Shown piece after piece: positions 1 to 64,000 of a DNA stretch of 64,000 nt. A program made the position numbers and the translations under genes. The notes beneath the pieces are model-generated. The model had not been told where the DNA came from and made no database searches. It saw only the letters and a list, made by a program, of their open reading frames with translations. This DNA comes from a virus. The DNA lies in the IMG/VR virus record IMGVR_UViG_3300002835_000050, positions 32,001 to 96,000 of that record. One strand, written 5' to 3'. How positions within the stretch are numbered: the stretch's first letter is position 1; the number at the start of each line of letters is the position of its first letter.

Positions 1-3000
1 TTTTTTGCTGCTACAGCTAATGCTTCTAAAAATGTATTAAAAGCTACTAAAGGATTAGATGTTGCAGAAGATGGTTACAAAGCTGTAAATTCAACTTTGA
101 ATGCAATTGATAATGTATCACAAGCAAGAACTTTTTGGCAAAATGCTAATAAGCTTGGTACTTCTGCATTTAGTCCTGTTGGAAGCACAATAAAAGGTTT
201 TCAAGCTGCCAAAGCTGCAGATAACTTAAATAACTTAGGTAAAGCATTTAAAACATTTGGAGGTTTCTATAGAGATGTTCAAAGAATTAATATGGCTTTA
301 TCTGAAGCTAGGCTTGAAGGCGGCATGGTTAAAAATGAAGTATATGATAAATTATATAATCAATACTATACTAAGAATAACCGTCCTCCAAGTGATGCTG
401 AACAATATGAAATGATTAAACAATCTGAGAAAGCTTCACTTAATACAGTACTTTGGAATACAGCATTAATTTATGGAAGTAATGCAATTACATTCCCTAA
501 TATAATGGGATCTAAAGGAGGTATTAGAAGTTTTATGAAGAACAGTCTTCAAGAATTTGCTACTGTTAAAGGTGGTAAGTTTGGAGATTTAGGAAAGATT
601 GTATATGACAAGGGTCTTAAAAAAGTTGTTTTTGAAAAAAATAATCTTAAGAACTTAGCAAAAAGTTGGTTAAAACAACCAATTTACAAATCTACTATGG
701 GAACTATAGGATACTTTAAAGCTAACTTTGCTGAAGGTATTCAAGAAAACTTACAAGAAGTTATCTCAGGTGCTAATGAAAGATACTATGTAGATAGTTT
801 TAAAAGTCCTGCATTAAGATCACATAATTATTCTAAAGCTGTTGCTAAATATAATGAAGCATCTCAAACTGCTTATTTTGGTGATGAGCTTGGTAAACAA
901 TTTACAGCTACGGGTTTTGAAACATTTGCTTCTGGTTTTGCTATGGGTGCATTAGCAACTCCTGTGAATGCTGTGTTTAATAATTTAAGTGTTGGTTATA
1001 ATAGAATTTTTGATAATAAAGCATATCAAGAGATTAAAGATAAAAAAGAAAAGATTGTAAATTCTTTAGCAGAACAACTTAATTCAATTGATGTTAATGA
1101 GTTTTTAAATGCTAGACCTTTTAATTATGCTACACAAGATGTTGTTGCTAGCATAAAACAATACGGGGATAAAAAACAAGCTAATGATGCTCACTTAGAT
1201 GCATTCATGAGTCAAATGGAAACAATGATTCAGACGGGCACAGTTGATGTCTTTAAAGATAGACTAATGGATTTAACTCAGTTATCTCCTGAAGAATTTG
1301 AAGAAGCTATCCCAACAGTACCTAAAGGTGAAGGAGCTGCTTATCAAAATAAAATACCTGACATCATTAAGAAAGCTAAAAAAATAGAAGAAAGATACAA
1401 GTACTATAATGAGAAGTTTCCTAATCCGGTAACTTATAATGAGATGCCTCCTAAAGATTCACCAGAATATGAGGATGCAGCTATATTACATAATGCTTGG
1501 AATAAAGGTATAGAGAATGCTATATATTTTAATGAAGCATTTGAAGATACTATGAATAGAAAGAAATCTATTATGGAAACATATCTTTCACAAGCTCCAT
1601 TAAAAGGCATGTCTCAAAGAGATTCTGAAGTTATATTTGACATTAAGAAACTTAGAAATGAACAGACTATTCTTAAAGATGAAATTTCTATTTTAAAAGA
1701 ATTAAATGATCCTGCATCACAATCTGAACTGCAGTTAAAAGAAAGAAAACTTGAAGCTTTAACTAAGTTAGGAGATAAAACAGCTACCTTAAGTAATTTC
1801 TTTAATAGATATGAAAGAGCAGAAGAAGTTAGAAAACAACTTCAAATTGAAAAAGGTGGAGAACCAGTTACAGATGAGGAAGTTGAAAAAACTTTAGATG
1901 AAGTATTTGGAGAGTATTCAGAAGAAAATAAAATTAAAACTTTTTCAGAACATGAAGCAGCATATAAAGATTATTTAAAAGCTCTTGCTAATGTAAATGG
2001 AGAATATTTATTTGATCAAAATATAGATGAGACTTATGAATTACTAGGACATCATTTTAAATTAGATTCAGAGTCTAGAAACTTAATGAAGTATGTAAAC
2101 TTATTACATGATCCTAATGGGTTTATAGAAAGTGTTCAGAGAAACCGTGTATGGATGAAAGATCTTTATAAAAGAAGAAGTGACATTTATAAACAAATGG
2201 TTGAAGAACAATTTAATTTAGTTATTGATAATACTTTATTAAATCATTTAGCTGATAGAGGTATTTATATTAGTCTTGATGATTTCCAAGATTGGAGATT
2301 AACAGGAACACCTCCTTCTGAGTTTTTTGATAATGCTAGAAAAATGGTTATTCCAGAAGGTACAGAGTTATATGATGAGTACTATAAGGAATTTGAAAAA
2401 GCTGCTTCATTAAAAAGTCAAGATTCTAGTCTTGTACCAGAATCATTAAATGAAGAACTTAAAAAAGATTTAGAGCAAGCAGATTTAGATATGGAAGCTG
2501 AATTAGATTCTATACCTAAAAAAGAAGTTAAGAATGTAATTAAAAATCTTAAACCTGATAGCGGTAAAACTTTAAGCTTAACTAAAATTAATACTGAACT
2601 TAATCCAAATGAATATGCCGAAGCTGAATATGGTGGAGACAATCCATTTGTTATTTTTAAGGATGAAGATGGTAATTTAAGATTAGAGAACATTGAGGGT
2701 GAGATTATAAAAGATACATCTAAAGTAGCAATTAACTTTAGTGAAGTAACTATCTATACTTTAGTTGAAAGAGCTGATCCAGAATTAGCTAAACCAGTTG
2801 TAGAAAAGTATGAAGCCTATAAAAATAAAATTAGAGATGAGTACGCTACTAAGATAGATAATCTTACTAAAGCTGAGGAAGCTCCAATTAATGATTTTGT
2901 ACCTATTGTTTCAGAAGTAAGCAGTGTTTTTAAATATCCTGCTTTATACAATACTCTATATACTAGCTTTACTGATAAAGTAATTAGTAAATTAGATCCT

Positions 3001-4815
3001 GCAGATTTAGATTCATTAACTGAAGAACAAGAATTAAACTTATTTAATAAATTCTTACAAACAGATAAAGAAGCTAAAACTGAAATAGAAAACTTTAATA
3101 AAAAACAAGTTACAGAAACTGAAGTAAAAGCTTCTCCTGAAAGATCTGATTTTGAATATATTTATCAAGGTAAGAAAAAAAACACAGCAGACTTAAAAAC
3201 AATAGCTGATTTAAGAAAAGCACAAAGAAGATTTAAGGCTTTAGTTGATGATATTACCAGTATGGAAAATCCAAACACTGAGGATATTACAAATAAAAGT
3301 AAATACAGTGTTATTGTTAAAGAATTTGATAAATTAATTCAAGCTAGATCTAAACAAAATTTAACTCCTGAATTAAGAACTGCTTTAGATAAAATAAACA
3401 AACTTAAAGAAGCACAAAGTGAAATACAAGTAGCTGATGCGGGTATGCTTATTGATGATGAAGAATATCAAAATGTTGAAACTGCATTAGGTCTTAAGAA
3501 AAATAAGGAGCCTTATAAGGTTTATATTGATGCTCAAATTAAAAACTTATTTGAGGGAATTACTCCACCAGTATTTGATACTAATGCTATATCTCAAGAA
3601 GCTTTTGATAACTTATTTGGTCCAAAAGGATACATCACTTCTATAAAGAATAGAGTAGATAATGGAGAATTATCTGTTATTGCTCAGGATCTTGCAGTAT
3701 ATGATTCAAATACTAAATTAGCAACTAATATTGATTTGTTATTAGCTGATACTCAAGGTAACTTACTTATTGTAAATACAATAAATGATTCAAAAAGTAA
3801 TTGGGATGTATTTACTAAAAAGGATAATCCAAATTCTAAGTTAAAAGATGTTAAGTTACTAGCAGTAGCTAAGGCTAATCTTTTAAATAATATGATTGGT
3901 GTAGATGCTAAAACATTAGTATTACCAATTGAGATGAGTGTAAGTACAGCTAATGATAAAATCATGATAGCTAATAAACCTACCTCACCTTCATTAACTG
4001 CTGTTGATGCTCTTATTACATTAGATAAAAAAGATGTCCAAGATCAGGTGAATAGTATTATTCCAATAGCTAAAAAAGAGACAGTTGAAACAAAAGTTGA
4101 AACTGAAAACATTAGCGTAGTTCCTGCTGATGCTGAATCAAGTGATGATACTCAATCTCCAGCTGTTGAGGCAGGAGAGCAAGAAAGAGAAACTAGATTT
4201 ATAGATGACAGTGTAAGATATGGAGCAAAAGAGTTTAAAGAAAGTTTAGCTAAAGCTGATATTACCACCTTTAATGCTGTTATGGCAGAGCTTAATCTTA
4301 AAATTCAAGAAGGTGTTGTAGATGTAAATGATCTTGAGACAATGTCAGAATTAGCAAAAGAAAGATTAGAACAATTAAAACAACCACAAAATGTAAAAAT
4401 TGTACCTGAATCTTTAACTGCAGATAAACAATTTGTTGCAAAAAGCATTATCTTTACAGAGCCCGGTAATCAAAAAAGTGAAATATTTGCTGAAGAAGAT
4501 GATACAGTAGTTATTAACTCTGTTAATACTAAAAATAAAACTGTATCTGTTTCAGCATTAGGTAGTTCAAAACAAATGACTATTGGTTTTAATGATATAA
4601 ATAAACTCTTTACATTAAAAGATTCAATAATGGATGCTACAGAAACACAAGATATGAGCCTATCTACAGAAGATAAAATTAAAATTAATGAGTCAATTGA
4701 CTTAGCTGATGGGTTTATAACAAATCCTGATAAACTTGGAAAAGTGGAAGGTGAGTCTTCTAGTAAATCACTAGAAGAATTAGATAATGAATTATTGAAT
4801 GACATAGATTGTTAA
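1..4815 (+). CDS. Giant virion/ejection (cargo) protein, 5'-truncated by the window; contains a degenerate PD-(D/E)xK-like segment
   Basis: Frame is open from base 1 (FFAATANASK...), so the real start lies upstream; helical and charged; directly upstream of the virion RNAP as in crAss-like phages; single Cys at the C-terminus. Confidence 0.7.
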   Translation, partial: FFAATANASKNVLKATKGLDVAEDGYKAVNSTLNAIDNVSQARTFWQNANKLGTSAFSPVGSTIKGFQAAKAADNLNNLGKAFKTFGGFYRDVQRINMALSEARLEGGMVKNEVYDKLYNQYYTKNNRPPSDAEQYEMIKQSEKASLNTVLWNTALIYGSNAITFPNIMGSKGGIRSFMKNSLQEFATVKGGKFGDLGKIVYDKGLKKVVFEKNNLKNLAKSWLKQPIYKSTMGTIGYFKANFAEGIQENLQEVISGANERYYVDSFKSPALRSHNYSKAVAKYNEASQTAYFGDELGKQFTATGFETFASGFAMGALATPVNAVFNNLSVGYNRIFDNKAYQEIKDKKEKIVNSLAEQLNSIDVNEFLNARPFNYATQDVVASIKQYGDKKQANDAHLDAFMSQMETMIQTGTVDVFKDRLMDLTQLSPEEFEEAIPTVPKGEGAAYQNKIPDIIKKAKKIEERYKYYNEKFPNPVTYNEMPPKDSPEYEDAAILHNAWNKGIENAIYFNEAFEDTMNRKKSIMETYLSQAPLKGMSQRDSEVIFDIKKLRNEQTILKDEISILKELNDPASQSELQLKERKLEALTKLGDKTATLSNFFNRYERAEEVRKQLQIEKGGEPVTDEEVEKTLDEVFGEYSEENKIKTFSEHEAAYKDYLKALANVNGEYLFDQNIDETYELLGHHFKLDSESRNLMKYVNLLHDPNGFIESVQRNRVWMKDLYKRRSDIYKQMVEEQFNLVIDNTLLNHLADRGIYISLDDFQDWRLTGTPPSEFFDNARKMVIPEGTELYDEYYKEFEKAASLKSQDSSLVPESLNEELKKDLEQADLDMEAELDSIPKKEVKNVIKNLKPDSGKTLSLTKINTELNPNEYAEAEYGGDNPFVIFKDEDGNLRLENIEGEIIKDTSKVAINFSEVTIYTLVERADPELAKPVVEKYEAYKNKIRDEYATKIDNLTKAEEAPINDFVPIVSEVSSVFKYPALYNTLYTSFTDKVISKLDPADLDSLTEEQELNLFNKFLQTDKEAKTEIENFNKKQVTETEVKASPERSDFEYIYQGKKKNTADLKTIADLRKAQRRFKALVDDITSMENPNTEDITNKSKYSVIVKEFDKLIQARSKQNLTPELRTALDKINKLKEAQSEIQVADAGMLIDDEEYQNVETALGLKKNKEPYKVYIDAQIKNLFEGITPPVFDTNAISQEAFDNLFGPKGYITSIKNRVDNGELSVIAQDLAVYDSNTKLATNIDLLLADTQGNLLIVNTINDSKSNWDVFTKKDNPNSKLKDVKLLAVAKANLLNNMIGVDAKTLVLPIEMSVSTANDKIMIANKPTSPSLTAVDALITLDKKDVQDQVNSIIPIAKKETVETKVETENISVVPADAESSDDTQSPAVEAGEQERETRFIDDSVRYGAKEFKESLAKADITTFNAVMAELNLKIQEGVVDVNDLETMSELAKERLEQLKQPQNVKIVPESLTADKQFVAKSIIFTEPGNQKSEIFAEEDDTVVINSVNTKNKTVSVSALGSSKQMTIGFNDINKLFTLKDSIMDATETQDMSLSTEDKIKINESIDLADGFITNPDKLGKVEGESSSKSLEELDNELLNDIDC

Positions 4816-4819
4816 TATT

Positions 4820-7800
4820 ATGAAAATAACTTGTGCTTTATCTCAATCTCAAATTGAGAAATTATATGCTAATGTTTATGGTTACATGCTTAATAAAGGT
4901 AATGATTTTGAGCCTAAACAATACATGATAGATTTATTTGATAAGCTTGCTAAAAAGAAAGATGTAGAAACTGCAGCTAAATTTTTGCAACAAGTACCAT
5001 CTTTAATTGGTACAGCATCATTTAGACCAGGTCTTGAACAGTTTGAGATTAGTACTGATATACTTAAACCATTAATAAATCAATTTAAAAGAGATGAGAA
5101 TGGTTTGGTTAATGTAGTTAAATATTTTAATCCAGTATTGGATCCTGAAGTAAAAAAAGAATTAGTTGAGAAAAAAGCTAATGATGCTTTTGATATTATT
5201 GAAGTAGATACAAATAGAATTATTACACAAGATTTTGATTTTAAACCTTATTCTGCATTATCTACAACAATGCAACAGTTTATTACTCAAAATCCAAAAG
5301 ATAAGACAAATGCAAGTGAAACTTTAGATCCTTCAAGAAAAGTTATTTATAATACACTAGATGCAATAAGATCTGTTGTTAATGATAATACAGCTTTTAA
5401 AGAAGTAGTTTACCAAGGTAAAGTATTAAAACTAAAACCTGTTAGACTAAATGAAATCAATCCTGTATTATTAGATAAAACAACTAATGCTCTATTAAAT
5501 AAAGCTGGTGCAATTAATGCTGGTAAAAAAGGTGTAGAATCTGTTACTCCTATAAATGAAATCTTCTTAATGGTTCTTTCAGATAGTAAAGGAGAATTAT
5601 TATACTTTACAGAAGATGGTAACATTACAACTCAGGATAAAGGTGGTAGATTAGTTTATCAGTTTTTAAGAGATGCTAGAAAAGATGGAAATAATATTAT
5701 GATAACTGATATGTATGGTTATCAAAATTCTATTTTAGATCCTGCTACTATTGCAAATAAAGCTGGAGTACCTGTTGAAGTTATTGAAGAGCAACAAAAT
5801 AAAGAATTTAAAGAACTTTATGACTATAGACAAAAGTTAATCAATAATGAAAAAGTTGATTTACTAGATATAGTAAGTGTAAGTAATGGTATTGCAGAAT
5901 ATGCTCCAGATAAATTAAATTTATCTAACATCTCTACAATCTTAAATGATAATGATGCAGCTATAAGAAGTATTGATACAGTTAACTCACCGCGTTCTGG
6001 ATTTATTGAAGGACAAGCTGTTATAACTATTAAAGGTGTTGAATATGCTGTTGATAGACCTAACATATCTTTAGACCTTATAAATAAAATTGCAACTGTT
6101 CTTACAAATAAAGACATTACAAATAAAAAGAAATATAGATTTGTTAGTACATTCTTAGCAGATAAAGCTTCTCCTTCAACAAGAAAACATAATATTACTT
6201 ATTTACCAAATAGTGATGTTTTACTATTTGAATATTCTGAAACTACTTTTGATGAAGGATATAGTAAAATGAAATCTGTAAACTTAGATAGTCCTACAGC
6301 AAAAAATGATATTGTAAAAGCTTTACAGTTTGCTTCTGGTAAAAACGGAAAATACTATACAGCTAAAATGACTATCAGTAATGAAGCACTAGATAAAGGT
6401 TATCAAGATTATAATTTGAATACAAATACATTAGATGATAATTATTCAAACTACATTGATCTATTAAAAACATTAGATAATACTAATATTAGTGTAGATC
6501 TTAATCCTGCTGGAAGAACTTTTAATAGTTACTTAAGATTTGCTTTACCAAATGAGTTTACAGAACAATTAGCAAATGCTCAAAAAAATACTGATGAGAT
6601 TGTTAAGGATGACTTATTTGAAACACTTTCTGAACCTGAAGATGAAAAACCTGTTTTTGGAGTTAAAGCAACTAGAGAAAAATTAATCAATGCTTTAGAA
6701 AAAAATGAAACAGTTAGTGGTACTATTTCTTTTGTAACAGGAAGTAAATGGTTATTAACAACACCAGAGGGTCAAGTAGTTGAGTTTTTTAATAAAGAAA
6801 ACAATATAACTAATGAAGATGTAATTAGTACAGCAACTCTTAATTTAATTCCAGAGATTACATTAGATAATAAACCTTTTACTAATGTAATTGAAGTTAA
6901 AGTTGGTAATAAATTTATTGGTTATGTAAGAGAAACTGAAGATTTTTCTAAACCAGTAAAACAAAAATCAATTGAGGAAATTGAAGCTGAGATAAATCAA
7001 GTTATTGATGGTAAAGGTGAAGCTACACCAGAAGATGATGGAGCAGCAAGTGTGTTCTTTCTTAGAAAAGGAAGTTTACCTGCAGATGTAACAGAGAAAC
7101 AAATCAAGGATGCTAAGAAATGGTGGACTAATTCTCCATTAAATAAACACATTGGTTTCAAAGAGGTAGCAAATATTGTTAACTCAGATGCTTATGCAAG
7201 ATTTACTAAATATGGAGCTGTCCTTAATGGAAACTTAGGTATTATAGAACTTGCTGATAAAGGTTCTATGGTAGATGTGTATCATGAAGCATGGCACGGG
7301 TTTTCCCAATTATACTTAAGTAAAGCTGAGAAAAAAGCTTTGTATAAAGAGGTACAAAAAAAGATGGGTTCTAAAGCTGACTTCTTTGATATAGAAGAAA
7401 ACTTAGCTGAAGCTTTCCGTGAATATGTAAGAACAGGGAAAGCTTTGAAAGGTGCTCCTAAGACAAACAGCATTTTCAAAAAGATCCTTAACTTCTTAAG
7501 AGAGTTGTTTGGAAAAGGTAGTGTTACTGATGTTACTGATATTAAAAGAGTTAATGAGTTATTTAATGAGCTATACTTAGGTACTGAACTTAATAAGTAC
7601 ACTCCTTCTATTGCTAATGTTATGTTTAATACATTAAATAGAAGCTTGGGTATAATCAAACCAGGTACTGCAGATGAACAAGTTCTTAATAGACAAGACT
7701 CTAATAAGTTAAAAGATAGTATGGATTCTATCATATCTGACATTGTAGATAATGAAGCTAAAAGAAGTAATAAGAAATCTGGTACTTTAAGTATATTATT

Positions 7801-10800
7801 AGACTCAAGAAACAGAGAACCTTTATACATACTAATTAAACAACAACTTAACAACAAATTAGAATTATCTAAAACACAATTACAGGATACTCCAAATAAT
7901 TTAGAAAATGCTCTTAAGAGAGAGATACTAGAAAATAGAATTAGAATTCTACAAACTGGTTTAGATAATTATGGAGACACTAAAGAAGGTTTAATTGGAT
8001 ACCATGTTGAAAATAGTACATATGACTTAATGAAACAAAAGTATACAGTTCTTGAGTTAGATGAAGAAGGTAATTTATTTGATCCTGCTAATATTAAAAA
8101 TACAGAAAGATACGGTGATAAAGAAGAAGGTCAAAAATCTTTGATTGAATTAGCAGGTAAAGAAACATTATACATTCTTAAAAGTTTACATAAAGGAAAA
8201 ATCAATAAGGATACAAACTTAATTGAGTTTACATATGATGATTTAGGTTTTAAACAGTTAGCAGATTTTAGATCTACTTGGAATACTGTAGTTAGAACTA
8301 TTGGTGGTGTACAAGATCCACAAGAAATGTATGATAGATTAGCTAATGAAGGTGAAACAGATTCTCAATTAAGACAATTAGTACAAACTAAATTAGCTAA
8401 TCCTAAATTAGTTACAGAAGATATTGCTAAGAATAATCAATATGAATTTAAAGCTACTACTTCTATTTGGCAAGATTTTAGTAAATCTAAGATTCCTTAT
8501 ATTCAGTTAACTATCCGCAAAACAGAAACTGGAGAAAAAGAAGTATATGATTATAATGGTAATCCAATACCAAATAAAAGCTATAAAACTTATGATTATT
8601 CAAGTGCTGTTACTGATGCTTCAATTGAAGCATATAATATCATTAGAAAATTTGAAGATAAATTTAAATCTAATCTGGATAATCCATATGTAGAAAGACT
8701 TGGTATTGACAATATACCTACATTAAACATTCAACAAGTTGTTAAAGACTTTGGTGTTAATGGTAAACTTAATACTGAAAAATCATTTGCTTTTGCAAGA
8801 GCTCTTGGATTTGCATTAGATGATCTTAGTATTATTAAAGGTGTGCTTAATAAAAAAGATAATAAAACTATAGAACAGTTTGGTTTATCATATATATTTG
8901 ATGTAGTTAAAAAGCTTAGTGATAAGGAAAACTTAGAAAATGTAAGCAGTGCAACTAAAAAAGCTATCTTAAACTTTAGAACTAATCCAATAAATACATT
9001 AATGAATGATATCCCAGCAGGGGTAATTGGAAACAGTAAAGTAAATCAAAAAAATAAAGTACTAGAAATAGCAAAATTACAAAGTAGATATGGTTTAGAT
9101 ACTTCTAACAACATGGTATTAAATGCTGAAAGAAATAGAGTATCTGAATTTATTGAGAATAACTCTATATCTAAACAAGTGTCTGCTTTAAATAATGCTT
9201 CAAAGCTTTCTGATTTATGGACATCTGATAAGTATCAACATATGGCTTATTTAGATCCTAGAATTAATGCTTATACAAAAAGATTAGGTATAATCAGATC
9301 ATTATATGATATGTCAAGTGCAGAGCAATTAAAAAGATCTAATAAATCTTTAACATTGTTTATGGACTCAGGAACTCAAATTGCTGATGAAGATGGTGGT
9401 TTAAATACTGCTAATTTAGATATTGCTTCTAAAAGACTTCAAGAAATGAATACTATGTTAAAAAGCGGTGTTCAAGAATTCTTAAGACATGCATCTAAAT
9501 CATCTGCATTTGGTGTTAAGATAGATAGTGGTATTATTGGTTCTCCAGATAAATCAGGATTTGATAATTATCTTTGGGTTGACAGTGATATGTTTGTTGA
9601 TGGTACTGCTTATGATTATGCATTCTTAACTCACTTTTTACCTTACATTGAAGGGGAAGCAGAAAGAATTTATAAATTTAGAAAGAACAAGACTGAGTAT
9701 TCTAAATATGCAGGATACAATAGAAAAGTTGAAGGAGGTTTTATGGCTGGAGAAATCTTTACTGCATTTGATGATATTATTGAAGATGATACAAAAAAAT
9801 TAATTTATAAAGCAATTGATGCTGCTATAGCAAACAATGAATCATTTGACTTAAGAACATACATAAGAACTCAAAATAATCCTTTAGCAACTACATTAAG
9901 AAACCAGGTAAGAAGTTATTTTGATAATCAAAGTAAAGTCAATTATAATAATTTACAAGAGTTAAAGTTTATTGATCCGGAGTTGATTGATAAAATGAAA
10001 AGTCTTAATACTCCAGAAGATCAGATTGAGAAAAAACTTGTAGAAGTATATACTTATAATTCATGGATTCAAAACTTTGAAACAGCTGTTTTATTTTATG
10101 GAGATATAGCACAATATAATCATGCTAAACAAGAACTACATAAAAGAAATACAGGTTCAACTTCTGGAGGACGCGCTTTTAGAACAGATGTTGCTGCAAG
10201 AAATTTTGTAAATTCTTTCTTAAGTGAAACTTCTTATGCAAAAAAATATAACAAGCCTACTATAAATTATAATGGTACATACAATACAGCAATTGTACAA
10301 GACATAAAAAGAACTTCAGAGTATTTAGGTGAAATTGAAAAAGGATTAACAGATGAGTATACTAAAAGATATGCTACTTCTAAAGATCCTAATAAAGAAG
10401 CTGAGATAAAACGTAGAGTTGCAATTGAGATTGCTAAGTATGTAGATATGGAAGAAGGAGATGGTCAAGGTTATATTAGTTTTGATGCATATAGAAATTT
10501 AAAATATCTAGAAAATTCATGGTCAAATGATCAAGAGATCTTATTCCAAAAAATTAAAAATGGAGAAGAAGTAAAAGCATCTGACATAAAAGAATTTTTC
10601 CCAGTATATAAATTACAAAACTATGGACCTTTAGCAAATAAGGAAATAGGTTTACCTATTACAGCTATGCATAAGTTTGCTTTATTTCCATTAATCCCTA
10701 ATGTTATTGCAGGATCAGATCTTGAGTCTTTACATTTGCAAATGATTGATAAAAACATTCAATATGTAACATTCCAAACGGGTTCTAAAGTAGGTAGTGT

Positions 10801-13800
10801 AACTTCTGCAGTTAATAAAGATGGTGATCCTGTAGCTGATGAAATATATGTTGGTGATCAGAAAAAATTAAAAGCTGATATAACTTTTACTCCTAATACA
10901 ATTTACTTAGAGTATCTTAAAAATGTAACTAATGTACCTAATGCATATAAAAATAAGACTGTATTCTCAACTCAGTTAAGAAAACTTATCTTAAAAGATA
11001 TGTATAAGGATAAAAAAATCATTAATGATGCTAATGAATCTGCAGTTAAAAGATATGAAAAAGCTGTAGACTCTTATAGCCAGTTATTGAAAATGGAGTT
11101 ACTACAAGAAGTTGATTATGAATATGATATAGAAACTGGTACTTATAAAGGAAACATCAGTAAGTTTTTAGAAGTAGTAGAAAGAGAATTAGGTAGAAGA
11201 AATATACCTGAGCACTTAATTGAATTTATAGGTTTAAATAGAGATACTACAATTAAAACAGATTTATCTTTACACTTAGTAGCAGATCAAATTGAAGCTA
11301 TCATTACAGGTTTAATTGAAAAAAGATTAATCAAACAAAAAGTTAAAGGTGAGGCTCTAGTACAAGTTGCTAGTTCAATGTCAAATGGGCTTTGGGATAC
11401 TAAACTTAAAAAAGGTACTAAAGAAGAGATTATGAAGTACTTAGGTACTAATAACTTACCTTTTTATAATAAAGATGCAAACACAGGTAAAACAAATGCA
11501 ATGAAAGTTGCTATTGCTTTACAAGGTGATTTCTCTAACTTGCTTAAACTTAATGCTTTAGATGGTCAACCGATTGCTACAAGAGCAAGATTAAATGATA
11601 TGATTAAAGAAGATGCATGGTTAGATATAGCTGATAACAGAAAGTCAGTTACTTTAGCTGCTGTACGTATTCCAGTACAAGGATTAAACTCTATGGAATT
11701 TATGGAAGTTTATGAATTCTTAGATCCATCTGCTGGAAATATTATCATTCCTCCAACTGAGATTGTTGCTAAATCAGGAGCTGATTTTGACGTTGATAAA
11801 TTGACTACATTCATGCCTGCAATTGATTCTTATGGAAATTTTGTAAAAACAGGATTAAGTAATGATGAATTGTCAATGAAGTTAGATGGTGTTGAAAATG
11901 AAAATGTAGGTAAAGGCTTAATTAAAAATCAAAAAGCTGCATTAGAAAATGAACTTATCATGGCTATTTCTGGTATCTTAGAATTATCTGATAATTATGC
12001 ATCACTGGTAAGACCAAATGATACATACTTAATGAAAGATGATATTGCTGATGAATTAGAAAAGTATGTTACTAGTTATGATAGATTCAGTAACTTCAAT
12101 AGAAAAACTCCAGGTTTCAGTCCAACAAAAACTCTTGAGGTAGGTTATAACTTACATAACCATGAGGTAAACATGATTGGTAAAAGAGTATTAGGTATGT
12201 TAGCAATAGAAAATTCATTACATCCAGTTATGAATTCAATTGGTTTATCATTACCTAAAACATATAAAAACTTAGAGTTTGACCAAGATTTAAACAGAAA
12301 TAAAGAAGGGACTACTGATTTTGAAATGAGATTATTTTTACCTCATAACAAAACAGAAGATGGTAGAATTTCTTTATCAGGTGTAGATACTGTTGATGGA
12401 CTTGACAACATAGGTGAAATGTTTTCACAAATGATGAATGGTGCTGTGGATGTTGAAAAAAATCCATGGATATTCTTTATACAAGGGAATTATGAAATGA
12501 TTCCAATGATTACTTTTTTATTAAAAGCCGGAGTCCCAAGAAAACAAGCTATATATTTTGTTTCTAATCCAATTGTAAGAGAGTATGCTAAAGAACAACG
12601 TAAACTTAAAAGTGCTTATGCTAAAATTACAGGAACTGTAGAAGAAAATTTTGGTAAAAGTTTTGTTAAATATACAGCTGCAACAAATGCTCTTACTAAA
12701 TTTGGAGTTTCTCAAGCAGGTAAAAAAATAACTAATAAAACATATTTTAAATCTGTTAATGATGCTGTAGCTAAACAAGGAGTATTAAATGATGAAGGTT
12801 TATTTGATGAGACTTCAATGAGAATGCTTATAGAAAATCCCGAAGCTCCTGAATATAAAGATCAAGCAATAGCAATGTTCTTACACTTTTTAGAATTAGA
12901 AAAATCTACAAGAGGTTACAATGCATTAAAGTTTGTAGCTAATCCAGATACTAAGACATCTAAAACTTTACAAGAGATTATAAGAAGAAATGTAGCTTTT
13001 GATGAAGCTGCTGCATTATCTACTTTAGAGAAAGGTTCTGTAAATGAATTATTAAACTCTGTATTAGGTTCTTTCTATAATAATAAAATCATAGGAGATT
13101 TAGTAGCCCCGGTGTTTAAATTAAGAAACAATGATGTAGTTACTGATTATATCTTAGATAGACTTAAAAATAATTCTTCTAGTATAACAAAAGCATTTGG
13201 TACAGATCAAGATGGTACAAGAAAGTTTATTACTTCTTTTAAAAATGCTATTCCTAATTATATCTTCCAAAATTACATGTCTAATTTTATAGATGAGTCA
13301 GGAGAAATAACTAGTATGCCTAAATACTATAAAGGAATTGAAGTTATTAATAAAGCTGGTGCTAAAGAGGGTGCTGAAATAATTGATAATAAACTTTATA
13401 TTGATAAGGCAAGATTAGAAAAAGAATATGCTGAAGAGTTATATGCTGCTTCTAATACAAATCCTGGTAACTATAATAGTGAAGGCTTAAGAGGTTTTGG
13501 TAATACTATAAACTTATTCAATACAGAATCAGCTTATTTTAAATATGTATTTGAAAGAGCTATTCAAAAAGATTTATACAGTCCAGAATCAGTTAAAGAA
13601 GATAAAGACTATTTAAGATTTAATGAGTTTCTTAAAGATGATAAACAAGCTTACTTAGCTTATATTAATCAAAGAGCACTTGTGTATGCATTTAATAGAA
13701 AGATTATTACAGGAATGGATAATGATTCTTATACTAACATGCTATTAAACATGATAAATGATTATCCTATTTTAGCAAGTAAATATAATATCATATCTCA

Positions 13801-15631
13801 ATTTACTAAACCTAATGTTAAAGAAAGTGTACTTTCATTAAATGATGTTAGTTCATTAAAAGATGGAGATACTGCTGAAATCTATTATCAAAATCTAAAA
13901 GACTTGGCGGATGAGACTGTTAAGAAAGTTTCTGATCCTATAGAAAATAGAAAGATAAGCAAGATGTTTGAAATGTTGCCATTAATTGCAATATATCAAC
14001 ATGGTATTGGTTATAGTAAAAATGGATTTAATGAAGCATTACCTTATGATAATTTCATAGAAGTTATGCAAACAGCTTCTGAAATTTTTATGAATAAGCA
14101 ATTAAATGAAGCAACATTAAATACTATATTTGATAAACTACTTGCTCAGAACTTTAAAACTTTTAAAGATTATACATCATCTCCGGAGGCATACAATAAA
14201 CCTACTACACCAACACCAGTAGATATTATGTCTCAAGAAGAAGCAGCGGCTATGTTAGAAGGAAAAGGTCTTAAAGTTACTGAAGAAGTTTCTACTACTC
14301 AACCTTCTACTAGTGTTAAAGAAGGTGTGTCAGTATTATTTGAATCTAACCCAGAATTAGCTAATGTTGGAACACCTCAGCAATACTCACAATATCTTGA
14401 TGGTATATTTCCGGATAGTAAAGTTAAAGATATTGTTTATCACTGGTCTGCAGGTTCACAAATATCTGAACAATTTGGAGATGACTTAGGTAGGGTAAAA
14501 GGTATTTGGATAAGTAAAGATCCTAATCAATGGAAAGACATTATTAAAAATAAAAGTAAAAGGCTAGGTATAAATCAAATTAAAAAACATGTTTTAATAA
14601 TAAATGCAAATAATATTTGGGTTGACTCAACCCTATCTAGTCCTGAAGGAAGTAATTTTCCTAAAGGTTATGATACCATAGCAGCATATGAAGAAGCTGA
14701 TTTAGCTTATTCTGGAGATTTAAAACCAGAATTTAAAAATATAGAAGGTTTTGAAGCAGTTATAAAATTAAAAAATCAAACTTATGAATTAGGTACTAAA
14801 CAAGATATAGAAGGATTTAAAAACTTTGTAGCTAATTCTATTCAACCAAGTCAAATTAGTACACAAGGTATTGTTAATAGACCAGATGTAAACTTGAGAG
14901 AAAAATACTTTAAAAACTCAGAAGTTAAAAAATTGTCTGAAGTATTAGGAGCTATTAGTAAATCTAATCATCCTCTAAGTACATTAGCTAAACACTTAAA
15001 TCAGTTTTCTAATATAAATAATGCTGACATAGCTTTAGAAGATGTTGATAATTTTGAAGTAACTGATGGTTTTACTAGTAATGCATACTATGATATCTAT
15101 TCCAATAGAGTTAGAATAGCAGAGTTTGCTAATGTAAACAATGGTAGTGCAGAAACATTATTGTTACATGAAATCTTACATGCATTATCATATAAAGCTT
15201 TAAGAAAAGGTGGTAACTATAATAAAGATTTCCAAAAGTTATATGAACATAGTATTCAACAATTAGGAGCTTTTGATGTATCTGCAAAAACAGGACCTTA
15301 TGCTAATTATACAATTGATGAATTTTTTGTAGCTTTGTTTACAGATGCTAAGTTCATTAAACAACTTTCAGAACTAGCACCTATTGATGTTAAAAAGTAT
15401 AGCAACTTATTACAAGAGATTGTTGACCACATCTTAAATTTACTTAAAATAAATAAAGGAGATTCAGTTTATGATCAAGCTTTTGCAGTAGCTACTAACA
15501 TACTTCAAGAAGAAAGTGACTATGTAAACGCTATGAATATGGCAGCACAAGAGCAAGATAATATAAATTTTGAAATAAATGCTCCTGAAGGTTTGCCTGG
15601 AATACCAAGAACATCAACAGATTGTCAATAA
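4820..15631 (+). CDS. Virion-packaged DNA-dependent RNA polymerase (crAss-like DPBB type) with accessory zincin and ART-like domains
   Basis: 3603 aa; RIPVQG followed by catalytic GADFDVDK (DFDVD at 11783-11797); DGQGY motif; HEAWH (7283-7297) and HEILH (15167-15181) zincin motifs. Confidence 0.9.
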   Translation: MKITCALSQSQIEKLYANVYGYMLNKGNDFEPKQYMIDLFDKLAKKKDVETAAKFLQQVPSLIGTASFRPGLEQFEISTDILKPLINQFKRDENGLVNVVKYFNPVLDPEVKKELVEKKANDAFDIIEVDTNRIITQDFDFKPYSALSTTMQQFITQNPKDKTNASETLDPSRKVIYNTLDAIRSVVNDNTAFKEVVYQGKVLKLKPVRLNEINPVLLDKTTNALLNKAGAINAGKKGVESVTPINEIFLMVLSDSKGELLYFTEDGNITTQDKGGRLVYQFLRDARKDGNNIMITDMYGYQNSILDPATIANKAGVPVEVIEEQQNKEFKELYDYRQKLINNEKVDLLDIVSVSNGIAEYAPDKLNLSNISTILNDNDAAIRSIDTVNSPRSGFIEGQAVITIKGVEYAVDRPNISLDLINKIATVLTNKDITNKKKYRFVSTFLADKASPSTRKHNITYLPNSDVLLFEYSETTFDEGYSKMKSVNLDSPTAKNDIVKALQFASGKNGKYYTAKMTISNEALDKGYQDYNLNTNTLDDNYSNYIDLLKTLDNTNISVDLNPAGRTFNSYLRFALPNEFTEQLANAQKNTDEIVKDDLFETLSEPEDEKPVFGVKATREKLINALEKNETVSGTISFVTGSKWLLTTPEGQVVEFFNKENNITNEDVISTATLNLIPEITLDNKPFTNVIEVKVGNKFIGYVRETEDFSKPVKQKSIEEIEAEINQVIDGKGEATPEDDGAASVFFLRKGSLPADVTEKQIKDAKKWWTNSPLNKHIGFKEVANIVNSDAYARFTKYGAVLNGNLGIIELADKGSMVDVYHEAWHGFSQLYLSKAEKKALYKEVQKKMGSKADFFDIEENLAEAFREYVRTGKALKGAPKTNSIFKKILNFLRELFGKGSVTDVTDIKRVNELFNELYLGTELNKYTPSIANVMFNTLNRSLGIIKPGTADEQVLNRQDSNKLKDSMDSIISDIVDNEAKRSNKKSGTLSILLDSRNREPLYILIKQQLNNKLELSKTQLQDTPNNLENALKREILENRIRILQTGLDNYGDTKEGLIGYHVENSTYDLMKQKYTVLELDEEGNLFDPANIKNTERYGDKEEGQKSLIELAGKETLYILKSLHKGKINKDTNLIEFTYDDLGFKQLADFRSTWNTVVRTIGGVQDPQEMYDRLANEGETDSQLRQLVQTKLANPKLVTEDIAKNNQYEFKATTSIWQDFSKSKIPYIQLTIRKTETGEKEVYDYNGNPIPNKSYKTYDYSSAVTDASIEAYNIIRKFEDKFKSNLDNPYVERLGIDNIPTLNIQQVVKDFGVNGKLNTEKSFAFARALGFALDDLSIIKGVLNKKDNKTIEQFGLSYIFDVVKKLSDKENLENVSSATKKAILNFRTNPINTLMNDIPAGVIGNSKVNQKNKVLEIAKLQSRYGLDTSNNMVLNAERNRVSEFIENNSISKQVSALNNASKLSDLWTSDKYQHMAYLDPRINAYTKRLGIIRSLYDMSSAEQLKRSNKSLTLFMDSGTQIADEDGGLNTANLDIASKRLQEMNTMLKSGVQEFLRHASKSSAFGVKIDSGIIGSPDKSGFDNYLWVDSDMFVDGTAYDYAFLTHFLPYIEGEAERIYKFRKNKTEYSKYAGYNRKVEGGFMAGEIFTAFDDIIEDDTKKLIYKAIDAAIANNESFDLRTYIRTQNNPLATTLRNQVRSYFDNQSKVNYNNLQELKFIDPELIDKMKSLNTPEDQIEKKLVEVYTYNSWIQNFETAVLFYGDIAQYNHAKQELHKRNTGSTSGGRAFRTDVAARNFVNSFLSETSYAKKYNKPTINYNGTYNTAIVQDIKRTSEYLGEIEKGLTDEYTKRYATSKDPNKEAEIKRRVAIEIAKYVDMEEGDGQGYISFDAYRNLKYLENSWSNDQEILFQKIKNGEEVKASDIKEFFPVYKLQNYGPLANKEIGLPITAMHKFALFPLIPNVIAGSDLESLHLQMIDKNIQYVTFQTGSKVGSVTSAVNKDGDPVADEIYVGDQKKLKADITFTPNTIYLEYLKNVTNVPNAYKNKTVFSTQLRKLILKDMYKDKKIINDANESAVKRYEKAVDSYSQLLKMELLQEVDYEYDIETGTYKGNISKFLEVVERELGRRNIPEHLIEFIGLNRDTTIKTDLSLHLVADQIEAIITGLIEKRLIKQKVKGEALVQVASSMSNGLWDTKLKKGTKEEIMKYLGTNNLPFYNKDANTGKTNAMKVAIALQGDFSNLLKLNALDGQPIATRARLNDMIKEDAWLDIADNRKSVTLAAVRIPVQGLNSMEFMEVYEFLDPSAGNIIIPPTEIVAKSGADFDVDKLTTFMPAIDSYGNFVKTGLSNDELSMKLDGVENENVGKGLIKNQKAALENELIMAISGILELSDNYASLVRPNDTYLMKDDIADELEKYVTSYDRFSNFNRKTPGFSPTKTLEVGYNLHNHEVNMIGKRVLGMLAIENSLHPVMNSIGLSLPKTYKNLEFDQDLNRNKEGTTDFEMRLFLPHNKTEDGRISLSGVDTVDGLDNIGEMFSQMMNGAVDVEKNPWIFFIQGNYEMIPMITFLLKAGVPRKQAIYFVSNPIVREYAKEQRKLKSAYAKITGTVEENFGKSFVKYTAATNALTKFGVSQAGKKITNKTYFKSVNDAVAKQGVLNDEGLFDETSMRMLIENPEAPEYKDQAIAMFLHFLELEKSTRGYNALKFVANPDTKTSKTLQEIIRRNVAFDEAAALSTLEKGSVNELLNSVLGSFYNNKIIGDLVAPVFKLRNNDVVTDYILDRLKNNSSSITKAFGTDQDGTRKFITSFKNAIPNYIFQNYMSNFIDESGEITSMPKYYKGIEVINKAGAKEGAEIIDNKLYIDKARLEKEYAEELYAASNTNPGNYNSEGLRGFGNTINLFNTESAYFKYVFERAIQKDLYSPESVKEDKDYLRFNEFLKDDKQAYLAYINQRALVYAFNRKIITGMDNDSYTNMLLNMINDYPILASKYNIISQFTKPNVKESVLSLNDVSSLKDGDTAEIYYQNLKDLADETVKKVSDPIENRKISKMFEMLPLIAIYQHGIGYSKNGFNEALPYDNFIEVMQTASEIFMNKQLNEATLNTIFDKLLAQNFKTFKDYTSSPEAYNKPTTPTPVDIMSQEEAAAMLEGKGLKVTEEVSTTQPSTSVKEGVSVLFESNPELANVGTPQQYSQYLDGIFPDSKVKDIVYHWSAGSQISEQFGDDLGRVKGIWISKDPNQWKDIIKNKSKRLGINQIKKHVLIINANNIWVDSTLSSPEGSNFPKGYDTIAAYEEADLAYSGDLKPEFKNIEGFEAVIKLKNQTYELGTKQDIEGFKNFVANSIQPSQISTQGIVNRPDVNLREKYFKNSEVKKLSEVLGAISKSNHPLSTLAKHLNQFSNINNADIALEDVDNFEVTDGFTSNAYYDIYSNRVRIAEFANVNNGSAETLLLHEILHALSYKALRKGGNYNKDFQKLYEHSIQQLGAFDVSAKTGPYANYTIDEFFVALFTDAKFIKQLSELAPIDVKKYSNLLQEIVDHILNLLKINKGDSVYDQAFAVATNILQEESDYVNAMNMAAQEQDNINFEINAPEGLPGIPRTSTDCQ

Positions 15632-15667
15632 AAATTAGTATATTTAAGTATAATTATAATTAGTATT

Positions 15668-18600
15668 ATGCCTTGTGTAAATAAAATAACTCAGTTCATT
15701 AACGAACTTATATTTAATGAAGCTAGCCCAGCAATGAATATGTCATTAGCTAATGCTAAAACTCTCATTAAAAATGTTAATAGGAAGTATGGATATGAAG
15801 CAGCTAGACTTATCATTGGTGATACTCTAGATGTTACAACATATGCTAGTAAAGATTTGATTGATAAGTTTTATGCTAATGAGCTTGCTTTAGAAATGGC
15901 TGAAGCAAGTAAGACTGAAAATGAAGCTAGATCTGCTGAAATAAATAATATTGATTCAGAAGAAGACTTTATTAAAAGACAGTTTGAACAAGCTAGAGAT
16001 TATGAAATTGCTTCAAAACTAGGAGATAAATATCAAAAAGCATTTGGTATTGACTATAGTATAGTTACACCTGCAGAAGCAGCTTTAATACTAGAGCTTA
16101 CACCTACACCATATGATCCATCTGTATCTGCATTCTTTTATGCTAATAGAGTTTATTTTATTGAAGGTAATTTTAAGTCTAATACAGTAGTTCATGAGTT
16201 TGCTCACCCATTAATTAAAGCAATTGCTTTTCAAAATCCTAAGTTATTTGATAGTTTATATGCTAGATTAACAGGTACTGTGACAGGAAGAGAAGCATTG
16301 AATAGAGTTAATGAAAGGTATCCTGAATTAGAAGAAGGTTCTGATAGATACAGAGAAGAAGCTTTAGTGACTGCAATTGAACTAGATGCTGAAATAAAAT
16401 TATCAGGTATCAAAACTTCAGATACTGCTTTTGATAAGTTTATGGAAAATCTTTTGTTTGCAATTAAAAAAGTTATTCAAGCTCTTACAAAGAAAGTAAC
16501 CTTAAAAAATTTAAGTAGTCAGACAACAAGAGATCAGTTGGTAGACATGATGCTTAATGAAGACTTTGTTATTCAAGATATAAATTATCAAACAAATATG
16601 TTTGCTGAGTTTAGTAAAGATACAGATCAGTTCTTAAAAGAACTTAAAGCTGTTGAACCTAAACAAATCATTAATATCATTAACAAGTTTCATACTGAAA
16701 TGTCTTTCCAGTTAAATGAGTTAAGAAATTCTCCTAAGAAATTTAAAGAAAGCTTAGGTAAAGATGCTGCAGCAAATATTAGATTGATCAGAGATTATGT
16801 TAAAGGATATAAAACTGTAGATGAAGATATAACAGATGATGAATTAAAAGATTTGCTTGATTCATTAGTAGTAGATGAGGCAGATTTAAATGTAAGATCT
16901 TTAGCATTCATTAATAGTTTATCTGAGTTAATGTTGTTTGCAAGAAAAATTGAAAAAATATTTAATGATATCAAAGCATCCAAAGAATACTTAACAGAAG
17001 AAGGTAATCAAAAAATCCAATACTTTAAACAGTATATGGAAAGAGAGTCTAAGTTCTTAAAAGATGTATTGAATGAGTTAGATATGGACTCTTCTAATAA
17101 ATTAAGTAAAGAGATTCTATCTATTAAAGAACTTATGGATAGAAATATAGATAAAGCAAAAGTATTATCTTTTAATTATGTTAAAGACTTTATTCTTGCT
17201 AATGGTATTTCTATGCAAGAAAATGTAAAGAAAGATTTATCTGATAAAATTGATCTTATACTTAAAGCAGATGGGTTTACTGAAGATGAGATAAATGTAT
17301 TTAAGGATGATCTATTTCAAAAATTAGATGTAGATAACATTAGAGCTATTTCTGAATCTGATTTTAATTTACCAAGAAAACCAACCAAGTTTGCTAAAAA
17401 TATAATCAATGAGATTAAACAATACAATAACAATAAAATTACAGAGCAAACAGTAGATGAATATCTAAGAGGGCATGTAAGAGATCTTAGTTTAGCAGGT
17501 GCTACATTTACACCAACAGGAAATATTAATGACTTGTTTGGTACATTTGTTAAAGCAATGAAAAATAAAATTTCAGATGCTGAGGTTCTTAGTCAACAAG
17601 AACAAATGAAGTTTGTAGAGAACTTAAAACCTTTATTAACTGCTGTTAACTGGAATCCTAATAATACAAATCAACTTGCAGACATGTTATTGTTTGAAGA
17701 TGAGAAAGGTATTATTGATGAACAAGGTAATGTTACTTCATATCAAGCTTATAGTTATATTGATAAATTTAAGAATTGGGAATTTGCTCAAGCTCAATTA
17801 ATGGGTAATCTCAAAAAAGCTAAACTGAAAGGTGATAAAGCAGAAATTAAAGCTGCTATGCAAGCAATGAGAGATTTTGAAAGAGATTATAAAATAAGAA
17901 GATTTACTGATGAAGTATATGAAGTACAGGATATATGGTTACAATCTAATACAGTATATGATCCTACAACTAAGAAAAATATTACCATTTCTGCAGATAT
18001 ATCTTTAGAAGCATTTAATGAAAGAAAAGCTGCACTAGATGATCTTGCTACTTATAGTAATTCTTCTGAGTTTACTTCATTAGATGACTTACTTGAGTTT
18101 ACACCTTCAGCAGAGGCAAAAGTAAAGTATAATAACTTATATAATTTGTATGATGCAGATGGTAATTATAAACAAGGAGTTGAATTACAAAAAGTATTAG
18201 TTAGAAGATTTTATAGACAAGAGTCAAGAAAGTTTTATGAATCTAATCCTGATACAAAGAAGTTTCAAAATGATTTTGATCACTTTGTAAACAGTGAGTT
18301 AGCAAGTTTAGGTATTACTAAAGATGATAATCCTGAAAGATATGAAGCTGAGATTAAAAAATTCTTAGCTAAGAATACAAGAGTGGCTTATACTGATGAG
18401 TACTATCAAGAAAAAACTGAGACTTTAGCAGAAATTAATGCTATTAATGAAAAAGCTAAAGGTGCAGAAATATCTAAAAAACTAGCTAGCTTATATGAGC
18501 AAAGATACAGTATTACAAATAGAGTAACTGACAAAGACGGTGAACCTAATGGTGCTGAACTTGGTAATGAATCTCTTAATAGATTAAAAGATATTGAAGA

Positions 18601-21478
18601 AGAGATTATAAAATACAATGCTGAGTTTGATAGAGCTACAGGTTTATCTAAAGATGAAGCTAAAAAATTAAGATATTATGAAGATGAGATAATTGCTTTA
18701 GGAAAAGCTTCAGAAATGACTGATGCTCAAAAAGCTGAATATCAATCATTTATAAGTAATAAAACTGCATTTGGTTTATCTGAACAACAAATTGTTTATT
18801 TAAGAAGTAGATTTAAAAAATTAGCTGAATTAACATATACAGAACCTACTGATTACTATATTACTACATTTAATGCAATGTTAGGTGACACTGATATAGA
18901 ACTTATAACTAAAGAAACTGCAGATAGTTGGGTAAATTCAGAAAACCTTAGAGTTGCAAAAGAAGCAAATCCAAAGTTTGCAGAATGGTTTGATAGAAAT
19001 CATGTTGAGAAAGAAGTATTTAATGAAGGTAAAGCTGTTTATGAAACAGCTAACATTAGAACTAAAGCATGGACAGTATCTAAACCAACTAATCCAAGTC
19101 ATTATAAAAAAACAACATTAACTGATCCTAGTACAGGTTTAGAAATAGCAGTTGATGGTATTCCTATTGGGAAATATTCATATTCAACAATTAAAAATGA
19201 ATATAAGACAGGATATGATCCAAAAACTGGTAAAGTTAAATTAGAAGTAGGTAAGCATATTGATAACCGTGGTAACTTTTTACCAAAGGAACAACCATTA
19301 GGAGGCCCATTCAGTAAATATATGAATGAGAAGTACTATGAGATGAAGAAAGCTAACTCTGCTGAATTTAAATTATTAGAAGCTATTAAAAAACAAAGAT
19401 TAATTAACCAAGAAAAGTCTCCATATGCATCAAGATTATATCTTGATTATGCAAGATTTAGAATTAATACTAACCTTGAATATGGTCAATCTGGTAAATT
19501 AGCAAGTGATGCAAAAGATAAAGTTGGTGCAGTAAGTGATGCTTTAAAAGCTTCTGTTACTAGAGCAGCTGATGATGTTGAAATTGGACAAGCTAATTTT
19601 GATCCTAAGTTTTTATATGTACCAACAGATTTACAAGGTAAGGCTTTACCAAAAGTTCCAGTAGCTGGTTTATATAAAATGAATCTTAATTCTGTTTCTA
19701 AAGATGTAATTACTTCAGAGTTAAATTATATGAACTCTTTAGATCTTCAAAAAGTATTGCTTGATACACAATCAACAGCTAATGCAGTAGTTGATGTATT
19801 AGGAGATCCTGATAATGCATTAGATAGATTAGATAGAGTAAGTAGTAAATTATCTAGAGCTCAAGACAAAGCTGCAGTATTCTTAAAAAGAGATACTAAT
19901 AATAAGTTACAATTTGCTAAAGATTTTATTGCCCGTACATGGTATGGTGAAAATGTTAGTGAGTACCAACAAGAAAACCCTATTATTTCTAAGTTAGTTA
20001 GAAAATCTATGGGTGCTGCTAGTTTTGCTTTCTATAATTTAAATCCAACATCTACTATTAAGAATAAGGGTGGGATGACCTTTCAAAAATTAATTTTTAC
20101 TGCTGGAGGCAAACACATTAGTTTTGCGTCAATGGCAAGAGGACAAATTAAAGCTACTAAAGCTGTATTTGAATATGCTACATCTGGTAATTATACAACA
20201 GGTATTAAAAGTTTAGATATGCAGTTAATGGATGCATTTGATATGTCTCCAGGTAAAACTAAAAAGGATGCTAAAAAATCTCATACTAATACAGCAATTA
20301 AACAATTACTTGATGGAGCATGGATGTATTCAGATAGAAAATTAACTGAGGTACAAGGAGCTCTAGAAATAGGATTCAGTTTAATGGATTGGCAAATGGT
20401 AGACCAAGTTCAACCAGACGGTACTGTTAAACAAATAAGATATGTTGATGCATTTGAAACAGGTGATGATGGTATTGCTAAATTAAAAGATGGTATCAAT
20501 CCTGAGTGGGGAATGAACTATATTGATCATGTTGTAGAAACTGGTGAGACTCTAGAGTCTATTGCTAAAAAATACAATATGACTGTAGAAGAGTTAAAAT
20601 TAAAAAATAAAATTACTAAAGCAGATACTGTTGAAGAAGGTAAATCTTTAATCATTTCTAGAAACACTAAGTTTAATATGATGAAACTTAGAATGGCTAG
20701 TGCTAACAAAAAACTTAATGGTAGTATGTCAGCAATAGATTCTCCAACAGCAGAAAAAAATCTATGGTATGATGTTGTATCATTCTCTAGAAAGTTTGCT
20801 ACAGGTATGTTCTTATCAAGATTTCAAATGGATACATCTAAAGGAAACTTTGGAGGTAAAGTATGGGATTGGGATTTAGATGAAGCTACTAGAGGTTCTT
20901 ATATTACTTTCTTACAAAATGGTTATCAGTTAACAAAAAGTGTTGGTAAGTATTGGTCAGTAATGACTAAAGATGAAAAAGCTGCTTTTTATAAAATCAT
21001 GATGGAAGGAATGCTATTGACTTTATCTACTATAGCAATTACAATGTTATTTGGTTTTGAAGGAGATGATGAAGACAGGTTTAAAAAGTTAAAAGAAAGA
21101 GAAGAGAAATATGGTAATGTAGGTTGGTTAGCTAATCATATGCTTTATCAAATCATCATGGTACAAAAAGAAAATAGTACAATGATACCTCTTCCTGGAT
21201 TAGGAGCTGCAGACTGGTTAGATTTTAGTAGTACTAGTAGTATTGTTATGGGTCCAACATTAGAGTTGTATCAAAAAATATTTATGGATTTAGCTTATAT
21301 AGTAACAGGTAATGATAAAGCTATTTATAAACAAGAAGTAGGACCTTACTCATGGCAAGAAGAAGGTAATTACAAATTGTGGAATCATTTAGCAAGTATA
21401 TTTGGAGTATCTGGTAAAAACTACAGTCCAATATGGGCAATTAAGAAAAATGAAGTTTTCACAAATCTTAGAAGTTAA
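15668..21478 (+). CDS. Giant virion/ejection protein with N-terminal zincin motif and a LysM domain
   Basis: HEFAH at 16193-16207; LysM-like HVVETGETLESIAKKYNMTVEELKLKNKI...GKSLII at about 20525-20657; hydrophobic segment near the C-terminus. Confidence 0.8.
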   Translation: MPCVNKITQFINELIFNEASPAMNMSLANAKTLIKNVNRKYGYEAARLIIGDTLDVTTYASKDLIDKFYANELALEMAEASKTENEARSAEINNIDSEEDFIKRQFEQARDYEIASKLGDKYQKAFGIDYSIVTPAEAALILELTPTPYDPSVSAFFYANRVYFIEGNFKSNTVVHEFAHPLIKAIAFQNPKLFDSLYARLTGTVTGREALNRVNERYPELEEGSDRYREEALVTAIELDAEIKLSGIKTSDTAFDKFMENLLFAIKKVIQALTKKVTLKNLSSQTTRDQLVDMMLNEDFVIQDINYQTNMFAEFSKDTDQFLKELKAVEPKQIINIINKFHTEMSFQLNELRNSPKKFKESLGKDAAANIRLIRDYVKGYKTVDEDITDDELKDLLDSLVVDEADLNVRSLAFINSLSELMLFARKIEKIFNDIKASKEYLTEEGNQKIQYFKQYMERESKFLKDVLNELDMDSSNKLSKEILSIKELMDRNIDKAKVLSFNYVKDFILANGISMQENVKKDLSDKIDLILKADGFTEDEINVFKDDLFQKLDVDNIRAISESDFNLPRKPTKFAKNIINEIKQYNNNKITEQTVDEYLRGHVRDLSLAGATFTPTGNINDLFGTFVKAMKNKISDAEVLSQQEQMKFVENLKPLLTAVNWNPNNTNQLADMLLFEDEKGIIDEQGNVTSYQAYSYIDKFKNWEFAQAQLMGNLKKAKLKGDKAEIKAAMQAMRDFERDYKIRRFTDEVYEVQDIWLQSNTVYDPTTKKNITISADISLEAFNERKAALDDLATYSNSSEFTSLDDLLEFTPSAEAKVKYNNLYNLYDADGNYKQGVELQKVLVRRFYRQESRKFYESNPDTKKFQNDFDHFVNSELASLGITKDDNPERYEAEIKKFLAKNTRVAYTDEYYQEKTETLAEINAINEKAKGAEISKKLASLYEQRYSITNRVTDKDGEPNGAELGNESLNRLKDIEEEIIKYNAEFDRATGLSKDEAKKLRYYEDEIIALGKASEMTDAQKAEYQSFISNKTAFGLSEQQIVYLRSRFKKLAELTYTEPTDYYITTFNAMLGDTDIELITKETADSWVNSENLRVAKEANPKFAEWFDRNHVEKEVFNEGKAVYETANIRTKAWTVSKPTNPSHYKKTTLTDPSTGLEIAVDGIPIGKYSYSTIKNEYKTGYDPKTGKVKLEVGKHIDNRGNFLPKEQPLGGPFSKYMNEKYYEMKKANSAEFKLLEAIKKQRLINQEKSPYASRLYLDYARFRINTNLEYGQSGKLASDAKDKVGAVSDALKASVTRAADDVEIGQANFDPKFLYVPTDLQGKALPKVPVAGLYKMNLNSVSKDVITSELNYMNSLDLQKVLLDTQSTANAVVDVLGDPDNALDRLDRVSSKLSRAQDKAAVFLKRDTNNKLQFAKDFIARTWYGENVSEYQQENPIISKLVRKSMGAASFAFYNLNPTSTIKNKGGMTFQKLIFTAGGKHISFASMARGQIKATKAVFEYATSGNYTTGIKSLDMQLMDAFDMSPGKTKKDAKKSHTNTAIKQLLDGAWMYSDRKLTEVQGALEIGFSLMDWQMVDQVQPDGTVKQIRYVDAFETGDDGIAKLKDGINPEWGMNYIDHVVETGETLESIAKKYNMTVEELKLKNKITKADTVEEGKSLIISRNTKFNMMKLRMASANKKLNGSMSAIDSPTAEKNLWYDVVSFSRKFATGMFLSRFQMDTSKGNFGGKVWDWDLDEATRGSYITFLQNGYQLTKSVGKYWSVMTKDEKAAFYKIMMEGMLLTLSTIAITMLFGFEGDDEDRFKKLKEREEKYGNVGWLANHMLYQIIMVQKENSTMIPLPGLGAADWLDFSSTSSIVMGPTLELYQKIFMDLAYIVTGNDKAIYKQEVGPYSWQEEGNYKLWNHLASIFGVSGKNYSPIWAIKKNEVFTNLRS

Positions 21479-21495
21479 ACAATAAATAGTAAACA

Positions 21496-21633
21496 ATGGC
21501 AAAGGCAACAACAACAATCAAAATTTACACTAAGCCTAAAGTATCTAGGCCGGGTGTACATGCTAAAACTAAATCTTCTAAAATGAAGAGCTCTAAGAAT
21601 TATCAAAAGAAATATAATTCACAAGGGAGGTAA
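21496..21633 (+). CDS. Small, very basic protein (45 aa), absent from the ORF track
   Basis: MAKATTTIKIYTKPKVSRPGVHAKTKSSKMKSSKNYQKKYNSQGR; A-rich leader; hairpin follows. Confidence 0.75.
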   Translation: MAKATTTIKIYTKPKVSRPGVHAKTKSSKMKSSKNYQKKYNSQGR

Positions 21634-21665
21634 GAAAAAAAAAGGGGAACCATTACAGTTCCCCT
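21634..21665. terminator. Intrinsic terminator between convergent modules
   Basis: AGGGGAAC-CATTACA-GTTCCCCT preceded by an A-run (U-tract on the - strand). Confidence 0.7.
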
Positions 21666-22000
21666 AATTCTATGTCAAGTAATTGACAAAATAATTTTTT
21701 TGTTTCAGCTTCTACAGCTTCTTTTGGCCACTTTTCAATACTGTCATTGTAGTGACTAGTATCAAAACCAATCACCCACCAATCTTTTGGTGCATTAACA
21801 CCATCTCCAAAATCAAAATATGTAATTCCTCCGTGTACATCTATATCATATAACATATTATGATAATCCATTTTACATGCAGGATGTGTTGGTGGTACAG
21901 CTACATAACCATTACCCCAACCTCTACTAACAAATACATTTCCTCTTACTAAATTTGGATAAATATTTTTGTTTTCTTTTTCAATTATATACCAAATCAT
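21653..22000 (-). CDS. Conserved phage hypothetical protein
   Basis: GYVAVP...VHGGITY...WWVIGFD pattern recalled from phage proteins. Confidence 0.65.
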   Translation of the reverse strand: MIWYIIEKENKNIYPNLVRGNVFVSRGWGNGYVAVPPTHPACKMDYHNMLYDIDVHGGITYFDFGDGVNAPKDWWVIGFDTSHYNDSIEKWPKEAVEAETKKLFCQLLDIELGEL

Positions 22001-22003
22001 AGT

Positions 22004-22195
22004 TTATTCATCTTCTTCACAACATTCACAATCTTCTATCTCTTCAATACCAAAATAGTCATCATGCCAAGTTCTAGCATCATCTTTTGTAGGTCTTTCA
22101 TAACACCCACAATACATTGATTCAGCACCAGCCATGTATGCTTCTATTAATAGTTTTTTAAGAGTTGCTTTGTTCATGTTTTTCTTGTGTTTCAA
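22004..22195 (-). CDS. Hypothetical Cys-rich small protein
   Basis: ORF in operon; more likely start MNKATL at 22177. Confidence 0.55.
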   Translation of the reverse strand: MKHKKNMNKATLKKLLIEAYMAGAESMYCGCYERPTKDDARTWHDDYFGIEEIEDCECCEEDE

Positions 22196-22589
22196 CTAAA
22201 TTTTGTATTCTTTTTCTACCCTTTTCTGCAATTGGAATAGGATTACCTTCTTCATCTATATGTACAAAAGTAATTTGTGTTTTTAATACTAAAACCTGCT
22301 TCCCTGTATATACATTGTGAGCACGGGCCTCCATATATAAAGTTACAGATGCATTACCTAATCTAGTTGGATAACCATAGATTTTAAGTAATTGACTCTC
22401 TCTTGCAGGTTTTTCAAAATTACACTTATCAATAGACACAGTAACCATTCTTGGGGTATCACATAATTGCATAGAGTATCCTGCAGCTGCAGCATCTATC
22501 CATGCTAAAAGTTTACCTCCAAATAAATTTCCATGAAAACCTAAATCAGATTTCTTAATTGGGTGTGTATTCAGCAGTTCCATCTTCAA
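22158..22589 (-). CDS. Acyl-CoA thioesterase (hotdog fold, YciA-like)
   Basis: DLGFHGNLFGGKLLAWIDAAA...VTVSID..NFEKP...TFVHIDEEGNP. Confidence 0.85.
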   Translation of the reverse strand: MKMELLNTHPIKKSDLGFHGNLFGGKLLAWIDAAAAGYSMQLCDTPRMVTVSIDKCNFEKPARESQLLKIYGYPTRLGNASVTLYMEARAHNVYTGKQVLVLKTQITFVHIDEEGNPIPIAEKGRKRIQNLVETQEKHEQSNS

Positions 22590-22923
22590 TTTCTACTAGT
22601 TTATATTTAGATAAATCTATTCCTTGTCTTGTTAATGTTGTAATATTTGCTAAAGCTGTACCGTCACCTTTTGCTAATTGTTCTCCTATGATAACAATAG
22701 CTTGCATAAAAGTTGGTGCTGTTTCAGGATCATTATCCCACATCTGTCTTTTTCTCTTATCATTAACTTGAGTCAGTGCATTAATAGCTTCTCTAATTTT
22801 AACTTTGACTTTACCTTGTTGATAAACAGTACCTTCTAATTCAAGAGCACAATTTTGTACAACCTGCATTGCAGACAGTAAAGTAACATAAGTTATTAAA
22901 TCTTGTGAGATTTCTTCAGACAT
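22555..22923 (-). CDS. Hypothetical protein
   Basis: Co-oriented ORF in tight operon. Confidence 0.6.
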   Translation of the reverse strand: MSEEISQDLITYVTLLSAMQVVQNCALELEGTVYQQGKVKVKIREAINALTQVNDKRKRQMWDNDPETAPTFMQAIVIIGEQLAKGDGTALANITTLTRQGIDLSKYKLVEIEDGTAEYTPN

Positions 22924-22925
22924 AA

Positions 22926-23312
22926 TTAATCAACTTTAATAAATTTAGTTAAGTCTGGTTTAAAGTAATTGGGACCTTTTAGAATTTTAAGATCATCTCT
23001 TAATACAGGTTTACCATCTTCTCCTAACTTACTCATATTACTTGCTTGGATTTCATCAAATACATCTTCTATAATATGTTGCATACCATGTCTTAGGATT
23101 GTACCACATAAGATATACAACTGATCTCCCAAAGCATCTGCAATTTCTATTAAAGAATTAGATTCACATCCTTCTAAGTATTCATAGTTTTCTTCAGCCA
23201 TTAACTTATATCTAAGATCATACTCATCTTTTGTTAAAGGTCTTGGATATGTACCATTATCTTGTCCAAATGCATTATGGAACTTTTCTACTGCTTCAAT
23301 TTGTTTTTTCAT
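22926..23312 (-). CDS. MazG-like/all-alpha NTP pyrophosphohydrolase
   Basis: LMAEENYEY...EIADALGDQLY...SNMSKL...KILKGPNY. Confidence 0.85.
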   Translation of the reverse strand: MKKQIEAVEKFHNAFGQDNGTYPRPLTKDEYDLRYKLMAEENYEYLEGCESNSLIEIADALGDQLYILCGTILRHGMQHIIEDVFDEIQASNMSKLGEDGKPVLRDDLKILKGPNYFKPDLTKFIKVD

Positions 23313-23614
23313 GGGCGTGTTTGTTTTAATAACTGCATTAATTGTTTGTGTAGTAACTCATTTCTTTTTGTTAAGTCTACTATCTTATTAAGATTATCTT
23401 TATTTATTAACTTTAATTTTTCAGTTTCTTTACTTAATAAACTGTTTTTATAGTTCATTTTCATAATCACTGCATCTTTTTCAGATTGTTTTAACTTAAC
23501 AGCTTCTTCTAACTCAACAATATATGCATTCTGTTTACCTAATTCAATTCTTAATGTTTGAATTAATAATTCATCTGGAACTTTTTCTAATCCTGACCAT
23601 TCTTTATCTTTCAT
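23309..23614 (-). CDS. Coiled-coil hypothetical protein
   Basis: ORF preceded by TAACTTTG promoter-like element. Confidence 0.6.
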   Translation of the reverse strand: MKDKEWSGLEKVPDELLIQTLRIELGKQNAYIVELEEAVKLKQSEKDAVIMKMNYKNSLLSKETEKLKLINKDNLNKIVDLTKRNELLHKQLMQLLKQTRP

Positions 23615-23625
23615 ATAACAAAGTT

Positions 23626-23658
23626 AAAAAAAAAGAGGTAACATATGCTACCCCTTTT
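23626..23658 (-). terminator. Intrinsic terminator
   Basis: Hairpin with a long U-tract on the - strand. Confidence 0.6.
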
Positions 23659-23669
23659 ATTAGTAAATA

Positions 23670-24878
23670 TTAAAATTCAAATGCTACATCATCATCTTCA
23701 TCTTCAACAGAAGTAAAGTCTAAATCAAAATTAGCTTCTTCCATTTCTATAACCGGTTCTATAACAGGTTGAATAAGATCTAGATTAGCTTCTTCATATT
23801 CTTCTGGTGTTGGTTCTAAGCTTGGTTGAGGATCTACTTCTTCAAAGAAGTTTTCTACTTCAGTTAGTAATATTTCTTCTTCCAAATCTTTCACAGTCTC
23901 AGCATCATGTCCAGCACAAGGAGGAACTACTGGTGCTTCAAAAGTATTACCTGCAGCATCAGTATATTGCATTACTTCATCTATCGTAATATTACGATCA
24001 ATGACCTCTTGTTCATCATTTGCAGCATATCTGATATCTTCATCTATGATATCAGCTTCCATATCAGCAATCTGATCTAACAAACTAACTTGATTAGGAT
24101 CTGAATAGACAACCGGTACAACTACCTCTTCTACTACAGGAACAACAACAACTGCTGGAGCCTGTGCAAAGTTATTAATACTAGAAATAAAGTAGTGTAA
24201 TATTCTTTGATCTTCCATCCAAGTCTTAGGATGAGAAATCTGTAAAGCTAAAGTTACATAGTTATAGAATGCCCATAAGGAACCACTCTCTTCAAATACA
24301 TGAGTAGGCTTATCCATTTGTTGTCTAATTACACTAGCTTGTTCTGTAGTAAGAATTTGATACTCAGCAAATAAAATACCAAGCATTTGAGCTTGTTTTC
24401 TTTTAGTCATTGGTACTTGTTTCATTGCTTCTTTATCACTAACTAATTGATCATAATACATTTGAGCATTAGCAATTTGATCAGTAATAGTATTCAATGT
24501 TTCTTCATCTGCAGTTCCGGTGTGTTTTCTAGACCAGTTACCCATATCTCCACAAACCATTACGGTTCCTGTTTTATTGATAAAAGCACCAACACCACAT
24601 TTAAATCTTACTTGTTTGTTATAACTGTTTGTCCAAGCAAACATCATTGATAACTCAGGATCATTATTATAGGTTAATCTATAAATTGCTTGAGCAATAT
24701 TTCCATCGGCAGTAGCTCTGTACTCCTCATCAGCAATACTAAATCCTGCATTAGTAAGAGCAGTAGCTGACATATCCATAACTGATTCATGACTAATAAC
24801 AGTATAGCTGTCCCCATGTACGGGAAGAGCTATATCTATTAAACTTGCTTTTGTGCAATCTTGAATTTTCTTTGGCAT
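23670..24878 (-). CDS. DUF932-like phage protein with a long acidic tail
   Basis: YTVISH...WTNSYNK...VMVCGDM...RKHTG...SLWAFYNYVT; C-terminal ~150 aa very D/E-rich. Confidence 0.65.
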   Translation of the reverse strand: MPKKIQDCTKASLIDIALPVHGDSYTVISHESVMDMSATALTNAGFSIADEEYRATADGNIAQAIYRLTYNNDPELSMMFAWTNSYNKQVRFKCGVGAFINKTGTVMVCGDMGNWSRKHTGTADEETLNTITDQIANAQMYYDQLVSDKEAMKQVPMTKRKQAQMLGILFAEYQILTTEQASVIRQQMDKPTHVFEESGSLWAFYNYVTLALQISHPKTWMEDQRILHYFISSINNFAQAPAVVVVPVVEEVVVPVVYSDPNQVSLLDQIADMEADIIDEDIRYAANDEQEVIDRNITIDEVMQYTDAAGNTFEAPVVPPCAGHDAETVKDLEEEILLTEVENFFEEVDPQPSLEPTPEEYEEANLDLIQPVIEPVIEMEEANFDLDFTSVEDEDDDVAFEF

Positions 24879-24879
24879 T

Positions 24880-26787
24880 TTAAAATAATTTTAATTGGTT
24901 ATTAATAGGTTCTAAAGACCTAATTTCTTTATAAATATTTTCTAAATAATATTTTTGATTGATTCTATATTCAGAAAATACTTTCTCTTCATAGTCAATC
25001 ATAATAGTTTGCATCCATTTCCCGGCCTCTACCTGGATTTCTCTGCCATCACTATTATTAGTTTTAATTATTTTAGATCCATTGTCTGATACAAAATATC
25101 TTATTGTATGTTGTAAAGGAGTATTAGTATAAGTTCCATCAACAACAGTATGCTGATGAAATGTCCAATCACCTTTAATTTTTACACCACCACAATAATC
25201 AAATATGTTTTGGTTCTCAGCTAAATAATCTTCAGGTTTAACACCTTCTACAAAGTATGCATGTATAGCTTTAGGTATAATTAAGAAACTCTTGTTTTTA
25301 TGAAGAGCTAAATCTTTATACTCAAATCTACCTTTACACTTAGATTTTCCATCTTCAGTAACAGCAATATAGTTATTAACGTCACCTAAGATTATTTTAC
25401 TATAAGTGTCATGCTCAAGCTGCAGTAATGTTTGTTTTTCCCAGCGCGCACATATCTCCATATACTTATCTACATATTCTCTTGGGATTAAAGTCTCAAG
25501 ACCATCTGTATTTTGCATAATCGGCATAGCACCCGGAATCTCTTCACAAATCATTTCATATAACATGCTTAGACATAACTGACCATTAATAGTAATTCTC
25601 ATAGTAAACTCAGGATCATATAGAAAACTATGTTCATCATTACTTAAACCATAAGTTGAATTTAAGATAATCTTATACACATAATTTCTTGGATCAGATT
25701 TAGGAATCTTTTTTCTTTCTTCAAAGAACCACTCATATAAATCACAAAAATCTTTTTGTGGTAAGTGTCCTGGTGCCCATTTATTTCTAATAGCTAGATT
25801 AGGATAGAAACTGGTAACATCAGAAGTCATAATAACCATGTCTTTATCAGATTCATAAACCTTAGAAGATCTAGCACCATGTATACCACCTAAGCCATAA
25901 TCTGTTTTCACTCCTTTGTACTGAATAGAATACTTAAATCCTCCTTTAGTCTCACCTGGATAGATGTCTACTTCATTAAACTTCTTTAAAAGATTTTGAA
26001 ATGTAGCTGTCTTAAATTCAATATAAGGTAGTATAATATCTTTTACTACAATCTTAGGCCTATGAGTTCTCATTTGCTTAAGATGGTATTTTTTAATTCC
26101 TGTCTGATTACTTAAGAAATGTAAAAATAATTCTTTAGAAATTCTAGGCTCAGAGGCAGAGAATAAATCAATGTTGTATTCTTCAGTTAAAGTTCTTCTC
26201 AAAGCAATCTGATCTTTACTAAACTTCATTATCTGTTTAGTAGACTTAACATCATTAATACAATATGTAATTATCATTGGAATTTGTGAACTCTCAATTT
26301 TAGTAGTATGGTGTATGGGCATATCAATGATATTCTTCCAATCCATAGTATACTGAATCCACTTTAATGAACTTCTCTTAGCTGGATTATCCCAGTGATT
26401 AAGTTTAAATACATCTACCTGTCTAATTTGGATATCACGGGGTCTAAACTCTAAAAATTCTCCATTGTTTTGTCTATAAATTACTTCTTGTGCTTTTCCA
26501 TAAATAAATTTAGCTACATCTTCAGCTGTCATATTTAACAGTTCATATGCATTATTTAAGATATATTGTGTTATTTGACTATCAAAGCCTAGACCATTGA
26601 AACTTACATGCCATTCATCTTGTACAATATTAGTATCAAGAAAGTTTAGGAATTCTTTTAGATCATTTCTACTTTCATGTATAACAAATACTTCTTGATG
26701 TTCAGACTTAATATCCTCAAAGCAGGCTATAAAACAGTTGGATAAGGTCTCGAAATCCATCACCCAATGTGTGCGGTCTCTATTCAT
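24880..26787 (-). CDS. polB: Family B DNA polymerase with 3'-5' exonuclease
   Basis: ExoI DFET, ExoII FNGLGFD, ExoIII YCINDV; polymerase motifs DVTSFYP, KIILNSTYG, NTDG. Confidence 0.92.
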   Translation of the reverse strand: MNRDRTHWVMDFETLSNCFIACFEDIKSEHQEVFVIHESRNDLKEFLNFLDTNIVQDEWHVSFNGLGFDSQITQYILNNAYELLNMTAEDVAKFIYGKAQEVIYRQNNGEFLEFRPRDIQIRQVDVFKLNHWDNPAKRSSLKWIQYTMDWKNIIDMPIHHTTKIESSQIPMIITYCINDVKSTKQIMKFSKDQIALRRTLTEEYNIDLFSASEPRISKELFLHFLSNQTGIKKYHLKQMRTHRPKIVVKDIILPYIEFKTATFQNLLKKFNEVDIYPGETKGGFKYSIQYKGVKTDYGLGGIHGARSSKVYESDKDMVIMTSDVTSFYPNLAIRNKWAPGHLPQKDFCDLYEWFFEERKKIPKSDPRNYVYKIILNSTYGLSNDEHSFLYDPEFTMRITINGQLCLSMLYEMICEEIPGAMPIMQNTDGLETLIPREYVDKYMEICARWEKQTLLQLEHDTYSKIILGDVNNYIAVTEDGKSKCKGRFEYKDLALHKNKSFLIIPKAIHAYFVEGVKPEDYLAENQNIFDYCGGVKIKGDWTFHQHTVVDGTYTNTPLQHTIRYFVSDNGSKIIKTNNSDGREIQVEAGKWMQTIMIDYEEKVFSEYRINQKYYLENIYKEIRSLEPINNQLKLF

Positions 26788-27244
26788 TTTTTAAATATTT
26801 AATTGCATTTTCTAAACTATGGATGTTGTCTTTAAAATTACCCAAAGCAAGATTGCAGTTATTACATAACAGTCCTCTTACTTTTCCTGTAGTATGACAA
26901 TGATCAACTGATAATAACTTATCAAGGTCTGTGTCAAGAGTTAAACAAATAGCACACCTATGACCTTGTTCTTCTAACATTTGTAAATAAATATCATGAG
27001 TAATATCAATACCATAGGTTTTATTCCATGAGTATACTTTTCTTCTCAAGATATGTTTATGTTTATTTTTTACATAAGCCTTATTAGCAATTGCCTTACA
27101 TTTATCAGGATTTTTTGCATAATAATCAAGCATATGCTTATTAGAACAGGTTTTACAATGTGAATGTAAACCATCTTTTCTACTTCTATCAGTCCTAAAA
27201 CACTCATTAGGCTGAGCAATTTTGCATTTTGTACATGTTTTCAT
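26780..27244 (-). CDS. Endonuclease VII-type HNH (free-standing homing-endonuclease-like)
   Basis: CTKC...CKTC...CAIC...VDHCHTTGKVRGLLCNNCNLALG; start MKTC at 27244 preferred. Confidence 0.85.
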   Translation of the reverse strand: MKTCTKCKIAQPNECFRTDRSRKDGLHSHCKTCSNKHMLDYYAKNPDKCKAIANKAYVKNKHKHILRRKVYSWNKTYGIDITHDIYLQMLEEQGHRCAICLTLDTDLDKLLSVDHCHTTGKVRGLLCNNCNLALGNFKDNIHSLENAIKYLKNE

Positions 27245-27302
27245 GACTATAAAAATACTAATAATTTTTATAATCACAAATAATCCATTACCCAGTGAGT
27301 TC

Positions 27303-27533
27303 TCATGGTACTTTTTTAAATAGTTCTTCAAGTATAGGATCAAGTAATTTCTTAGTATCAATCCAGATTTTTGTTTCAGAAGGCATTTTAGCCTCACAGT
27401 TATTACAGTGCTCAACTCTTTCTGAATGTGTAGGACTACAACAAGAACAAGTAATAGGAAATCTAAAATAAGTTATTAATACTGGACCTTCCTTTTTACA
27501 ATAGCGACACATTCCCCATGGTGCATTTCCCAT
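27303..27533 (-). CDS. Small Cys-rich (Zn-binding) protein
   Basis: CRYC, CSCC, HCNNC. Confidence 0.6.
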   Translation of the reverse strand: MGNAPWGMCRYCKKEGPVLITYFRFPITCSCCSPTHSERVEHCNNCEAKMPSETKIWIDTKKLLDPILEELFKKVP

Positions 27534-27575
27534 AATATTGATGTTCAGTTAAGCTGTTCCCCCATTTAGTTAAAT

Positions 27576-27603
27576 AAAAAAAGGAGCAGTTAAACCACTC
27601 CTT
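27576..27603 (-). terminator. Intrinsic terminator
   Basis: AAGGAG...CTCCTT hairpin with U-tract on the - strand. Confidence 0.55.
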
Positions 27604-27624
27604 CTTTATATAGTTGTAGTTTAA

Positions 27625-27996
27625 TTACTTTGTTTTTTCTGCAGGAACTTCTGTTCCTAAAAATTGATTATAGTCAAAAGTCTTTGCATTAATAGCAAAT
27701 AACTCTACTAAATCTTTAATAGCATCTGCATGCTCAATATAGAATTCTTGAAATACATCAACTTTATGTCTTTCTTCTTTACGGCCTTTTGCACCCATTG
27801 CTGGTTGACCATACTCATCTAACTTAGGAAGCATCTGTAAAGAAGTTCTTCTAATTTTAGAAATAATTACAAATACTTTTGTACCTGGATCAAAGATACA
27901 TTCCACATATGGACATGTTGCATCAATAGGAACCATTCTAAAAGTTTGACTTTCTTGCCATGTAGCTTGTACAAGCATCATTGTTTTTTCACTCAT
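27625..27996 (-). CDS. Hypothetical protein
   Basis: ORF with A-rich leader. Confidence 0.65.
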   Translation of the reverse strand: MSEKTMMLVQATWQESQTFRMVPIDATCPYVECIFDPGTKVFVIISKIRRTSLQMLPKLDEYGQPAMGAKGRKEERHKVDVFQEFYIEHADAIKDLVELFAINAKTFDYNQFLGTEVPAEKTK

Positions 27997-28028
27997 TTTG
28001 TTAGTTTTTTTTATAAATATAGTGCAAA

Positions 28029-28595
28029 TTAATCTAGAATTTTTATATTTTCCAAATTTGTTACTTTAATAAGTAGATTTTCTTTTACTGCATCAGGCTT
28101 TTCACATAGTTCACTAACTTCTATTAGCAAACTAACCTCTACATTTAATAAAAGAGCATAATCTCCATAGTATTTTTCAGGAAATAAATAACTATTTACA
28201 TAAACATGATTTGCACTATTATCATTAAAATAATTTAGAATTTTGCGCTTAATTTTTTCATTCATTTTACTATATCTGCCATTAATAAAATGGTCCCAAT
28301 CAGTTTTTAAATCAGAAAAATCAAATATAAATACACTTGTTGTACTATCAACTTCAATATAATCACAAAGTCTAGTATTTTTCATAAGTACATTGTTTTC
28401 AAATTGAATATACTCAGGAGAATTACTAGTATGATATACACAAACAAGTTTAGCATCCTCAGAGGAATACTTATTATCCCAGCTAACATAAGTTTCACTT
28501 GGAACTGCATAAGAACCTCTTTTAATATCTAAGAGCGGATACATAAATATCTTAGACTTTTGGAAATATTTCCGGTAAAGCGCATTTAACCCCAT
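28029..28595 (-). CDS. Hypothetical protein next to the nuclease gene
   Basis: ORF in operon. Confidence 0.65.
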   Translation of the reverse strand: MGLNALYRKYFQKSKIFMYPLLDIKRGSYAVPSETYVSWDNKYSSEDAKLVCVYHTSNSPEYIQFENNVLMKNTRLCDYIEVDSTTSVFIFDFSDLKTDWDHFINGRYSKMNEKIKRKILNYFNDNSANHVYVNSYLFPEKYYGDYALLLNVEVSLLIEVSELCEKPDAVKENLLIKVTNLENIKILD

Positions 28596-28599
28596 AATT

Positions 28600-29607
28600 T
28601 TACAATTTTACATTACCCAATGCTAGGTCATATGGAAGATCATATCTTTTGTTATTATAATGCCATGTAACTTTTTCTATTACATGATCAAAATCAATCT
28701 TCCACTTCACTAGTGTTTCTTGAGACACTTGATAAGGATAAACTTGATTGTACTTATCAATTACTATAAAAGTAACTTCAAAGTTGTAGTCCTTAAATGC
28801 TGAGAAGTAATGCTTTGCCAGCTGTATATAAATAATGGCTTGAATCCAGTATCTATAATACTCCACAGAATCAGGAAAATCTTGTATAGACTTACCCAGA
28901 GTCTTTAAATCATTTATAAAGATAGTTTTTGTATTGTGATCTATAACAACATTGTCAAGCATTCCATGATAGCCAAATGTTTGTTCACTTGGTTCGGCCT
29001 TAATAAATAACTCATTAAAAACTTCAATGGTTTTGTCATCTTCATCTTTGTCTAATTGTAACAGTGTTCTAATGTCCTGATTAGCTCTAAGCACTTCTAC
29101 AGAAATTCTGCATGCTGCTAATGTTGGCTCATCAACTACTGTTTTATCTAAACTAGCTTTGAGGAATTCAAAATAATCAATGTTTTCTTGAGTTAAGATC
29201 TTGTCAATTCTTTGTTGATCAGTTTTAAGAGCTTGGTATAAGTTAACTGTAAGAAGTTGTGTAAGTATTTCTTGAGAGTAATCAGACAAATTTAATGAAT
29301 TATTTCCTAATGTCAAGTGATATCTGAAAATATTATCAATAATTTTTTTTTGGCTATCCGTAGGGATCTTGCCAGGCATTGTTAAAAATTGTTTATCATA
29401 GTTCTCTTCCTCAAGTAACAAACAGTGCAGAACACGCCCTGCTACCAGGTGCGCGTCTGTACTGTCCTCTCTTTGGTTGAGCACATAATGATTGTAAAAC
29501 ATTACAGGGGAAAATAATAACTTATTAATCCCACTGTAACTAAAATAAAACTTTTTCTTGTAGAAAACTTCAAGTTCATCAGAACCAGTCAATATCTGGA
29601 GTGCCAT
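28600..29607 (-). CDS. PD-(D/E)xK exonuclease (RecB/phage exonuclease-like)
   Basis: FSYSGI...GRVLHC...E...GMLDN...INDLKT...YWIQAIIY. Confidence 0.8.
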   Translation of the reverse strand: MALQILTGSDELEVFYKKKFYFSYSGINKLLFSPVMFYNHYVLNQREDSTDAHLVAGRVLHCLLLEEENYDKQFLTMPGKIPTDSQKKIIDNIFRYHLTLGNNSLNLSDYSQEILTQLLTVNLYQALKTDQQRIDKILTQENIDYFEFLKASLDKTVVDEPTLAACRISVEVLRANQDIRTLLQLDKDEDDKTIEVFNELFIKAEPSEQTFGYHGMLDNVVIDHNTKTIFINDLKTLGKSIQDFPDSVEYYRYWIQAIIYIQLAKHYFSAFKDYNFEVTFIVIDKYNQVYPYQVSQETLVKWKIDFDHVIEKVTWHYNNKRYDLPYDLALGNVKL

Positions 29608-30937
29608 TTGTGTCTATTTGATTGTTATTTAATTCAGATTCGGAAATTTCAGAAACAGCTTCTGGTTCTAATACATCTGTGTCATCTTCTTCTTCCTCTT
29701 CTAAAGTTAATGAAACTTCTATGTCTTCATTATCTACTCCATAAAGTAAATGTGACACTTCTTCCTCACTGGCAACTTCAAAATTGTCTTCAGTTGCAAA
29801 CTCAGATTCTGGAATTTCTTCTGTTATGTCTTCAATAACTTCTTCAACAGTTAGAATTTCAGATACTGGGTTTACAAAATCTTCTTGTATTCCATAAGTA
29901 TAGTTACTATTAAGTTCAGCTAAAAGATCTGGAACAACAGAAATAGTTTTTACTGTAAAGAATGTGCTATCTCCTCTATTCTGGATATCTTTAGATGCAT
30001 AAGTCAATAAGATATCAAGATTATCAGAAGTAAGTTGGCCTTTATCTATTAAAGAGTTTACTACTTTATCAATGTCAGTATCAAGATAGTTTTTATCTTT
30101 ACCTAAATAACTAATTAAAGACTTAAAGTTGACATGAGTCTTAGTCTTTGAGCTACTAATATTATAAGCATACTTATAAAACAATAACTCTAGATAAATA
30201 AGACTTTCTGTATATTTAGAATTAGCCATGATTTCCATAGCAAGAACATGATTATCAGTATCAGAACTATCTAACATTTCAGAAAGATGATCAAACATTA
30301 CTTTGTCAATCTCAGTAGCATCTTCACCATTCAATACATTAATTACAGAAGATTCATCTAGTATAGTTTTATCTTGTAAAAATTTGTAAAGCTCTTGATA
30401 CTCTTCTTTGACAATCATTAAGTTTTCACTATAACCAAAAGTCTCATCTTTAATAATTGAGTGCTCACTGTTTATCATTTCTTTTAGATTATAATCAACA
30501 GCAATGAGGTCTTCAGTATAAAATTCAAGAGATGTTTCAACCTTTTCTATATCATACTCATCCATTTTTGGTTTAACCAATTCAAAAAATGCTAAAAACT
30601 CTTTAATAGGACATTTATACAACCAATTTGTACTAGTCATTTCATTAAGACTTTTCTTTGAACCAAAAAATACAGTTGCTTGATTGAAGTCTCTTACATT
30701 TTTAACATTGTGTTCAACACATACATTTTTAAACTTTACTCTAGGTACATTTACATTTGGTAAAAAGAAAATTTTATCTCCTTTAGTTGGTGTATAAGGT
30801 ATTTTATTCAAAGATAACTCATCTGAAATATCTTGTCCAAAACCTCCTACATGTAATTTAATACTAAATGATACGGTACCAATTTCATTTACATAGTCAT
30901 ATCTTGAGATTCCAGACTTTATTTGTAATATATTCAT
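29579..30937 (-). CDS. Hypothetical protein downstream of the AAA+ ATPase; acidic tail
   Basis: 452-aa ORF containing MLDSSDTDNHVLAMEI. Confidence 0.7.
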   Translation of the reverse strand: MNILQIKSGISRYDYVNEIGTVSFSIKLHVGGFGQDISDELSLNKIPYTPTKGDKIFFLPNVNVPRVKFKNVCVEHNVKNVRDFNQATVFFGSKKSLNEMTSTNWLYKCPIKEFLAFFELVKPKMDEYDIEKVETSLEFYTEDLIAVDYNLKEMINSEHSIIKDETFGYSENLMIVKEEYQELYKFLQDKTILDESSVINVLNGEDATEIDKVMFDHLSEMLDSSDTDNHVLAMEIMANSKYTESLIYLELLFYKYAYNISSSKTKTHVNFKSLISYLGKDKNYLDTDIDKVVNSLIDKGQLTSDNLDILLTYASKDIQNRGDSTFFTVKTISVVPDLLAELNSNYTYGIQEDFVNPVSEILTVEEVIEDITEEIPESEFATEDNFEVASEEEVSHLLYGVDNEDIEVSLTLEEEEEDDTDVLEPEAVSEISESELNNNQIDTNGTPDIDWF

Positions 30938-30948
30938 AATTAAAAATT

Positions 30949-30972
30949 AAAAAGGGGAGTTTTACCTCCCCT
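30949..30972 (-). terminator. Intrinsic terminator
   Basis: AGGGGAG-TTTTAC-CTCCCCT with U-tract on the - strand. Confidence 0.65.
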
Positions 30973-30982
30973 GTTAAACAAT

Positions 30983-32152
30983 TTATTGTACAGCCATTTT
31001 GACTACATTAGTATTCATCATCATTTTAGAGAACTTGTTTTTGTTTCCATTAACAATCTCTTTGACCATATAATATCTTAAGTCATTTGTAAATGCATCA
31101 CAGTCAGTAGTTAACTTAACTAATCTATTAATCATTGCATCCGGTACTGGTTTAGTATCAGCATAAGTCAATGAATAATTAATCAATCTGGTAGCAATAA
31201 CACTAGAGATATCTGCTCTAAAGTCATCATCTTTACCTACTGCACCTGTTAAAGCTCCCATAACATAAGCTTCATCTTTTGTAAAGGTATCTTCCGGAGA
31301 TATAATTCTATCTAATTTGTTATTAATAAACATAGTAAACATACTAGAGAAATCAACACCAACTGAACCTTCACCAATCATTTGGATTAACGGAAGATCA
31401 TCTTCAAACTTAGGAATAGAACTAATACCATTAAAGAAAGTAGTCACAGATCTTGGATTAACTCTTTGAGTTACAAGTTCTGGATTCATCAACATAAAGT
31501 TAATACATCTACCATCAATCTTAGCTTGTTCTGCCCATTTAGCCCATACATTTACATCATACTTCAACTCAACAGAAATAAATCTTGTTTTCTGAGCTAC
31601 ATCTAGACTAGTAACATTATAGTCACCATTGTCTGGATTAGTAGTCAAGATAACATGCCAGTTCTTTGGTAACTTCCAAGAAACATATTCTTGTCTATCT
31701 AATATTTCCATAGTTGCTTGCATAAAGCGGTGATCAGCTCTAGTATAATCATCTAATACTAAGAAACCACCTTCACCTTTACCTTGAATCCATTCCGGAG
31801 CAGCATGAGACATGCGTTTATCTACAATCTTAAAGCCTGCTTTTTGAGCTGCTTGAATCTGTGCTTCATTAATCCATTTAGTTTGCCCTTCAGCATTCTG
31901 GATTTGAAATTCTTTTACAGGAAAACCTACTAAATCACCTAATTCTTCTAACTGAGATAAATTAAGTTTTACTACTTGCATGTTTAACTCTTTACCCAAC
32001 TGCATAATAGCTGAAGTCTTACCAAGACCAGCATCACCTTCAATATTAATAGCCACAGGAACTTTTCCTTCAGTCTGGATATGTTGGTTATTCTTAACCA
32101 TGTGTTTAATAAAACTTTTTAATTCTTCTACATTTAATTGAACTTGACTCAT
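30983..32152 (-). CDS. MoxR-like AAA+ ATPase
   Basis: Walker A GDAGLGKT; DLVGFP; Walker B FLVLDDY; TTNP sensor; LDVAQKTRF; PRS. Confidence 0.85.
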   Translation of the reverse strand: MSQVQLNVEELKSFIKHMVKNNQHIQTEGKVPVAINIEGDAGLGKTSAIMQLGKELNMQVVKLNLSQLEELGDLVGFPVKEFQIQNAEGQTKWINEAQIQAAQKAGFKIVDKRMSHAAPEWIQGKGEGGFLVLDDYTRADHRFMQATMEILDRQEYVSWKLPKNWHVILTTNPDNGDYNVTSLDVAQKTRFISVELKYDVNVWAKWAEQAKIDGRCINFMLMNPELVTQRVNPRSVTTFFNGISSIPKFEDDLPLIQMIGEGSVGVDFSSMFTMFINNKLDRIISPEDTFTKDEAYVMGALTGAVGKDDDFRADISSVIATRLINYSLTYADTKPVPDAMINRLVKLTTDCDAFTNDLRYYMVKEIVNGNKNKFSKMMMNTNVVKMAVQ

Positions 32153-32163
32153 AATTCTTTTTT

Positions 32164-33477
32164 TTATAATTCTAACTTAATAACTTTACCCGGAAGATCA
32201 TTATTCATTTCTGATCTTTCTGATATAACCCATAGGACATTACCTTTAGGTCTAACTGAAGCATCACATTCACCATCTGTAAAATATACTAGACTGGTAA
32301 ACTCTCTCTGATGTTCATTATAATATTCTAAGACAGGATCAAATTGTGTTCCTCCTCTACCATGAACTTCAAGTTCATTCTTTCCTTTATAAGATTCAAT
32401 ACTACGGATACTAGTATCACACTGTATTATAGTAATATCTACTCCTGCTTTATAAATATGATGTATCTCAGACATAAACTCAGTCAATTCATCATTACTT
32501 ACAGAACCTGAAGTATCAATAGCTAATAGCATGTGTTGTTTCATCTTTATCTTAAGACCTGGATTGTCAGAGAATCTTCTATTCTCTTTTCTTCTAATCT
32601 TTTTAGTATAAACTTTTGAACTAACACCGGTAAATCTTCTGATATATCCGCGCCAATCAAATTTAGCTGCAGTAATTTCATCTAATTTAATAACACCATC
32701 AATCTCACCAGGTATAGTACCTCTTTTCTTTATAGTTTGATCTTTAGCATCAGATAAAACTTTTTGCAATTGCTTTTCAATTAACTTTTGCTCAGCTTCA
32801 GTAAGATTCTCAAAGTCTTCCCATGTACTATGATCAGGCATTCCATCATTATCTCCTTGATCCATTTGATCACATAGAGCATCAAAATTAGAATCACCTG
32901 AAGTACCAGTTTGATCTTTCTTATCCTTAGCTTCTCTTAGCTTATCATAATAATAATTAGCACCTGCTTTAATATCTAGATTTAGATCAGCATAATCTTC
33001 TAACATTACACCTCTTGGCGGAAGTTTATCAGCAATTGCTTTTAGTTCCTCTAGTGTAGCATTATTTTCTTTAGCATATTCTAATTCAAGCTGTACAGCT
33101 GTTTTAAGAGCATTAAAACCATCAGCTGATAACTCGGCTCCTGGAAGCCATGTTCTATCAATATACTGATTGATTTCCATATCCATAGCAATGTTTGCTA
33201 GTCTCTTATCTGAATACTTAAAGTATGTAGTAAGATGACCAAATGCAATATGCAATAATTCATGTTTAAGTAGACCTAGTCTATGTTCTTCACTAAGACT
33301 CATCCAAAATGTTTCATTTATACATAACTGATAATTGATACCATTTTTACTTACACCAGCTGTTGGGACTCTTTTGTCATCCCATAGCTTGTTTAACATA
33401 ATGAGAAAGAACCCGTAATAGGGCTCTTTCAACATTAAATCTTTACATATTTTACTAAGACTTTGTTGTTTAGTCAT
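32164..33477 (-). CDS. Metallopeptidase-like plus VWA domain protein (DUF2201-type)
   Basis: HELLH; NIAMDMEIN; MIDAS DTSGS; GRGGT; YFTDG. Confidence 0.85.
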   Translation of the reverse strand: MTKQQSLSKICKDLMLKEPYYGFFLIMLNKLWDDKRVPTAGVSKNGINYQLCINETFWMSLSEEHRLGLLKHELLHIAFGHLTTYFKYSDKRLANIAMDMEINQYIDRTWLPGAELSADGFNALKTAVQLELEYAKENNATLEELKAIADKLPPRGVMLEDYADLNLDIKAGANYYYDKLREAKDKKDQTGTSGDSNFDALCDQMDQGDNDGMPDHSTWEDFENLTEAEQKLIEKQLQKVLSDAKDQTIKKRGTIPGEIDGVIKLDEITAAKFDWRGYIRRFTGVSSKVYTKKIRRKENRRFSDNPGLKIKMKQHMLLAIDTSGSVSNDELTEFMSEIHHIYKAGVDITIIQCDTSIRSIESYKGKNELEVHGRGGTQFDPVLEYYNEHQREFTSLVYFTDGECDASVRPKGNVLWVISERSEMNNDLPGKVIKLEL

Positions 33478-33880
33478 TTCCTTTTAGTTTAATGGAAACT
33501 TCAAATTTCTCAGCTGGATAACCCATCTGACCTAAGAAGCCAATCATATTTTCAGTAAACAATTCCATGAAAAGTTCAATAGATTGATTACTAGCTTTAC
33601 CTTCTGTCATTGCTGATAGACAAGAACCAGTGCTTAACTCAGCACCTTCTTCTTTAGTAAATTTAGTTACAGCATTTCTAATTGCTATTTCACAAGTAGG
33701 ACATGCTGTTTCCCATTCTTTTATAGATAACTTACCATATTTATATAATACAATAAGTTCACCTAAATATTTTTCTGTGTCAACTCCTTTAAGAGCTTCA
33801 AATGCCACCACAGCATTTTCATTATCTGTAGAACGTAACATGTTCAACAGGTTCTTTGTTTCTTCTTTGCTAAAAATCAT
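33470..33880 (-). CDS. Hypothetical protein
   Basis: Contains MLRSTDNENAVVAFE; overlaps the VWA gene start. Confidence 0.65.
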   Translation of the reverse strand: MIFSKEETKNLLNMLRSTDNENAVVAFEALKGVDTEKYLGELIVLYKYGKLSIKEWETACPTCEIAIRNAVTKFTKEEGAELSTGSCLSAMTEGKASNQSIELFMELFTENMIGFLGQMGYPAEKFEVSIKLKGND

Positions 33881-33881
33881 A

Positions 33882-34004
33882 TCATTTAATATTTAAAAAG
33901 GTAATCAAATCTTGAACTTTTTCCATTATCTCATCTTTAAGTTCATCTGTAAGTGTTTGTAATTCTAAATTGTACAACCACTCATTAAATTCATCTTCTG
34001 TCAT
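33882..34004 (-). CDS. 40-aa acidic mini-protein (not in track)
   Basis: MTEDEFNEWLYNLELQTLTDELKDEIMEKVQDLITFLNIK fills the gap with coupled start and stop. Confidence 0.55.
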   Translation of the reverse strand: MTEDEFNEWLYNLELQTLTDELKDEIMEKVQDLITFLNIK

Positions 34005-34345
34005 CAGTCTTCAATTTTAAGTGTTTTAATCATCCATTCTGTGGGTGTATTAATATTATCCACCCATTCTTTTGCACTTGGAATATATCCATTGCAATCT
34101 TCTTTTACATGTTGTTCTCCAACATATCTTATGTAGACTCTTTTGCCTACAGAATTTACAAAATAAGTACCAAAAGTTTTTTCACATTCAAATATACCCT
34201 CACTATGATGACGGAACATTCTATGTTTACTGTGACCAATCCAGGCCTTTGTAGCATCAAACCATTCATGAATATGCATATATTCTGATGGTTCACCACC
34301 CCATTTACGGGCACTGCTTCTACTATGATCATATGGGTGTGACAT
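34004..34345 (-). CDS. DUF6915-like His-rich protein
   Basis: HPYDHSRSSARKWGG...IHEWFD...HRMFRHHSEG...GEQHVKED. Confidence 0.7.
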   Translation of the reverse strand: MSHPYDHSRSSARKWGGEPSEYMHIHEWFDATKAWIGHSKHRMFRHHSEGIFECEKTFGTYFVNSVGKRVYIRYVGEQHVKEDCNGYIPSAKEWVDNINTPTEWMIKTLKIED

Positions 34346-34346
34346 A

Positions 34347-34604
34347 TTACAAATTTTTAAATTCTTTTTCTAGATCTAATATCTCCAAAGTAATACTGTC
34401 ATATTCTTTTTTAATTAGATCATCTATACCTTCTTTATCATATAAAGACACTTCATTTTTTCTAGAAAAAGATCCCGTTGAATAATTTACTACTGCTGAT
34501 ATAGAACAAGATTTTAGAGCATTTTCAAGTCCTCTCTGTCTAAATTTAAGAGTATTAATCTTTTCTTGTAATTCTTTAGCTTCTTTAAATTTTAATTCAT
34601 CCAT
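34347..34604 (-). CDS. Hypothetical protein
   Basis: ORF in operon. Confidence 0.6.
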   Translation of the reverse strand: MDELKFKEAKELQEKINTLKFRQRGLENALKSCSISAVVNYSTGSFSRKNEVSLYDKEGIDDLIKKEYDSITLEILDLEKEFKNL

Positions 34605-35028
34605 TATAGTCTAAAGTTTGATTAATTAAATTACCAGCATGAGTATAGTGCTCTGTATTAGTAATATAAACTGAGTTATCAATTGTATATTTACCAGAAG
34701 GAACAAGAATAGACAACACACCATAACCTCCATCATTGTTCCACCAATCCTCAATATCACCAAGAATTTTATCATTGGCAAAATCTTCAATATCTGAATA
34801 AATTCCACTATCAAGATCACTTAAATTTGGAGCTGCGTCATGTCCATATGTAGGTAATTCTGAAATATAATCAAATGCTATTTCTTCATCTTTATCTAAA
34901 GTTTGAGTAGTATACATAATACTGTCAATACATCCTGAATCACCACCACCAGAATATTCTACTCTAATACCGGTCACACCACGGTCAGCCAACTGTAATA
35001 GAAGGCCTGTCATATCAATTTCTGTCAT
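34597..35028 (-). CDS. DUF6878-like protein
   Basis: VEYSGGGDSGCI...DWWNNDGGYG. Confidence 0.65.
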   Translation of the reverse strand: MTEIDMTGLLLQLADRGVTGIRVEYSGGGDSGCIDSIMYTTQTLDKDEEIAFDYISELPTYGHDAAPNLSDLDSGIYSDIEDFANDKILGDIEDWWNNDGGYGVLSILVPSGKYTIDNSVYITNTEHYTHAGNLINQTLDYNG

Positions 35029-35240
35029 AATTTTGCTTTTTGTATAAAATATTTTGCTACTTCAGGAATGTGTTTCTTGTAATAAGGTTGATTATCCTTA
35101 CACCAAGTTTTTACTTCCTCTTTACTCTTAAATGGCTTTTGCCAAGAGTTATTATTCATAATCATATTAAATGTTGGTTCTAGCTCATCAATAAATGCTT
35201 GAACTGTCCAACCTTCCCTGATATGTCTGTCATTACTCAT
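35025..35240 (-). CDS. Hypothetical protein
   Basis: Likely start MSNDRH; WCKDNQPYYKKHIP. Confidence 0.55.
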   Translation of the reverse strand: MSNDRHIREGWTVQAFIDELEPTFNMIMNNNSWQKPFKSKEEVKTWCKDNQPYYKKHIPEVAKYFIQKAKL

Positions 35241-35241
35241 A

Positions 35242-35667
35242 TTATTTTGTTTTAAAAAAGCGTCCCAAGATATTCCCATTAAGGAATCCTTCTTTTTCAA
35301 GCACTTCATATTTAAACTGGTGCTTTACTTCTTGATAAGTCAATTCCATTGCTGAGTAGCAAATCATTAGAATTTCCCTTTTAATTACAACACCTGCTTT
35401 GTGAGCATCTTTAAGAGTTTTATTACTACTATAGTATTTCATAAAGTCAGGTCTAAGTTCCCGGGTGTATTTCTTTAACCTCTTGTCAGTAGACATAGCC
35501 AAAGCTTTCTTACCCATAGGTTTTTTTATATTAGCAAAGAAGTTCTTCTTGCCAATGTATGCAACAGACTTACCATCAATGATAGCAGTCATAATGTAAA
35601 TGAATCCAATACCTCCTTCTGGAATACAGGAATCATCAAACTCTTTACCTTTATATATCCAACTCAT
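35242..35667 (-). CDS. GIY-YIG family endonuclease-like
   Basis: GFIYIM...YIGKK...YYSS...E...NGNI. Confidence 0.7.
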   Translation of the reverse strand: MSWIYKGKEFDDSCIPEGGIGFIYIMTAIIDGKSVAYIGKKNFFANIKKPMGKKALAMSTDKRLKKYTRELRPDFMKYYSSNKTLKDAHKAGVVIKREILMICYSAMELTYQEVKHQFKYEVLEKEGFLNGNILGRFFKTK

Positions 35668-35939
35668 ACATATTTTATAGTTAAATGATAAACATCTATT
35701 CTTAATCTTAACTCCATGTTCTCTAACTCAAATATTGCAAGCTTTTTATTTAACTCTTCAACTTGTTCTTCAAGAAGTTCATTTTGTTCTCCAAGAGTTT
35801 CAATTTGATCTTTTAAATCACCAATTTCAGTATTTACATCTTCTAATTCTCTTTCAATTTTTTCTCTTAGATTATCAAATTCATATCTTGCAGAAGAGAT
35901 ATGATCTTCTAAATCATTCATTGATTTTTCTAAACTCAT
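35664..35939 (-). CDS. Coiled-coil protein
   Basis: Heptad-rich ORF coupled to its neighbours. Confidence 0.6.
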   Translation of the reverse strand: MSLEKSMNDLEDHISSARYEFDNLREKIERELEDVNTEIGDLKDQIETLGEQNELLEEQVEELNKKLAIFELENMELRLRIDVYHLTIKYV

Positions 35940-36919
35940 AATGCTTGTTTTAATAGTGGAAATAATTTATCTCTTACAGCTTCAACACCATAGTCTTTTA
36001 CAGAATCTGATAGATCTTTAGACATGTCAAGTACTACAAAGTTAAAACCATACTTGTCTTTATATCTCTGAGCAGCTTTTATGCCAGGCTCATCATTATC
36101 AAACAGTACAATGATTTTATCATAGTGTGGTATTAGTTTACTCATTACAGATTCTCCAATCATAGTATTTTCACTATCCGGAGCAATACATTCTACATTA
36201 CTAATACCAAGCTTTCTAAAACACATAAGATCTTTAAGTGATGATGTAATTACTAAGTACTTACAATTATACTGTAATTGATCTATTCCCTGAACATAAT
36301 TTTGAACTTTAATAAACTTCTTATTTATATTCTTAGGCATGTAGATTTTATACAGTTCACCATCATCTCTAAAATAACCATATAAGAAAGGTTTATTAAA
36401 TGCAAATGAAGTCATAGAGCTATCTTCTTCTTTTTTCTCCATAGTAAAATATGCCAAAGGTGCCACATTATATGTTGTCAAAAGTGTAGAGCTAATCTTA
36501 AAGCTTGTCCAAAAAATAGAATCTAAGTTAGTCCAGTGTCTCATTTCATAATCAACTACTTTGAACTTATCATGGAATTTAAACTCTGTTTTAGGTTGTA
36601 CATTATGATTTAGAACATAGTCTTGATAATCATTTATTATTTTACTAACAGCATTTCCTCTTTCAGGTAAGTTAAACAATAACTTTACTAATTGTATGTT
36701 ATCTCCCTGATAACCAGATGAAAAATCCTTAAACTTATAAATCATATTGTTACTATCCATGTAAATAAACATAGATGGTATCTTATCTTTAGAATTAAAT
36801 GCAGAAAGTATTTTAATATCTTGACCTAAAAGTTTTTCCTTTAAGTTTAAATAATATTCAAAAGGCCATTCTATAGGCACCTGAGAAAGTTTAGATATTA
36901 TATTCTTAGTTGAAATCAT
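35936..36919 (-). CDS. DNA primase (TOPRIM)
   Basis: PSM...FKDFSSG..GD; ITSSLKD; LFDNDEPG; KDLSD; start MISTK at 36919. Confidence 0.8.
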   Translation of the reverse strand: MISTKNIISKLSQVPIEWPFEYYLNLKEKLLGQDIKILSAFNSKDKIPSMFIYMDSNNMIYKFKDFSSGYQGDNIQLVKLLFNLPERGNAVSKIINDYQDYVLNHNVQPKTEFKFHDKFKVVDYEMRHWTNLDSIFWTSFKISSTLLTTYNVAPLAYFTMEKKEEDSSMTSFAFNKPFLYGYFRDDGELYKIYMPKNINKKFIKVQNYVQGIDQLQYNCKYLVITSSLKDLMCFRKLGISNVECIAPDSENTMIGESVMSKLIPHYDKIIVLFDNDEPGIKAAQRYKDKYGFNFVVLDMSKDLSDSVKDYGVEAVRDKLFPLLKQAL

Positions 36920-36931
36920 AATCAGATAATT

Positions 36932-36972
36932 AAAAATTAATGGGGACACCTTATCTGACATCCCCATTAATT
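36932..36972 (-). terminator. Hairpin/terminator between SSB-like and primase genes
   Basis: AATTAATGGGGA...TCCCCATTAATT inverted repeat. Confidence 0.55.
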
Positions 36973-36980
36973 AATTAAAA

Positions 36981-37667
36981 TTAATCTAGAGAGAAATCAG
37001 AAGATGTTTTAGATGGGATAGATAAATTATCATCATCATCACCAAATTTATTTACTTCTTTTACTTCAGCTTTTTTCAAGTGAAGAGCCTCATTGTAAGT
37101 CATTAGTTTATCACCTTCAGTTTCAGTGTAAACATAAGTACCTCTATCAGCTTTTGGTAAATACATATCATAATTAGTATAACCTGTTTTACCAACATAC
37201 TCTTTACCTGCAATACAGAAATCAAGATAGATATCTTTGTAGACACCACTTTTATTAAATGCACTTACAAAGTCTTCAATAGTATCATGTTTACCATCTT
37301 GAGATGTGAACCAATCACTTACTCCTAATGCTTTAGATAAGTTTTGTAAGAAGATTAAAACTGATCTATCTCTTTGGATCTTGATACCAGTTTTAGTCTC
37401 ACCGTCTGCAAATGCATACTGACTTGCTTTGATTCTACCAATTTGACCAGCATAATGACCTTTACTTGCATCATCTTTGTCAATCATGAAACCTTCAAAT
37501 CCTTCTAAAGGTTCTGTTTCTACATTTAATATCATGTGTTTTGCACCATCAATAAATGTAAAGTCTTCCAAGACAATACTGTTAATTTTTAAAGTGTGAT
37601 TACCTGGTGCAATTGTTTTTGCCATTCCTGATCCACCTGTTCCTAAGTCTGTTGTACTTAAAGCCAT
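36981..37667 (-). CDS. Putative single-stranded DNA-binding protein
   Basis: Lies between Sak4-like and primase genes; beta-rich; acidic/aromatic tail DDDD...DFSLD. Confidence 0.55.
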   Translation of the reverse strand: MALSTTDLGTGGSGMAKTIAPGNHTLKINSIVLEDFTFIDGAKHMILNVETEPLEGFEGFMIDKDDASKGHYAGQIGRIKASQYAFADGETKTGIKIQRDRSVLIFLQNLSKALGVSDWFTSQDGKHDTIEDFVSAFNKSGVYKDIYLDFCIAGKEYVGKTGYTNYDMYLPKADRGTYVYTETEGDKLMTYNEALHLKKAEVKEVNKFGDDDDNLSIPSKTSSDFSLD

Positions 37668-37690
37668 TTTGTTTTATTTTTTATTTGTTA

Positions 37691-38413
37691 TTATACATAA
37701 ATTTTGTCCCAGTGAAACTCTAGTTCACCTTTTTCATTCAATTCAGAAACTACAATTTCTTCATTAGTTAAATGCTTTGGTCTTGCACCACAAGTCACTT
37801 CTTCACTAGTCTTAAATGATAGAATAGTTTTGTTACCTTTTCTATACATATAACCTATTGCATCTGCATTAGCACAGATTAAAGATTTAATTTTACCTGT
37901 CAAATCAATGTTTGCAGCTAATACCATCTCTCCCTTATCATCTATTTGCTTGTCTTTAATGTGACCTGCTAAAATAATATGGGGTGCTAAGGTATCAATA
38001 AAATCTAAAACTTGAAAGAAAGCTTGTCTTAAATATAAATATCCTGCACCATTAGGTAATGATAAGACATTGTCTCCATCATAATTTTTACCCATGCTGG
38101 TTTGTTTATATAACTTTACGGCAAGAGGACCAACCATATCTTCTAAGGCTGTTACAGTATCAATAGTAACATACTTATATGGTTTACCTGCTTCTTTGAT
38201 AGCTTTACCAGCTTCAAGTAATTCTTGTAATGAGCTTACTTGAATTTTTAAAGCATCTACATAATTAGAACCTTCTTCTAAATCAATAATAAGATTATTA
38301 TCTAAACCTGCAAATGCGGTAGTTTTACCAGTTTTTGGCTTAGAATAAATAATTAATCTTTTAGGATTAGTTGATTCTGATTTTACTTTTGTTGTTGGAA
38401 GTACTATACTCAT
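37691..38413 (-). CDS. Sak4-like/AAA_24 ATPase (ssDNA annealing)
   Basis: YSKPKTGKTT; IIDLEEGS; VTIDTVT; ADAIGY. Confidence 0.8.
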   Translation of the reverse strand: MSIVLPTTKVKSESTNPKRLIIYSKPKTGKTTAFAGLDNNLIIDLEEGSNYVDALKIQVSSLQELLEAGKAIKEAGKPYKYVTIDTVTALEDMVGPLAVKLYKQTSMGKNYDGDNVLSLPNGAGYLYLRQAFFQVLDFIDTLAPHIILAGHIKDKQIDDKGEMVLAANIDLTGKIKSLICANADAIGYMYRKGNKTILSFKTSEEVTCGARPKHLTNEEIVVSELNEKGELEFHWDKIYV

Positions 38414-39069
38414 TGTTTAGATATTAATGAATTTAACCAAAGTTTATTACTTACTGGTTTTTTCCACATAATTGCAGCAAAATCAGTAATAGTCATATCT
38501 GACATAGGAGAATCCTCACCAGTAAGAATATCAGCTATTGAAATAGATGCAGTCTCTTCTTTTTTAGGAAATTCTTCTTCAAAATCAGGGAATAAACTAC
38601 TCTGTAATTTTGGTAATTCTTCTTCTTTTGTTTTTGTTTCAGCATCTGCTTTTCTCTTTTCATAAAGAGCATGTGTAATCTCAGTTCCATCTTTTAGAAC
38701 TGCACACATTTCAGATACAGGGACTGTATACAATACATAAGGTTCACCCTTATAATTTGTACCAGTTTTAGTTTCATATTCCTCTACATAGAAAGGATTG
38801 TACTTGTACTTAAATAATTGTCTATCCTCTGAAAATGGTATTACATTTGTAACAACATTATTTGCATCAGTAACATTATCATAGAACTCAACATAGATAT
38901 CTTCTCCTTTACCCACTTCAGATTCAAAAAACTGAACATGTCTACCAAACTTACCTTTTTGGAAAAAGGCTGTTTTGATAATAAAAAATGGGTCCGGGTT
39001 ACCAATAGCTCTAAAGGTATCCATGTGTTGGACAAAAAATTCTTTTTCTTTTTCTTTTCTTACATTCAT
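38410..39069 (-). CDS. Hypothetical replication-module protein
   Basis: ORF between helicase and Sak4-like genes. Confidence 0.65.
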   Translation of the reverse strand: MNVRKEKEKEFFVQHMDTFRAIGNPDPFFIIKTAFFQKGKFGRHVQFFESEVGKGEDIYVEFYDNVTDANNVVTNVIPFSEDRQLFKYKYNPFYVEEYETKTGTNYKGEPYVLYTVPVSEMCAVLKDGTEITHALYEKRKADAETKTKEEELPKLQSSLFPDFEEEFPKKEETASISIADILTGEDSPMSDMTITDFAAIMWKKPVSNKLWLNSLISKQ

Positions 39070-39078
39070 AATTGTTTT

Positions 39079-40080
39079 TTAAATTGACATTTTCTTTGTT
39101 GCTTGGGCAGGAGTGTCTATTTCAATAATTCTCATGGTAGTCCTATCTAGTTTAAAGAAACTAATTCTAGTTGTACCATTTCTTGACTTCAAAAAGTGAA
39201 ACACCAACATGTCCTCATCATTGATAAGAAATCTTTCTGGACCATATTGTCTAATTTTTCTAATTGAAGGTTTGTTAATTCCCATAACTACATCAGCATG
39301 TTGCAATAAAGCATCTGAACCATAGATATCTGAATCAAGAATATAATTTCCATATTCACCATCCCGTTGTCTATCTGGTGCATCTATGTTTCTATTTAAT
39401 TGGCTAAGAACTACAAAAGCAACTGGATATTTCTTTTTCATCATAGTGAGAGCTTCACCTAAGCTATTTAACATCTCAAATTTATCCTTTTGTCCTTTAC
39501 CTACTCTAAATAGTGCAGAATGATCAATGCCAACAAGTAAGTTAGTATAAGTACCATCTTCTCTTTGGTTTTGCTCCATTTCATAATGAATTGTAGCACA
39601 CATCTCATCTACTGTACATGCATCATAAACAACATTAATAAAATCACTATTAGTGGTTTTATTATAATAGTCTACACATTTGTAGAATATTTTTTCATCT
39701 ACGGGATGTCCCCCCTTACTCATAAGAGTATTGTAATCAGCACCTGTATTCAGACTTAATTTTCTTACCCCACTGGTTTCATCAACCATCTCCATCTGGA
39801 ATTTAAGAACTCTAAATTCTTGGTCAGCATTGTGTTCAATAATATCACTAATCAACTGTTCCATGAATAAAGTTTTCCCAGTACCGGGTCTAGCACCTAC
39901 TATGGTGATAGTTCTCCATTCTAATCCATCACAAAAAGCATCATTAAATTTGGGCCATGCACTTTTAAGAGATTGTAACTCCCCTTTTCTTCTTGCTTTG
40001 ATTTTTAAGATAGCTTTTCTTAAAGCATCTCTTTCACTAACAGGCTTTAGCGGCCTGGCTCCATTAAATAAATCTGCCAT
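39079..40080 (-). CDS. dnaB: DnaB-like replicative helicase
   Basis: GARPGTGKT; FQMEM; IDH; LSQLNR; HADVV; KSRNG. Confidence 0.88.
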   Translation of the reverse strand: MADLFNGARPLKPVSERDALRKAILKIKARRKGELQSLKSAWPKFNDAFCDGLEWRTITIVGARPGTGKTLFMEQLISDIIEHNADQEFRVLKFQMEMVDETSGVRKLSLNTGADYNTLMSKGGHPVDEKIFYKCVDYYNKTTNSDFINVVYDACTVDEMCATIHYEMEQNQREDGTYTNLLVGIDHSALFRVGKGQKDKFEMLNSLGEALTMMKKKYPVAFVVLSQLNRNIDAPDRQRDGEYGNYILDSDIYGSDALLQHADVVMGINKPSIRKIRQYGPERFLINDEDMLVFHFLKSRNGTTRISFFKLDRTTMRIIEIDTPAQATKKMSI

Positions 40081-40083
40081 AAT

Positions 40084-40266
40084 TTAATTGTTTAAAGTCT
40101 GGACTTTAGCTTTGTTGTACATATAATGTAGTATACTTATAATAACTTCTATTGCTATATATTGACCTATTGTAACAGTTACAATAAATAAATCAACAAT
40201 GAAGAAAGCTATAATACTACCTATAATTGCCCAAAAAGTTAAAATCACATTTTTGCTGATTCTCAT
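40084..40266 (-). CDS. Small two-TM membrane protein
   Basis: Two hydrophobic segments. Confidence 0.55.
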   Translation of the reverse strand: MRISKNVILTFWAIIGSIIAFFIVDLFIVTVTIGQYIAIEVIISILHYMYNKAKVQTLNN

Positions 40267-40859
40267 TATACAATTCTCTCTTTAAAATAATTAGTATCCT
40301 CATCCAAAGAATTATTAACTTGATCACAGTATGTTGCTAAATCAGATTCAAAAGATTTATCTATGTTTTGCTTCCTGATAAAATATTGTGCAGTCCTCAT
40401 AAACTCATAGTTCCTTACACTGTATTCATCAACATACTTTTCTGTGGCTGACAAAATTGTTGGCCAATCATAATCAAAATTCTCAAAGAACCATCTAAAA
40501 CTAACTTCAAGATTCTTGGCATTTACTCTAGCATATTTTCCAGAGGAGAGTTTCCTATTAGGGAATATTTCTACATACTCCTGGATTTTATCTGTAAAGT
40601 CCTGACCTAGTAATAATTGAGAAGTTTTTTTCTTGGTTTTTTTGAAGAAACTATTAATTTCATCTATAAAGATAATACTTTTTGTTGTTAATTTCAAATC
40701 TTTGTCAAGCCATTTATCATTTTTTAACTTTGTAACCTCAAGACTTTTACTAACAAAATTATTTGGTACAGTCTTTTCTTTTATACAATGTAATACATAA
40801 TATGTATTGGGAGTTAAACCCTCTTGTATTAATCTGTTAAATATTTCTGTCATTACCAA
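40266..40859 (-). CDS. Putative replication initiator/helicase-loader-like protein
   Basis: Upstream of the helicase; EIFP..., YEFMRTAQYFI resemble phage Rep C-terminal domains. Confidence 0.4.
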   Translation of the reverse strand: MVMTEIFNRLIQEGLTPNTYYVLHCIKEKTVPNNFVSKSLEVTKLKNDKWLDKDLKLTTKSIIFIDEINSFFKKTKKKTSQLLLGQDFTDKIQEYVEIFPNRKLSSGKYARVNAKNLEVSFRWFFENFDYDWPTILSATEKYVDEYSVRNYEFMRTAQYFIRKQNIDKSFESDLATYCDQVNNSLDEDTNYFKERIV

Positions 40860-41566
40860 ATAATTTTAGTGTTGTGTGTTTTTTCAACAAGATTGTTAAC
40901 TTCATTGAATACATTTTGTGAATCCCAAGTTTTAGAACCTGCATATGCAGCACTAGCTGGATGACTCACATAAAATTTGTAGTTGTTTTCATTTACAGCA
41001 TCAGACCAAGTCTTAGCTTCTTTACCCATATAAACATAAACTAAGCCGTTTACATTCCAAGTTAAATAATCAAACAAGTAAGCTAAGAAAGGCTGCCATA
41101 TAGTATAATGTTGTCCTATTTTACTTACTGTAGTTGATAGAGCTGTATTAAGCATAAGTATACCTTGATTTGACCATCTAGTCAGATCAGGATTTAAAGA
41201 TCCCGGATGTCCTTTGTAAACATGCCTGTTAATTTCTTCAAGCATATACTTAAGACTAGTCTCTGCTACATTAGTATTACCACAACTAAATGCAATACCA
41301 TCAGCTACTTCAAATTGAGGATAGGGATCTTGTCCAAGAATAACTACTTTAAGTTCATCTATAGGACACTCTTCAAATGCTCTAAACATTTGACTTAACT
41401 TAGGTGTAAACCTTTTACCTTCTGATGATAATTTTGCTAATTCTTTAATAATATTATCAAAGTCACTACTATATATAAAGCCTCTAAGTTTTATTGCCCA
41501 GCCAGATTTTTCTAGCCTTTGATAAAGTTTATTTTTAATATCTTCAAGATCAAGTTGTTGTTTCAT
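40853..41566 (-). CDS. ung: Uracil-DNA glycosylase (family 1)
   Basis: VVILGQDPY; ADGIAFS; WSNQGILMLNTAL; SHPAS; start MKQQ at 41566 behind TAACTTTG. Confidence 0.9.
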   Translation of the reverse strand: MKQQLDLEDIKNKLYQRLEKSGWAIKLRGFIYSSDFDNIIKELAKLSSEGKRFTPKLSQMFRAFEECPIDELKVVILGQDPYPQFEVADGIAFSCGNTNVAETSLKYMLEEINRHVYKGHPGSLNPDLTRWSNQGILMLNTALSTTVSKIGQHYTIWQPFLAYLFDYLTWNVNGLVYVYMGKEAKTWSDAVNENNYKFYVSHPASAAYAGSKTWDSQNVFNEVNNLVEKTHNTKIIW

Positions 41567-41599
41567 ATTTTTTATTAATTTTGTTACAAAGTTATAATT

Positions 41600-41905
41600 A
41601 TGGCGGTAAAAGTAAAAGAAATGAAAGATGATGCTATTCTTAGCATTCAGGTAAATAAAGGATATTACCAAATGGTAAAAGCATTATCATTCTATTTATT
41701 TATTCAGTTTAAAGGTGATAACAAAGAAGCTTATCTAAAAGAAGCAATTGAAAAAGGTTATGCAGATTTAGATGATTTACAAAAATCATTTTATACTGTT
41801 GCTTTATTGCTTGGTGAGATAGAAAAAACTGCAATTGCTGAAGGTTTAGTAGTAGAAAAAGAAATTCTTCAACCGGGAGATGAAGGTTATGTAGAACCTA
41901 AGTAA
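41600..41905 (+). CDS. Hypothetical protein divergent from ung
   Basis: ORF on the opposite strand with typical codon use. Confidence 0.65.
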   Translation: MAVKVKEMKDDAILSIQVNKGYYQMVKALSFYLFIQFKGDNKEAYLKEAIEKGYADLDDLQKSFYTVALLLGEIEKTAIAEGLVVEKEILQPGDEGYVEPK

Positions 41906-42275
41906 GGTTCATATTATAATTATCTCTTCCTATTGCAATACAAGCTTCAATTGCTAAAGCTAACTCATCTTTGCTACAATCAGCAAATGATTTACATATT
42001 TGCGCATGTTCTGCCTCATAGCATAACCCAGATGATTCTTTAATTAATTGTTTCATTTCATTAAAGTTATATCCAGATTCTTTAGCTAATTCTCTTATAC
42101 ATGCATGCACTTTTGCTAGTTGAGCAACTGATGCATTCTCTGATGTTAAGCCAATAAACATCTCAACTTCTTGGCCTTCAGATAATTTATCTAAAAATAA
42201 TTGATAATTTAACTTGGATTTATCATTAGGATAACTTAACTTTCCATCCTGTTTGATTAGTTTTACAGTAAACAT
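41898..42275 (-). CDS. Hypothetical protein (possibly NinB-like)
   Basis: QLAKVHACIRELAKESG...KSFADCSK. Confidence 0.5.
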   Translation of the reverse strand: MFTVKLIKQDGKLSYPNDKSKLNYQLFLDKLSEGQEVEMFIGLTSENASVAQLAKVHACIRELAKESGYNFNEMKQLIKESSGLCYEAEHAQICKSFADCSKDELALAIEACIAIGRDNYNMNLT

Positions 42276-42316
42276 GTTGATTATTTTTTGTATATTAATA
42301 ATAGATTGATTAAAAT

Positions 42317-43333
42317 ATGGCAGATAAAAGTAATAGAGATAAAGATACTGATATAATACTAGAGTATCTTTCTAATTTTCCAAATGCACCATCTCTAACC
42401 TTAGCTAGAAAAATATATGCGGAACACCCAACCTTTTATTCTTTTGAAAGGGTGTACAATAAAGTTAGGTATTACAGAGGTCAAATGGGACCAAAGCACA
42501 GAAAAAGATTAAAAGATAAAACACATCAACAAGAACTTAAAGTAGAATTTACTATGAAAGAAAAATTCTTACCTGAGTCTTATGCTAGTAAGCGTGATAC
42601 TTTTGTATTTCCTACGGGAACCAAATCAGTAGGCATCATCGGAGATGTTCATATTCCTTACCAAGATAATGATGCTATAGAAGTAGCATTTGCTAAAATG
42701 GAAGAAGAAAAGATTGAATCTTTATTCATCAATGGTGACTTATTAGACTTCTATCAGCTTTCATTTCATGAGAAAGATCCAAGAATGGTTCATTTCAAAC
42801 AAGAAATAGAAGCAGGAAGACAGTTCTTAGACTATTGTAGATCTAGATTCCCAAGTATCCCAATTTATCTAATTCCGGGTAACCATGAAAATAGATTTGA
42901 AAGATACCTTAGAGTTAAAGCATCAGAACTAATAGACATGGATGAATTTAGACTTGATGTCTTATTACATGTTGCAGAATATGGTGTACAATATATTCCA
43001 TTTAGATCTAAAGTTGTCTTTGGTGACTTCTTAATAGAACATGGAGATAAAATTCCAGGTGCAGGTGGTGTAGTACCAGCCCGTACAGCTCTAATGAAAT
43101 TAAAAACTAACTGTCTTATCAATCACTTTCACAAAACTAGTTCTAGTATTCAAAGAGTCTATGGACCAGGAGATTCAACAATTATCCGTGGTTATAGCCT
43201 TGGATGTTTATGTGAGCTTACTCCTGAGTATTTAGAGATTAATGAATGGAACCATGGTTTTGCTATATTAAAGAAAGTAGGTGGTCAAGTTCAAGTTAAT
43301 AATTATAAGATAGAAGGTAATCAAATAGTCTAA
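42317..43333 (+). CDS. Calcineurin-like metallophosphoesterase
   Basis: GDVH, NGDLLD, GNHE, HGD, NHFH motifs. Confidence 0.85.
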   Translation: MADKSNRDKDTDIILEYLSNFPNAPSLTLARKIYAEHPTFYSFERVYNKVRYYRGQMGPKHRKRLKDKTHQQELKVEFTMKEKFLPESYASKRDTFVFPTGTKSVGIIGDVHIPYQDNDAIEVAFAKMEEEKIESLFINGDLLDFYQLSFHEKDPRMVHFKQEIEAGRQFLDYCRSRFPSIPIYLIPGNHENRFERYLRVKASELIDMDEFRLDVLLHVAEYGVQYIPFRSKVVFGDFLIEHGDKIPGAGGVVPARTALMKLKTNCLINHFHKTSSSIQRVYGPGDSTIIRGYSLGCLCELTPEYLEINEWNHGFAILKKVGGQVQVNNYKIEGNQIV

Positions 43334-43623
43334 TGTTTTTAGCAATAGAATTTACAGATAAAGATGGTTCTTATATTGAGCATCTTAATGTTACTCATAT
43401 AACTAGAATATCATTTGTTAATGCAATGAATTCTGATGCAGGAACTAAGATCCATTTAAGAACAGGTGAAGTTTTAACAACACCTGCTCCTATGGATTTA
43501 ATTTCTCAAAAGATTGATGAGTGCTGGAAATCAGCAGCTACATTAGTTATCTTTAATATTCTTGCTGAAAAGGCTAAACTGCGTTCTGATGCGGACAATG
43601 AAGGATCTCTAGAAACTGAATAA
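43333..43623 (+). CDS. Hypothetical protein
   Basis: Coupled (TAATG) to the phosphoesterase gene. Confidence 0.6.
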   Translation: MFLAIEFTDKDGSYIEHLNVTHITRISFVNAMNSDAGTKIHLRTGEVLTTPAPMDLISQKIDECWKSAATLVIFNILAEKAKLRSDADNEGSLETE

Positions 43624-43837
43624 CTTGTTCTTTATCAGATATTTTGAAGTTAAGTGGCCAGTCTAGGTTATAAATAAACCACTGGTCATCTTTTACTTCA
43701 TCACTATCTACGGAACTTAATGTTAAATTATCAAATACTTCAAGATTATAATAATGATAATCATATCCATTTTGACTTTCTGAGTCATTGATATCTACTT
43801 TGATAAAGCCTAAATCAATTAAATCTTGTTCTGTCAT
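43574..43837 (-). CDS. Hypothetical protein
   Basis: MTEQDLIDLGF start typical of phage mini-genes. Confidence 0.6.
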   Translation of the reverse strand: MTEQDLIDLGFIKVDINDSESQNGYDYHYYNLEVFDNLTLSSVDSDEVKDDQWFIYNLDWPLNFKISDKEQVIQFLEILHCPHQNAV

Positions 43838-43839
43838 AA

Positions 43840-44424
43840 CTATTTATTAAAAGTTGCTATAAATAATTCTTTAGATAACACAGTATGTGGGTAGTCCTTT
43901 ACAATTTCACTAAGTCTTACACTTGCTGGACCTATACCCCATTCTCCATGTTCTTCTATTCTTTTCTTTCTCATATTAACTATAGAAAGATACACAAGGT
44001 TTAAATTATCAATATCTTTAGACTGCATCATGTTAGACATATTACGCGCTTCATCTTCAGTTATATAATCTAATACTTTCAGTAATTGGATCTCTGCTAA
44101 TAAAATAAAAGGCCGGTAATCACCAGCCTTTGTACCATGATTATAGAGATGCCATAAATAATGTAAATTTTGATCTACATCTTTAGTCATATAAAAATGT
44201 TCTTTAACAATTACATTAACTAAATGTTTAATCTCAGGAATTTTAATGTAAATATCTTTATATTCCATATATAATTCAAAATCTTCACTTTCTAAATATC
44301 TATAATAACCTTTTTTACAAAGCATAGCTGCCTGGTTTTCTGTATAACCAGGATACCATTTTGTTAAAAAAGTTTCTATAGGTCTATTTGATAAATGTCT
44401 TTTTACTCCATAATTAACTCCCAT
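43840..44424 (-). CDS. Hypothetical protein
   Basis: Contains MMQSKDIDNLNLV. Confidence 0.65.
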   Translation of the reverse strand: MGVNYGVKRHLSNRPIETFLTKWYPGYTENQAAMLCKKGYYRYLESEDFELYMEYKDIYIKIPEIKHLVNVIVKEHFYMTKDVDQNLHYLWHLYNHGTKAGDYRPFILLAEIQLLKVLDYITEDEARNMSNMMQSKDIDNLNLVYLSIVNMRKKRIEEHGEWGIGPASVRLSEIVKDYPHTVLSKELFIATFNK

Positions 44425-44470
44425 AAGTTGTTTTAAAATTCTAACTCTTCCTAACCAACTCTTTATCTTA

Positions 44471-44650
44471 TTACTTAAGGAAGTTTATGTATGCTTGAGC
44501 TTTTCTTTTAGAATCATATACTATTACATTACCTGTGTCATCTTTGACATCACTCCAGAAAAATAAGAAAGCCTTCTTTCTTACTGTGTACTTGATTAAT
44601 CCATCATTTTGGATTTCTTCTACTTTGTAGTTTTCTTTTTTTGCATTCAT
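44471..44650 (-). CDS. 59-aa hypothetical protein (not in track)
   Basis: MNAKKENYKVEEIQ...AQAYINFLK. Confidence 0.5.
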   Translation of the reverse strand: MNAKKENYKVEEIQNDGLIKYTVRKKAFLFFWSDVKDDTGNVIVYDSKRKAQAYINFLK

Positions 44651-44651
44651 T

Positions 44652-44870
44652 TTACTCTAGGTTTAAATTATACTCTTCTAATATATCTCTAAGTTTTTCT
44701 CTGACTGTCTCATAAGCTGCAGGATCTTCATTATCTGGACAATATTTAATTTTGCCTCTTAGATATTGATCTAAATCCCAAGCCAATGTCTTCCATCTAC
44801 CAGCATCTAAAGCTGTTCTAGCTTCTTCTGCTTCTTCATTAGAATCAAATGTCAGTGTTATCTTTCCCAT
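44652..44870 (-). CDS. Hypothetical protein
   Basis: WDLDQYLR motif. Confidence 0.6.
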   Translation of the reverse strand: MGKITLTFDSNEEAEEARTALDAGRWKTLAWDLDQYLRGKIKYCPDNEDPAAYETVREKLRDILEEYNLNLE

Positions 44871-45069
44871 TAGTTATATCTTTTAGTTGATTCCATATGG
44901 CTTCAGCATTATCACCCCAGTACATTTCACAAGTAAACTTACCATCTTCTATTTTACCAGGAGCTTCTGTAAAATAACTTTGTGCTATAAGACTTTTAGG
45001 AGCTGTAAACCTATAACATTTTTCTTTAACCGGACAATCTTGTCCTGAACACATGGATATATCAGCCAT
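44845..45069 (-). CDS. Small Cys-rich phage protein
   Basis: DISMCSGQDCPVKEKCYRF...CEMYW. Confidence 0.65.
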   Translation of the reverse strand: MADISMCSGQDCPVKEKCYRFTAPKSLIAQSYFTEAPGKIEDGKFTCEMYWGDNAEAIWNQLKDITNGKDNTDI

Positions 45070-45075
45070 AATAAA

Positions 45076-45531
45076 TTATTTTAAAAATTGATAAGCCCTA
45101 GTACTTTCATCTAAACTAAAGAAGTAAGTATCTCCACTCATATCTATCATCATATAATCAGATGCTAAGAAACTTGTTAAGAATGCAGCATCATCTTTAA
45201 TATTATTTTTTACAATAGCCATTTTAAGACCTTCTGTAACTCTACCATAAGTAGTGTATTCAGTTATTCTATCTCCTTTTTTAAAAGTAATAACAAAAGT
45301 AGCATCCCCACTGTTCCCAAATTGGTAACCTTCTAACAGACTCAAAAATAAAACTATTTTATTATCTGACTTAGCTAATGATATAGCACCATCATTATCT
45401 GGATACTTAAATATAACAGTTCTAAAATCACCATCTTGTTTAAGATAGATATTATCTCCTATTACTGTTGTTTCTTGTGCAAAAGTTGTTAAACTTAATA
45501 ACAATGTTAATGCAAATATAATCTTTTTCAT
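45076..45531 (-). CDS. Secreted/periplasmic protein with signal peptide
   Basis: MKKIIFALTLLLSLTTFAQ, a Bacteroidota-style A-Q cleavage site. Confidence 0.7.
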   Translation of the reverse strand: MKKIIFALTLLLSLTTFAQETTVIGDNIYLKQDGDFRTVIFKYPDNDGAISLAKSDNKIVLFLSLLEGYQFGNSGDATFVITFKKGDRITEYTTYGRVTEGLKMAIVKNNIKDDAAFLTSFLASDYMMIDMSGDTYFFSLDESTRAYQFLK

Positions 45532-45734
45532 AATTCTTTAGTTTTTTCTTGTTTATATTCTTTATAATTAATCCAGAAACCAATTGCTACTATGATATTC
45601 ATACCAAAGGAAGCAATTATTTCCATAACATCTTCATACACAGTGGTCATTAAATGAATATGACCAATAGTCCAGAATGGTATAGCCAAGTTTTGACTAA
45701 TCCATACTATAGTAAATTTAAGAAAATGTTTCAT
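45528..45734 (-). CDS. Small membrane protein
   Basis: Hydrophobic segments. Confidence 0.55.
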   Translation of the reverse strand: MKHFLKFTIVWISQNLAIPFWTIGHIHLMTTVYEDVMEIIASFGMNIIVAIGFWINYKEYKQEKTKEL

Positions 45735-48700
45735 TATAGTATTGTTCCGCTTTTAATCTTTGTAATGGATTATCTTCAGCAATCCAAGCATCAATAATCT
45801 GTTGCTTTTCCATTTCTTTGGCTTGTTGAATTATTTCTATTTGATTTAGAGTTGGATATTTTAACTCAAATAATTGTTCTGCTAACCATTCTACTGCTGT
45901 TTGTTTCATTGTTCTTGTTGTTTAGTTATACTTTTCTGTTGTTCAATTGTTATACTTTTATGTTTCATTGTTCTTGTTGTTGATTATATTTTTTCATAAA
46001 TTCAGTATCTTCACTAGGTAATGACATTCCTAATTCTACGTATTGGTCAACAATATAGGATTCTTCATTACACCAAGTACATCCATGGTGACTCATTCTA
46101 CTTCCACAATTTTCACATTCTTTCATTGTTCTTTTTGTTTAAAGTAAGTACTCCATTTCTTTTCATGAGATTCTTTGACAACTACAGCATCCAGTATATC
46201 CATATTCCCATCTTTTTCAGTAAGCTTTAATAATGTTGAGTGTATTAAGTCTACTGTAACATAATCTACAGCCAAACCAGCCATGTTTAATGCAACTAAC
46301 ATCAAATGCTGTTTTTCTTCATAATCAGATATTTCAACTTTCATACTACTCCTTTTTTAATTCTTCTTCAAGTAAAAATTTATAATGTAAAGGCAAATAC
46401 ATGCTAAATGTATCAAACATATCCATAACTTCTTTTTTACTATACATTCTTTCAGCTTGATATTTAACACCTTCTATAAAAGCATCAACTTGTTCAAGAT
46501 CATATATTGAATCACCATATCTCCTTTTAGCTTCTTTAATATGTTCTTCCATCTTATTTCTTTTTAAATTGTTCAAGCCATTGTTTAAAATTTTTCCAAG
46601 TAAAATAATATTCTTGATGAAGCATACTTCCTCTCATATAACCCTTTTTACCTGCTTCAAAAGATAATTTCATATCTTCCTCACTATACACCCTTTCTTC
46701 ATACCGTATAGTACCATAAATAGTTGTTTTTTGTTTAGGCTCTTCTTTTGGAATGATGATTTTGTAATTATCAAACCAATGATTTTGGTATATATTTCCT
46801 GATTCATAAGGTAGTTTATAAGGTTCATTTAAAACATCAACCTTCTCACAACTCGGATTCTTAACAAACCATTCTAAGAAATCATCATCAATAGCCTGTA
46901 CACTATCTTTGATTAAATCTTGGTCTGTTGTTAGGATGATTCTTTTGCAGAAATGTGGATTTGGCTTAAAGGTATGTTTGGTTATAATATGAACATCTCC
47001 TACTGGGTCTCTATGATAAAAAGCCCCACTATTAAATATAGAACTATCGTAAGGTAATTTTTCATCAGAAGTGATGTAGATATTTTGGGCATGTAATTCA
47101 TTAGCCTCTTTATCTAATACTAATTCACCATTAATAGTGTTTATCCACAATCTACTTGGCTTATCTGTTGGTATTACATGTATGTTTTTCATATCAAATC
47201 TTTTAAAAGGTTATGTTTTCTAGTTCTATGTCTTTTCATAGTTTCATTCCATTCTTTACCTCCTTTATAATAAACTTTAGAACCTCCACGGGCAGCTCTA
47301 TTCTCTAAATCCCTTTCTTTTTTCTTAGGGTCTTGTATAAAAGTTATAAGTCTTCTGGAAACTTTAAACATAGCAGCTATTTTTCTTTGACTAAGTCCTT
47401 GTTGAGTCCAATATAAAACCATTTCTCTTTGACAAGGTAATAGTTTAACTCTTTTATCTAAAAAAGGAGAATCAAGCTTTAACTTTTCAGTTTTATAAGG
47501 CATTATATCTTTTTAAGTATTAAACATCCTTCTGAGTCTAGTTTAGGCTTATCTCCAGGTATACAAACACCTTTTTTGTCTATACCATCACAGTTAGGAT
47601 CAAGACATTCCATCTCAATCTCAACTTCAATTTCTGTTGGTTGTTGGAGGGATTGGATAATTTGATTTCCTTCTTGAAAATCTAAGTCTTGATGATAAGG
47701 ATAACCTCTTATAAAAGAATCTGCTAATTTATGTAAAGATTTTAGAAGATCTTTCTCACTAAACTTTTTATCTTCTAACAACTCTAAAGCTTTTTTGAAC
47801 CCTTCAATATATGAAGAACTGAACCCGTAGAAGTTACCTACTTTTGAAGTAAATTCTTTACTTAATTCAGCATTTGCATAATTAACAGCCAACTCTTCCA
47901 AGTCATACCCACGTTCAATTGCTTGACAGTTTTTAATAGATAGCTTTTGAAACCAATCAAGTGATGATGCAATTTTAGAATCATCTTCACCGTATAAATC
48001 CCACCTATTTAATCTTTTTACTAATTTGCCTTTCATATTATTCTAAGTTATTTATTAAAATGGATTAAGAAGCTTATTTTCCTTTTAATTGTAGGATACT
48101 CACTTAATAACCATAAAACTAAGTCATCTTGTTCTGAATCATCAATATGGAACTCTCCATAAGTATTTAACTTGTGTCCTTGTAACACTTCATTTTGTTG
48201 TAAATGCTCAGGAATCTCTGATAATTTAATTACTGCTTTTGTTATATATTTCATACTACTTCTTTTTTTTAACTAAAGGATTAGCTTTTTCTAAACAATC
48301 ATTACATACCCAAACTCCAATCTCTTGCATTTCAGATTTAACTTTATCTAAATGACAATAGTAACAATTCTTTTTTACTTCTTTTTCCATCTTAGTTTGT
48401 TTTTGTTTCAACAAGTTCAATTAGTTTGTCAAGACATTCAAGTTCTGCTTCTTCATAAGTATCAAAGTCAACTATATGTTCCCAATAATTTACGGACTCA
48501 GGGTGTTTTAAAAAACCTATTTTATTATTACCGTATGAATATCTGTGAACTACTTTACCTTTAAATCTATCATATCTAGATTGTATGAAAGAAGGGATCT
48601 CATACTCCTCTCTAAACCATCTAAATGCTTGTTGGAATGTTGGTCTTGATGTCCAATTTAAAAATGAAGTATTATAGTCCCAACCCTCTATTGTTAAAAC

Positions 48701-49399
48701 ATCAGAAAGCATAGGCTTATTTTCGCCATAATAAGTTAAGCATCTTTCTTTAAATCCAAGTGCTTTGAGCTTTGAAGCCTGCTCATAAGGTATAAATTCT
48801 TTTTCCATTTTATTTTGATTTATTTATTCTTTTACCTACATTATATCCTGCCCAAAACCAAAGTATAAAGCCTATATGTGATAATATTAATACCATCTTA
48901 TTCTGATTTAAGATTTATATACTCTGTACAGCGCATAGATTCCAAAAAGAGTAAGACATATTATTGCTACTAATTTGGTCATTTGAATTATATCTTCCAT
49001 TTTATTCTGATTTATAGATTAATTTTTCTAATATAAACAACTCTACCTCTACCTACATTTAACTTTTGTAAAACATCCTCTTCACTGTGTGCCCATAATG
49101 TAGTTGTTGTGTACTCTACTTCTATAGGCATTGTGTATGATAACCCTCCAAGTGATGTCCAATATTTTATTTCATACTTCATCTTATTCTGATTTAGTTT
49201 TGTTGTATAAATGTTCTAGATACTCTTTCTTTTCTGGATTATCTACATTACTCCAATCAACTAATTGTTCTTCTGTAGTTGCTTTAGCCGTTTGAATATA
49301 TCCAGGTAAACTGTTATTCTCTTCTACTGCAGTAGCTACAATCATAGCAATTATAATAACACCAAAGTACCATTTGTATAATTCAATCTCCTTCTTCAT
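45718..49399 (-). other. Array of coupled mini-genes (45718-45909, 45906-45968, 45965-46126, 46123-46344, 46346-46576, 46554-47192, 47189-47503, 47503-48036, 48048-48254, 48256-48390, 48392-48808, 48810-48896, 48908-49000, 49012-49182, 49184-49399)
   Basis: Back-to-back ORFs, several below the track cutoff (two CxxC-CxxC peptides); repeated junction sequences. Confidence 0.65.
47189..47503 (-). CDS. HTH DNA-binding protein
   Basis: GLSQRKIAAMFKVSRRLITFI. Confidence 0.7.
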   Translation of the reverse strand: MPYKTEKLKLDSPFLDKRVKLLPCQREMVLYWTQQGLSQRKIAAMFKVSRRLITFIQDPKKKERDLENRAARGGSKVYYKGGKEWNETMKRHRTRKHNLLKDLI

Positions 49400-49401
49400 T
49401 A

Positions 49402-49683
49402 TTAGTTCCTGTAAAGTTTGGCAATTCTTTTTTGTTCTTGCTCTCTCTTCTCAAAATCCTCTCTAAGACAATTTTTGAAGTTTCTTTCAGTGAGCTCAAT
49501 CTTTTTGATCTCTTCTGGATCCTCAATATCAAGTAAGATATTTTTTCTTTTTTCTTTTTCATACAATTCCCAGTTATAAATTTCCATTTGTTTCATTTCA
49601 GACATTTCTCCAATAGTTAAACCTTCTGGTATGCCATCATTAGCTTCCATGACCTGCATGTAGACTTCTTTCATTCTTCCCAT
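49402..49683 (-). CDS. Hypothetical protein
   Basis: MGRMKEVYM start; ORF in operon. Confidence 0.6.
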   Translation of the reverse strand: MGRMKEVYMQVMEANDGIPEGLTIGEMSEMKQMEIYNWELYEKEKRKNILLDIEDPEEIKKIELTERNFKNCLREDFEKREQEQKRIAKLYRN

Positions 49684-50111
49684 TCTAAACCTTTTTTAAT
49701 TAATTCTCTAATTGCAGTATGCATATACATATCATTTTTATCAGCATACATCTTTACTTGGCCATATAACATTTGATCCAAACTTAACATGACTTTGCTT
49801 CTTTGCTTAAGCTTAGATTTTATATTAGGTTCAGGAAAAGTAAATGGAAATAACTTTTGTACTTCTGTAGTATTCTTAATGAATGTACCATCTTGCAATA
49901 ACAACAAGAAATAAGGAATCTTTTTAGATATGTTTATTGTACTTCTATCAATTTTAAATATAAAACCTAACTCATCTTCAGTTAAATTAAACTTATAAAA
50001 CATTAAGGCTAGTAAATAGTTTCTATTATCTAAGTAGTTTCTTTTTCTTGTTTTCTTGATTATAAACACATTGGTTAAATAATCCCGGACATCTGTTTCT
50101 GTATAACTCAT
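49671..50111 (-). CDS. Putative DNA-binding protein (DnaA-C-like HTH plus RHH-like tail)
   Basis: KTRKRNYLDNR...LTEDELGFIFKIDRSTI; C-terminal HTAIRELIKKGL. Confidence 0.45.
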   Translation of the reverse strand: MSYTETDVRDYLTNVFIIKKTRKRNYLDNRNYLLALMFYKFNLTEDELGFIFKIDRSTINISKKIPYFLLLLQDGTFIKNTTEVQKLFPFTFPEPNIKSKLKQRSKVMLSLDQMLYGQVKMYADKNDMYMHTAIRELIKKGLEWEE

Positions 50112-50291
50112 AAGAAAAACGGAAATAATAGCCCTTTAAATTCAGATACTAAGGCCCCAATAGTAATTGTATTTAAGAAGCTATGATCATGAGACCATAA
50201 CCACATAAAATACAATGTCATTATTTGAGACAGCACAACATATAGCCATACTGCTCCTATAAACATTTTTTCCATAAAATTTGATTTTTAA

Positions 50292-50564
50292 TTAGACAGC
50301 TAGTTCTTCTTCAATTAACTCTTCTTCCTCTACTGCATTTTCTAATGATTGATCTATTAAGATACCAAATCTATCAGCATCATAATACTCATAAGGAAAA
50401 GAATTTTTAGATAAAGATACTTCTTTAAGAAGATATCCAAACTTACCTGCTTGGATACCCATTTTTACTGTTTCAGTAACAGTATAGATAGTGCCTTCCT
50501 TAATCCACTCATTTTGAGGAATCTTAACTGGCTTTTTAGTATCATTAATGCATATGACTTTCAT
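50292..50564 (-). CDS. Hypothetical protein
   Basis: MKVICIND...YDADRF phage pattern. Confidence 0.6.
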   Translation of the reverse strand: MKVICINDTKKPVKIPQNEWIKEGTIYTVTETVKMGIQAGKFGYLLKEVSLSKNSFPYEYYDADRFGILIDQSLENAVEEEELIEEELAV

Positions 50565-50799
50565 GTTCTTCTACAGTAACTTTAAGTCCCAAAGATACTA
50601 AATCTTCACTTATAGTTTGCATATCATACCATGAACCATTTTTTATATGACATTTACCGTTACTATGTGTAATTAATGCACACTGCTCAGCTTGAATAGG
50701 ATCATGATTACATAATTTAATCAAGCAAGCCATAACATAAGGAAAATCATTTATGTCATCATTGTGCATTATAAGTTTGTGTGTATCAGATATATCCAT
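50545..50799 (-). CDS. clpS: ClpS-like N-degron adaptor
   Basis: KLIMHNDDINDFPYVMACL...AEQCALITHSNGKC. Confidence 0.8.
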   Translation of the reverse strand: MDISDTHKLIMHNDDINDFPYVMACLIKLCNHDPIQAEQCALITHSNGKCHIKNGSWYDMQTISEDLVSLGLKVTVEEHESHMH

Positions 50800-50816
50800 A
50801 TAACTAATATAATAAA

Positions 50817-51908
50817 TTATAATGTAATGTTAAAGTTTTTCCAGAGTATTTTACTTTGGTCAAATCCTTCTAGAGCATCTTTTACCCATTTTTCATCTAC
50901 AGTGTCTTTATAACATAAAATGTGGATAATAGCTTTATCATCAGGATTTAATCTGAGAAGCCGCCCGATGCGCTGACTGGCCTTACGCTCATTACCATAA
51001 GCATGCATGATAATACCTTGTTTTAAATCTGGTATGTTTATACCTTCATTTAACTGCAGAACAGTTGAAAGTTTATTAATCTTACCATTTTTAAATAAAT
51101 CTAAGTTTACCTCAGATTGGGTATTATTACTATGATAACTATAATTACATAGTTTATCAGCTTGATCTTGAGTATTAGCAAACAGAATACATTTACTTTG
51201 GATGTCTTCAAATAATTTTTTAGCATAGTGCTCTTTACTTGGATACTCCATCATAGCTTTCATTCTCATAACTCTCATAATATGTACTGGACCAGAACCT
51301 GTTTCTAGTCTATTACACCAGTAACTATAGTTCTGAACTTCAGATGTCATAAATGATCTGTTCTTCATATTAACTGGAAAGTTCTTCTGATTACTTAAGT
51401 AAAGCTCATGTACAATGATTTGATAATCATTTAAGATACCGTTCTCAATAGCTTCATCTGCTTTAAAAGTATATGCTACAGGACAGAATTCATGTACTAA
51501 CTTACCTTTTTCTGAATCTTTATATCTAGGTGGAGTACCCGTTAAACCTAGTACTTTACCTTTATATAATTGCAAAAATCCCCGGTGACTATCAAGTAAT
51601 GAATGACATTCATCTAGACATACAATATCAAAGTCTTTTGGATCTTTCTTATTCAGACTTAAGTAAGTAGTAAATACTATTCTACCTAATAAATGATGCA
51701 TATTAAACTTTTCAGCATCATCTTTCCATGACTGAAATATTGCTTTTTTAGGAGCAACTACCAGTATTCTCATTAGTGGTGTACTGTTTCTCTCAATATA
51801 GTTTAGGCCAACAAGGGTCTTACCGACCCCTGTGCCTAAACAGATTGAACTTCTTTGTTTACTATCAGTAGCAGCTAATGCTTCTAGTTGTATGTCTTGT
51901 CTGTCCAT
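50817..51908 (-). CDS. Superfamily 2 DExH helicase
   Basis: GTGVGKT; DECH; GLTGTP; LNEGINIP; QRIGRLLR. Confidence 0.88.
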   Translation of the reverse strand: MDRQDIQLEALAATDSKQRSSICLGTGVGKTLVGLNYIERNSTPLMRILVVAPKKAIFQSWKDDAEKFNMHHLLGRIVFTTYLSLNKKDPKDFDIVCLDECHSLLDSHRGFLQLYKGKVLGLTGTPPRYKDSEKGKLVHEFCPVAYTFKADEAIENGILNDYQIIVHELYLSNQKNFPVNMKNRSFMTSEVQNYSYWCNRLETGSGPVHIMRVMRMKAMMEYPSKEHYAKKLFEDIQSKCILFANTQDQADKLCNYSYHSNNTQSEVNLDLFKNGKINKLSTVLQLNEGINIPDLKQGIIMHAYGNERKASQRIGRLLRLNPDDKAIIHILCYKDTVDEKWVKDALEGFDQSKILWKNFNITL

Positions 51909-51909
51909 G

Positions 51910-52647
51910 TTAAATTAAATTGAATACATTCTTTTGAATAAATTTATTAGCATAAGAAGGATCTGACATAACTTTAATTGTTTTAATGTGCTCCTCAATA
52001 TTTGCTAATGTTTTCTTATGATCATATGTAGGATAAGCTTGAATAAATACAGTTAAGAATTGTTTCTTAACCCATCTATCAGCAACTCCAATCTTAATAA
52101 ATAGATCACTAAATGCTTTACACATTTCTTGAGCTTTAGGATTAGTTACTCTAAACTCTCCATTTTTAATCTTAGCACTAGCAGCAGAAACACTATTATA
52201 TGAATTATTATTATTACAAATTGCTGCAATCATTAAAGATTCTAAATTATATAACCCCATATACTCACTAAGTTTAACATAATCAGGACTATAAAATGAA
52301 AATGCATGAATGTAATCTTTTAACTGCCAAGACTTAGATGAATTGTTATAATAAGCCATTTTTCTAATAAGGTCTTCTTTGTCAATTACTTCAACATACT
52401 CATATCTTACCGGAATTTGTTCTCTTCTACAACAATCTAATAAATGATCACCATCTATTACATATGTTAATTTTGATCCTGTAAAGAAATCTACTTTACA
52501 ACAAATAACTTGTCTTGTGTTCCCTAATACGCGAACACTTTCTACTAATTCTTGTGTATGCTTAGACAATGTTGGTCTTTGCATTGGTAATCTGTTAAAC
52601 ATATTATAATTTGTTGTAACAGGAATTTTAATAAAATCATTTTTCAT
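51910..52647 (-). CDS. ParB/Srx-like domain protein
   Basis: YVIDGDHLL; NNSSKSW. Confidence 0.55.
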   Translation of the reverse strand: MKNDFIKIPVTTNYNMFNRLPMQRPTLSKHTQELVESVRVLGNTRQVICCKVDFFTGSKLTYVIDGDHLLDCCRREQIPVRYEYVEVIDKEDLIRKMAYYNNSSKSWQLKDYIHAFSFYSPDYVKLSEYMGLYNLESLMIAAICNNNNSYNSVSAASAKIKNGEFRVTNPKAQEMCKAFSDLFIKIGVADRWVKKQFLTVFIQAYPTYDHKKTLANIEEHIKTIKVMSDPSYANKFIQKNVFNLI

Positions 52648-52674
52648 AATCAGAATTTTTAATCAGTTAATAAA

Positions 52675-53088
52675 TTATTTTAACCAGCCCAATGTTCTGG
52701 CTTCTGCAGGATTATTGTGAATATGGTTATGACAGCTCCTGCAAACTGCTAACCATGTACTTTGAATCAAATAAAAGGCTTCTCTGTTTGAACCGGCATA
52801 TTTATGATGCACATCACTGGCACCATTCATACAACCGGTTACAGAGACCTGACATACTGGATTTTCATTTAGAAATCTTTCTCTTAATTTAAGATACTCA
52901 ACATCTTTCTTTTTTCTTTTAGAAGAAACCAGAGGGATTTTATAATCAGTTGGTTTCTGTGAACTGTCTGTATCAATGGCTTTTTGGCAACTCCAACAAT
53001 ACTTGCAATACTTGAATCCCTCATGGTTCTTCCAGATCATAGATGGTTTTTGACATCCATCACACATTTTAAGTTTACTTTTTATCAT
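52675..53088 (-). CDS. HNH endonuclease-like protein with N-terminal Zn finger
   Basis: CDGC, CKYC; CQV..C...DVHHK...VCRSCHNHIH. Confidence 0.75.
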   Translation of the reverse strand: MIKSKLKMCDGCQKPSMIWKNHEGFKYCKYCWSCQKAIDTDSSQKPTDYKIPLVSSKRKKKDVEYLKLRERFLNENPVCQVSVTGCMNGASDVHHKYAGSNREAFYLIQSTWLAVCRSCHNHIHNNPAEARTLGWLK

Positions 53089-53560
53089 TTCTCAATCTTG
53101 GTAACTGGTTTTGAGGTCCATCTAAACTTAAAAAGTTTTTAGGTAACACTCCTTCAGCAATAAAGATAGTAATAATTTGAGACTTTTCAATACCTAAATC
53201 TTTAAAGTTTAATTTATTGATTAAAGCATCATCTGTCTCAGTTTCAGCAAGTAAAGCTTGAGTAATAGGACTCTTTGGAAACAAAGTTTCAAATATAAAG
53301 TTAGTATAACTTATAGTTGTTTGTTGTTTAAGTTTATTGATAACTACTTGAGCTTTCTTATAAACATTAATAACTCTTTGTTTCTTTTTACTACACATGG
53401 TAGTTAATTCATCTTGTGTAAGAGCACTTAGTCCATACAATGCTCTCTTATACAAATAGTTTTGATACTGATTGTATCTGTCTTGTTGATAGCTAGTCAC
53501 AGTTTGTGACCGCATCTGATAATTTCTTATCTCTTCTTTTAACTTTTCCATAATATACAA
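53075..53560 (-). CDS. Hypothetical protein
   Basis: ORF in operon. Confidence 0.6.
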   Translation of the reverse strand: MYIMEKLKEEIRNYQMRSQTVTSYQQDRYNQYQNYLYKRALYGLSALTQDELTTMCSKKKQRVINVYKKAQVVINKLKQQTTISYTNFIFETLFPKSPITQALLAETETDDALINKLNFKDLGIEKSQIITIFIAEGVLPKNFLSLDGPQNQLPRLRNDKK

Positions 53561-53617
53561 TAAAATAATAAATAAAAAATGAGAGAGATTTACACCCCTC
53601 TCACTATGTGTTTAGTC

Positions 53618-54091
53618 TTATAATGTAAAATCATTACTTGGCTTCATAGCAGAAGCAGTAACTTGTTGCGTATTATAAGCATTTCTTAATTCTTCAATAT
53701 TATCATGTTGAATGGTAACATCAGCAGCATTAGCAGCACTGTTATATACAGTTTTACGGTAAATTGGTTGATCTTCAAATGTACATACAATACCAGTTTT
53801 ACCTGCAATTTTTAAATCTCTATCAGGATTCTTTGTATTAAATGGAGTCAAAGACTCTTTAATAACAATTTTACCATCAAGCATTTGACCTGCATAATAA
53901 CCCATTTCTTTTAAGATACCAATTGGTGCTTGTATTAAAGAACCTAATGTTTGTCTTCTTAAGAAACCATTATCATCAATAACAGTACGTACTTGTTGTA
54001 ATCTAACATAACCCCATTCAGGATTGTTTGCAGATGGATAAATAACTGCACCAGTAGCAGCATCAGCCGCTATAAATACTTTAGAGTTCAT
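53618..54091 (-). CDS. Hypothetical beta-rich protein
   Basis: ORF followed by a hairpin terminator at about 53575-53603. Confidence 0.65.
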   Translation of the reverse strand: MNSKVFIAADAATGAVIYPSANNPEWGYVRLQQVRTVIDDNGFLRRQTLGSLIQAPIGILKEMGYYAGQMLDGKIVIKESLTPFNTKNPDRDLKIAGKTGIVCTFEDQPIYRKTVYNSAANAADVTIQHDNIEELRNAYNTQQVTASAMKPSNDFTL

Positions 54092-54185
54092 AACTAAATA
54101 AATTAAATAAATAAATAAGTGAATTGTGAGCAGATTACTCTACTTTAGTTGCTCAAGCTATAAGTAAGGGATATCCTATAAGGAT

Positions 54186-54455
54186 TTATATTTCAGTTTG
54201 ATCTGAAAGATCTATAATATCATCAAATGGTTCATCATCTGATATAATATTGTCAACATTTTCATCATCAGCTAAATAGTCAAAGTCATAATACTTATCT
54301 TTTTTAGTCTTAATGATTGCTGAGTCTGTAAAGGGATTAATAATATGGTCGCCAAACTCTTGAGACACCATATATTGTATGTCTTGGTCTGTAAGCTCAA
54401 GGAATTGATCTACAGATAAGTATATTACTTTTCCGTTTGGTAACTGATATAGCAT
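54186..54455 (-). CDS. Acidic hypothetical protein
   Basis: MLYQLPNGKVIYLS. Confidence 0.6.
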   Translation of the reverse strand: MLYQLPNGKVIYLSVDQFLELTDQDIQYMVSQEFGDHIINPFTDSAIIKTKKDKYYDFDYLADDENVDNIISDDEPFDDIIDLSDQTEI

Positions 54456-54549
54456 TGTTTAAAATCCATATTACACTATAAATATATACCTAATATTTTA
54501 CTTGTGTTAATTAAGATTATAAATTCTTGTACTATATAGCTAATACAAT

Positions 54550-54572
54550 AAAAAGGGGACATAAGCCCCCTT
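54550..54572 (-). terminator. Intrinsic terminator
   Basis: AAGGGG...CCCCTT with U-tract on the - strand. Confidence 0.55.
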
Positions 54573-54613
54573 GTTATTTTTGTTAGGAAAAGCATATCCA
54601 GAGATATACTGCA

Positions 54614-55033
54614 TTAAATTTCCTTAATTACTTCTAGTTCATCAGCTTGCACAAAAGAAGTATCTATCTTATCATTACCACTAGCATCTACACTAGTATA
54701 TTGAATGTGGTAATTGTTATAATCATGATAACCTCTGAATTCTTTTACAGTTACAACAACATTTCCGTTCTCATCACCATATTTGGCTCTAATAGCATCT
54801 TTGTTGCAACTATAACCCAAATTATTGACACTGATTTTACAAAGAGTACCTGTTGGAATAATATCAGGTAGTTTATCACCAAGCATTAACTTAAAAAATC
54901 TATTTATTGCATTATTACTTTGACACAGCATAGGAACTAGTAATTTTACAAACTCTTCTGCGTTAGGATCTTTAATAATCTTGGTTAATGCTTTTGCTAT
55001 ATCAGTTTCATCATATGTTACACTTATTCTCAT
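54614..55033 (-). CDS. Hypothetical protein
   Basis: ORF in operon. Confidence 0.6.
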   Translation of the reverse strand: MRISVTYDETDIAKALTKIIKDPNAEEFVKLLVPMLCQSNNAINRFFKLMLGDKLPDIIPTGTLCKISVNNLGYSCNKDAIRAKYGDENGNVVVTVKEFRGYHDYNNYHIQYTSVDASGNDKIDTSFVQADELEVIKEI

Positions 55034-55251
55034 GTGTTTAATCTTTTGTAGTCTCTAATTTTAGCTAACAAAGATTCATTAAATGTTGTGAACCATTGTT
55101 GACCACCAATTCTATTACCAATTATAGGTATTTCATCTGTTTCAGGATGTGTAGTTTTAGCACCTGTTTGTACTAATTCTCCTTCTTGATCAATGATATC
55201 AGCACTAAAGTCAAACCCTAGTGCTGAATCAATTACATTATCTTTCATCAT
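55030..55251 (-). CDS. Hypothetical protein
   Basis: Coupled ORF. Confidence 0.55.
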   Translation of the reverse strand: MMKDNVIDSALGFDFSADIIDQEGELVQTGAKTTHPETDEIPIIGNRIGGQQWFTTFNESLLAKIRDYKRLNT

Positions 55252-55553
55252 AATCCAATTAAATTAGCTAGTGCAGAAAGTTCTTTTGAATGATTAATCT
55301 TTCTTTCAAAAATAATTACACACACTATGACTTCATTAACATGTTTACACTTTGCAACAATCTCTTCATAAGATTTAGATAGATTACTATGATTCTTAAA
55401 ACTAGCTAATGTAAGCTCAATCAATTCATCTCTTCTTTCATCTGTAATACCAAAATTAGTATACAAGTTGTCTGTGCTATCTTCAATAATAGCTACCTTC
55501 AATTCATTAGAAGGCTTTAATTCTTTTTTTCTCTTGAATAGTTTTCCTAACAT
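55248..55553 (-). CDS. Hypothetical protein
   Basis: Likely start MLGKLF at 55553; the track's extension runs into the tRNA-like element. Confidence 0.55.
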   Translation of the reverse strand: MLGKLFKRKKELKPSNELKVAIIEDSTDNLYTNFGITDERRDELIELTLASFKNHSNLSKSYEEIVAKCKHVNEVIVCVIIFERKINHSKELSALANLIGL

Positions 55554-55609
55554 AATTCTAAGTTTTAAATAAATAAATAAACAAATGCTGTCTGTTCCAG
55601 CTGTCTTAG

Positions 55610-55710
55610 AAGTGCAGACAGGATTCGAACCTGTAACCAGTTTTAACAACTAGTAAGTTACCTCTGTATTTCTACATTCAACTGCTGTATACCAATTCCG
55701 CCACTGCACT
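55610..55710 (-). ncRNA. tRNA-like RNA with non-canonical anticodon/variable region
   Basis: Acceptor AGTGCAG/CTGCACT; Leu-type D arm TGGCGGAATTGGTA; T arm ACAGG-TTCGAAT-CCTGT; ~50-nt centre with no 7-nt anticodon loop. Confidence 0.7.
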
Positions 55711-55711
55711 A

Positions 55712-55918
55712 TAATATACCCTGTCACTCCAAGTATGTGAATGTTAGATTTTACTTCCTTTCTACCTATGGCTAAGGCATCTACACTGAAGACTATAGAT
55801 AACATCTCTCTACAAACAACTCCATCTTGGTATAGATTCTAACAATGTGACTAATATTCACCTTTAATACCTATTATACTGAGGATTGCTATTTGTTTGC
55901 TTCAAGCAGGGTAATATT
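55712..55918 (-). ncRNA. Candidate structured RNA upstream of the tRNA-like element
   Basis: ORF-free; closing stem TACCCTG/CAGGGTA; inner stems TGTTAGA/TCTAACA and ATCTATA/TGTAGAT. Confidence 0.4.
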
Positions 55919-57855
55919 TTACTTACAATTAGCACAAATTACTGGTACACCCGCAGGCTTACCATTCTTTGGCATTGTCATAAGTTTTGCTTCATCTTCT
56001 TGAAGATAAACTTTTTCTCCTGGTTCTAAGTGTGCTCCACATACTGCACATGTTTTACCAAGATTTTTAAATCCATTTGCAATATCATTAGCAAGAGTTT
56101 TATGTACATGTGCCATTACTCTTCAGTTTCAGAATTAAACTTAGATTCAATTACACGCTCAATCATACTAACATGATATATAGCATCAAGTGCAGTGATT
56201 TTACCTGTTGTAACTTCAACTTGAATTAAATCATTAACAGATGTATCAACTAATTCTTTAACTAAATTAAATAAAGCTTCATTCTTTTTTTGTGCTACTT
56301 CAGCTTTTTGGAACAATTGTTCATTTCCATGATGCAACTTGAAATTCTTTGCACATAAGCTATCATAAGCTTCTCTAAGTTCTTCAAATGCTTGTTTATA
56401 GTAAGCAGCATTTTTTACTGTTTTTTTAGGTACTGTTGTAACCACTTTTTTAGGTCTACCTACTTTTCTCTTTTCCATATGTCTGGTTTTTATAAATTAC
56501 AAAATTTCTGATATTACTATGTAAACTACTAGTAATATTGCTACTGCTACAAATATAACTGCAGCACATCTGATTGGTCTCATTGATCTTTCATAGTTAA
56601 TTTCATTATCAATGTGCATAATCTCAACCATAAGATCATTCTTATACATTTCTGCAGTCATAGGATCTGCTCCTATATCATGAACCATACTTAAATCAAT
56701 CTTTCTCAGCTTCTTTTTCTCTTCTAGAGCTATAATCTTTTTTCTAAACATTTAACATAATTTAACAATTAGTAATTTCTTGTTTAACTTCTTCCCAATA
56801 TTCATATTCTAAAGTTAATTGATTTAAAACATCTAATATCTCATCAACTACTATTAATGCACATTTTTTTCCAGCTTCATATCCTATTTCACAGGTAGTA
56901 TATTTTGCACCTGCATATTCTTGATATTGATAGGTTTGTTTACGCATTTTATAAAACAATTCTTTTGCTTTTTCTTTTGGTGTCATAATTATAATAATTT
57001 AAGCAAGAAAAGCTCCAATCGGGAGCCTTTCTATATATCCATTAGGATACTGTACATCATAAGTATAATCAAAGAACACTTTAATAATCTTAACCACTTC
57101 AATTCTCTTAGTAATACTAAATGAAGGTGTGATAGCTATATACTGTCCTTCTTGCATACTAGTTATATCTATGTGATTTTCTCATCTGTCTTTGATTGTA
57201 TTTCTGTGCCTTAGCATAGTTACAACCGTGTGATGTAGTTCCACAAGATGACATAAATAATGCCATAATAAACACAACAATCATTGTGTATAAATAGTAC
57301 ATACCTACTGATGCACCGCGTGTTTGATCTGAATTTCTCATTTCTTTTGATTTAAAATAGATTGCCCATAGACTAATGCCATAAGCAATCCCGTGATTAA
57401 TAATGTGTCCATTACTTTCTAAATAAAGGATAACGGAGATTTATAACAAATATCATAGATGATAGTAGTAAGCCTACTATTGAGAACACATAAGCCTCAA
57501 AAGTCTCAGCTACAATAAGTTCAAATGTACATACAGCACACATGATAGTAATTAATAGATTAAATACATGATTCATAGTTCATAGTTTTAAGTAGTTTAT
57601 TTATTTGTACATATATCCCCAATAGTGAGCTTTATTGTAGTTAAATTTAGGAACATTATAATTTTGCCAAGTTAATTCTTCTTCAACTTCTTCTGTATAT
57701 AGTAAATCAAATTCTTTTGCAATCCATATTAAATAATGTATGTATTCATGACTTCTTTCATTAAGCATTTCTTCAATTGTAATGCCTTTAAATTTACCAA
57801 ACTTGAATGAGCTTTGCATACCTAGTATTGGTTTCTTTTTTATTTCTTTATTCAT
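55919..57855 (-). other. Cluster of small putative early/middle genes (55919-56116 Zn finger, 56116-56478 with GRPK AT-hook-like start, 56497-56751 TM, 56762-56986, 57159-57341 lipoprotein-like, 57601-57855 FGKFKG-motif protein)
   Basis: Co-oriented short ORFs; CAVC/CANC, KVGRPKK, LFMSSC lipobox, FKFGKFKG...YLIWI. Confidence 0.6.
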
Positions 57856-58415
57856 AAGATATAGTTTTAAGAGATTAATAATTTATATTTAGGGCTAATG
57901 CCTTATTCCGGAAGATGGCTTTATGTTACTCTTATAGGATATAACACTAATGATAAGACTAATAGTAATAGTAATACTAACAGTAGTGTATATAGACATA
58001 GTATTAGCTATATACTAATAAGTATATAAGCATATTAACTAAATCTGTTACTGAGGCTAATGGCATAGATATGAGGATAGTTTTTCACTCAATCATCCTG
58101 TAACCCTTATGTACACTGCATTTCCGTAAACTTCACTACAGTCTTAGCAAGCATTAAACAGATGTTGTAAGCATCTATTTACATACTATGATTATACTTT
58201 AAACATACTCCTTATATACTGTTTATTTGTAAACATTTGCTACATACAACAGCAAATGTACCCTAAACACCCATATTTTTAAACTAGCACATTTTGTAAC
58301 TAACTGATTATCAGAACAAAAGTGCGGTTGCTCCACCGTGTGGAGACAAAATATTTGCTATGGACAACAGTATGTGTATTCTTGAGAACAATAATAGTTT
58401 AAAGTTGTATGAGGA

Positions 58416-58427
58416 TGCCGCAGGCTA
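58416..58427 (-). promoter_or_regulatory. GNA-loop hairpin repeat, copy 1 (TGCC-GCA-GGCTA)
   Basis: One of four intergenic copies. Confidence 0.55.
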
Positions 58428-58429
58428 TC

Positions 58430-58458
58430 AAAAAAAACAACACACTCCGTAGAGTGTG
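58430..58458 (-). terminator. Intrinsic terminator with UACG tetraloop
   Basis: - strand CACACTC-TACG-GAGTGTG followed by a U-tract. Confidence 0.75.
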
Positions 58459-58466
58459 TGTTAATC

Positions 58467-58754
58467 TTAAACAGTAATGTTGCTGAACAAGTGTGCAAAA
58501 TCTGCTACTGTAGCAATCTTAGCATCTGTACCGTTCAACAATGTGATCCAAACAGTGTCTCCATCTGCTTGTAACTCAGCTTGGTAAGTAGCACCAACAG
58601 TCAAACCGTTCTGTACACTTTTCTCCCAAACTTTAGCAAACCAAACTGTACCGTTAATGTCAACAGTGCAAGTACGGAACTTAGTACCGTTAGTGTTTTC
58701 CTTTACTGCATTACCTACAGTTTTTAATACGCAAGATGTTTTTTGAGTTTCCAT
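58467..58754 (-). CDS. Small beta-rich protein (OB-fold/SSB-like?)
   Basis: Start METQKT at 58754; own repeat element and terminator; codons skewed to AAC/TTC/CGT/GGT. Confidence 0.6.
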   Translation of the reverse strand: METQKTSCVLKTVGNAVKENTNGTKFRTCTVDINGTVWFAKVWEKSVQNGLTVGATYQAELQADGDTVWITLLNGTDAKIATVADFAHLFSNITV

Positions 58755-58821
58755 AATAATTTGTTTTAATGGATTAATAAATATAAATATCCAAAACAGT
58801 ATAAAGCTGTATAAGAGAGGC

Positions 58822-58833
58822 TGCCGAAGGCTA
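58822..58833 (-). promoter_or_regulatory. GNA-loop hairpin repeat, copy 2 (TGCC-GAA-GGCTA)
   Basis: Lies between the terminator of the upstream gene and the next gene. Confidence 0.55.
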
Positions 58834-58854
58834 CTATGGAAAAAAAAGAGGAAC

Positions 58855-59043
58855 TTAATCCTCTTTGTCTTCATCATACTCAAATGTACCTGTTTCAATG
58901 TACTCTAATATCTCTGCTTTAAAAGCAAAGTCTACTACCTTACCATCCTCAAAGAATAGAGCATAAGTTTGTCTACCTTCTACTTTGTCTTGTGGTACAA
59001 TAGTTCCTGATACTAAGTACCAAATAAAAATAATTGTTTTCAT
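58855..59043 (-). CDS. Small hypothetical protein
   Basis: Stop lies inside terminator hairpin AAAGAGGA-TTAAGT-TCCTCTTTTTTT. Confidence 0.65.
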   Translation of the reverse strand: MKTIIFIWYLVSGTIVPQDKVEGRQTYALFFEDGKVVDFAFKAEILEYIETGTFEYDEDKED

Positions 59044-59084
59044 ATTATATAGTTTAAAATTTAATAATAGTATAATGCTGTATT

Positions 59085-59096
59085 TGCCGTAGGCTA
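59085..59096 (-). promoter_or_regulatory. GNA-loop hairpin repeat, copy 3 (TGCC-GTA-GGCTA)
   Basis: Same context as copy 2. Confidence 0.55.
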
Positions 59097-59118
59097 TAAT
59101 GGATAATAAAAGAGGATG

Positions 59119-59304
59119 TTAATCCTCTAATAGTATCATCTTGTTCTTGTGCTTAACCTGCCACTCTAGTGCAAGGCTATTGCGGTAATCCTTAATGTCT
59201 TTAGGATCTAATTCTTTTAAAGCAACAAGCACCTTATGGTCTACCTTTGTTTTGAGAAGTATCATAATACCTTCAATTTCTTCAATCATGTTCTGTACAA
59301 TCAT
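59119..59304 (-). CDS. Small hypothetical protein
   Basis: Stop lies inside terminator AGAGGAT-TAAC-ATCCTCT-TTT. Confidence 0.6.
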   Translation of the reverse strand: MIVQNMIEEIEGIMILLKTKVDHKVLVALKELDPKDIKDYRNSLALEWQVKHKNKMILLED

Positions 59305-59357
59305 ATCACTATAGTTTAATTAATACTAAGAATAGTATGAAGCTGTAGAGAATAAGA

Positions 59358-59369
59358 TGCCGTAGGCAA
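59358..59369 (-). promoter_or_regulatory. GNA-loop hairpin repeat, copy 4 (TGCC-GTA-GGCAA)
   Basis: Heads the first leftward gene after the strand switch. Confidence 0.55.
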
Positions 59370-59621
59370 GAATGTTTCTCCTGGTAAATAAAACACCAAA
59401 CATATTCTGGTATGCAAATCCTCTCTGTAAAACAATGGGGGGTACCCAGTCCCTGGGTTGGGGGTGGGGTGTGTTCTATAGGGACCCACCTCTAGCCCTC
59501 ATATACTATAGTTCTATTTACCCTTCACAATCCCTAACATACTATAATCCCATATCCCGTAATTCCCCATCTAGCCATACCCCTGGGGCACATGAACTTA
59601 GATAATAGACCGGGGATAATC

Positions 59622-59672
59622 TGTAACAAATTTATGCTATATTTGTCACAAACTTATACTATATTTGTGACA
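59622..59672 (+). repeat. 22-bp tandem repeats with TGTnACA palindromes and TATATTTG promoter elements
   Basis: TGTAACAAATTTATGCTATATT / TGTCACAAACTTATACTATATT / TGTGACA. Confidence 0.7.
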
Positions 59673-59684
59673 TAATTATTTAGT

Positions 59685-60179
59685 ATGATAGTAACACCAG
59701 AACTTAATGTTATATCTATAGAAGAAGAGCTAGCCTTGTTAGAGTCTCTGGCACAAGCTGAAAAAGATAGTAAGTTATCTAATGATAGAACTCTAGTAAG
59801 ATATGGTAATTCTATTTATAGTAATGAGAAGTTAGATCCTATTCCTGAGTATCTACTAGATCTATGTTATAGGTTGATAGATAAAAAAATACTAGATGCT
59901 TTACCAGAAGATATAACAGTTAACACTTATTATCCAGGAAACAAGATGGTTCCGCATATAGATAATGTAGATGCTGGACCTGTAATAACTGTGCTTAGTT
60001 TGTTATCAGATGCAAAACTTATTTTGACATATGGAACAAAAAGAGAAGTTATAACTTTACCAGCAAGATCTATTATACAGCTTAAAGGTGTATACAGAAC
60101 ACATTGGAAACACAGCATAGAAAAACTAGAACACAAAAGAATATCAATAGTATTTAGACAATTAGGAAAAAAAATTTAA
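59685..60179 (+). CDS. AlkB-like 2OG-Fe(II) dioxygenase
   Basis: VNTYYPG..MVPHID...LSLLS...WKHSI...RISIVFR (HxD...H...R). Confidence 0.85.
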   Translation: MIVTPELNVISIEEELALLESLAQAEKDSKLSNDRTLVRYGNSIYSNEKLDPIPEYLLDLCYRLIDKKILDALPEDITVNTYYPGNKMVPHIDNVDAGPVITVLSLLSDAKLILTYGTKREVITLPARSIIQLKGVYRTHWKHSIEKLEHKRISIVFRQLGKKI

Positions 60180-60190
60180 AATTATTTAGT

Positions 60191-60823
60191 ATGGCACATA
60201 TAGAACATAACTTCTTTCCTCTTAAAGTATTTGTAAGAAATGAATACATGTATCAACATACTAAAGGTCAAGGAGAATTAACACCGGGGGTAATTATATC
60301 AGTAAGATGTATGCCGGGGCAAGCAGCATTATTTCAGGTATTGTTAGAAAATGGTGTACTTAGAGATAAGTTACCAAGTCATGCGTTACTACATGAAGAA
60401 CAGATGCCGCAACCAGATCTACCATTTCACTACTTACAGATATGGAATTGCTTCTCTTATAACTTTACTCTACTACACTTGTCATATTTGTACGACACTA
60501 GGGTAGAAGTCTACATGAAAGATCACAAGTTCTACCCGGGTAGTTATTATGCTACTATCAATTGGGGGTCTAATGATCACAACACAGATCTATCTTTAGC
60601 AGAAGATCCATTAGAACATAAGAGTCATCACATCATTTTACTTGACAATGGTCAAATAGCATTACAACCTAACAACAGAATTAAGTGGTCTGAACCTAGC
60701 TTTGTAACTAAACCATTTCCTGAAAAACCAGATTACTTAGTTAACAAAGACTACTATAATTGTGAAGGATTTGAAAAATGGAGTACAGAAGATTCAGAAA
60801 GAATGTTCTATGACAATGAATAA
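60191..60823 (+). CDS. Conserved phage hypothetical protein
   Basis: LQIWNCFSY...HKSHH...LDNGQIALQPNNRI. Confidence 0.7.
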   Translation: MAHIEHNFFPLKVFVRNEYMYQHTKGQGELTPGVIISVRCMPGQAALFQVLLENGVLRDKLPSHALLHEEQMPQPDLPFHYLQIWNCFSYNFTLLHLSYLYDTRVEVYMKDHKFYPGSYYATINWGSNDHNTDLSLAEDPLEHKSHHIILLDNGQIALQPNNRIKWSEPSFVTKPFPEKPDYLVNKDYYNCEGFEKWSTEDSERMFYDNE

Positions 60824-60909
60824 TTTAAGGGTATAACCATAAAATAAAACTATATTAACCTGATAAATTAAATATTTTACTTATCTTTGTAAGGTTAAAA
60901 CCTTAATAT

Positions 60910-61383
60910 ATGATATATTTAATTTCACATGAATATCAGTTTGTAAAAATTGGTTACACAAAAAATATAAATAAAAGACTTAAACAATTACAAACTTCAA
61001 GTCCTGTTAAATTAGAAGTACTTCATCTTATAGATGGAAATGTAACTTTAGAAAAAGAATTACATCTTTTATTTAAAGATTTAAGAACTAGTGGTGAATG
61101 GTTTAAGTTTGACAATTCAATACTAGAATACTTTATAGATAAAGAATGTTTACTATGGCAATATGGTTTTACATCAGAAGAAAAAATTCCTATTACAGGA
61201 TTAATAAAACATGAAAGACTTAATTGTAATATGTCACTCAATACACTTAGTGAAATGTATGGTTGTAGTACTCAATCTATGCATGAAATAGAAAGAAGAG
61301 AAATGCAAGGTTCATTAACTATTGGTATATTATATAAAATTGCTAGATTGTTTAATAAAAAATTTGAATATAGATTTGTTTAG
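60910..61383 (+). CDS. GIY-YIG (T5orf172-like) domain fused to XRE-type HTH
   Basis: IYLI...VKIGYT...RLKQLQT...EKELH...GEWF; C-terminal MSLNTLSEMYGCSTQSMHEIE. Confidence 0.8.
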   Translation: MIYLISHEYQFVKIGYTKNINKRLKQLQTSSPVKLEVLHLIDGNVTLEKELHLLFKDLRTSGEWFKFDNSILEYFIDKECLLWQYGFTSEEKIPITGLIKHERLNCNMSLNTLSEMYGCSTQSMHEIERREMQGSLTIGILYKIARLFNKKFEYRFV

Positions 61384-61514
61384 GTATAACCTTAAATAAA
61401 ATTTACAATATAGTACTATTATGTAAAGTATATTTGGTATAATATGTAAAGTATAGCATGCATTTGTAAGTTATATTTGGTGTTATGCATATTATAATAT
61501 ATATTTGTAGTATA

Positions 61515-61716
61515 AGACGGGAGACAAGCTAATAGGATAAAACCGTTAGGATGCCTATTACAAGTTCTCCCTAAAGAAAGTAAAAACAACTGGCTCACTA
61601 GACAACTTAACATTGTGAAGGAGGGAATGCAGGGTGGTTAAGCATCCGTGGCATCGGGTAGACTACTGTAGAGATAAGTCTATAACAAGAGAAGGTAGGT
61701 GGGAGCTCTTGTTTTT
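61515..61716 (+). ncRNA. Candidate ~200-nt structured ncRNA
   Basis: TATATTTG promoter element at 61500-61507; stems GGGAGAC/GTTCTCCC, TAATAGG/CCTATTA, TAGACT/AGTCTA; terminator AACAAGAG/CTCTTGTT-TTT; no ORF. Confidence 0.55.
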
Positions 61717-61786
61717 ATACCCGTATTAATAAGTATACGGTAAAAATTATTAATTTTGCAGTATATAGGGTATTAAATAGTAGATT

Positions 61787-62137
61787 ATGAAAAAAGTATT
61801 ATTATTAGCATTAGTGATTTTCTTAACTGGATGCAAGAAAGATGAGTACACATTACCATGTACTTGCAAGGCAATGTATCTATGGGAGAGAAGGTACAAG
61901 GACTCTATTGATGTTCAAAGTGACCCGGGTTGGTGGAATGGTGATGGATATGACAACACAAGACCTAGGTATGTTTATACATATCATTGGGACACTGTAT
62001 CAAGTCCTATCTATAATAACACGGCAGACTATCCATTCTACTGTAAAGATACATTCCCATTGGGATATTGGATAGATACTGTGAATGAATTTAATATTTA
62101 TAGCTACAGTAGAAAGAGATTATTTTGTATAGATTAA
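61787..62137 (+). CDS. Lipoprotein
   Basis: MKKVLLLALVIFLTG-C lipobox followed by KKDE. Confidence 0.7.
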   Translation: MKKVLLLALVIFLTGCKKDEYTLPCTCKAMYLWERRYKDSIDVQSDPGWWNGDGYDNTRPRYVYTYHWDTVSSPIYNNTADYPFYCKDTFPLGYWIDTVNEFNIYSYSRKRLFCID

Positions 62138-62138
62138 T

Positions 62139-62353
62139 ACCTACCACGCTTCTGGGTTGGGGTGTCACCCAGCCGAGCGTACCAGGGTAGGTCTTTTGCA
62201 AGACCTGTGTATTTCATTACATAGGCTCAGTACCATGCATGCATCCCGTAAGATCTGCTGCTTGGTCTCTCCGTTATTGGGAAAGCAGAAATGTATAACC
62301 ACTAACACACCCAGGTAAGTCTCTCTGATCAAGAATTGCTGCCTGGGTTTTTT
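62139..62353 (+). ncRNA. Candidate GC-rich multi-hairpin ncRNA
   Basis: Stems ACGCT/AGCGT, CTGGGT/ACCCAG, AGGTCTT/AAGACCT, TCTGCT/AGCAGA; terminator CCCAGG...CCTGGG-TTTTTT. Confidence 0.55.
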
Positions 62354-62481
62354 ATATCATAAATAATTTATATATTTGTATTGATGAAAATTTTTGCTAC
62401 GGTTAGGTAAGAAAGATCCTTAGAAAATATTCTAGGGATTTTTGTTTGTAAATAAAAAAAGTTTATATTTGTATAAAATAA

Positions 62482-62556
62482 GGTACAGTGGCTGAGTGGT
62501 CTAAAGCAACAGTCTGCAAAACTGTAAAGCCATAGGTTCGAATCCTATCTGTACCT
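62482..62556 (+). tRNA. trnC: tRNA-Cys (GCA)
   Basis: Acceptor GGTACAG/CTGTACC; anticodon arm ACAGT-CTGCAAA-ACTGT (GCA at 62516-62518); T arm ATAGG-TTCGAAT-CCTAT; U discriminator; CCA not encoded; TATATTTG upstream. Confidence 0.93.
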
Positions 62557-62577
62557 CAAACTAAAAACCAAATAAGT

Positions 62578-62769
62578 ATGTCAGAAAAAACAACAATTCT
62601 AGCTATCCATATCCATAAGGATCAAGGAGTAGAAATTGAAGTAGCCTTAGAGAAAGGTGAAATGAATGCAATCACTTTGATTGGAATTCTAGAGCAAATT
62701 AAGTTTGATATGTTAAAAGATCAAATGTTTAAAAACATTGAGAAGAAAGAAGCTCAATATGATGCCTAA
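62578..62769 (+). CDS. Hypothetical protein
   Basis: LIGILEQIK motif. Confidence 0.6.
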   Translation: MSEKTTILAIHIHKDQGVEIEVALEKGEMNAITLIGILEQIKFDMLKDQMFKNIEKKEAQYDA

Positions 62770-63022
62770 GTTTATGCCAAAGTTCTATAGAAAAAAACCT
62801 GTAGTCATTCAAGCAAAACAATGGACAGGTGACAACTTAACTGAGATGTTAGGTTTTTGTGAAAGATGCTTTAGCAAAGGTGAGGTAAACAATTTAGTTG
62901 TTGTAACTCTAGAAGGGGATATGACAGCTACAGTAGGAGATTATATTATCAGAGGTGTTAAGGGTGAGTTTTATCCTTGCCGGGAAGATATATTTAAATT
63001 AACATATGAAACAGTTGTATAA
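62762..63022 (+). CDS. Conserved phage protein (KKPV...TLEG...GEFYPC family)
   Basis: YRKKPVVIQAKQW...TLEGDMTATVGDYIIRGVKGEFYPCREDIF; start codon uncertain. Confidence 0.7.
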   Translation: MPKFMPKFYRKKPVVIQAKQWTGDNLTEMLGFCERCFSKGEVNNLVVVTLEGDMTATVGDYIIRGVKGEFYPCREDIFKLTYETVV

Positions 63023-63309
63023 TGGAAGAGAACACAAATGTAAATGAAGCTGCAGAAGAAACAGTAGGCTTTAAAGAAACAAAGATTTTATCTTTTGGTG
63101 AGTTATTAGTAGGTATTGAATTCAACCCTTCTAATGATGACAAGGTAGCTAAAGTAAAAAGCCTGATGGCTGAAGTTGCTAATATCATGTTAGAATCATA
63201 TGAAGAAAACGGAAAATCTCCGATTAAGAGTTTGTTATTTGACCATGCAGTAGGAGAACTAGTAAGTGCACAAATGGCAGCAGTAAAAGTAGTAACATTT
63301 AAAAATTAA
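63022..63309 (+). CDS. Small helical-hairpin protein, possibly an Acb2/Vs.4-like nucleotide sponge
   Basis: FNPSNDDKVAKVK...ELVSAQMAAVKVV. Confidence 0.45.
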   Translation: MEENTNVNEAAEETVGFKETKILSFGELLVGIEFNPSNDDKVAKVKSLMAEVANIMLESYEENGKSPIKSLLFDHAVGELVSAQMAAVKVVTFKN

Positions 63310-63312
63310 ATT

Positions 63313-63606
63313 ATGTCAGAATTTAAAGTATTAAGAGGCCGTACAATCTTAGTTGATGTACCAGTAAGAAAAGAATCATCTATCCAGTTATCTGAAAAAG
63401 ATGAAGAACACATTATGCAAGAAACAATTAAGTTGTGGAACAAGTTGAATGTGTATGCAGTAGGAGACAAAGTTGAAGATGTAAAAGTTGGAGATAAAGT
63501 GTATGTCCGTACATCTGCATTAAACTTAGAAACAGTTGAAAGACTAGAAGTTGGTGGTACAATGAAGTTTGTACTTAGTGAAATGGATGTTGTAATAATT
63601 TGGTAA
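63313..63606 (+). CDS. GroES-like co-chaperonin
   Basis: KVLRGRTILV...SSIQL...VYAVGDKVEDVKVGDKVY...VLSEMDVV. Confidence 0.7.
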   Translation: MSEFKVLRGRTILVDVPVRKESSIQLSEKDEEHIMQETIKLWNKLNVYAVGDKVEDVKVGDKVYVRTSALNLETVERLEVGGTMKFVLSEMDVVIIW

Positions 63607-63914
63607 TCATGGATACTAATCATGAAGACTTTCCATATGTAATGACAAGTTCAGCAGAACATGATTTGGTATGTAACCAGTACAATGAAAGAAAAGGTAT
63701 TGCAGAAAATCCTACAAGACCTAATCATTATGGTGGAGCTGGTAATGTATATGAAGTGTTTAACGTACTGGAAGCGTGGGGTTTAGATAAAGACTTCTAT
63801 CTTGGTAATGTAATTAAGTATGTAGCTAGAGCTGGTAAAAAAAATAAATCTAAAGAAAAAGAAGATTTAGAAAAAGCTTTAGTATATTTACAAAAAAGAA
63901 TTGACTCACTATGA
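63600..63914 (+). CDS. DUF3310 family protein
   Basis: PNHY...FYLGNVIKYVARAGKK...EDLEKALVYL. Confidence 0.8.
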   Translation: MVIMDTNHEDFPYVMTSSAEHDLVCNQYNERKGIAENPTRPNHYGGAGNVYEVFNVLEAWGLDKDFYLGNVIKYVARAGKKNKSKEKEDLEKALVYLQKRIDSL

Positions 63915-64000
63915 TAATTATTAAAGCAATAGGATGGTTTATAGCAGTGATACTAGTAATTACTCTTTGGGCAGCTTCAATAAGTTTAACTAAGCCTGTC

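Follow-up and report, generated by a model that had tools for sequence, protein, structure and literature searches.

No phages are more abundant in the human gut than crassviruses. How their five huge cargo proteins are packed and delivered, and in what order, is explicitly described as open in both the crAss001 structural atlas and a 2026 N4 paper. Three consecutive giant genes raise this question in the 64,000-nucleotide stretch that we analyzed (positions 32,001 to 96,000 of IMG/VR record IMGVR_UViG_3300002835_000050; hereafter, the window). An earlier note on this DNA had seen cysteines only at the ends of the three encoded proteins and proposed that disulfides link the proteins in gene order.

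The three genes, which we call P1, P2 and P3, lie on the plus strand. P1, the first member of the putative chain, occupies positions 1–4815, which encode residues 256–1859; the whole genome places its start 765 nt ahead of the window's first position and gives a protein of 1859 amino acids that begins MADINN. P2 (4820–15631; 3603 amino acids) is a crAss-type virion RNA polymerase (RNAP) and the candidate middle member. A 4 nt spacer (4816–4819) separates the P1 stop from the P2 start, and the two reading frames differ. An AT-rich spacer of 36 nt (15632–15667) leads to P3 (15668–21478; 1936 amino acids, ending NLRS), the candidate last member.

Domain content and distant matches connect all three proteins to crassvirus cargo. 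P1 contains a PD-(D/E)XK-like region at about window positions 3502–4065, and its own-clade alignment matched crAss001 gp47 (hhalign, 97.1% probability, E 6.6e-11). P2 carries an HEAWH zincin motif (residues 822–826; 7283–7297) and a catalytic DFDVD motif (residues 2322–2326; 11783–11797) that is invariant across 19 homologues. Its tblastn matches were confined to Crassvirales RNAP genes (phi14:2, E 3e-14; crAss001, E 5e-10; cr108_1, E 5e-24), with residues ~1400–2330 forming a segment that matched Crassvirales RNAPs only. P3 has an HExxH motif (residues 176–180; 16193–16207) and a LysM domain (residues 1621–1663; 20528–20656), and matched phi14:2 gp076 (hhalign, 96.5% probability, E 8.5e-10). 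Orthologues of the three proteins are annotated as virion proteins and were detected by mass spectrometry in phi14:2 and crAss001, whose cargo proteins are thought to be ejected partly unfolded (PMC10172136). On this basis, P1, P2 and P3 are most likely packed in the virion and injected.

Other searches added little to these matches. P1 and P2 had no PHROGs or Pfam match, P2 had no match among PDB chains by direct phmmer, and the junction DNA had no blastn match among GenBank phages. The N- and C-terminal 700 amino acids of P2 found no relatives as single-protein locus searches, scans with P0405 and P0392 gave no match, and the cr1_1 fused protein as a scan query retrieved near-identical contigs only. 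Divergence was too great for a cross-family RNAP alignment to seed a scan.

We confirmed on the translations that the four cysteines lie where the earlier note had placed them. The single Cys of P1 is its last residue (DIDC; codon 4810–4812, stop 4813–4815), the sole Cys residues of P2 are Cys5 (MKITC; 4832–4834) and Cys3602 (TDCQ; 15623–15625), and the single Cys of P3 is residue 3 (MPC; 15674–15676). Both Cys-bearing C-termini share the D-C pair, and the C-terminus of P3 indeed lacks Cys. These are exactly 4 Cys among the 7,143 in-window residues of the three proteins. The part of P1 upstream of the window might have held more; in the whole genome it adds none, leaving 4 Cys per 7,398 amino acids. 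At the 1.63% Cys of the remaining 117 ORFs of the genome, the three proteins should contain ~120 (Poisson P(≤4) = 4e-46). All four would land in the 20 junction-facing positions with a chance of 5e-11; among the 117 other ORFs, 11 have a Cys in the first 10 residues and 10 in the last 10.

The terminal cysteines are strongly conserved in homologues, as the earlier note's proposal predicts. Among P1 homologues, 117/120 have a Cys within the last 1–4 residues and 0/120 have an N-terminal Cys. The pattern is kept in about 105/120 P2 homologues, nearly all with exactly two Cys, at residue 5 and 2–5 residues from the end. P3 homologues show the reverse of P1, with an N-terminal Cys in 114/120 and a C-terminal Cys in 0/120. 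Among full-length P3 representatives (50% clustering), the corresponding counts are 123/128 and 0/128, with Cys making up 0.016% within these proteins; 22 short P3 matches without an N-terminal Cys were treated as truncated gene calls because their first residues align to the interior of full-length homologues. P1 C1859 is invariant across 21 aligned homologues, and P2 C5 and C3602 across 19. The flanking residues vary widely and the Cys alone is constant, and the C-terminal Cys sits at varying distances, as the last residue or up to 9 from the end. Selection on the terminal Cys is strongly supported by sequence comparison.

Conservation extends to the boundary between neighbouring genes. The 74 distinct related IMG/VR loci contain 133 gene boundaries flanked by Cys on both sides, 93 with no flanking Cys and 2 with Cys on one side only; one of these 2 is a start-codon miscall. 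Internal Cys in these loci number 46 in 507,484 residues (0.009%). Gaps at Cys-paired boundaries range from overlaps to spacers of 39 nt, and frames vary. In one locus (L089) P1 is split over two ORFs with no Cys at the break, which may be a frameshift error.

We also observed the pattern in the crassviruses phi14:2, crAss001, cr128_1, DAC15 and cr85_1 (only the P2|P3 boundary is readable in cr85_1). The cargo blocks gp078-gp077(vRNAP)-gp076 of phi14:2 (GenBank numbering; g067-g066-g065 in Drobysheva et al.) and gp47-gp50-gp49 of crAss001 are homologous to the block here, although the source phage is distant from both (TerL 25–27% identical) and its P2 is 1,200–1,400 residues longer than their counterparts. 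The P1|P2 break also differs from theirs relative to the HExxH domain: breaks occur at non-homologous positions in different lineages – upstream of this domain here, downstream in crAss001 and cr8_1 – and are always flanked by the Cys pair. In crAss001-like genomes (crAss001, DAC15, cr128_1), P1 lies on the strand opposite P2-P3 and the pattern is kept; it is therefore a protein-level feature. Internal Cys are tolerated in some lineages (5–14 in Intestiviridae fused proteins, one in crAss001 gp50).

Gene fusions and fissions provide natural variation in the position of the breaks. Suoliviridae P1-P2 fusions (cr1_1, cr50_1, cr118_1, cr114_1) and, likewise, Steigviridae cr108_1 have no P1-P2 junction Cys and keep the pair at the P2 end and P3 start. 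Conversely, Intestiviridae P2-P3 fusions (cr8_1, cr271_1, cr107_1) have no pair at the fused junction and retain that at the P1 end and P2 start. Systems of two proteins have only two terminal Cys, which face each other. Fission pieces of 242–762 amino acids carry exactly Cys3 and a Cys at the end or ≤3 residues from it, and fissions yield 4- and 5-member chains (loci L022, L027, L028, L029, L040, L057, L068 and L073). For chains of at least three members, the sequence pattern by itself is compatible with other combinations as well as with the pairing of neighbours. Of the gene-order linkage in the earlier note, the Cys at facing ends – paired, lost on fusion and gained on fission – are observed, and the disulfide itself is what we infer.

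A solved structure offers a precedent for such a bond. In the unrelated cyanopodophage A4 (Anabaena phage A-4L), cryo-EM of the pre-ejectosome shows a disulfide between gp27 Cys1715 and gp26 Cys5, seen inside the capsid, with the C-terminal helix of one protein docked into the next (PMC12002296). A-4L gp27 (1717 amino acids) has a single Cys at position -3, and the product of the next gene, gp26 (1114 amino acids), has the single Cys5. As here, the genes are consecutive (5 nt apart in A4), the upstream protein is giant, the single Cys face each other from the ends, and the neighbouring ejection proteins are Cys-poor; P1, P2 and P3 carry this same signature of terminal facing Cys in consecutive, otherwise Cys-free proteins. 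Unlike here, A4 has one link rather than a chain, no RNA polymerase, and five copies in an ordered ring. Comparisons of P1, P2 and P3 with A4 gp26 and gp27 (blastp and phmmer, E≤1) returned noise only, and the resemblance is an analogy rather than shared family. The authors treated the A4 bond as a stabilizing detail and did not generalize it (PMC12002296). Disulfides at the cargo ends are also favoured by the crAss001 tail, in which many such bonds join subunits (PMC10172136).

Two further systems clarify what is distinctive about the arrangement. In Schitoviridae, the ejection proteins N4 gp50 and DEV gp71-gp73 are Cys-free, which has been explained by their need to cross the periplasm (PMC11445570). 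Cys is likewise strongly suppressed here in giant ejected proteins, the virion RNAP included; in Schitoviridae, however, suppression is total and includes the termini, whereas every end that faces a neighbour here actively retains a single Cys. Suoliviridae and Intestiviridae also have fused polyprotein forms, in which a single covalent chain carries these domains in unchanged order (10.1101/2020.03.07.982082). There a peptide bond takes the place of the disulfide proposed here, junction Cys are absent, and a protease, not reduction, would have to release the parts.

Structure prediction was weakly favourable to P1-P2 contact. For the P1 C-terminus with the P2 N-terminus, the complex modelling suggested in the earlier note gave an ipSAE of 0.34 against 0.00 for the best control, to be read against a mark that was reached by 58 of 80 solved complexes and 2 of 110 mismatched pairs, and passed at 0.60 or under by only 7 of the 80 solved complexes and by both passing mismatches. 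Runs agreed in at least 54% of contacts, with partner pLDDT of at least 56. An AlphaFold model of a 252-amino acid link protein, of low confidence (pLDDT 63.5, pTM 0.36), indicates no more than that its two Cys cap helices at the termini. The ten CxxC-bearing ORFs of the window contain no thioredoxin-like domain.

From the sequence pattern and the A4 analogy, we infer that the thiols at facing ends form disulfides, and we consider it likely that head-to-tail bonds join P1, P2 and P3 in a linear, threadable and reducible chain. The three proteins would be capsid-borne cargo pushed via the tail into the host and, like other ejected phage proteins, purged of Cys. The C-terminal Cys of each would bond the N-terminal Cys (residue 3–6) of the next-encoded protein, giving an unbranched P1-S-S-P2-S-S-P3 with some 7,400 residues, equal in topology to the single polyprotein encoded by some crassviruses. 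With links at the extreme ends, a junction would be barely thicker than the polypeptide, so that the partly unfolded chain could pass the tight channel of portal and tail, with each protein drawing in the one behind it. The reducing cytoplasm would then cut the chain into three free proteins.

Locking of the bond would probably follow a non-covalent step in which a C-terminal helix docks onto the N-terminal domain of the following protein, and would probably also follow release from the reducing cell. Its putative function is coupled or ordered ejection. Packaging through disulfides, which the earlier note had proposed as stoichiometric, is doubtful because assembly occurs in a reducing cytoplasm. 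The reducing cytoplasm at assembly and the anoxic gut lumen count against bond formation.

Other uses of paired terminal Cys deserve consideration. Neighbours might be coupled by a shared metal ion, held with Asp/Glu or the terminal carboxylate, or by other thiol chemistry. Many C-termini are D-C or E-C, the 8 residues preceding the C-terminal Cys have a mean net charge of -0.83, and a reducing cytoplasm would be no obstacle to a metal clasp. However, a single Cys per terminus and variable flanks leave no constant metal-ligand set, a labile bridge transmits pulling force poorly, and the sole solved case with the signature, A4, is a disulfide; we regard such a clasp as unlikely. The partner could also be a non-neighbour: the protein itself, as homodimers or polymers; a component of the capsid, portal or tail; or, during entry, a thiol-disulfide enzyme of the host periplasm. 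Sequence cannot name the partner, and structural proteins of crAss001 are rich in disulfides, with many between subunits of the tail (PMC10172136). This quite unlikely reading leaves unexplained why P1 lacks an N-terminal Cys (0/120) and the last protein a C-terminal one (0/120, 0/128), why boundaries are all-or-none (133 versus 2), and why the sole two terminal Cys of two-protein systems face each other.

That middle proteins are circularized by their own terminal Cys, with the first and last proteins paired together, would fit the one Cys per end that middle members always have. A cyclization pair should be lost or kept jointly, whereas P1-P2 fusions lack only the N-terminal Cys of P2 and P2-P3 fusions only its C-terminal one. 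Threading through the tail would also be harder for a closed loop, and the A4 bond is intermolecular; we regard circularization as extremely unlikely. The Cys might instead be free thiols (for redox sensing or as a terminal recognition tag), or the junctions might hold a DNA or translation signal. A tag or sensor predicts neither two-sided co-occurrence nor the behaviour on fission and fusion, and the opposite strands of P1 and P2 in genomes that keep the pattern, together with the varying gaps and frames, exclude a junction DNA signal; we judge a lack of linkage very unlikely.

Several known motifs were also considered and rejected. A lipoprotein box is at odds with the lack of a signal peptide and the varying Cys position, and a CaaX-like box with the spread of Cys positions, the last residue in some proteins and as far as 9 from the end in others. 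Intein domains are absent and the Cys lie 1–5 residues from the ends, unlike in a split intein. A read-through or frameshift polyprotein fits neither the differing frames nor the opposite strands of the crAss001 genes, and a four-Cys metal knot is incompatible with two-protein systems that have two Cys only.

The earlier note treated such a chain as undescribed. For crassviruses this stands: we found no account of the terminal-Cys pattern or of cargo cysteines in the searchable literature, the crAss001 and phi14:2 papers included. Beyond crassviruses it does not, with one such link published for A4 (PMC12002296); our analyses suggest that this single bond is one instance of a wider principle. 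Whether injected phage proteins generally use head-to-tail disulfides as an evolvable replacement for the peptide bond, a solution that would have arisen independently in cyanophage A4 and perhaps in other podophages, we consider an even call.

If the proposed disulfide chain is correct, the crassvirus RNA polymerase would travel in the middle of a thread that exceeds 7,000 residues and is built from the products of separate genes. A chain of two to four disulfides would provide a concrete mechanism for coupled, ordered delivery and release on arrival. Gene splits and fusions would be free to occur, as each new break in the chain would be bridged by a Cys pair, which would explain why the block comprises one, two, three, four or five genes across lineages. 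The signature – a giant Cys-free protein with Cys at facing ends only – could help to find the ejected proteins of uncultured phages and to put them in order. The reducing cytoplasm would serve as the ‘protease’ that frees the parts.

The earlier note had placed three giant cargo open reading frames (ORFs) and four cysteine codons on this DNA, and re-reading the sequence returned exactly those positions. P1 (1859 amino acids, beginning MADINN) ends in DIDC with its cysteine codon at 4810-4812. P2, the crAss-type virion RNA polymerase (RNAP), spans 4820-15631, starts MKITC and terminates TDCQ, while P3 spans 15668-21478, starts MPC and terminates NLRS. The P1 N-terminus does lie beyond the window, as the note had said – in the whole genome (a record of 114,550 bp, with the window at bases 32001-96000) the gene starts 765 nt before the window, and the added stretch contains no further cysteine. 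Together the three proteins contain 4 cysteines in 7,398 residues. At the 1.63% cysteine content of the genome's other 117 ORFs, ~120 would be expected (P = 4e-46), and the chance that all four fall within 20 junction-facing positions is 5e-11.

Pfam and PHROGs yielded no match for P1 or P2. P2 residues ~1400-2330 have sequence matches only to Crassvirales RNA polymerase genes (phi14:2, crAss001, cr108_1 and others), and its DFDVD catalytic motif (residues 2322-2326) and HEAWH zincin motif (residues 822-826) are invariant among aligned homologues. A profile of P1's own clade matched crAss001 gp47 (97.1% probability; PD-(D/E)XK-like region), and a P3 profile matched phi14:2 gp076 (96.5% probability); an HExxH motif and a LysM domain were found in P3 as well. 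Mass spectrometry has detected the phi14:2 and crAss001 orthologues in virions, and they are believed to leave the particle in a partly unfolded state (PMC10172136 for crAss001). The genome encodes crAss-type TerL and portal genes; since the TerL is only 25-27% identical to that of any GenBank phage, we assign the phage to a distant, unclassified crAss-like lineage.

Homologues were counted for each protein (n = 120 each). P1 homologues have a cysteine within the last 1-4 residues in 117 of 120 cases and an N-terminal cysteine in none of the 120; two contain one internal cysteine. Nearly all P2 homologues (3,000-4,300 amino acids, identity down to 42%) contain two cysteines and no more, one at residue 5 and the other 2-5 residues before the C-terminus; where one is missing, the entry is truncated. 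P3 homologues (identity down to 26%) carry a cysteine at residues 3-6 in 114/120 cases and at the C-terminus in 0/120. An exhaustive search with the conserved part of P3 against 50%-identity cluster representatives gave N-terminal cysteines in 123 and C-terminal cysteines in 0 of 128 full-length representatives, the 22 shorter matches being truncated gene calls. We also observed that P2 homologues (P0003-P0119) have differing enzyme domains inserted after ~residue 2840 (window ~13340-15500) – PF08719 YbiA/NADAR-like, PF13532 2OG-Fe(II) oxygenase, PF18760 ART-PolyVal, PF25176 and PF13671 – with cysteines still confined to the two termini. The RNAP protein thus appears to serve also as a carrier for swappable effector modules.

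In cultured phi14:2, gp078 ends on its single cysteine, the 2180-residue RNAP gp077 has Cys3 and Cys2179, and the only cysteine of gp076 is Cys3. In crAss001, gp47 has a single cysteine at -3, the RNAP gp50 has three, Cys5, Cys1334 and Cys2404 (at -9), and Cys5 is the only one of gp49. The facing ends read CNS and CITT at the gp47-gp50 junction, and ICGANTLYEL and CAIIPQ at the gp50-gp49 junction. DAC15, cr128_1 and cr85_1 follow a like pattern, in cr85_1 as read at the P2-P3 boundary. P1 lies on the strand opposite to P2-P3 in crAss001-like genomes, which rules out a DNA or translation signal at gene junctions as the source of the pattern. The cargo genes of cr114_1 (NC_055897, L103 among the compared regions) are interrupted by dozens of in-frame stops when translated with table 11, implying recoded stop codons; its proteins still obey the terminal-cysteine rule, with a fused P1-P2 ending ICNL and a P3 with a single Cys5.

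ORFs were called across 79 related loci from IMG/VR, 74 of them distinct, and every adjacent-gene boundary was scored, a side counting as positive when a cysteine lay within 10 residues of the end. Cysteines were present on both sides of 133 boundaries, on neither side of 93 and on one side of 2, including one case that stems from a miscalled start codon. Internal cysteines made up 46 of 507,484 residues (0.009%). In 61 cases the protein ended on its C-terminal cysteine, and in 125 that cysteine was among the final four residues; the N-terminal one lay at residues 3-6 in 132/133. The surrounding residues are highly variable, the cysteine alone being constant. The cargo protein directly upstream of P1 never has a cysteine. 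At one locus (L016:7386-26531) a 6381 amino acid P2 relative contains two RNAP-like modules, the second of which (residues 5261-5904) is diverged, with 26% identity to P2 1873-2600; its only cysteines are Cys5 and the last residue, and the next ORF begins MSC.

We consider it likely that each C-terminal cysteine is disulfide-bonded to the N-terminal cysteine of the next protein; fusions, fissions and a shifted break serve as natural experiments on the pairing. P1 and P2 form one polypeptide in Suoliviridae (cr1_1, cr50_1, cr118_1, cr114_1) and in cr108_1; the fused junction lacks cysteines, and the C-terminal cysteine and Cys3-5 of P3 are retained. The 4551 amino acid cr1_1 fusion has cysteines only at 4026 and 4548. 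In Intestiviridae (cr8_1, cr271_1, cr107_1) it is P2 and P3 that are fused, and these genomes retain the P1 C-terminal cysteine (-2) and the fusion's Cys3-5, with no pair at the fused junction and no cysteine at the C-terminus. Conversely, P2 is followed at several loci by one or two additional small genes. Each of their products (242-762 amino acids) contains exactly two cysteines, one at residue 3 and the other at or almost at the C-terminal end; the protein that follows again has one at residue 3-6. These genes would thus make chains of four and five members. The P1-P2 break itself has shifted. HExxH-to-DFDxD spacing is ~1450-1500 amino acids both in this phage's P2 and in fused proteins, and the break falls ~820 amino acids before HExxH in this clade but 180-255 after it in crAss001 and cr8_1. 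The break thus occupies non-homologous positions, but a cysteine pair flanks it in every case.

The fusions, fissions and shifted break favour neighbour-to-neighbour pairing, and they run contrary to three other roles for the same residues: cyclisation of P2 by its own terminal cysteines, a metal knot of all four cysteines, and terminal cysteines that act as tags for other partners. Counting against a linked chain are the internal cysteines tolerated in some lineages and the only within-chain boundary without a pair, a P1 split into two ORFs (L089:2791-9998; 1613 and 789 amino acids, 4-nt overlap, no cysteine at the break), which a frameshift or an error in sequencing may explain. The cr108_1 RNAP gene (MT774385; L008:16763-17054) is broken by a 290-nt gap directly after the catalytic-motif region, with no cysteine at the flanking ends; this resembles an intron or some other interruption more than a genuine break in the protein.

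Complex prediction for the P1 C-terminus and P2 N-terminus gave an ipSAE of 0.34 against 0.00 for the best control, with runs agreeing in at least 54% of contacts and partner pLDDT of at least 56. The ipSAE mark is reached by 58 of 80 solved complexes and 2 of 110 mismatches, and values of 0.60 or under comprise only 7 of those 80 and both passing mismatches; the prediction weakly supports docking of the two termini. A low-confidence model of the small link protein shows only its two cysteines capping terminal helices.

Other regions of the genome yielded side observations. Upstream of the window (genome 21266-31249, L005) are four more cysteine-free or cysteine-poor late proteins – 363 amino acids with a lysozyme-like domain and 977 amino acids, both with 0 cysteines, 1215 amino acids with only a CxxC at 1122/1125, and 726 amino acids with 6 – that are probably further ejected cargo (C1/C2-like) outside the cysteine-linked chain. 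The head/tail module (L002:1497-4365, outside the window) has two more facing-cysteine boundaries, in genome 1497-2955 and 2958-4365. A 372 amino acid protein whose single cysteine is last (KKSC) precedes one with Cys6 (MPKDAC), and a 169 amino acid protein ending WNC precedes MKKCMKCG. Structural proteins may thus be joined by additional head-to-tail disulfides; the 88 other genome boundaries include 3 facing-cysteine cases versus ~1 expected by chance. The window's leftward gene block contains a ClpS-like adaptor ORF (50548-50799, minus strand; PF02617, E 1.5e-13) and an endonuclease VII ORF (26783-27244, minus strand; PF02945, E 3e-24).

Cysteine suppression is known in the ejected proteins of N4-like phages, where it is attributed to passage through the periplasm (PMC11445570); there it is total, unlike in P1-P3 with their terminal cysteines. 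The crAss001 structural atlas describes many disulfides in the tail (PMC10172136). The terminal-cysteine feature goes unmentioned in the atlas, the phi14:2 RNAP preprint, a Crassvirales review and a 2026 N4 paper. The earlier note's view that such linkage had not been described holds for crassviruses, for which we found no paper among those searched, but one such bond is published for cyanopodophage A4 (PMC12002296). In that genome (Anabaena phage A-4L), gp27 (1717 amino acids) has a single cysteine, Cys1715, the only cysteine of the next gene's product, gp26 (1114 amino acids), is Cys5, and gp29 is cysteine-free. The signature matches that of the crAss block, but there is no detectable sequence similarity; the Cys1715-Cys5 disulfide, solved by cryo-EM, thus provides one observed instance of the proposed chemistry in an analogous system.

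The disulfides would join the proteins into the linear counterpart of a polyprotein, with joints thin enough for threading through the tail and open to severing by reduction in the cytoplasm. Since conditions inside the cell during assembly are reducing, the bonds probably form after lysis and secure a non-covalent docking that is already in place; for this reason we consider ordered or coupled ejection a likelier role than stoichiometric packaging. What is new here is the extension of the A4-type link to predicted multi-link chains that would include the virion RNA polymerase, with evidence from fission and fusion.

Follow-up and report, generated by a model that had tools for sequence, protein, structure and literature searches.

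The virion RNA polymerase (RNAP) of crAss-type phages has so far had no promoter defined. Among crAss-like phages, early transcripts have been mapped only in phi14:2; they have no common upstream motif, and in vitro the virion RNAP of this phage accepts single-stranded DNA as a template but not double-stranded DNA (bioRxiv 10.1101/2020.03.07.982082). With an enzyme restricted to single-stranded DNA and no shared early motif, the question arises of how a virion RNAP starts on the injected duplex. We addressed it in the 114,550-bp genome of an uncultured crAss-like phage from a freshwater family, analysing a window of 64,000 nucleotides (positions 32,001 to 96,000 of the IMG/VR record IMGVR_UViG_3300002835_000050; coordinates below are those of the window) that encodes a candidate crAss-type virion RNAP and carries four small hairpins, which the initial annotation had proposed as promoters of the N4 type.

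Mini-hairpins and boxes in the window

The pattern GCCGNAGGC occurs four times on the + strand, where 0.03 occurrences are expected by chance and none of 100 shuffles reached four. As the initial annotation had expected, enrichment is confined to this place: a scan of both strands of the whole genome returned no match outside the four sites. Likewise, four of the five + strand C-GNA-G hairpins with a stem of at least 3 bp in the genome are these same sites, namely H1 (GCC-GCA-GGC, 58417..58425), H2 (GCC-GAA-GGC, 58823..58831), H3 (GCC-GTA-GGC, 59086..59094) and H4 (TGCC-GTA-GGCA, 59358..59368). The stem has 4 bp in H4 and 3 bp in the other three, the closing pair is C·G in all, and the loops (GCA, GAA, GTA and GTA) vary only in their middle base, as originally described. 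Read directly from the sequence, all four have the GC stem of at least 2 bp, the G-N-A loop and the C·G closing pair that define mini-hairpin DNA. Hairpins of the form d(C-GNA-G) are extraordinarily stable with a C·G closing pair (PMC13037366, PMC3201870). Folding 21-mers as DNA with a generic nearest-neighbour model gave -1.5 to -2.8 kcal/mol with equal values for the two strands, and is therefore non-discriminating; the special stability rests on the literature because this generic energy model does not reproduce it. A search of Rfam with positions 55000-62000 returned nothing at the hairpin sites.

All four hairpins are intergenic, between minus-strand terminators and small minus-strand genes, and stand upstream of the start codons at 55-75 nt. 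Since both the terminators and the genes that flank them are on the minus strand, the + strand is the template, in agreement with the earlier assignment to the template strand of leftward genes. The strand switch beside which the sites had been placed is divergent and lies at about 59400-59680. The second box noticed on the gene side of each hairpin is also real. This box (TACAGCnTnATACT in gene sense) heads tiny leftward genes with terminators of their own, the hairpin lying 2-10 nt upstream of it, and in a genome scan its motif was found nowhere else.

The resulting cassette, consisting of terminator, hairpin, box and small gene, is repeated along the minus strand. Box 4 (59334..59347; + strand AGTATGAAGCTGTA, gene sense TACAGCTTCATACT) lies 10 nt from the TGCC of H4 and precedes the ATG of gene A (59119..59304) by 29 nt. 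This gene encodes 61 residues of no family, has orthologues in two relatives (L041 and G026) and ends in an intrinsic terminator made of a 7-bp stem and a downstream T run (59111..59128). Box 3 (59069..59082; + strand AGTATAATGCTGTA, gene sense TACAGCATTATACT) is separated by 2 nt from the invariant T that precedes H3; 25 nt downstream of the box comes the ATG of gene B (58855..59043; 62 residues, intrinsic terminator at 58845..58866), for which eight relatives have orthologues. Box 2 (58798..58811; + strand AGTATAAAGCTGTA, gene sense TACAGCTTTATACT), at 10 nt from the TGCC of H2, is followed after 40 nt by the ATG of gene C (58467..58757), which ends in an intrinsic terminator with an 8-bp stem and T8 (58440..58459). 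Gene C encodes a small protein of 96 residues, conserved across lineages, with an OB fold similar to SSB, PriB and RPA. Box 1 (58396..58409; + strand AGTTTAAAGTTGTA, gene sense TACAACTTTAAACT), 6 nt from the TGCC of H1, is a degenerate copy and leads into an ORF-poor unit on the same strand (58000..58395). Words kept in this unit across lineages are a palindrome of the GTCTCCAC..GTGGAG type, CTGATAATCA and two CTGTTGT...AGCAAAT repeats. Searches of Pfam and PHROGs with genes A, B and C gave no match, and the region and a neighbouring 1936-residue protein were likewise without a match in a phage collection by megablast and tblastn.

On the other side of the cassettes, the conserved junction word ATGGGGGGTACC (59435..59446, + strand), which contains GGG-GTA-CCC, opens a stretch of about 190 nt that is G-rich and then C-rich. 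RNAalifold on 14 lineages gave no consensus fold for the G-rich junction element. The array of relatives begins with a box 7-10 nt left of the junction word; the corresponding box here is degenerate (59409-59429).

Box arrays and compensated stems in related phages

Relatives were retrieved with an alignment of the virion RNAP as query; a single segment of the enzyme had found none, and a pattern scan of IMG/VR for box plus hairpin gave, among the matches listed, mostly chance singletons. The relatives carry arrays of 4-11 box cassettes that adjoin the common junction word and to which the boxes are limited (1-3 kb per genome). Each box consists of a lineage-specific 8-mer abutting a conserved WWACT; in template-strand orientation the 8-mers are AAGCTGTA, ACACAGTA, GAGAGGTT, AAAATGGT, GAGTTGGA and GGAAAAATA. 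A separate motif, TTTT[TA]GTATATT, is dispersed upstream of late genes and, unlike the 8-mer, is common to the lineages.

Conservation in relatives, which the initial annotation had suggested as a check, holds in part: the hairpins are kept with compensatory changes in the stem, but not at every box. A mini-hairpin accompanies about half of 107 boxes, and roughly half of the boxes in relatives have none; it is present at all four boxes of the window genome, but in G018 at about 2 of 11, in G011 at 2 of 6 and in G013 at 3 of 9. We therefore rejected the hairpin as the promoter determinant, since it appears dispensable for promoter function where so many boxes have none. Its distribution follows particular genes. 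Orthologues of gene C always have a hairpin-bearing box directly upstream, and the unit that follows is likewise hairpin-bearing in every lineage examined; the gene B orthologues of G018, G005 and G002 have a box without a mini-hairpin.

Across about 20 related loci the inner stem takes at least 10 different forms (GCC, TGC, TGAC, TGTCC, GTGC, ACC, GGC and others), mostly 3-4 bp long and occasionally 5-7 bp, and the distance from hairpin to box ranges from 2 to 13 nt. In a set of 32 sites anchored on the loop, double-sided changes affect stem pair 2 in 12 sequences and stem pair 3 in 14. The covariation score of 0.53 compares with 0.16 for shuffles (none of 500 as high) and at most 0.14 for slid partners. 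Pairing over the inner three pairs is 100%, in part because the sites for the pair counts were selected as perfect hairpins. C·G closes the loop at 31 of these 32 sites. The loop reads G/A-N-A on the template strand (GAA 21, GCA 19, GTA 9, AAA 5, GGA 3), with the first base conserved as G and replaced by A in about 10% of sites. Its orientation is strand-specific: 58 loops have R-N-A on the template strand versus 3 on the opposite strand, and those 3 are explained by other features. Judged from these alignments, the covariation is real and the element behaves as a structure whose stem is compensated while triloop and C·G closing pair are kept.

Different stems also coexist within single genomes, as in G018 (GCC and GTGC), G007 (GCC, TGCT and TGCC-AAA), G004 (GCAC, GTGC, GTCC and TTTTTCC) and G013. 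Beside the first array box, junction hairpins are found as GGGG-GTA-CCCC (G001 and L040), CTTGC-GTA-GCAAG (G013) and CTATGC-GAA-GCATAG (G019).

Alternative explanations for the element

Such conservation might also be expected of a double-stranded operator, the inverted repeat being bound by a dimeric phage or host regulator that acts on the adjacent boxes, for example in shut-off or in autoregulation of gene C, while the hairpin never forms. The element is a short palindrome abutting a promoter-like box, its 5' flank (AAAGC/T) is conserved, the T before GCC is invariant, it is attached to particular genes and not to all boxes, and a palindrome bound by a dimer would show symmetric half-site changes as well. 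We nevertheless consider an operator improbable. With different stems in one genome (G018, G007, G004), a single regulator must read unrelated half-sites of unequal length; a symmetric dimer has no need of an asymmetric centre, yet the centre is held in one orientation to the gene in the ratio given above; and the conserved G..A loop and C·G closing pair are exactly what stabilises the single-strand fold. A second reading, to which we give about the same low probability, concerns the box: host RNAP would read TATACT as a -10/-7-like element, the hairpin would be an upstream modulator or an insulator behind the terminator, and the virion RNAP would be uninvolved. Host RNAP stays a candidate reader because TATACT resembles the bacterial -10 element, agreeing with TATAAT at five of six positions. 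In addition, a sigma-70 scan flagged TCGGCA-18-TATACT at box 2, WWACT is similar to the TATATT of the dispersed late motif, and the promoters defined to date in phi14:2 are of host type only (bioRxiv 10.1101/2020.03.07.982082). However, neither a -35/-33 element at a fixed distance nor any other consistent upstream element is conserved, the 8-mer next to WWACT differs by lineage whereas the late motif is common to all, and the boxes are confined to their short arrays. Neither a sigma factor nor a T7-like RNAP turned up in the genome, the searches with PF00940 and Pfam RNA_pol being uninformative as their controls gave no match. The genome counts of TAnnTTTG (110 and 93 observed versus 80 and 93 expected) show no clear enrichment, so that a promoter of the Bacteroidota host type is not established by that count.

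Two further readings place the hairpin outside transcription initiation. As signals for single-strand replication initiation, the mini-hairpins could serve primase or primosome entry near an ORF-poor origin, or mark transcripts that prime replication. Mini-hairpin DNA of the form d(GCGNAGC), to which SSB binds poorly, is documented at single-strand initiation sites, in the complementary-strand origins of G4, St-1 and alpha3 and as CCGAAGG in ssiA of RSF1010 (PMC13037366). The structural motif is identical: CCGAAGG is contained in the core of H2, and exact GCGAAGC is found in G018. The sites lie at a divergent junction, next to conserved non-coding DNA in which words recur; among the proteins encoded by the phage are a primase, a DnaB-like helicase and a DNA polymerase; and the OB-fold gene is always adjacent. 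In the known cases, however, the replicons are single-stranded and the sites recruit primases, whereas here, in a double-stranded DNA phage, each site is tied to a box and a gene; every hairpin has a promoter-like box 2-13 nt downstream and shares the orientation of the gene behind it, even in the middle of an array, and all are on one strand, which makes a replication signal less probable than either reading above. We give the least credence to an element working in RNA, as a C-UNC-G stem-loop, often followed by GCUUU, that would serve in processing, in stabilising the 5' end or as a pause or termination signal specific to the polymerase. Complementarity is equal in the transcript sense, GCUUUU or GCUUUUUUU follows the hairpin in gene sense in several lineages, and the hairpins lie just past intrinsic terminators that may leak. 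Against this, no special stability is known for UNC triloops on stems of 3 bp, while C·G-closed G-N-A is the optimum for DNA (PMC13037366, PMC3201870), and the U run is absent at the four window sites. Moreover, the sole non-Watson-Crick stem (L040:3459, GCT-GCA-GGC) has a T·G wobble on the template strand that becomes a C·A mismatch in the RNA sense, and the junction hairpins of G001, L040, G013 and G019 have no upstream gene on that strand.

The virion RNA polymerase as candidate reader

The proposed reader of the sites is encoded at 4820..15631 on the + strand as a protein of 3603 residues, which its context among virion genes suggests is located in the virion. Neither Pfam and PHROGs nor phmmer and a profile search of the PDB found anything with this giant ORF; it was identified by fold comparison only. 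Residues 1728-2619 were modelled with AlphaFold (pLDDT 82), and a Foldseek comparison of the model with the PDB ranked 6VR4, the virion RNAP gp66 of phi14:2, first (E 1e-28, TMq 0.63, 881 columns). The next match is QDE-1, another two-barrel enzyme; T7-like enzymes were not matched. The sequence DFDVD (residues 2322-2326, DNA 11783-11797), which fits the metal-binding motif DFDxD of these enzymes, is invariant, as is SGADFDVDK in 18 homologues. The predicted structure thus agrees with the claim of the initial annotation that the phage has a crAss-type virion RNAP of the DPBB fold.

Our preferred reading is that the early promoters are bipartite and specific to the phage, with the box as core and the four template-strand mini-hairpins as the upstream, accessory part, and that they are probably read by the injected RNAP. 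We advance it tentatively, giving it somewhat less than an even chance. The core box, composed of the lineage-specific 8-mer and WWACT at about 25-40 nt before the start codon, would dictate where transcription starts and which enzyme is used. The second part, 2-10 nt upstream, would be the very stable 3-4-bp GC stem with its G-N-A triloop, present on the template (+) strand only. The most likely reader would be the injected two-barrel virion RNAP, which alone may be active only on single-stranded DNA. When the inverted repeat extrudes, or while the DNA is transiently single-stranded at entry, the template-strand arm would stay folded and could offer a fixed junction of single strand and duplex near the box, either to the polymerase or to an assisting protein, for example host SSB or the OB-fold protein encoded by gene C. 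The hairpin would then strengthen or time particular units, these being gene C and the next unit in every lineage examined and all four units here. A more specific version, in which a two-barrel virion RNAP has convergently come to use extruded C-GNA-G mini-hairpins together with the lineage-specific box and an early, single-strand-binding OB-fold protein of the phage to open and enter double-stranded DNA, seems to us rather unlikely. A point against our preferred reading is that stems of 3-4 bp are below any length shown to extrude from duplex DNA (5-7 bp in N4).

A box word that changes with the lineage is the pattern expected of phage-encoded promoter recognition, for which T7, T3 and SP6 provide the comparison. 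The candidates can be cloned: the box, the template-strand mini-hairpin of the type used by N4 at some boxes, and the OB-fold gene behind a hairpin-bearing box. If the more specific, convergent version is true, a Crassvirales virion RNAP would for the first time have a defined promoter, and promoter recognition that depends on DNA structure would have arisen convergently a second time. Confirmation of the candidates would mean that two unrelated injected polymerases have turned convergently to DNA secondary structure in their promoters, and would provide defined promoters for the study and engineering of crAss-like phages.

The early promoters P1-P3 of N4 are read by its injected virion RNAP gp50 (PMC4496689, PMC13492108, PMC13037366), and the hairpin of P2 is GAAGC-GGA-GCTTC (PMC13492108, PMC13037366). 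The present sites resemble these in having a template-strand DNA hairpin upstream of what would be the first-expressed genes and a candidate RNAP injected by the phage. In both cases the loop has three bases, G-N-A with G and A as a sheared pair, and is closed by C·G; the template strand is A-rich on the 5' side of the hairpin; and the sites are few and lie close together in a single small region. They differ in that the N4 enzyme is a T7-like single-subunit RNAP and the present one has the two-barrel fold of phi14:2 gp66; N4 stems have 5-7 bp, those here mostly 3-4 bp; the loop centre (-11) must be a purine in N4, with -10G and -8G conserved, but is free here (A 21, C 19, T 9, G 3); N4 has a fixed -11/+1 geometry (+1 C, 11 nt from the loop centre), whereas the hairpin-to-box distance varies here; and the N4 hairpin is itself the promoter, while here a separate box is the general element. 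With these differences the sites are N4-like without belonging to the N4 family. The initial proposal of an N4-like hairpin promoter thus stands as regards structure, promoter association, confinement to the putative early array and a crAss-type RNAP, and falls as regards the hairpin as determinant and, owing to the variable spacing, the short stems and the free loop centre, N4 geometry.

With phi14:2 the present phage shares the polymerase fold of gp66 (PDB 6VR4), an enzyme that is probably virion-borne here too and small, putatively early genes clustered at one place. The protein here has large additional N- and C-terminal parts, and these phages have a clear box and hairpin where phi14:2 lacks a common early motif or hairpin; neither strand of phi14:2 positions 1-14000 contains a C-GNA-G hairpin. 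A further comparison is the multisubunit nvRNAP of AR9, whose promoter is recognised on the template strand (PMC5449584 and PMC9209446, as cited in PMC10770324). The AR9 enzyme has a dedicated subunit, acts on uracil-containing DNA without a hairpin and is not virion-borne; it resembles the candidate reader in being a phage RNAP of the two-barrel type and, on the reading preferred here, in recognising single-stranded promoter bases on the template strand.

Hairpin and box cassettes beside the divergent strand switch

We scanned the whole phage contig (single, 114,550 bp, 31% G+C, of which the window covers positions 32001-96000) for the hairpin motif. The initial annotation had described four intergenic + strand GNA hairpins, each with a second box beside it, and expected enrichment here only. 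Consistent with this, GCCGNAGGC occurs at 58417, 58823, 59086 and 59359, each time on the + strand, versus 0.03 copies expected by chance (four were reached in 0 of 100 shuffles), and no further copy was found on either strand of the genome. Likewise, only five C-GNA-G hairpins with at least three stem pairs exist on the + strand of the whole genome, and four of them are hairpins 1-4. The second box, AGT(A/T)T(A/G)A(A/T)G(C/T)TGTA, lies beside each hairpin on the + strand (58396, 58798, 59069 and 59334), reads TACAGCnTnATACT in gene sense and is confined to the hairpin region.

The hairpins head four minus-strand cassettes. From the right, hairpin 4 and box 4 precede gene A (61 aa), hairpin 3 and box 3 precede gene B (62 aa) and hairpin 2 and box 2 precede gene C (96 aa), each gene being followed by a terminator; the leftmost cassette comprises hairpin 1, a degenerate box 1 and about 400 nt in which no ORF is convincing. 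All three terminators are canonical, with a GC-rich stem and then a T run (six terminators in the scanned stretch versus 1.3 expected), and the start codons are located 25-40 nt downstream of the box ends. The cassettes head a long block of minus-strand genes for DNA polymerase, primase, helicases and a recombination exonuclease. Directly to their right is a divergent strand switch; the + strand block contains terminase, structural proteins and three giant ORFs. The switch contains a G-rich then C-rich stretch starting with ATGGGGGGTACC (59435), followed by a rightward gene behind two TATATTTG words.

The G runs and then C runs extend over 59435-59620 despite the low G+C content of the genome, and 150-190 nt beyond ATGGGGGGTACC there is another word, CCGGGG(A/T)A. 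RNAalifold returned no consensus fold for this stretch, for which a genome end or packaging site, an origin and a structured RNA are candidate roles. The first rightward gene encodes a 2OG-Fe(II) oxygenase (59685-60179) and is immediately preceded by a tandem 22-nt repeat (59619-59662) with TATATTTG in each copy. TATATTTG fits the Bacteroidota -7 consensus TAnnTTTG. At 60191-60823 (+), a 210-aa protein assigned to phrog_3704 ('ferredoxin') is found at 90-97% identity in over 440 IMG/VR contigs. Outside that gene, many of these contigs are unrelated to the present phage; it is a widely exchanged auxiliary gene. The ORF-poor unit after the last hairpin promoter (58000-58395, minus sense) holds words common to several lineages, namely a GTCTCCAC..GTGGAG-like palindrome, CTGATAATCA and CTGTTGTnnnTAGCAAAT(A/G)T in two copies. 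It could encode a non-coding RNA or act as an origin of replication. Rfam gives a tRNA match at 55610-55710 on the minus strand (37 bits, E 4e-5), with no ARAGORN call.

Gene C (58467-58757, minus strand) is conserved throughout the phage family and is a small OB-fold protein (model pLDDT 81.5). Its nearest structures are SSB, PriB, RPA/Teb1 OB domains and IF1 (Foldseek probability ~1, E 1e-3 to 1e-2; VIA Z 6-7.7), scores that establish the fold and not the function. No family was found for it in Pfam or PHROGs.

Box arrays and covarying hairpins in related phages

Relatives were found by three routes: a neighbouring gene, RNAP alignment and gene C. The 12-mer ATGGGGGGTACC at the divergent junction is kept in 14 of 27 records, distant relatives included. 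Adjoining it in each lineage are 4-11 tiny leftward cassettes, each containing a terminator and a box. Within the box, in template-strand orientation, a conserved AGT-W-W-N is followed by a lineage-dependent 8-mer: AAGCTGTA in the window's group (RNAP identities down to ~47%) and, in the related phage loci, ACACAGTA (G002), GAGAGGTT (G011), AAAATGGT (G013), GAGTTGGA (G019) and GGAAAAATA (G004). Boxes occur in the array only, not beyond, and the general element of the arrays is the box, not the hairpin.

The mini-hairpin is an optional part of the cassettes, a GC-rich triloop hairpin being found no more than 20 nt upstream of the box at 62 of 107 boxes. In loci G018, G005, G011, G013, G002 and G031, it is present only at the two most junction-distal cassettes and, in some lineages, at the junction cassette; hairpin-free boxes in these loci adjoin the preceding cassette's terminator. 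Judging from orthologues, hairpin presence goes with particular genes: those of gene C have a hairpin-bearing box directly upstream in every case, as does the following unit, and in G018, G005 and G002 the gene B orthologues have a box with no hairpin.

Conservation in relatives had been suggested as a check, and the hairpin is indeed kept, with a G/A-N-A loop (A-N-A at about one site in ten), a C·G closing pair (31 of 32 sites) and a stem that covaries. The stems seen include GCC/GGC, TGCC/GGCA, TGCT/AGCA, GTGC/GCAC, GCAC/GTGC, GTCC/GGAC, TGC/GCA, TGAC/GTCA, TGT/ACA, TGTCC/GGACA, ACC/GGT, GGC/GCC, TGGC/GCCA, CTTGC/GCAAG, CTATGC/GCATAG and TTTTTCC/GGAAAAA, with several different stems in single genomes. 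Among 32 loop-anchored sites, 12 sequences carry two-sided changes at stem pair 2 and 14 at stem pair 3. The sites for this count were picked as perfect hairpins, so that complete pairing at the three inner positions is partly built in. The covariation score for these sites is 0.53; shuffles give 0.16 (none of 500 as high) and slid partners at most 0.14. Stem diversity and the one-sided loop orientation are unaffected by this selection; when every GC-rich triloop hairpin upstream of a box is counted without selection, 58 have R-N-A on the template strand and three have it in reverse, these three being other registers of the junction word or of a terminator.

A giant protein with an RNA polymerase core

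The 3603-aa ORF (4820-15631, + strand) contains SGADFDVDK, invariant in 18 homologues, and has more than 1000 homologues in all, each of 3000-4200 aa and on contigs up to ~120 kb. Sequence and profile searches of this ORF against PDB, Pfam and PHROGs found nothing. Residues 1728-2619 were modelled with AlphaFold from 38 homologues (pLDDT 82, pTM 0.81). The model's top PDB match is 6VR4, the phi14:2 gp66 virion RNAP (E 1e-28, TMq 0.63, 881 columns), and the next are QDE-1 and plant RDR2; the giant protein therefore contains a crAss-type two-barrel RNAP, in agreement with the DPBB-fold enzyme attributed to this phage at the outset. A genome search for sigma-70 region 2 found none. In the N-terminal third of the protein, residues 818-826 form an invariant, HExxH-like VDVYHEAWH, and the variable ends of the relatives' proteins carry assorted extra domains (NADAR/DUF1768, 2OG-Fe(II) oxygenase, ART-PolyVal).

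The vRNAP of phi14:2 transcribes single-stranded or denatured DNA, not duplex, and no early promoters have been defined for it (bioRxiv 10.1101/2020.03.07.982082). Full-text literature searches found no paper on hairpin or other early promoters of a crAss-type virion RNAP.

Proposed hairpin-assisted promoters and the alternatives

The 'mini-hairpin DNA' motif consists of a short GC stem whose C·G pair closes a G-N-A loop. For d(GCGAAGC) the Tm is ~76 °C, and the closing pair strongly governs stability (PMC13037366; PMC3201870). The opposite strand, or RNA, would instead have a C-(T/U)NC-G loop without special stability. Generic nearest-neighbour folding of the hairpins gives -1.5 to -2.8 kcal/mol, equal on both strands; this model does not capture the special stability, and the stability argument therefore relies on published work. 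Early promoters of N4 have the same motif at their core, as in P2, whose template strand reads ...CAGCC-AAAA-GAAGC-GGA-GCTTC (PMC13492108). The N4 hairpin contains a sheared -10G:-12A pair, is extruded by gyrase-driven supercoiling and is stabilised by EcoSSB (PMC4496689).

The most economical reading of the box is a core promoter used by an enzyme that the phage encodes. Four features favour this: its specificity word varies by phage lineage, it occurs only at a few tiny genes in a single place, a -35-type partner is not consistently present and late genes follow a different motif. The latter, TTTT(T/A)GTATATT, is dispersed, precedes late genes and is common to several lineages, distant ones included; it has five matches in the genome, all on the + strand (reversed control 0), and is probably a host-RNAP promoter class for late genes. 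The matches, at genome 13428, 74285 (window 42285), 96198 (given as window 64198), 99549 and 106563 (the last two beyond the window), lie 25-35 nt upstream of + strand genes, mostly right behind a terminator.

Position and gene size suggest that the cassettes are early. Since the enzyme for the first genes must already be there, the virion RNAP would be the reader of the boxes. We infer that the hairpin forms in vivo; stable on the template strand a few nucleotides upstream of the box, it could supply or keep open a single-strand/duplex junction, the same logic as in N4, whose co-activators are single-strand-binding proteins. We are highly confident that the four sites are conserved, structure-constrained, promoter-associated cis-elements. 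The joint proposition, that they are promoter accessories acting as template-strand DNA hairpins and read by the virion RNAP, is a serious possibility that falls somewhat short of probable. The initial observation is confirmed and extended, and its interpretation as N4-style hairpin promoters for a crAss-type vRNAP is partly supported: the structure-constrained, promoter-associated hairpin stands, but the general element is the box. The hairpin and box element is directly testable.

Four rival explanations were considered. A duplex operator bound by a dimeric regulator is unlikely, given that unrelated stems occur inside one genome around a fixed asymmetric centre. Similarly unlikely is the use of TATACT by host RNAP as a -10-like element, a reading weakened by an 8-mer that varies with lineage and by the missing upstream element. 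Mini-hairpins are also found at primase entry sites, in the G4, St-1 and alpha3 origins and in RSF1010 ssiA with CCGAAGG (PMC13037366). This literature and the conserved non-coding words nearby agree with replication priming signals, the origin adjoining in the ORF-poor stretch, but the strict pairing of hairpin, box and gene is left unexplained and we consider this reading improbable. Least likely is an RNA-level stem-loop: GCUUU(U) follows the hairpin in some lineages, but the window's own sites do not fit and the conservation of a DNA-optimal loop is left unexplained.

The promoter reading invites comparison with known systems. The first 14 kb of phi14:2 contain no C-GNA-G hairpin, and the hairpin element is not general to Crassvirales. 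Unlike N4, where a purine is required at the loop centre, the present sites do not observe this rule; stem length differs, the geometry is not constant, the hairpin is not universal among early promoters and the RNAP belongs to another polymerase family. Like N4 early promoters, they share the strand, the loop type, the closing pair, the clustering and the link to single-strand binders.
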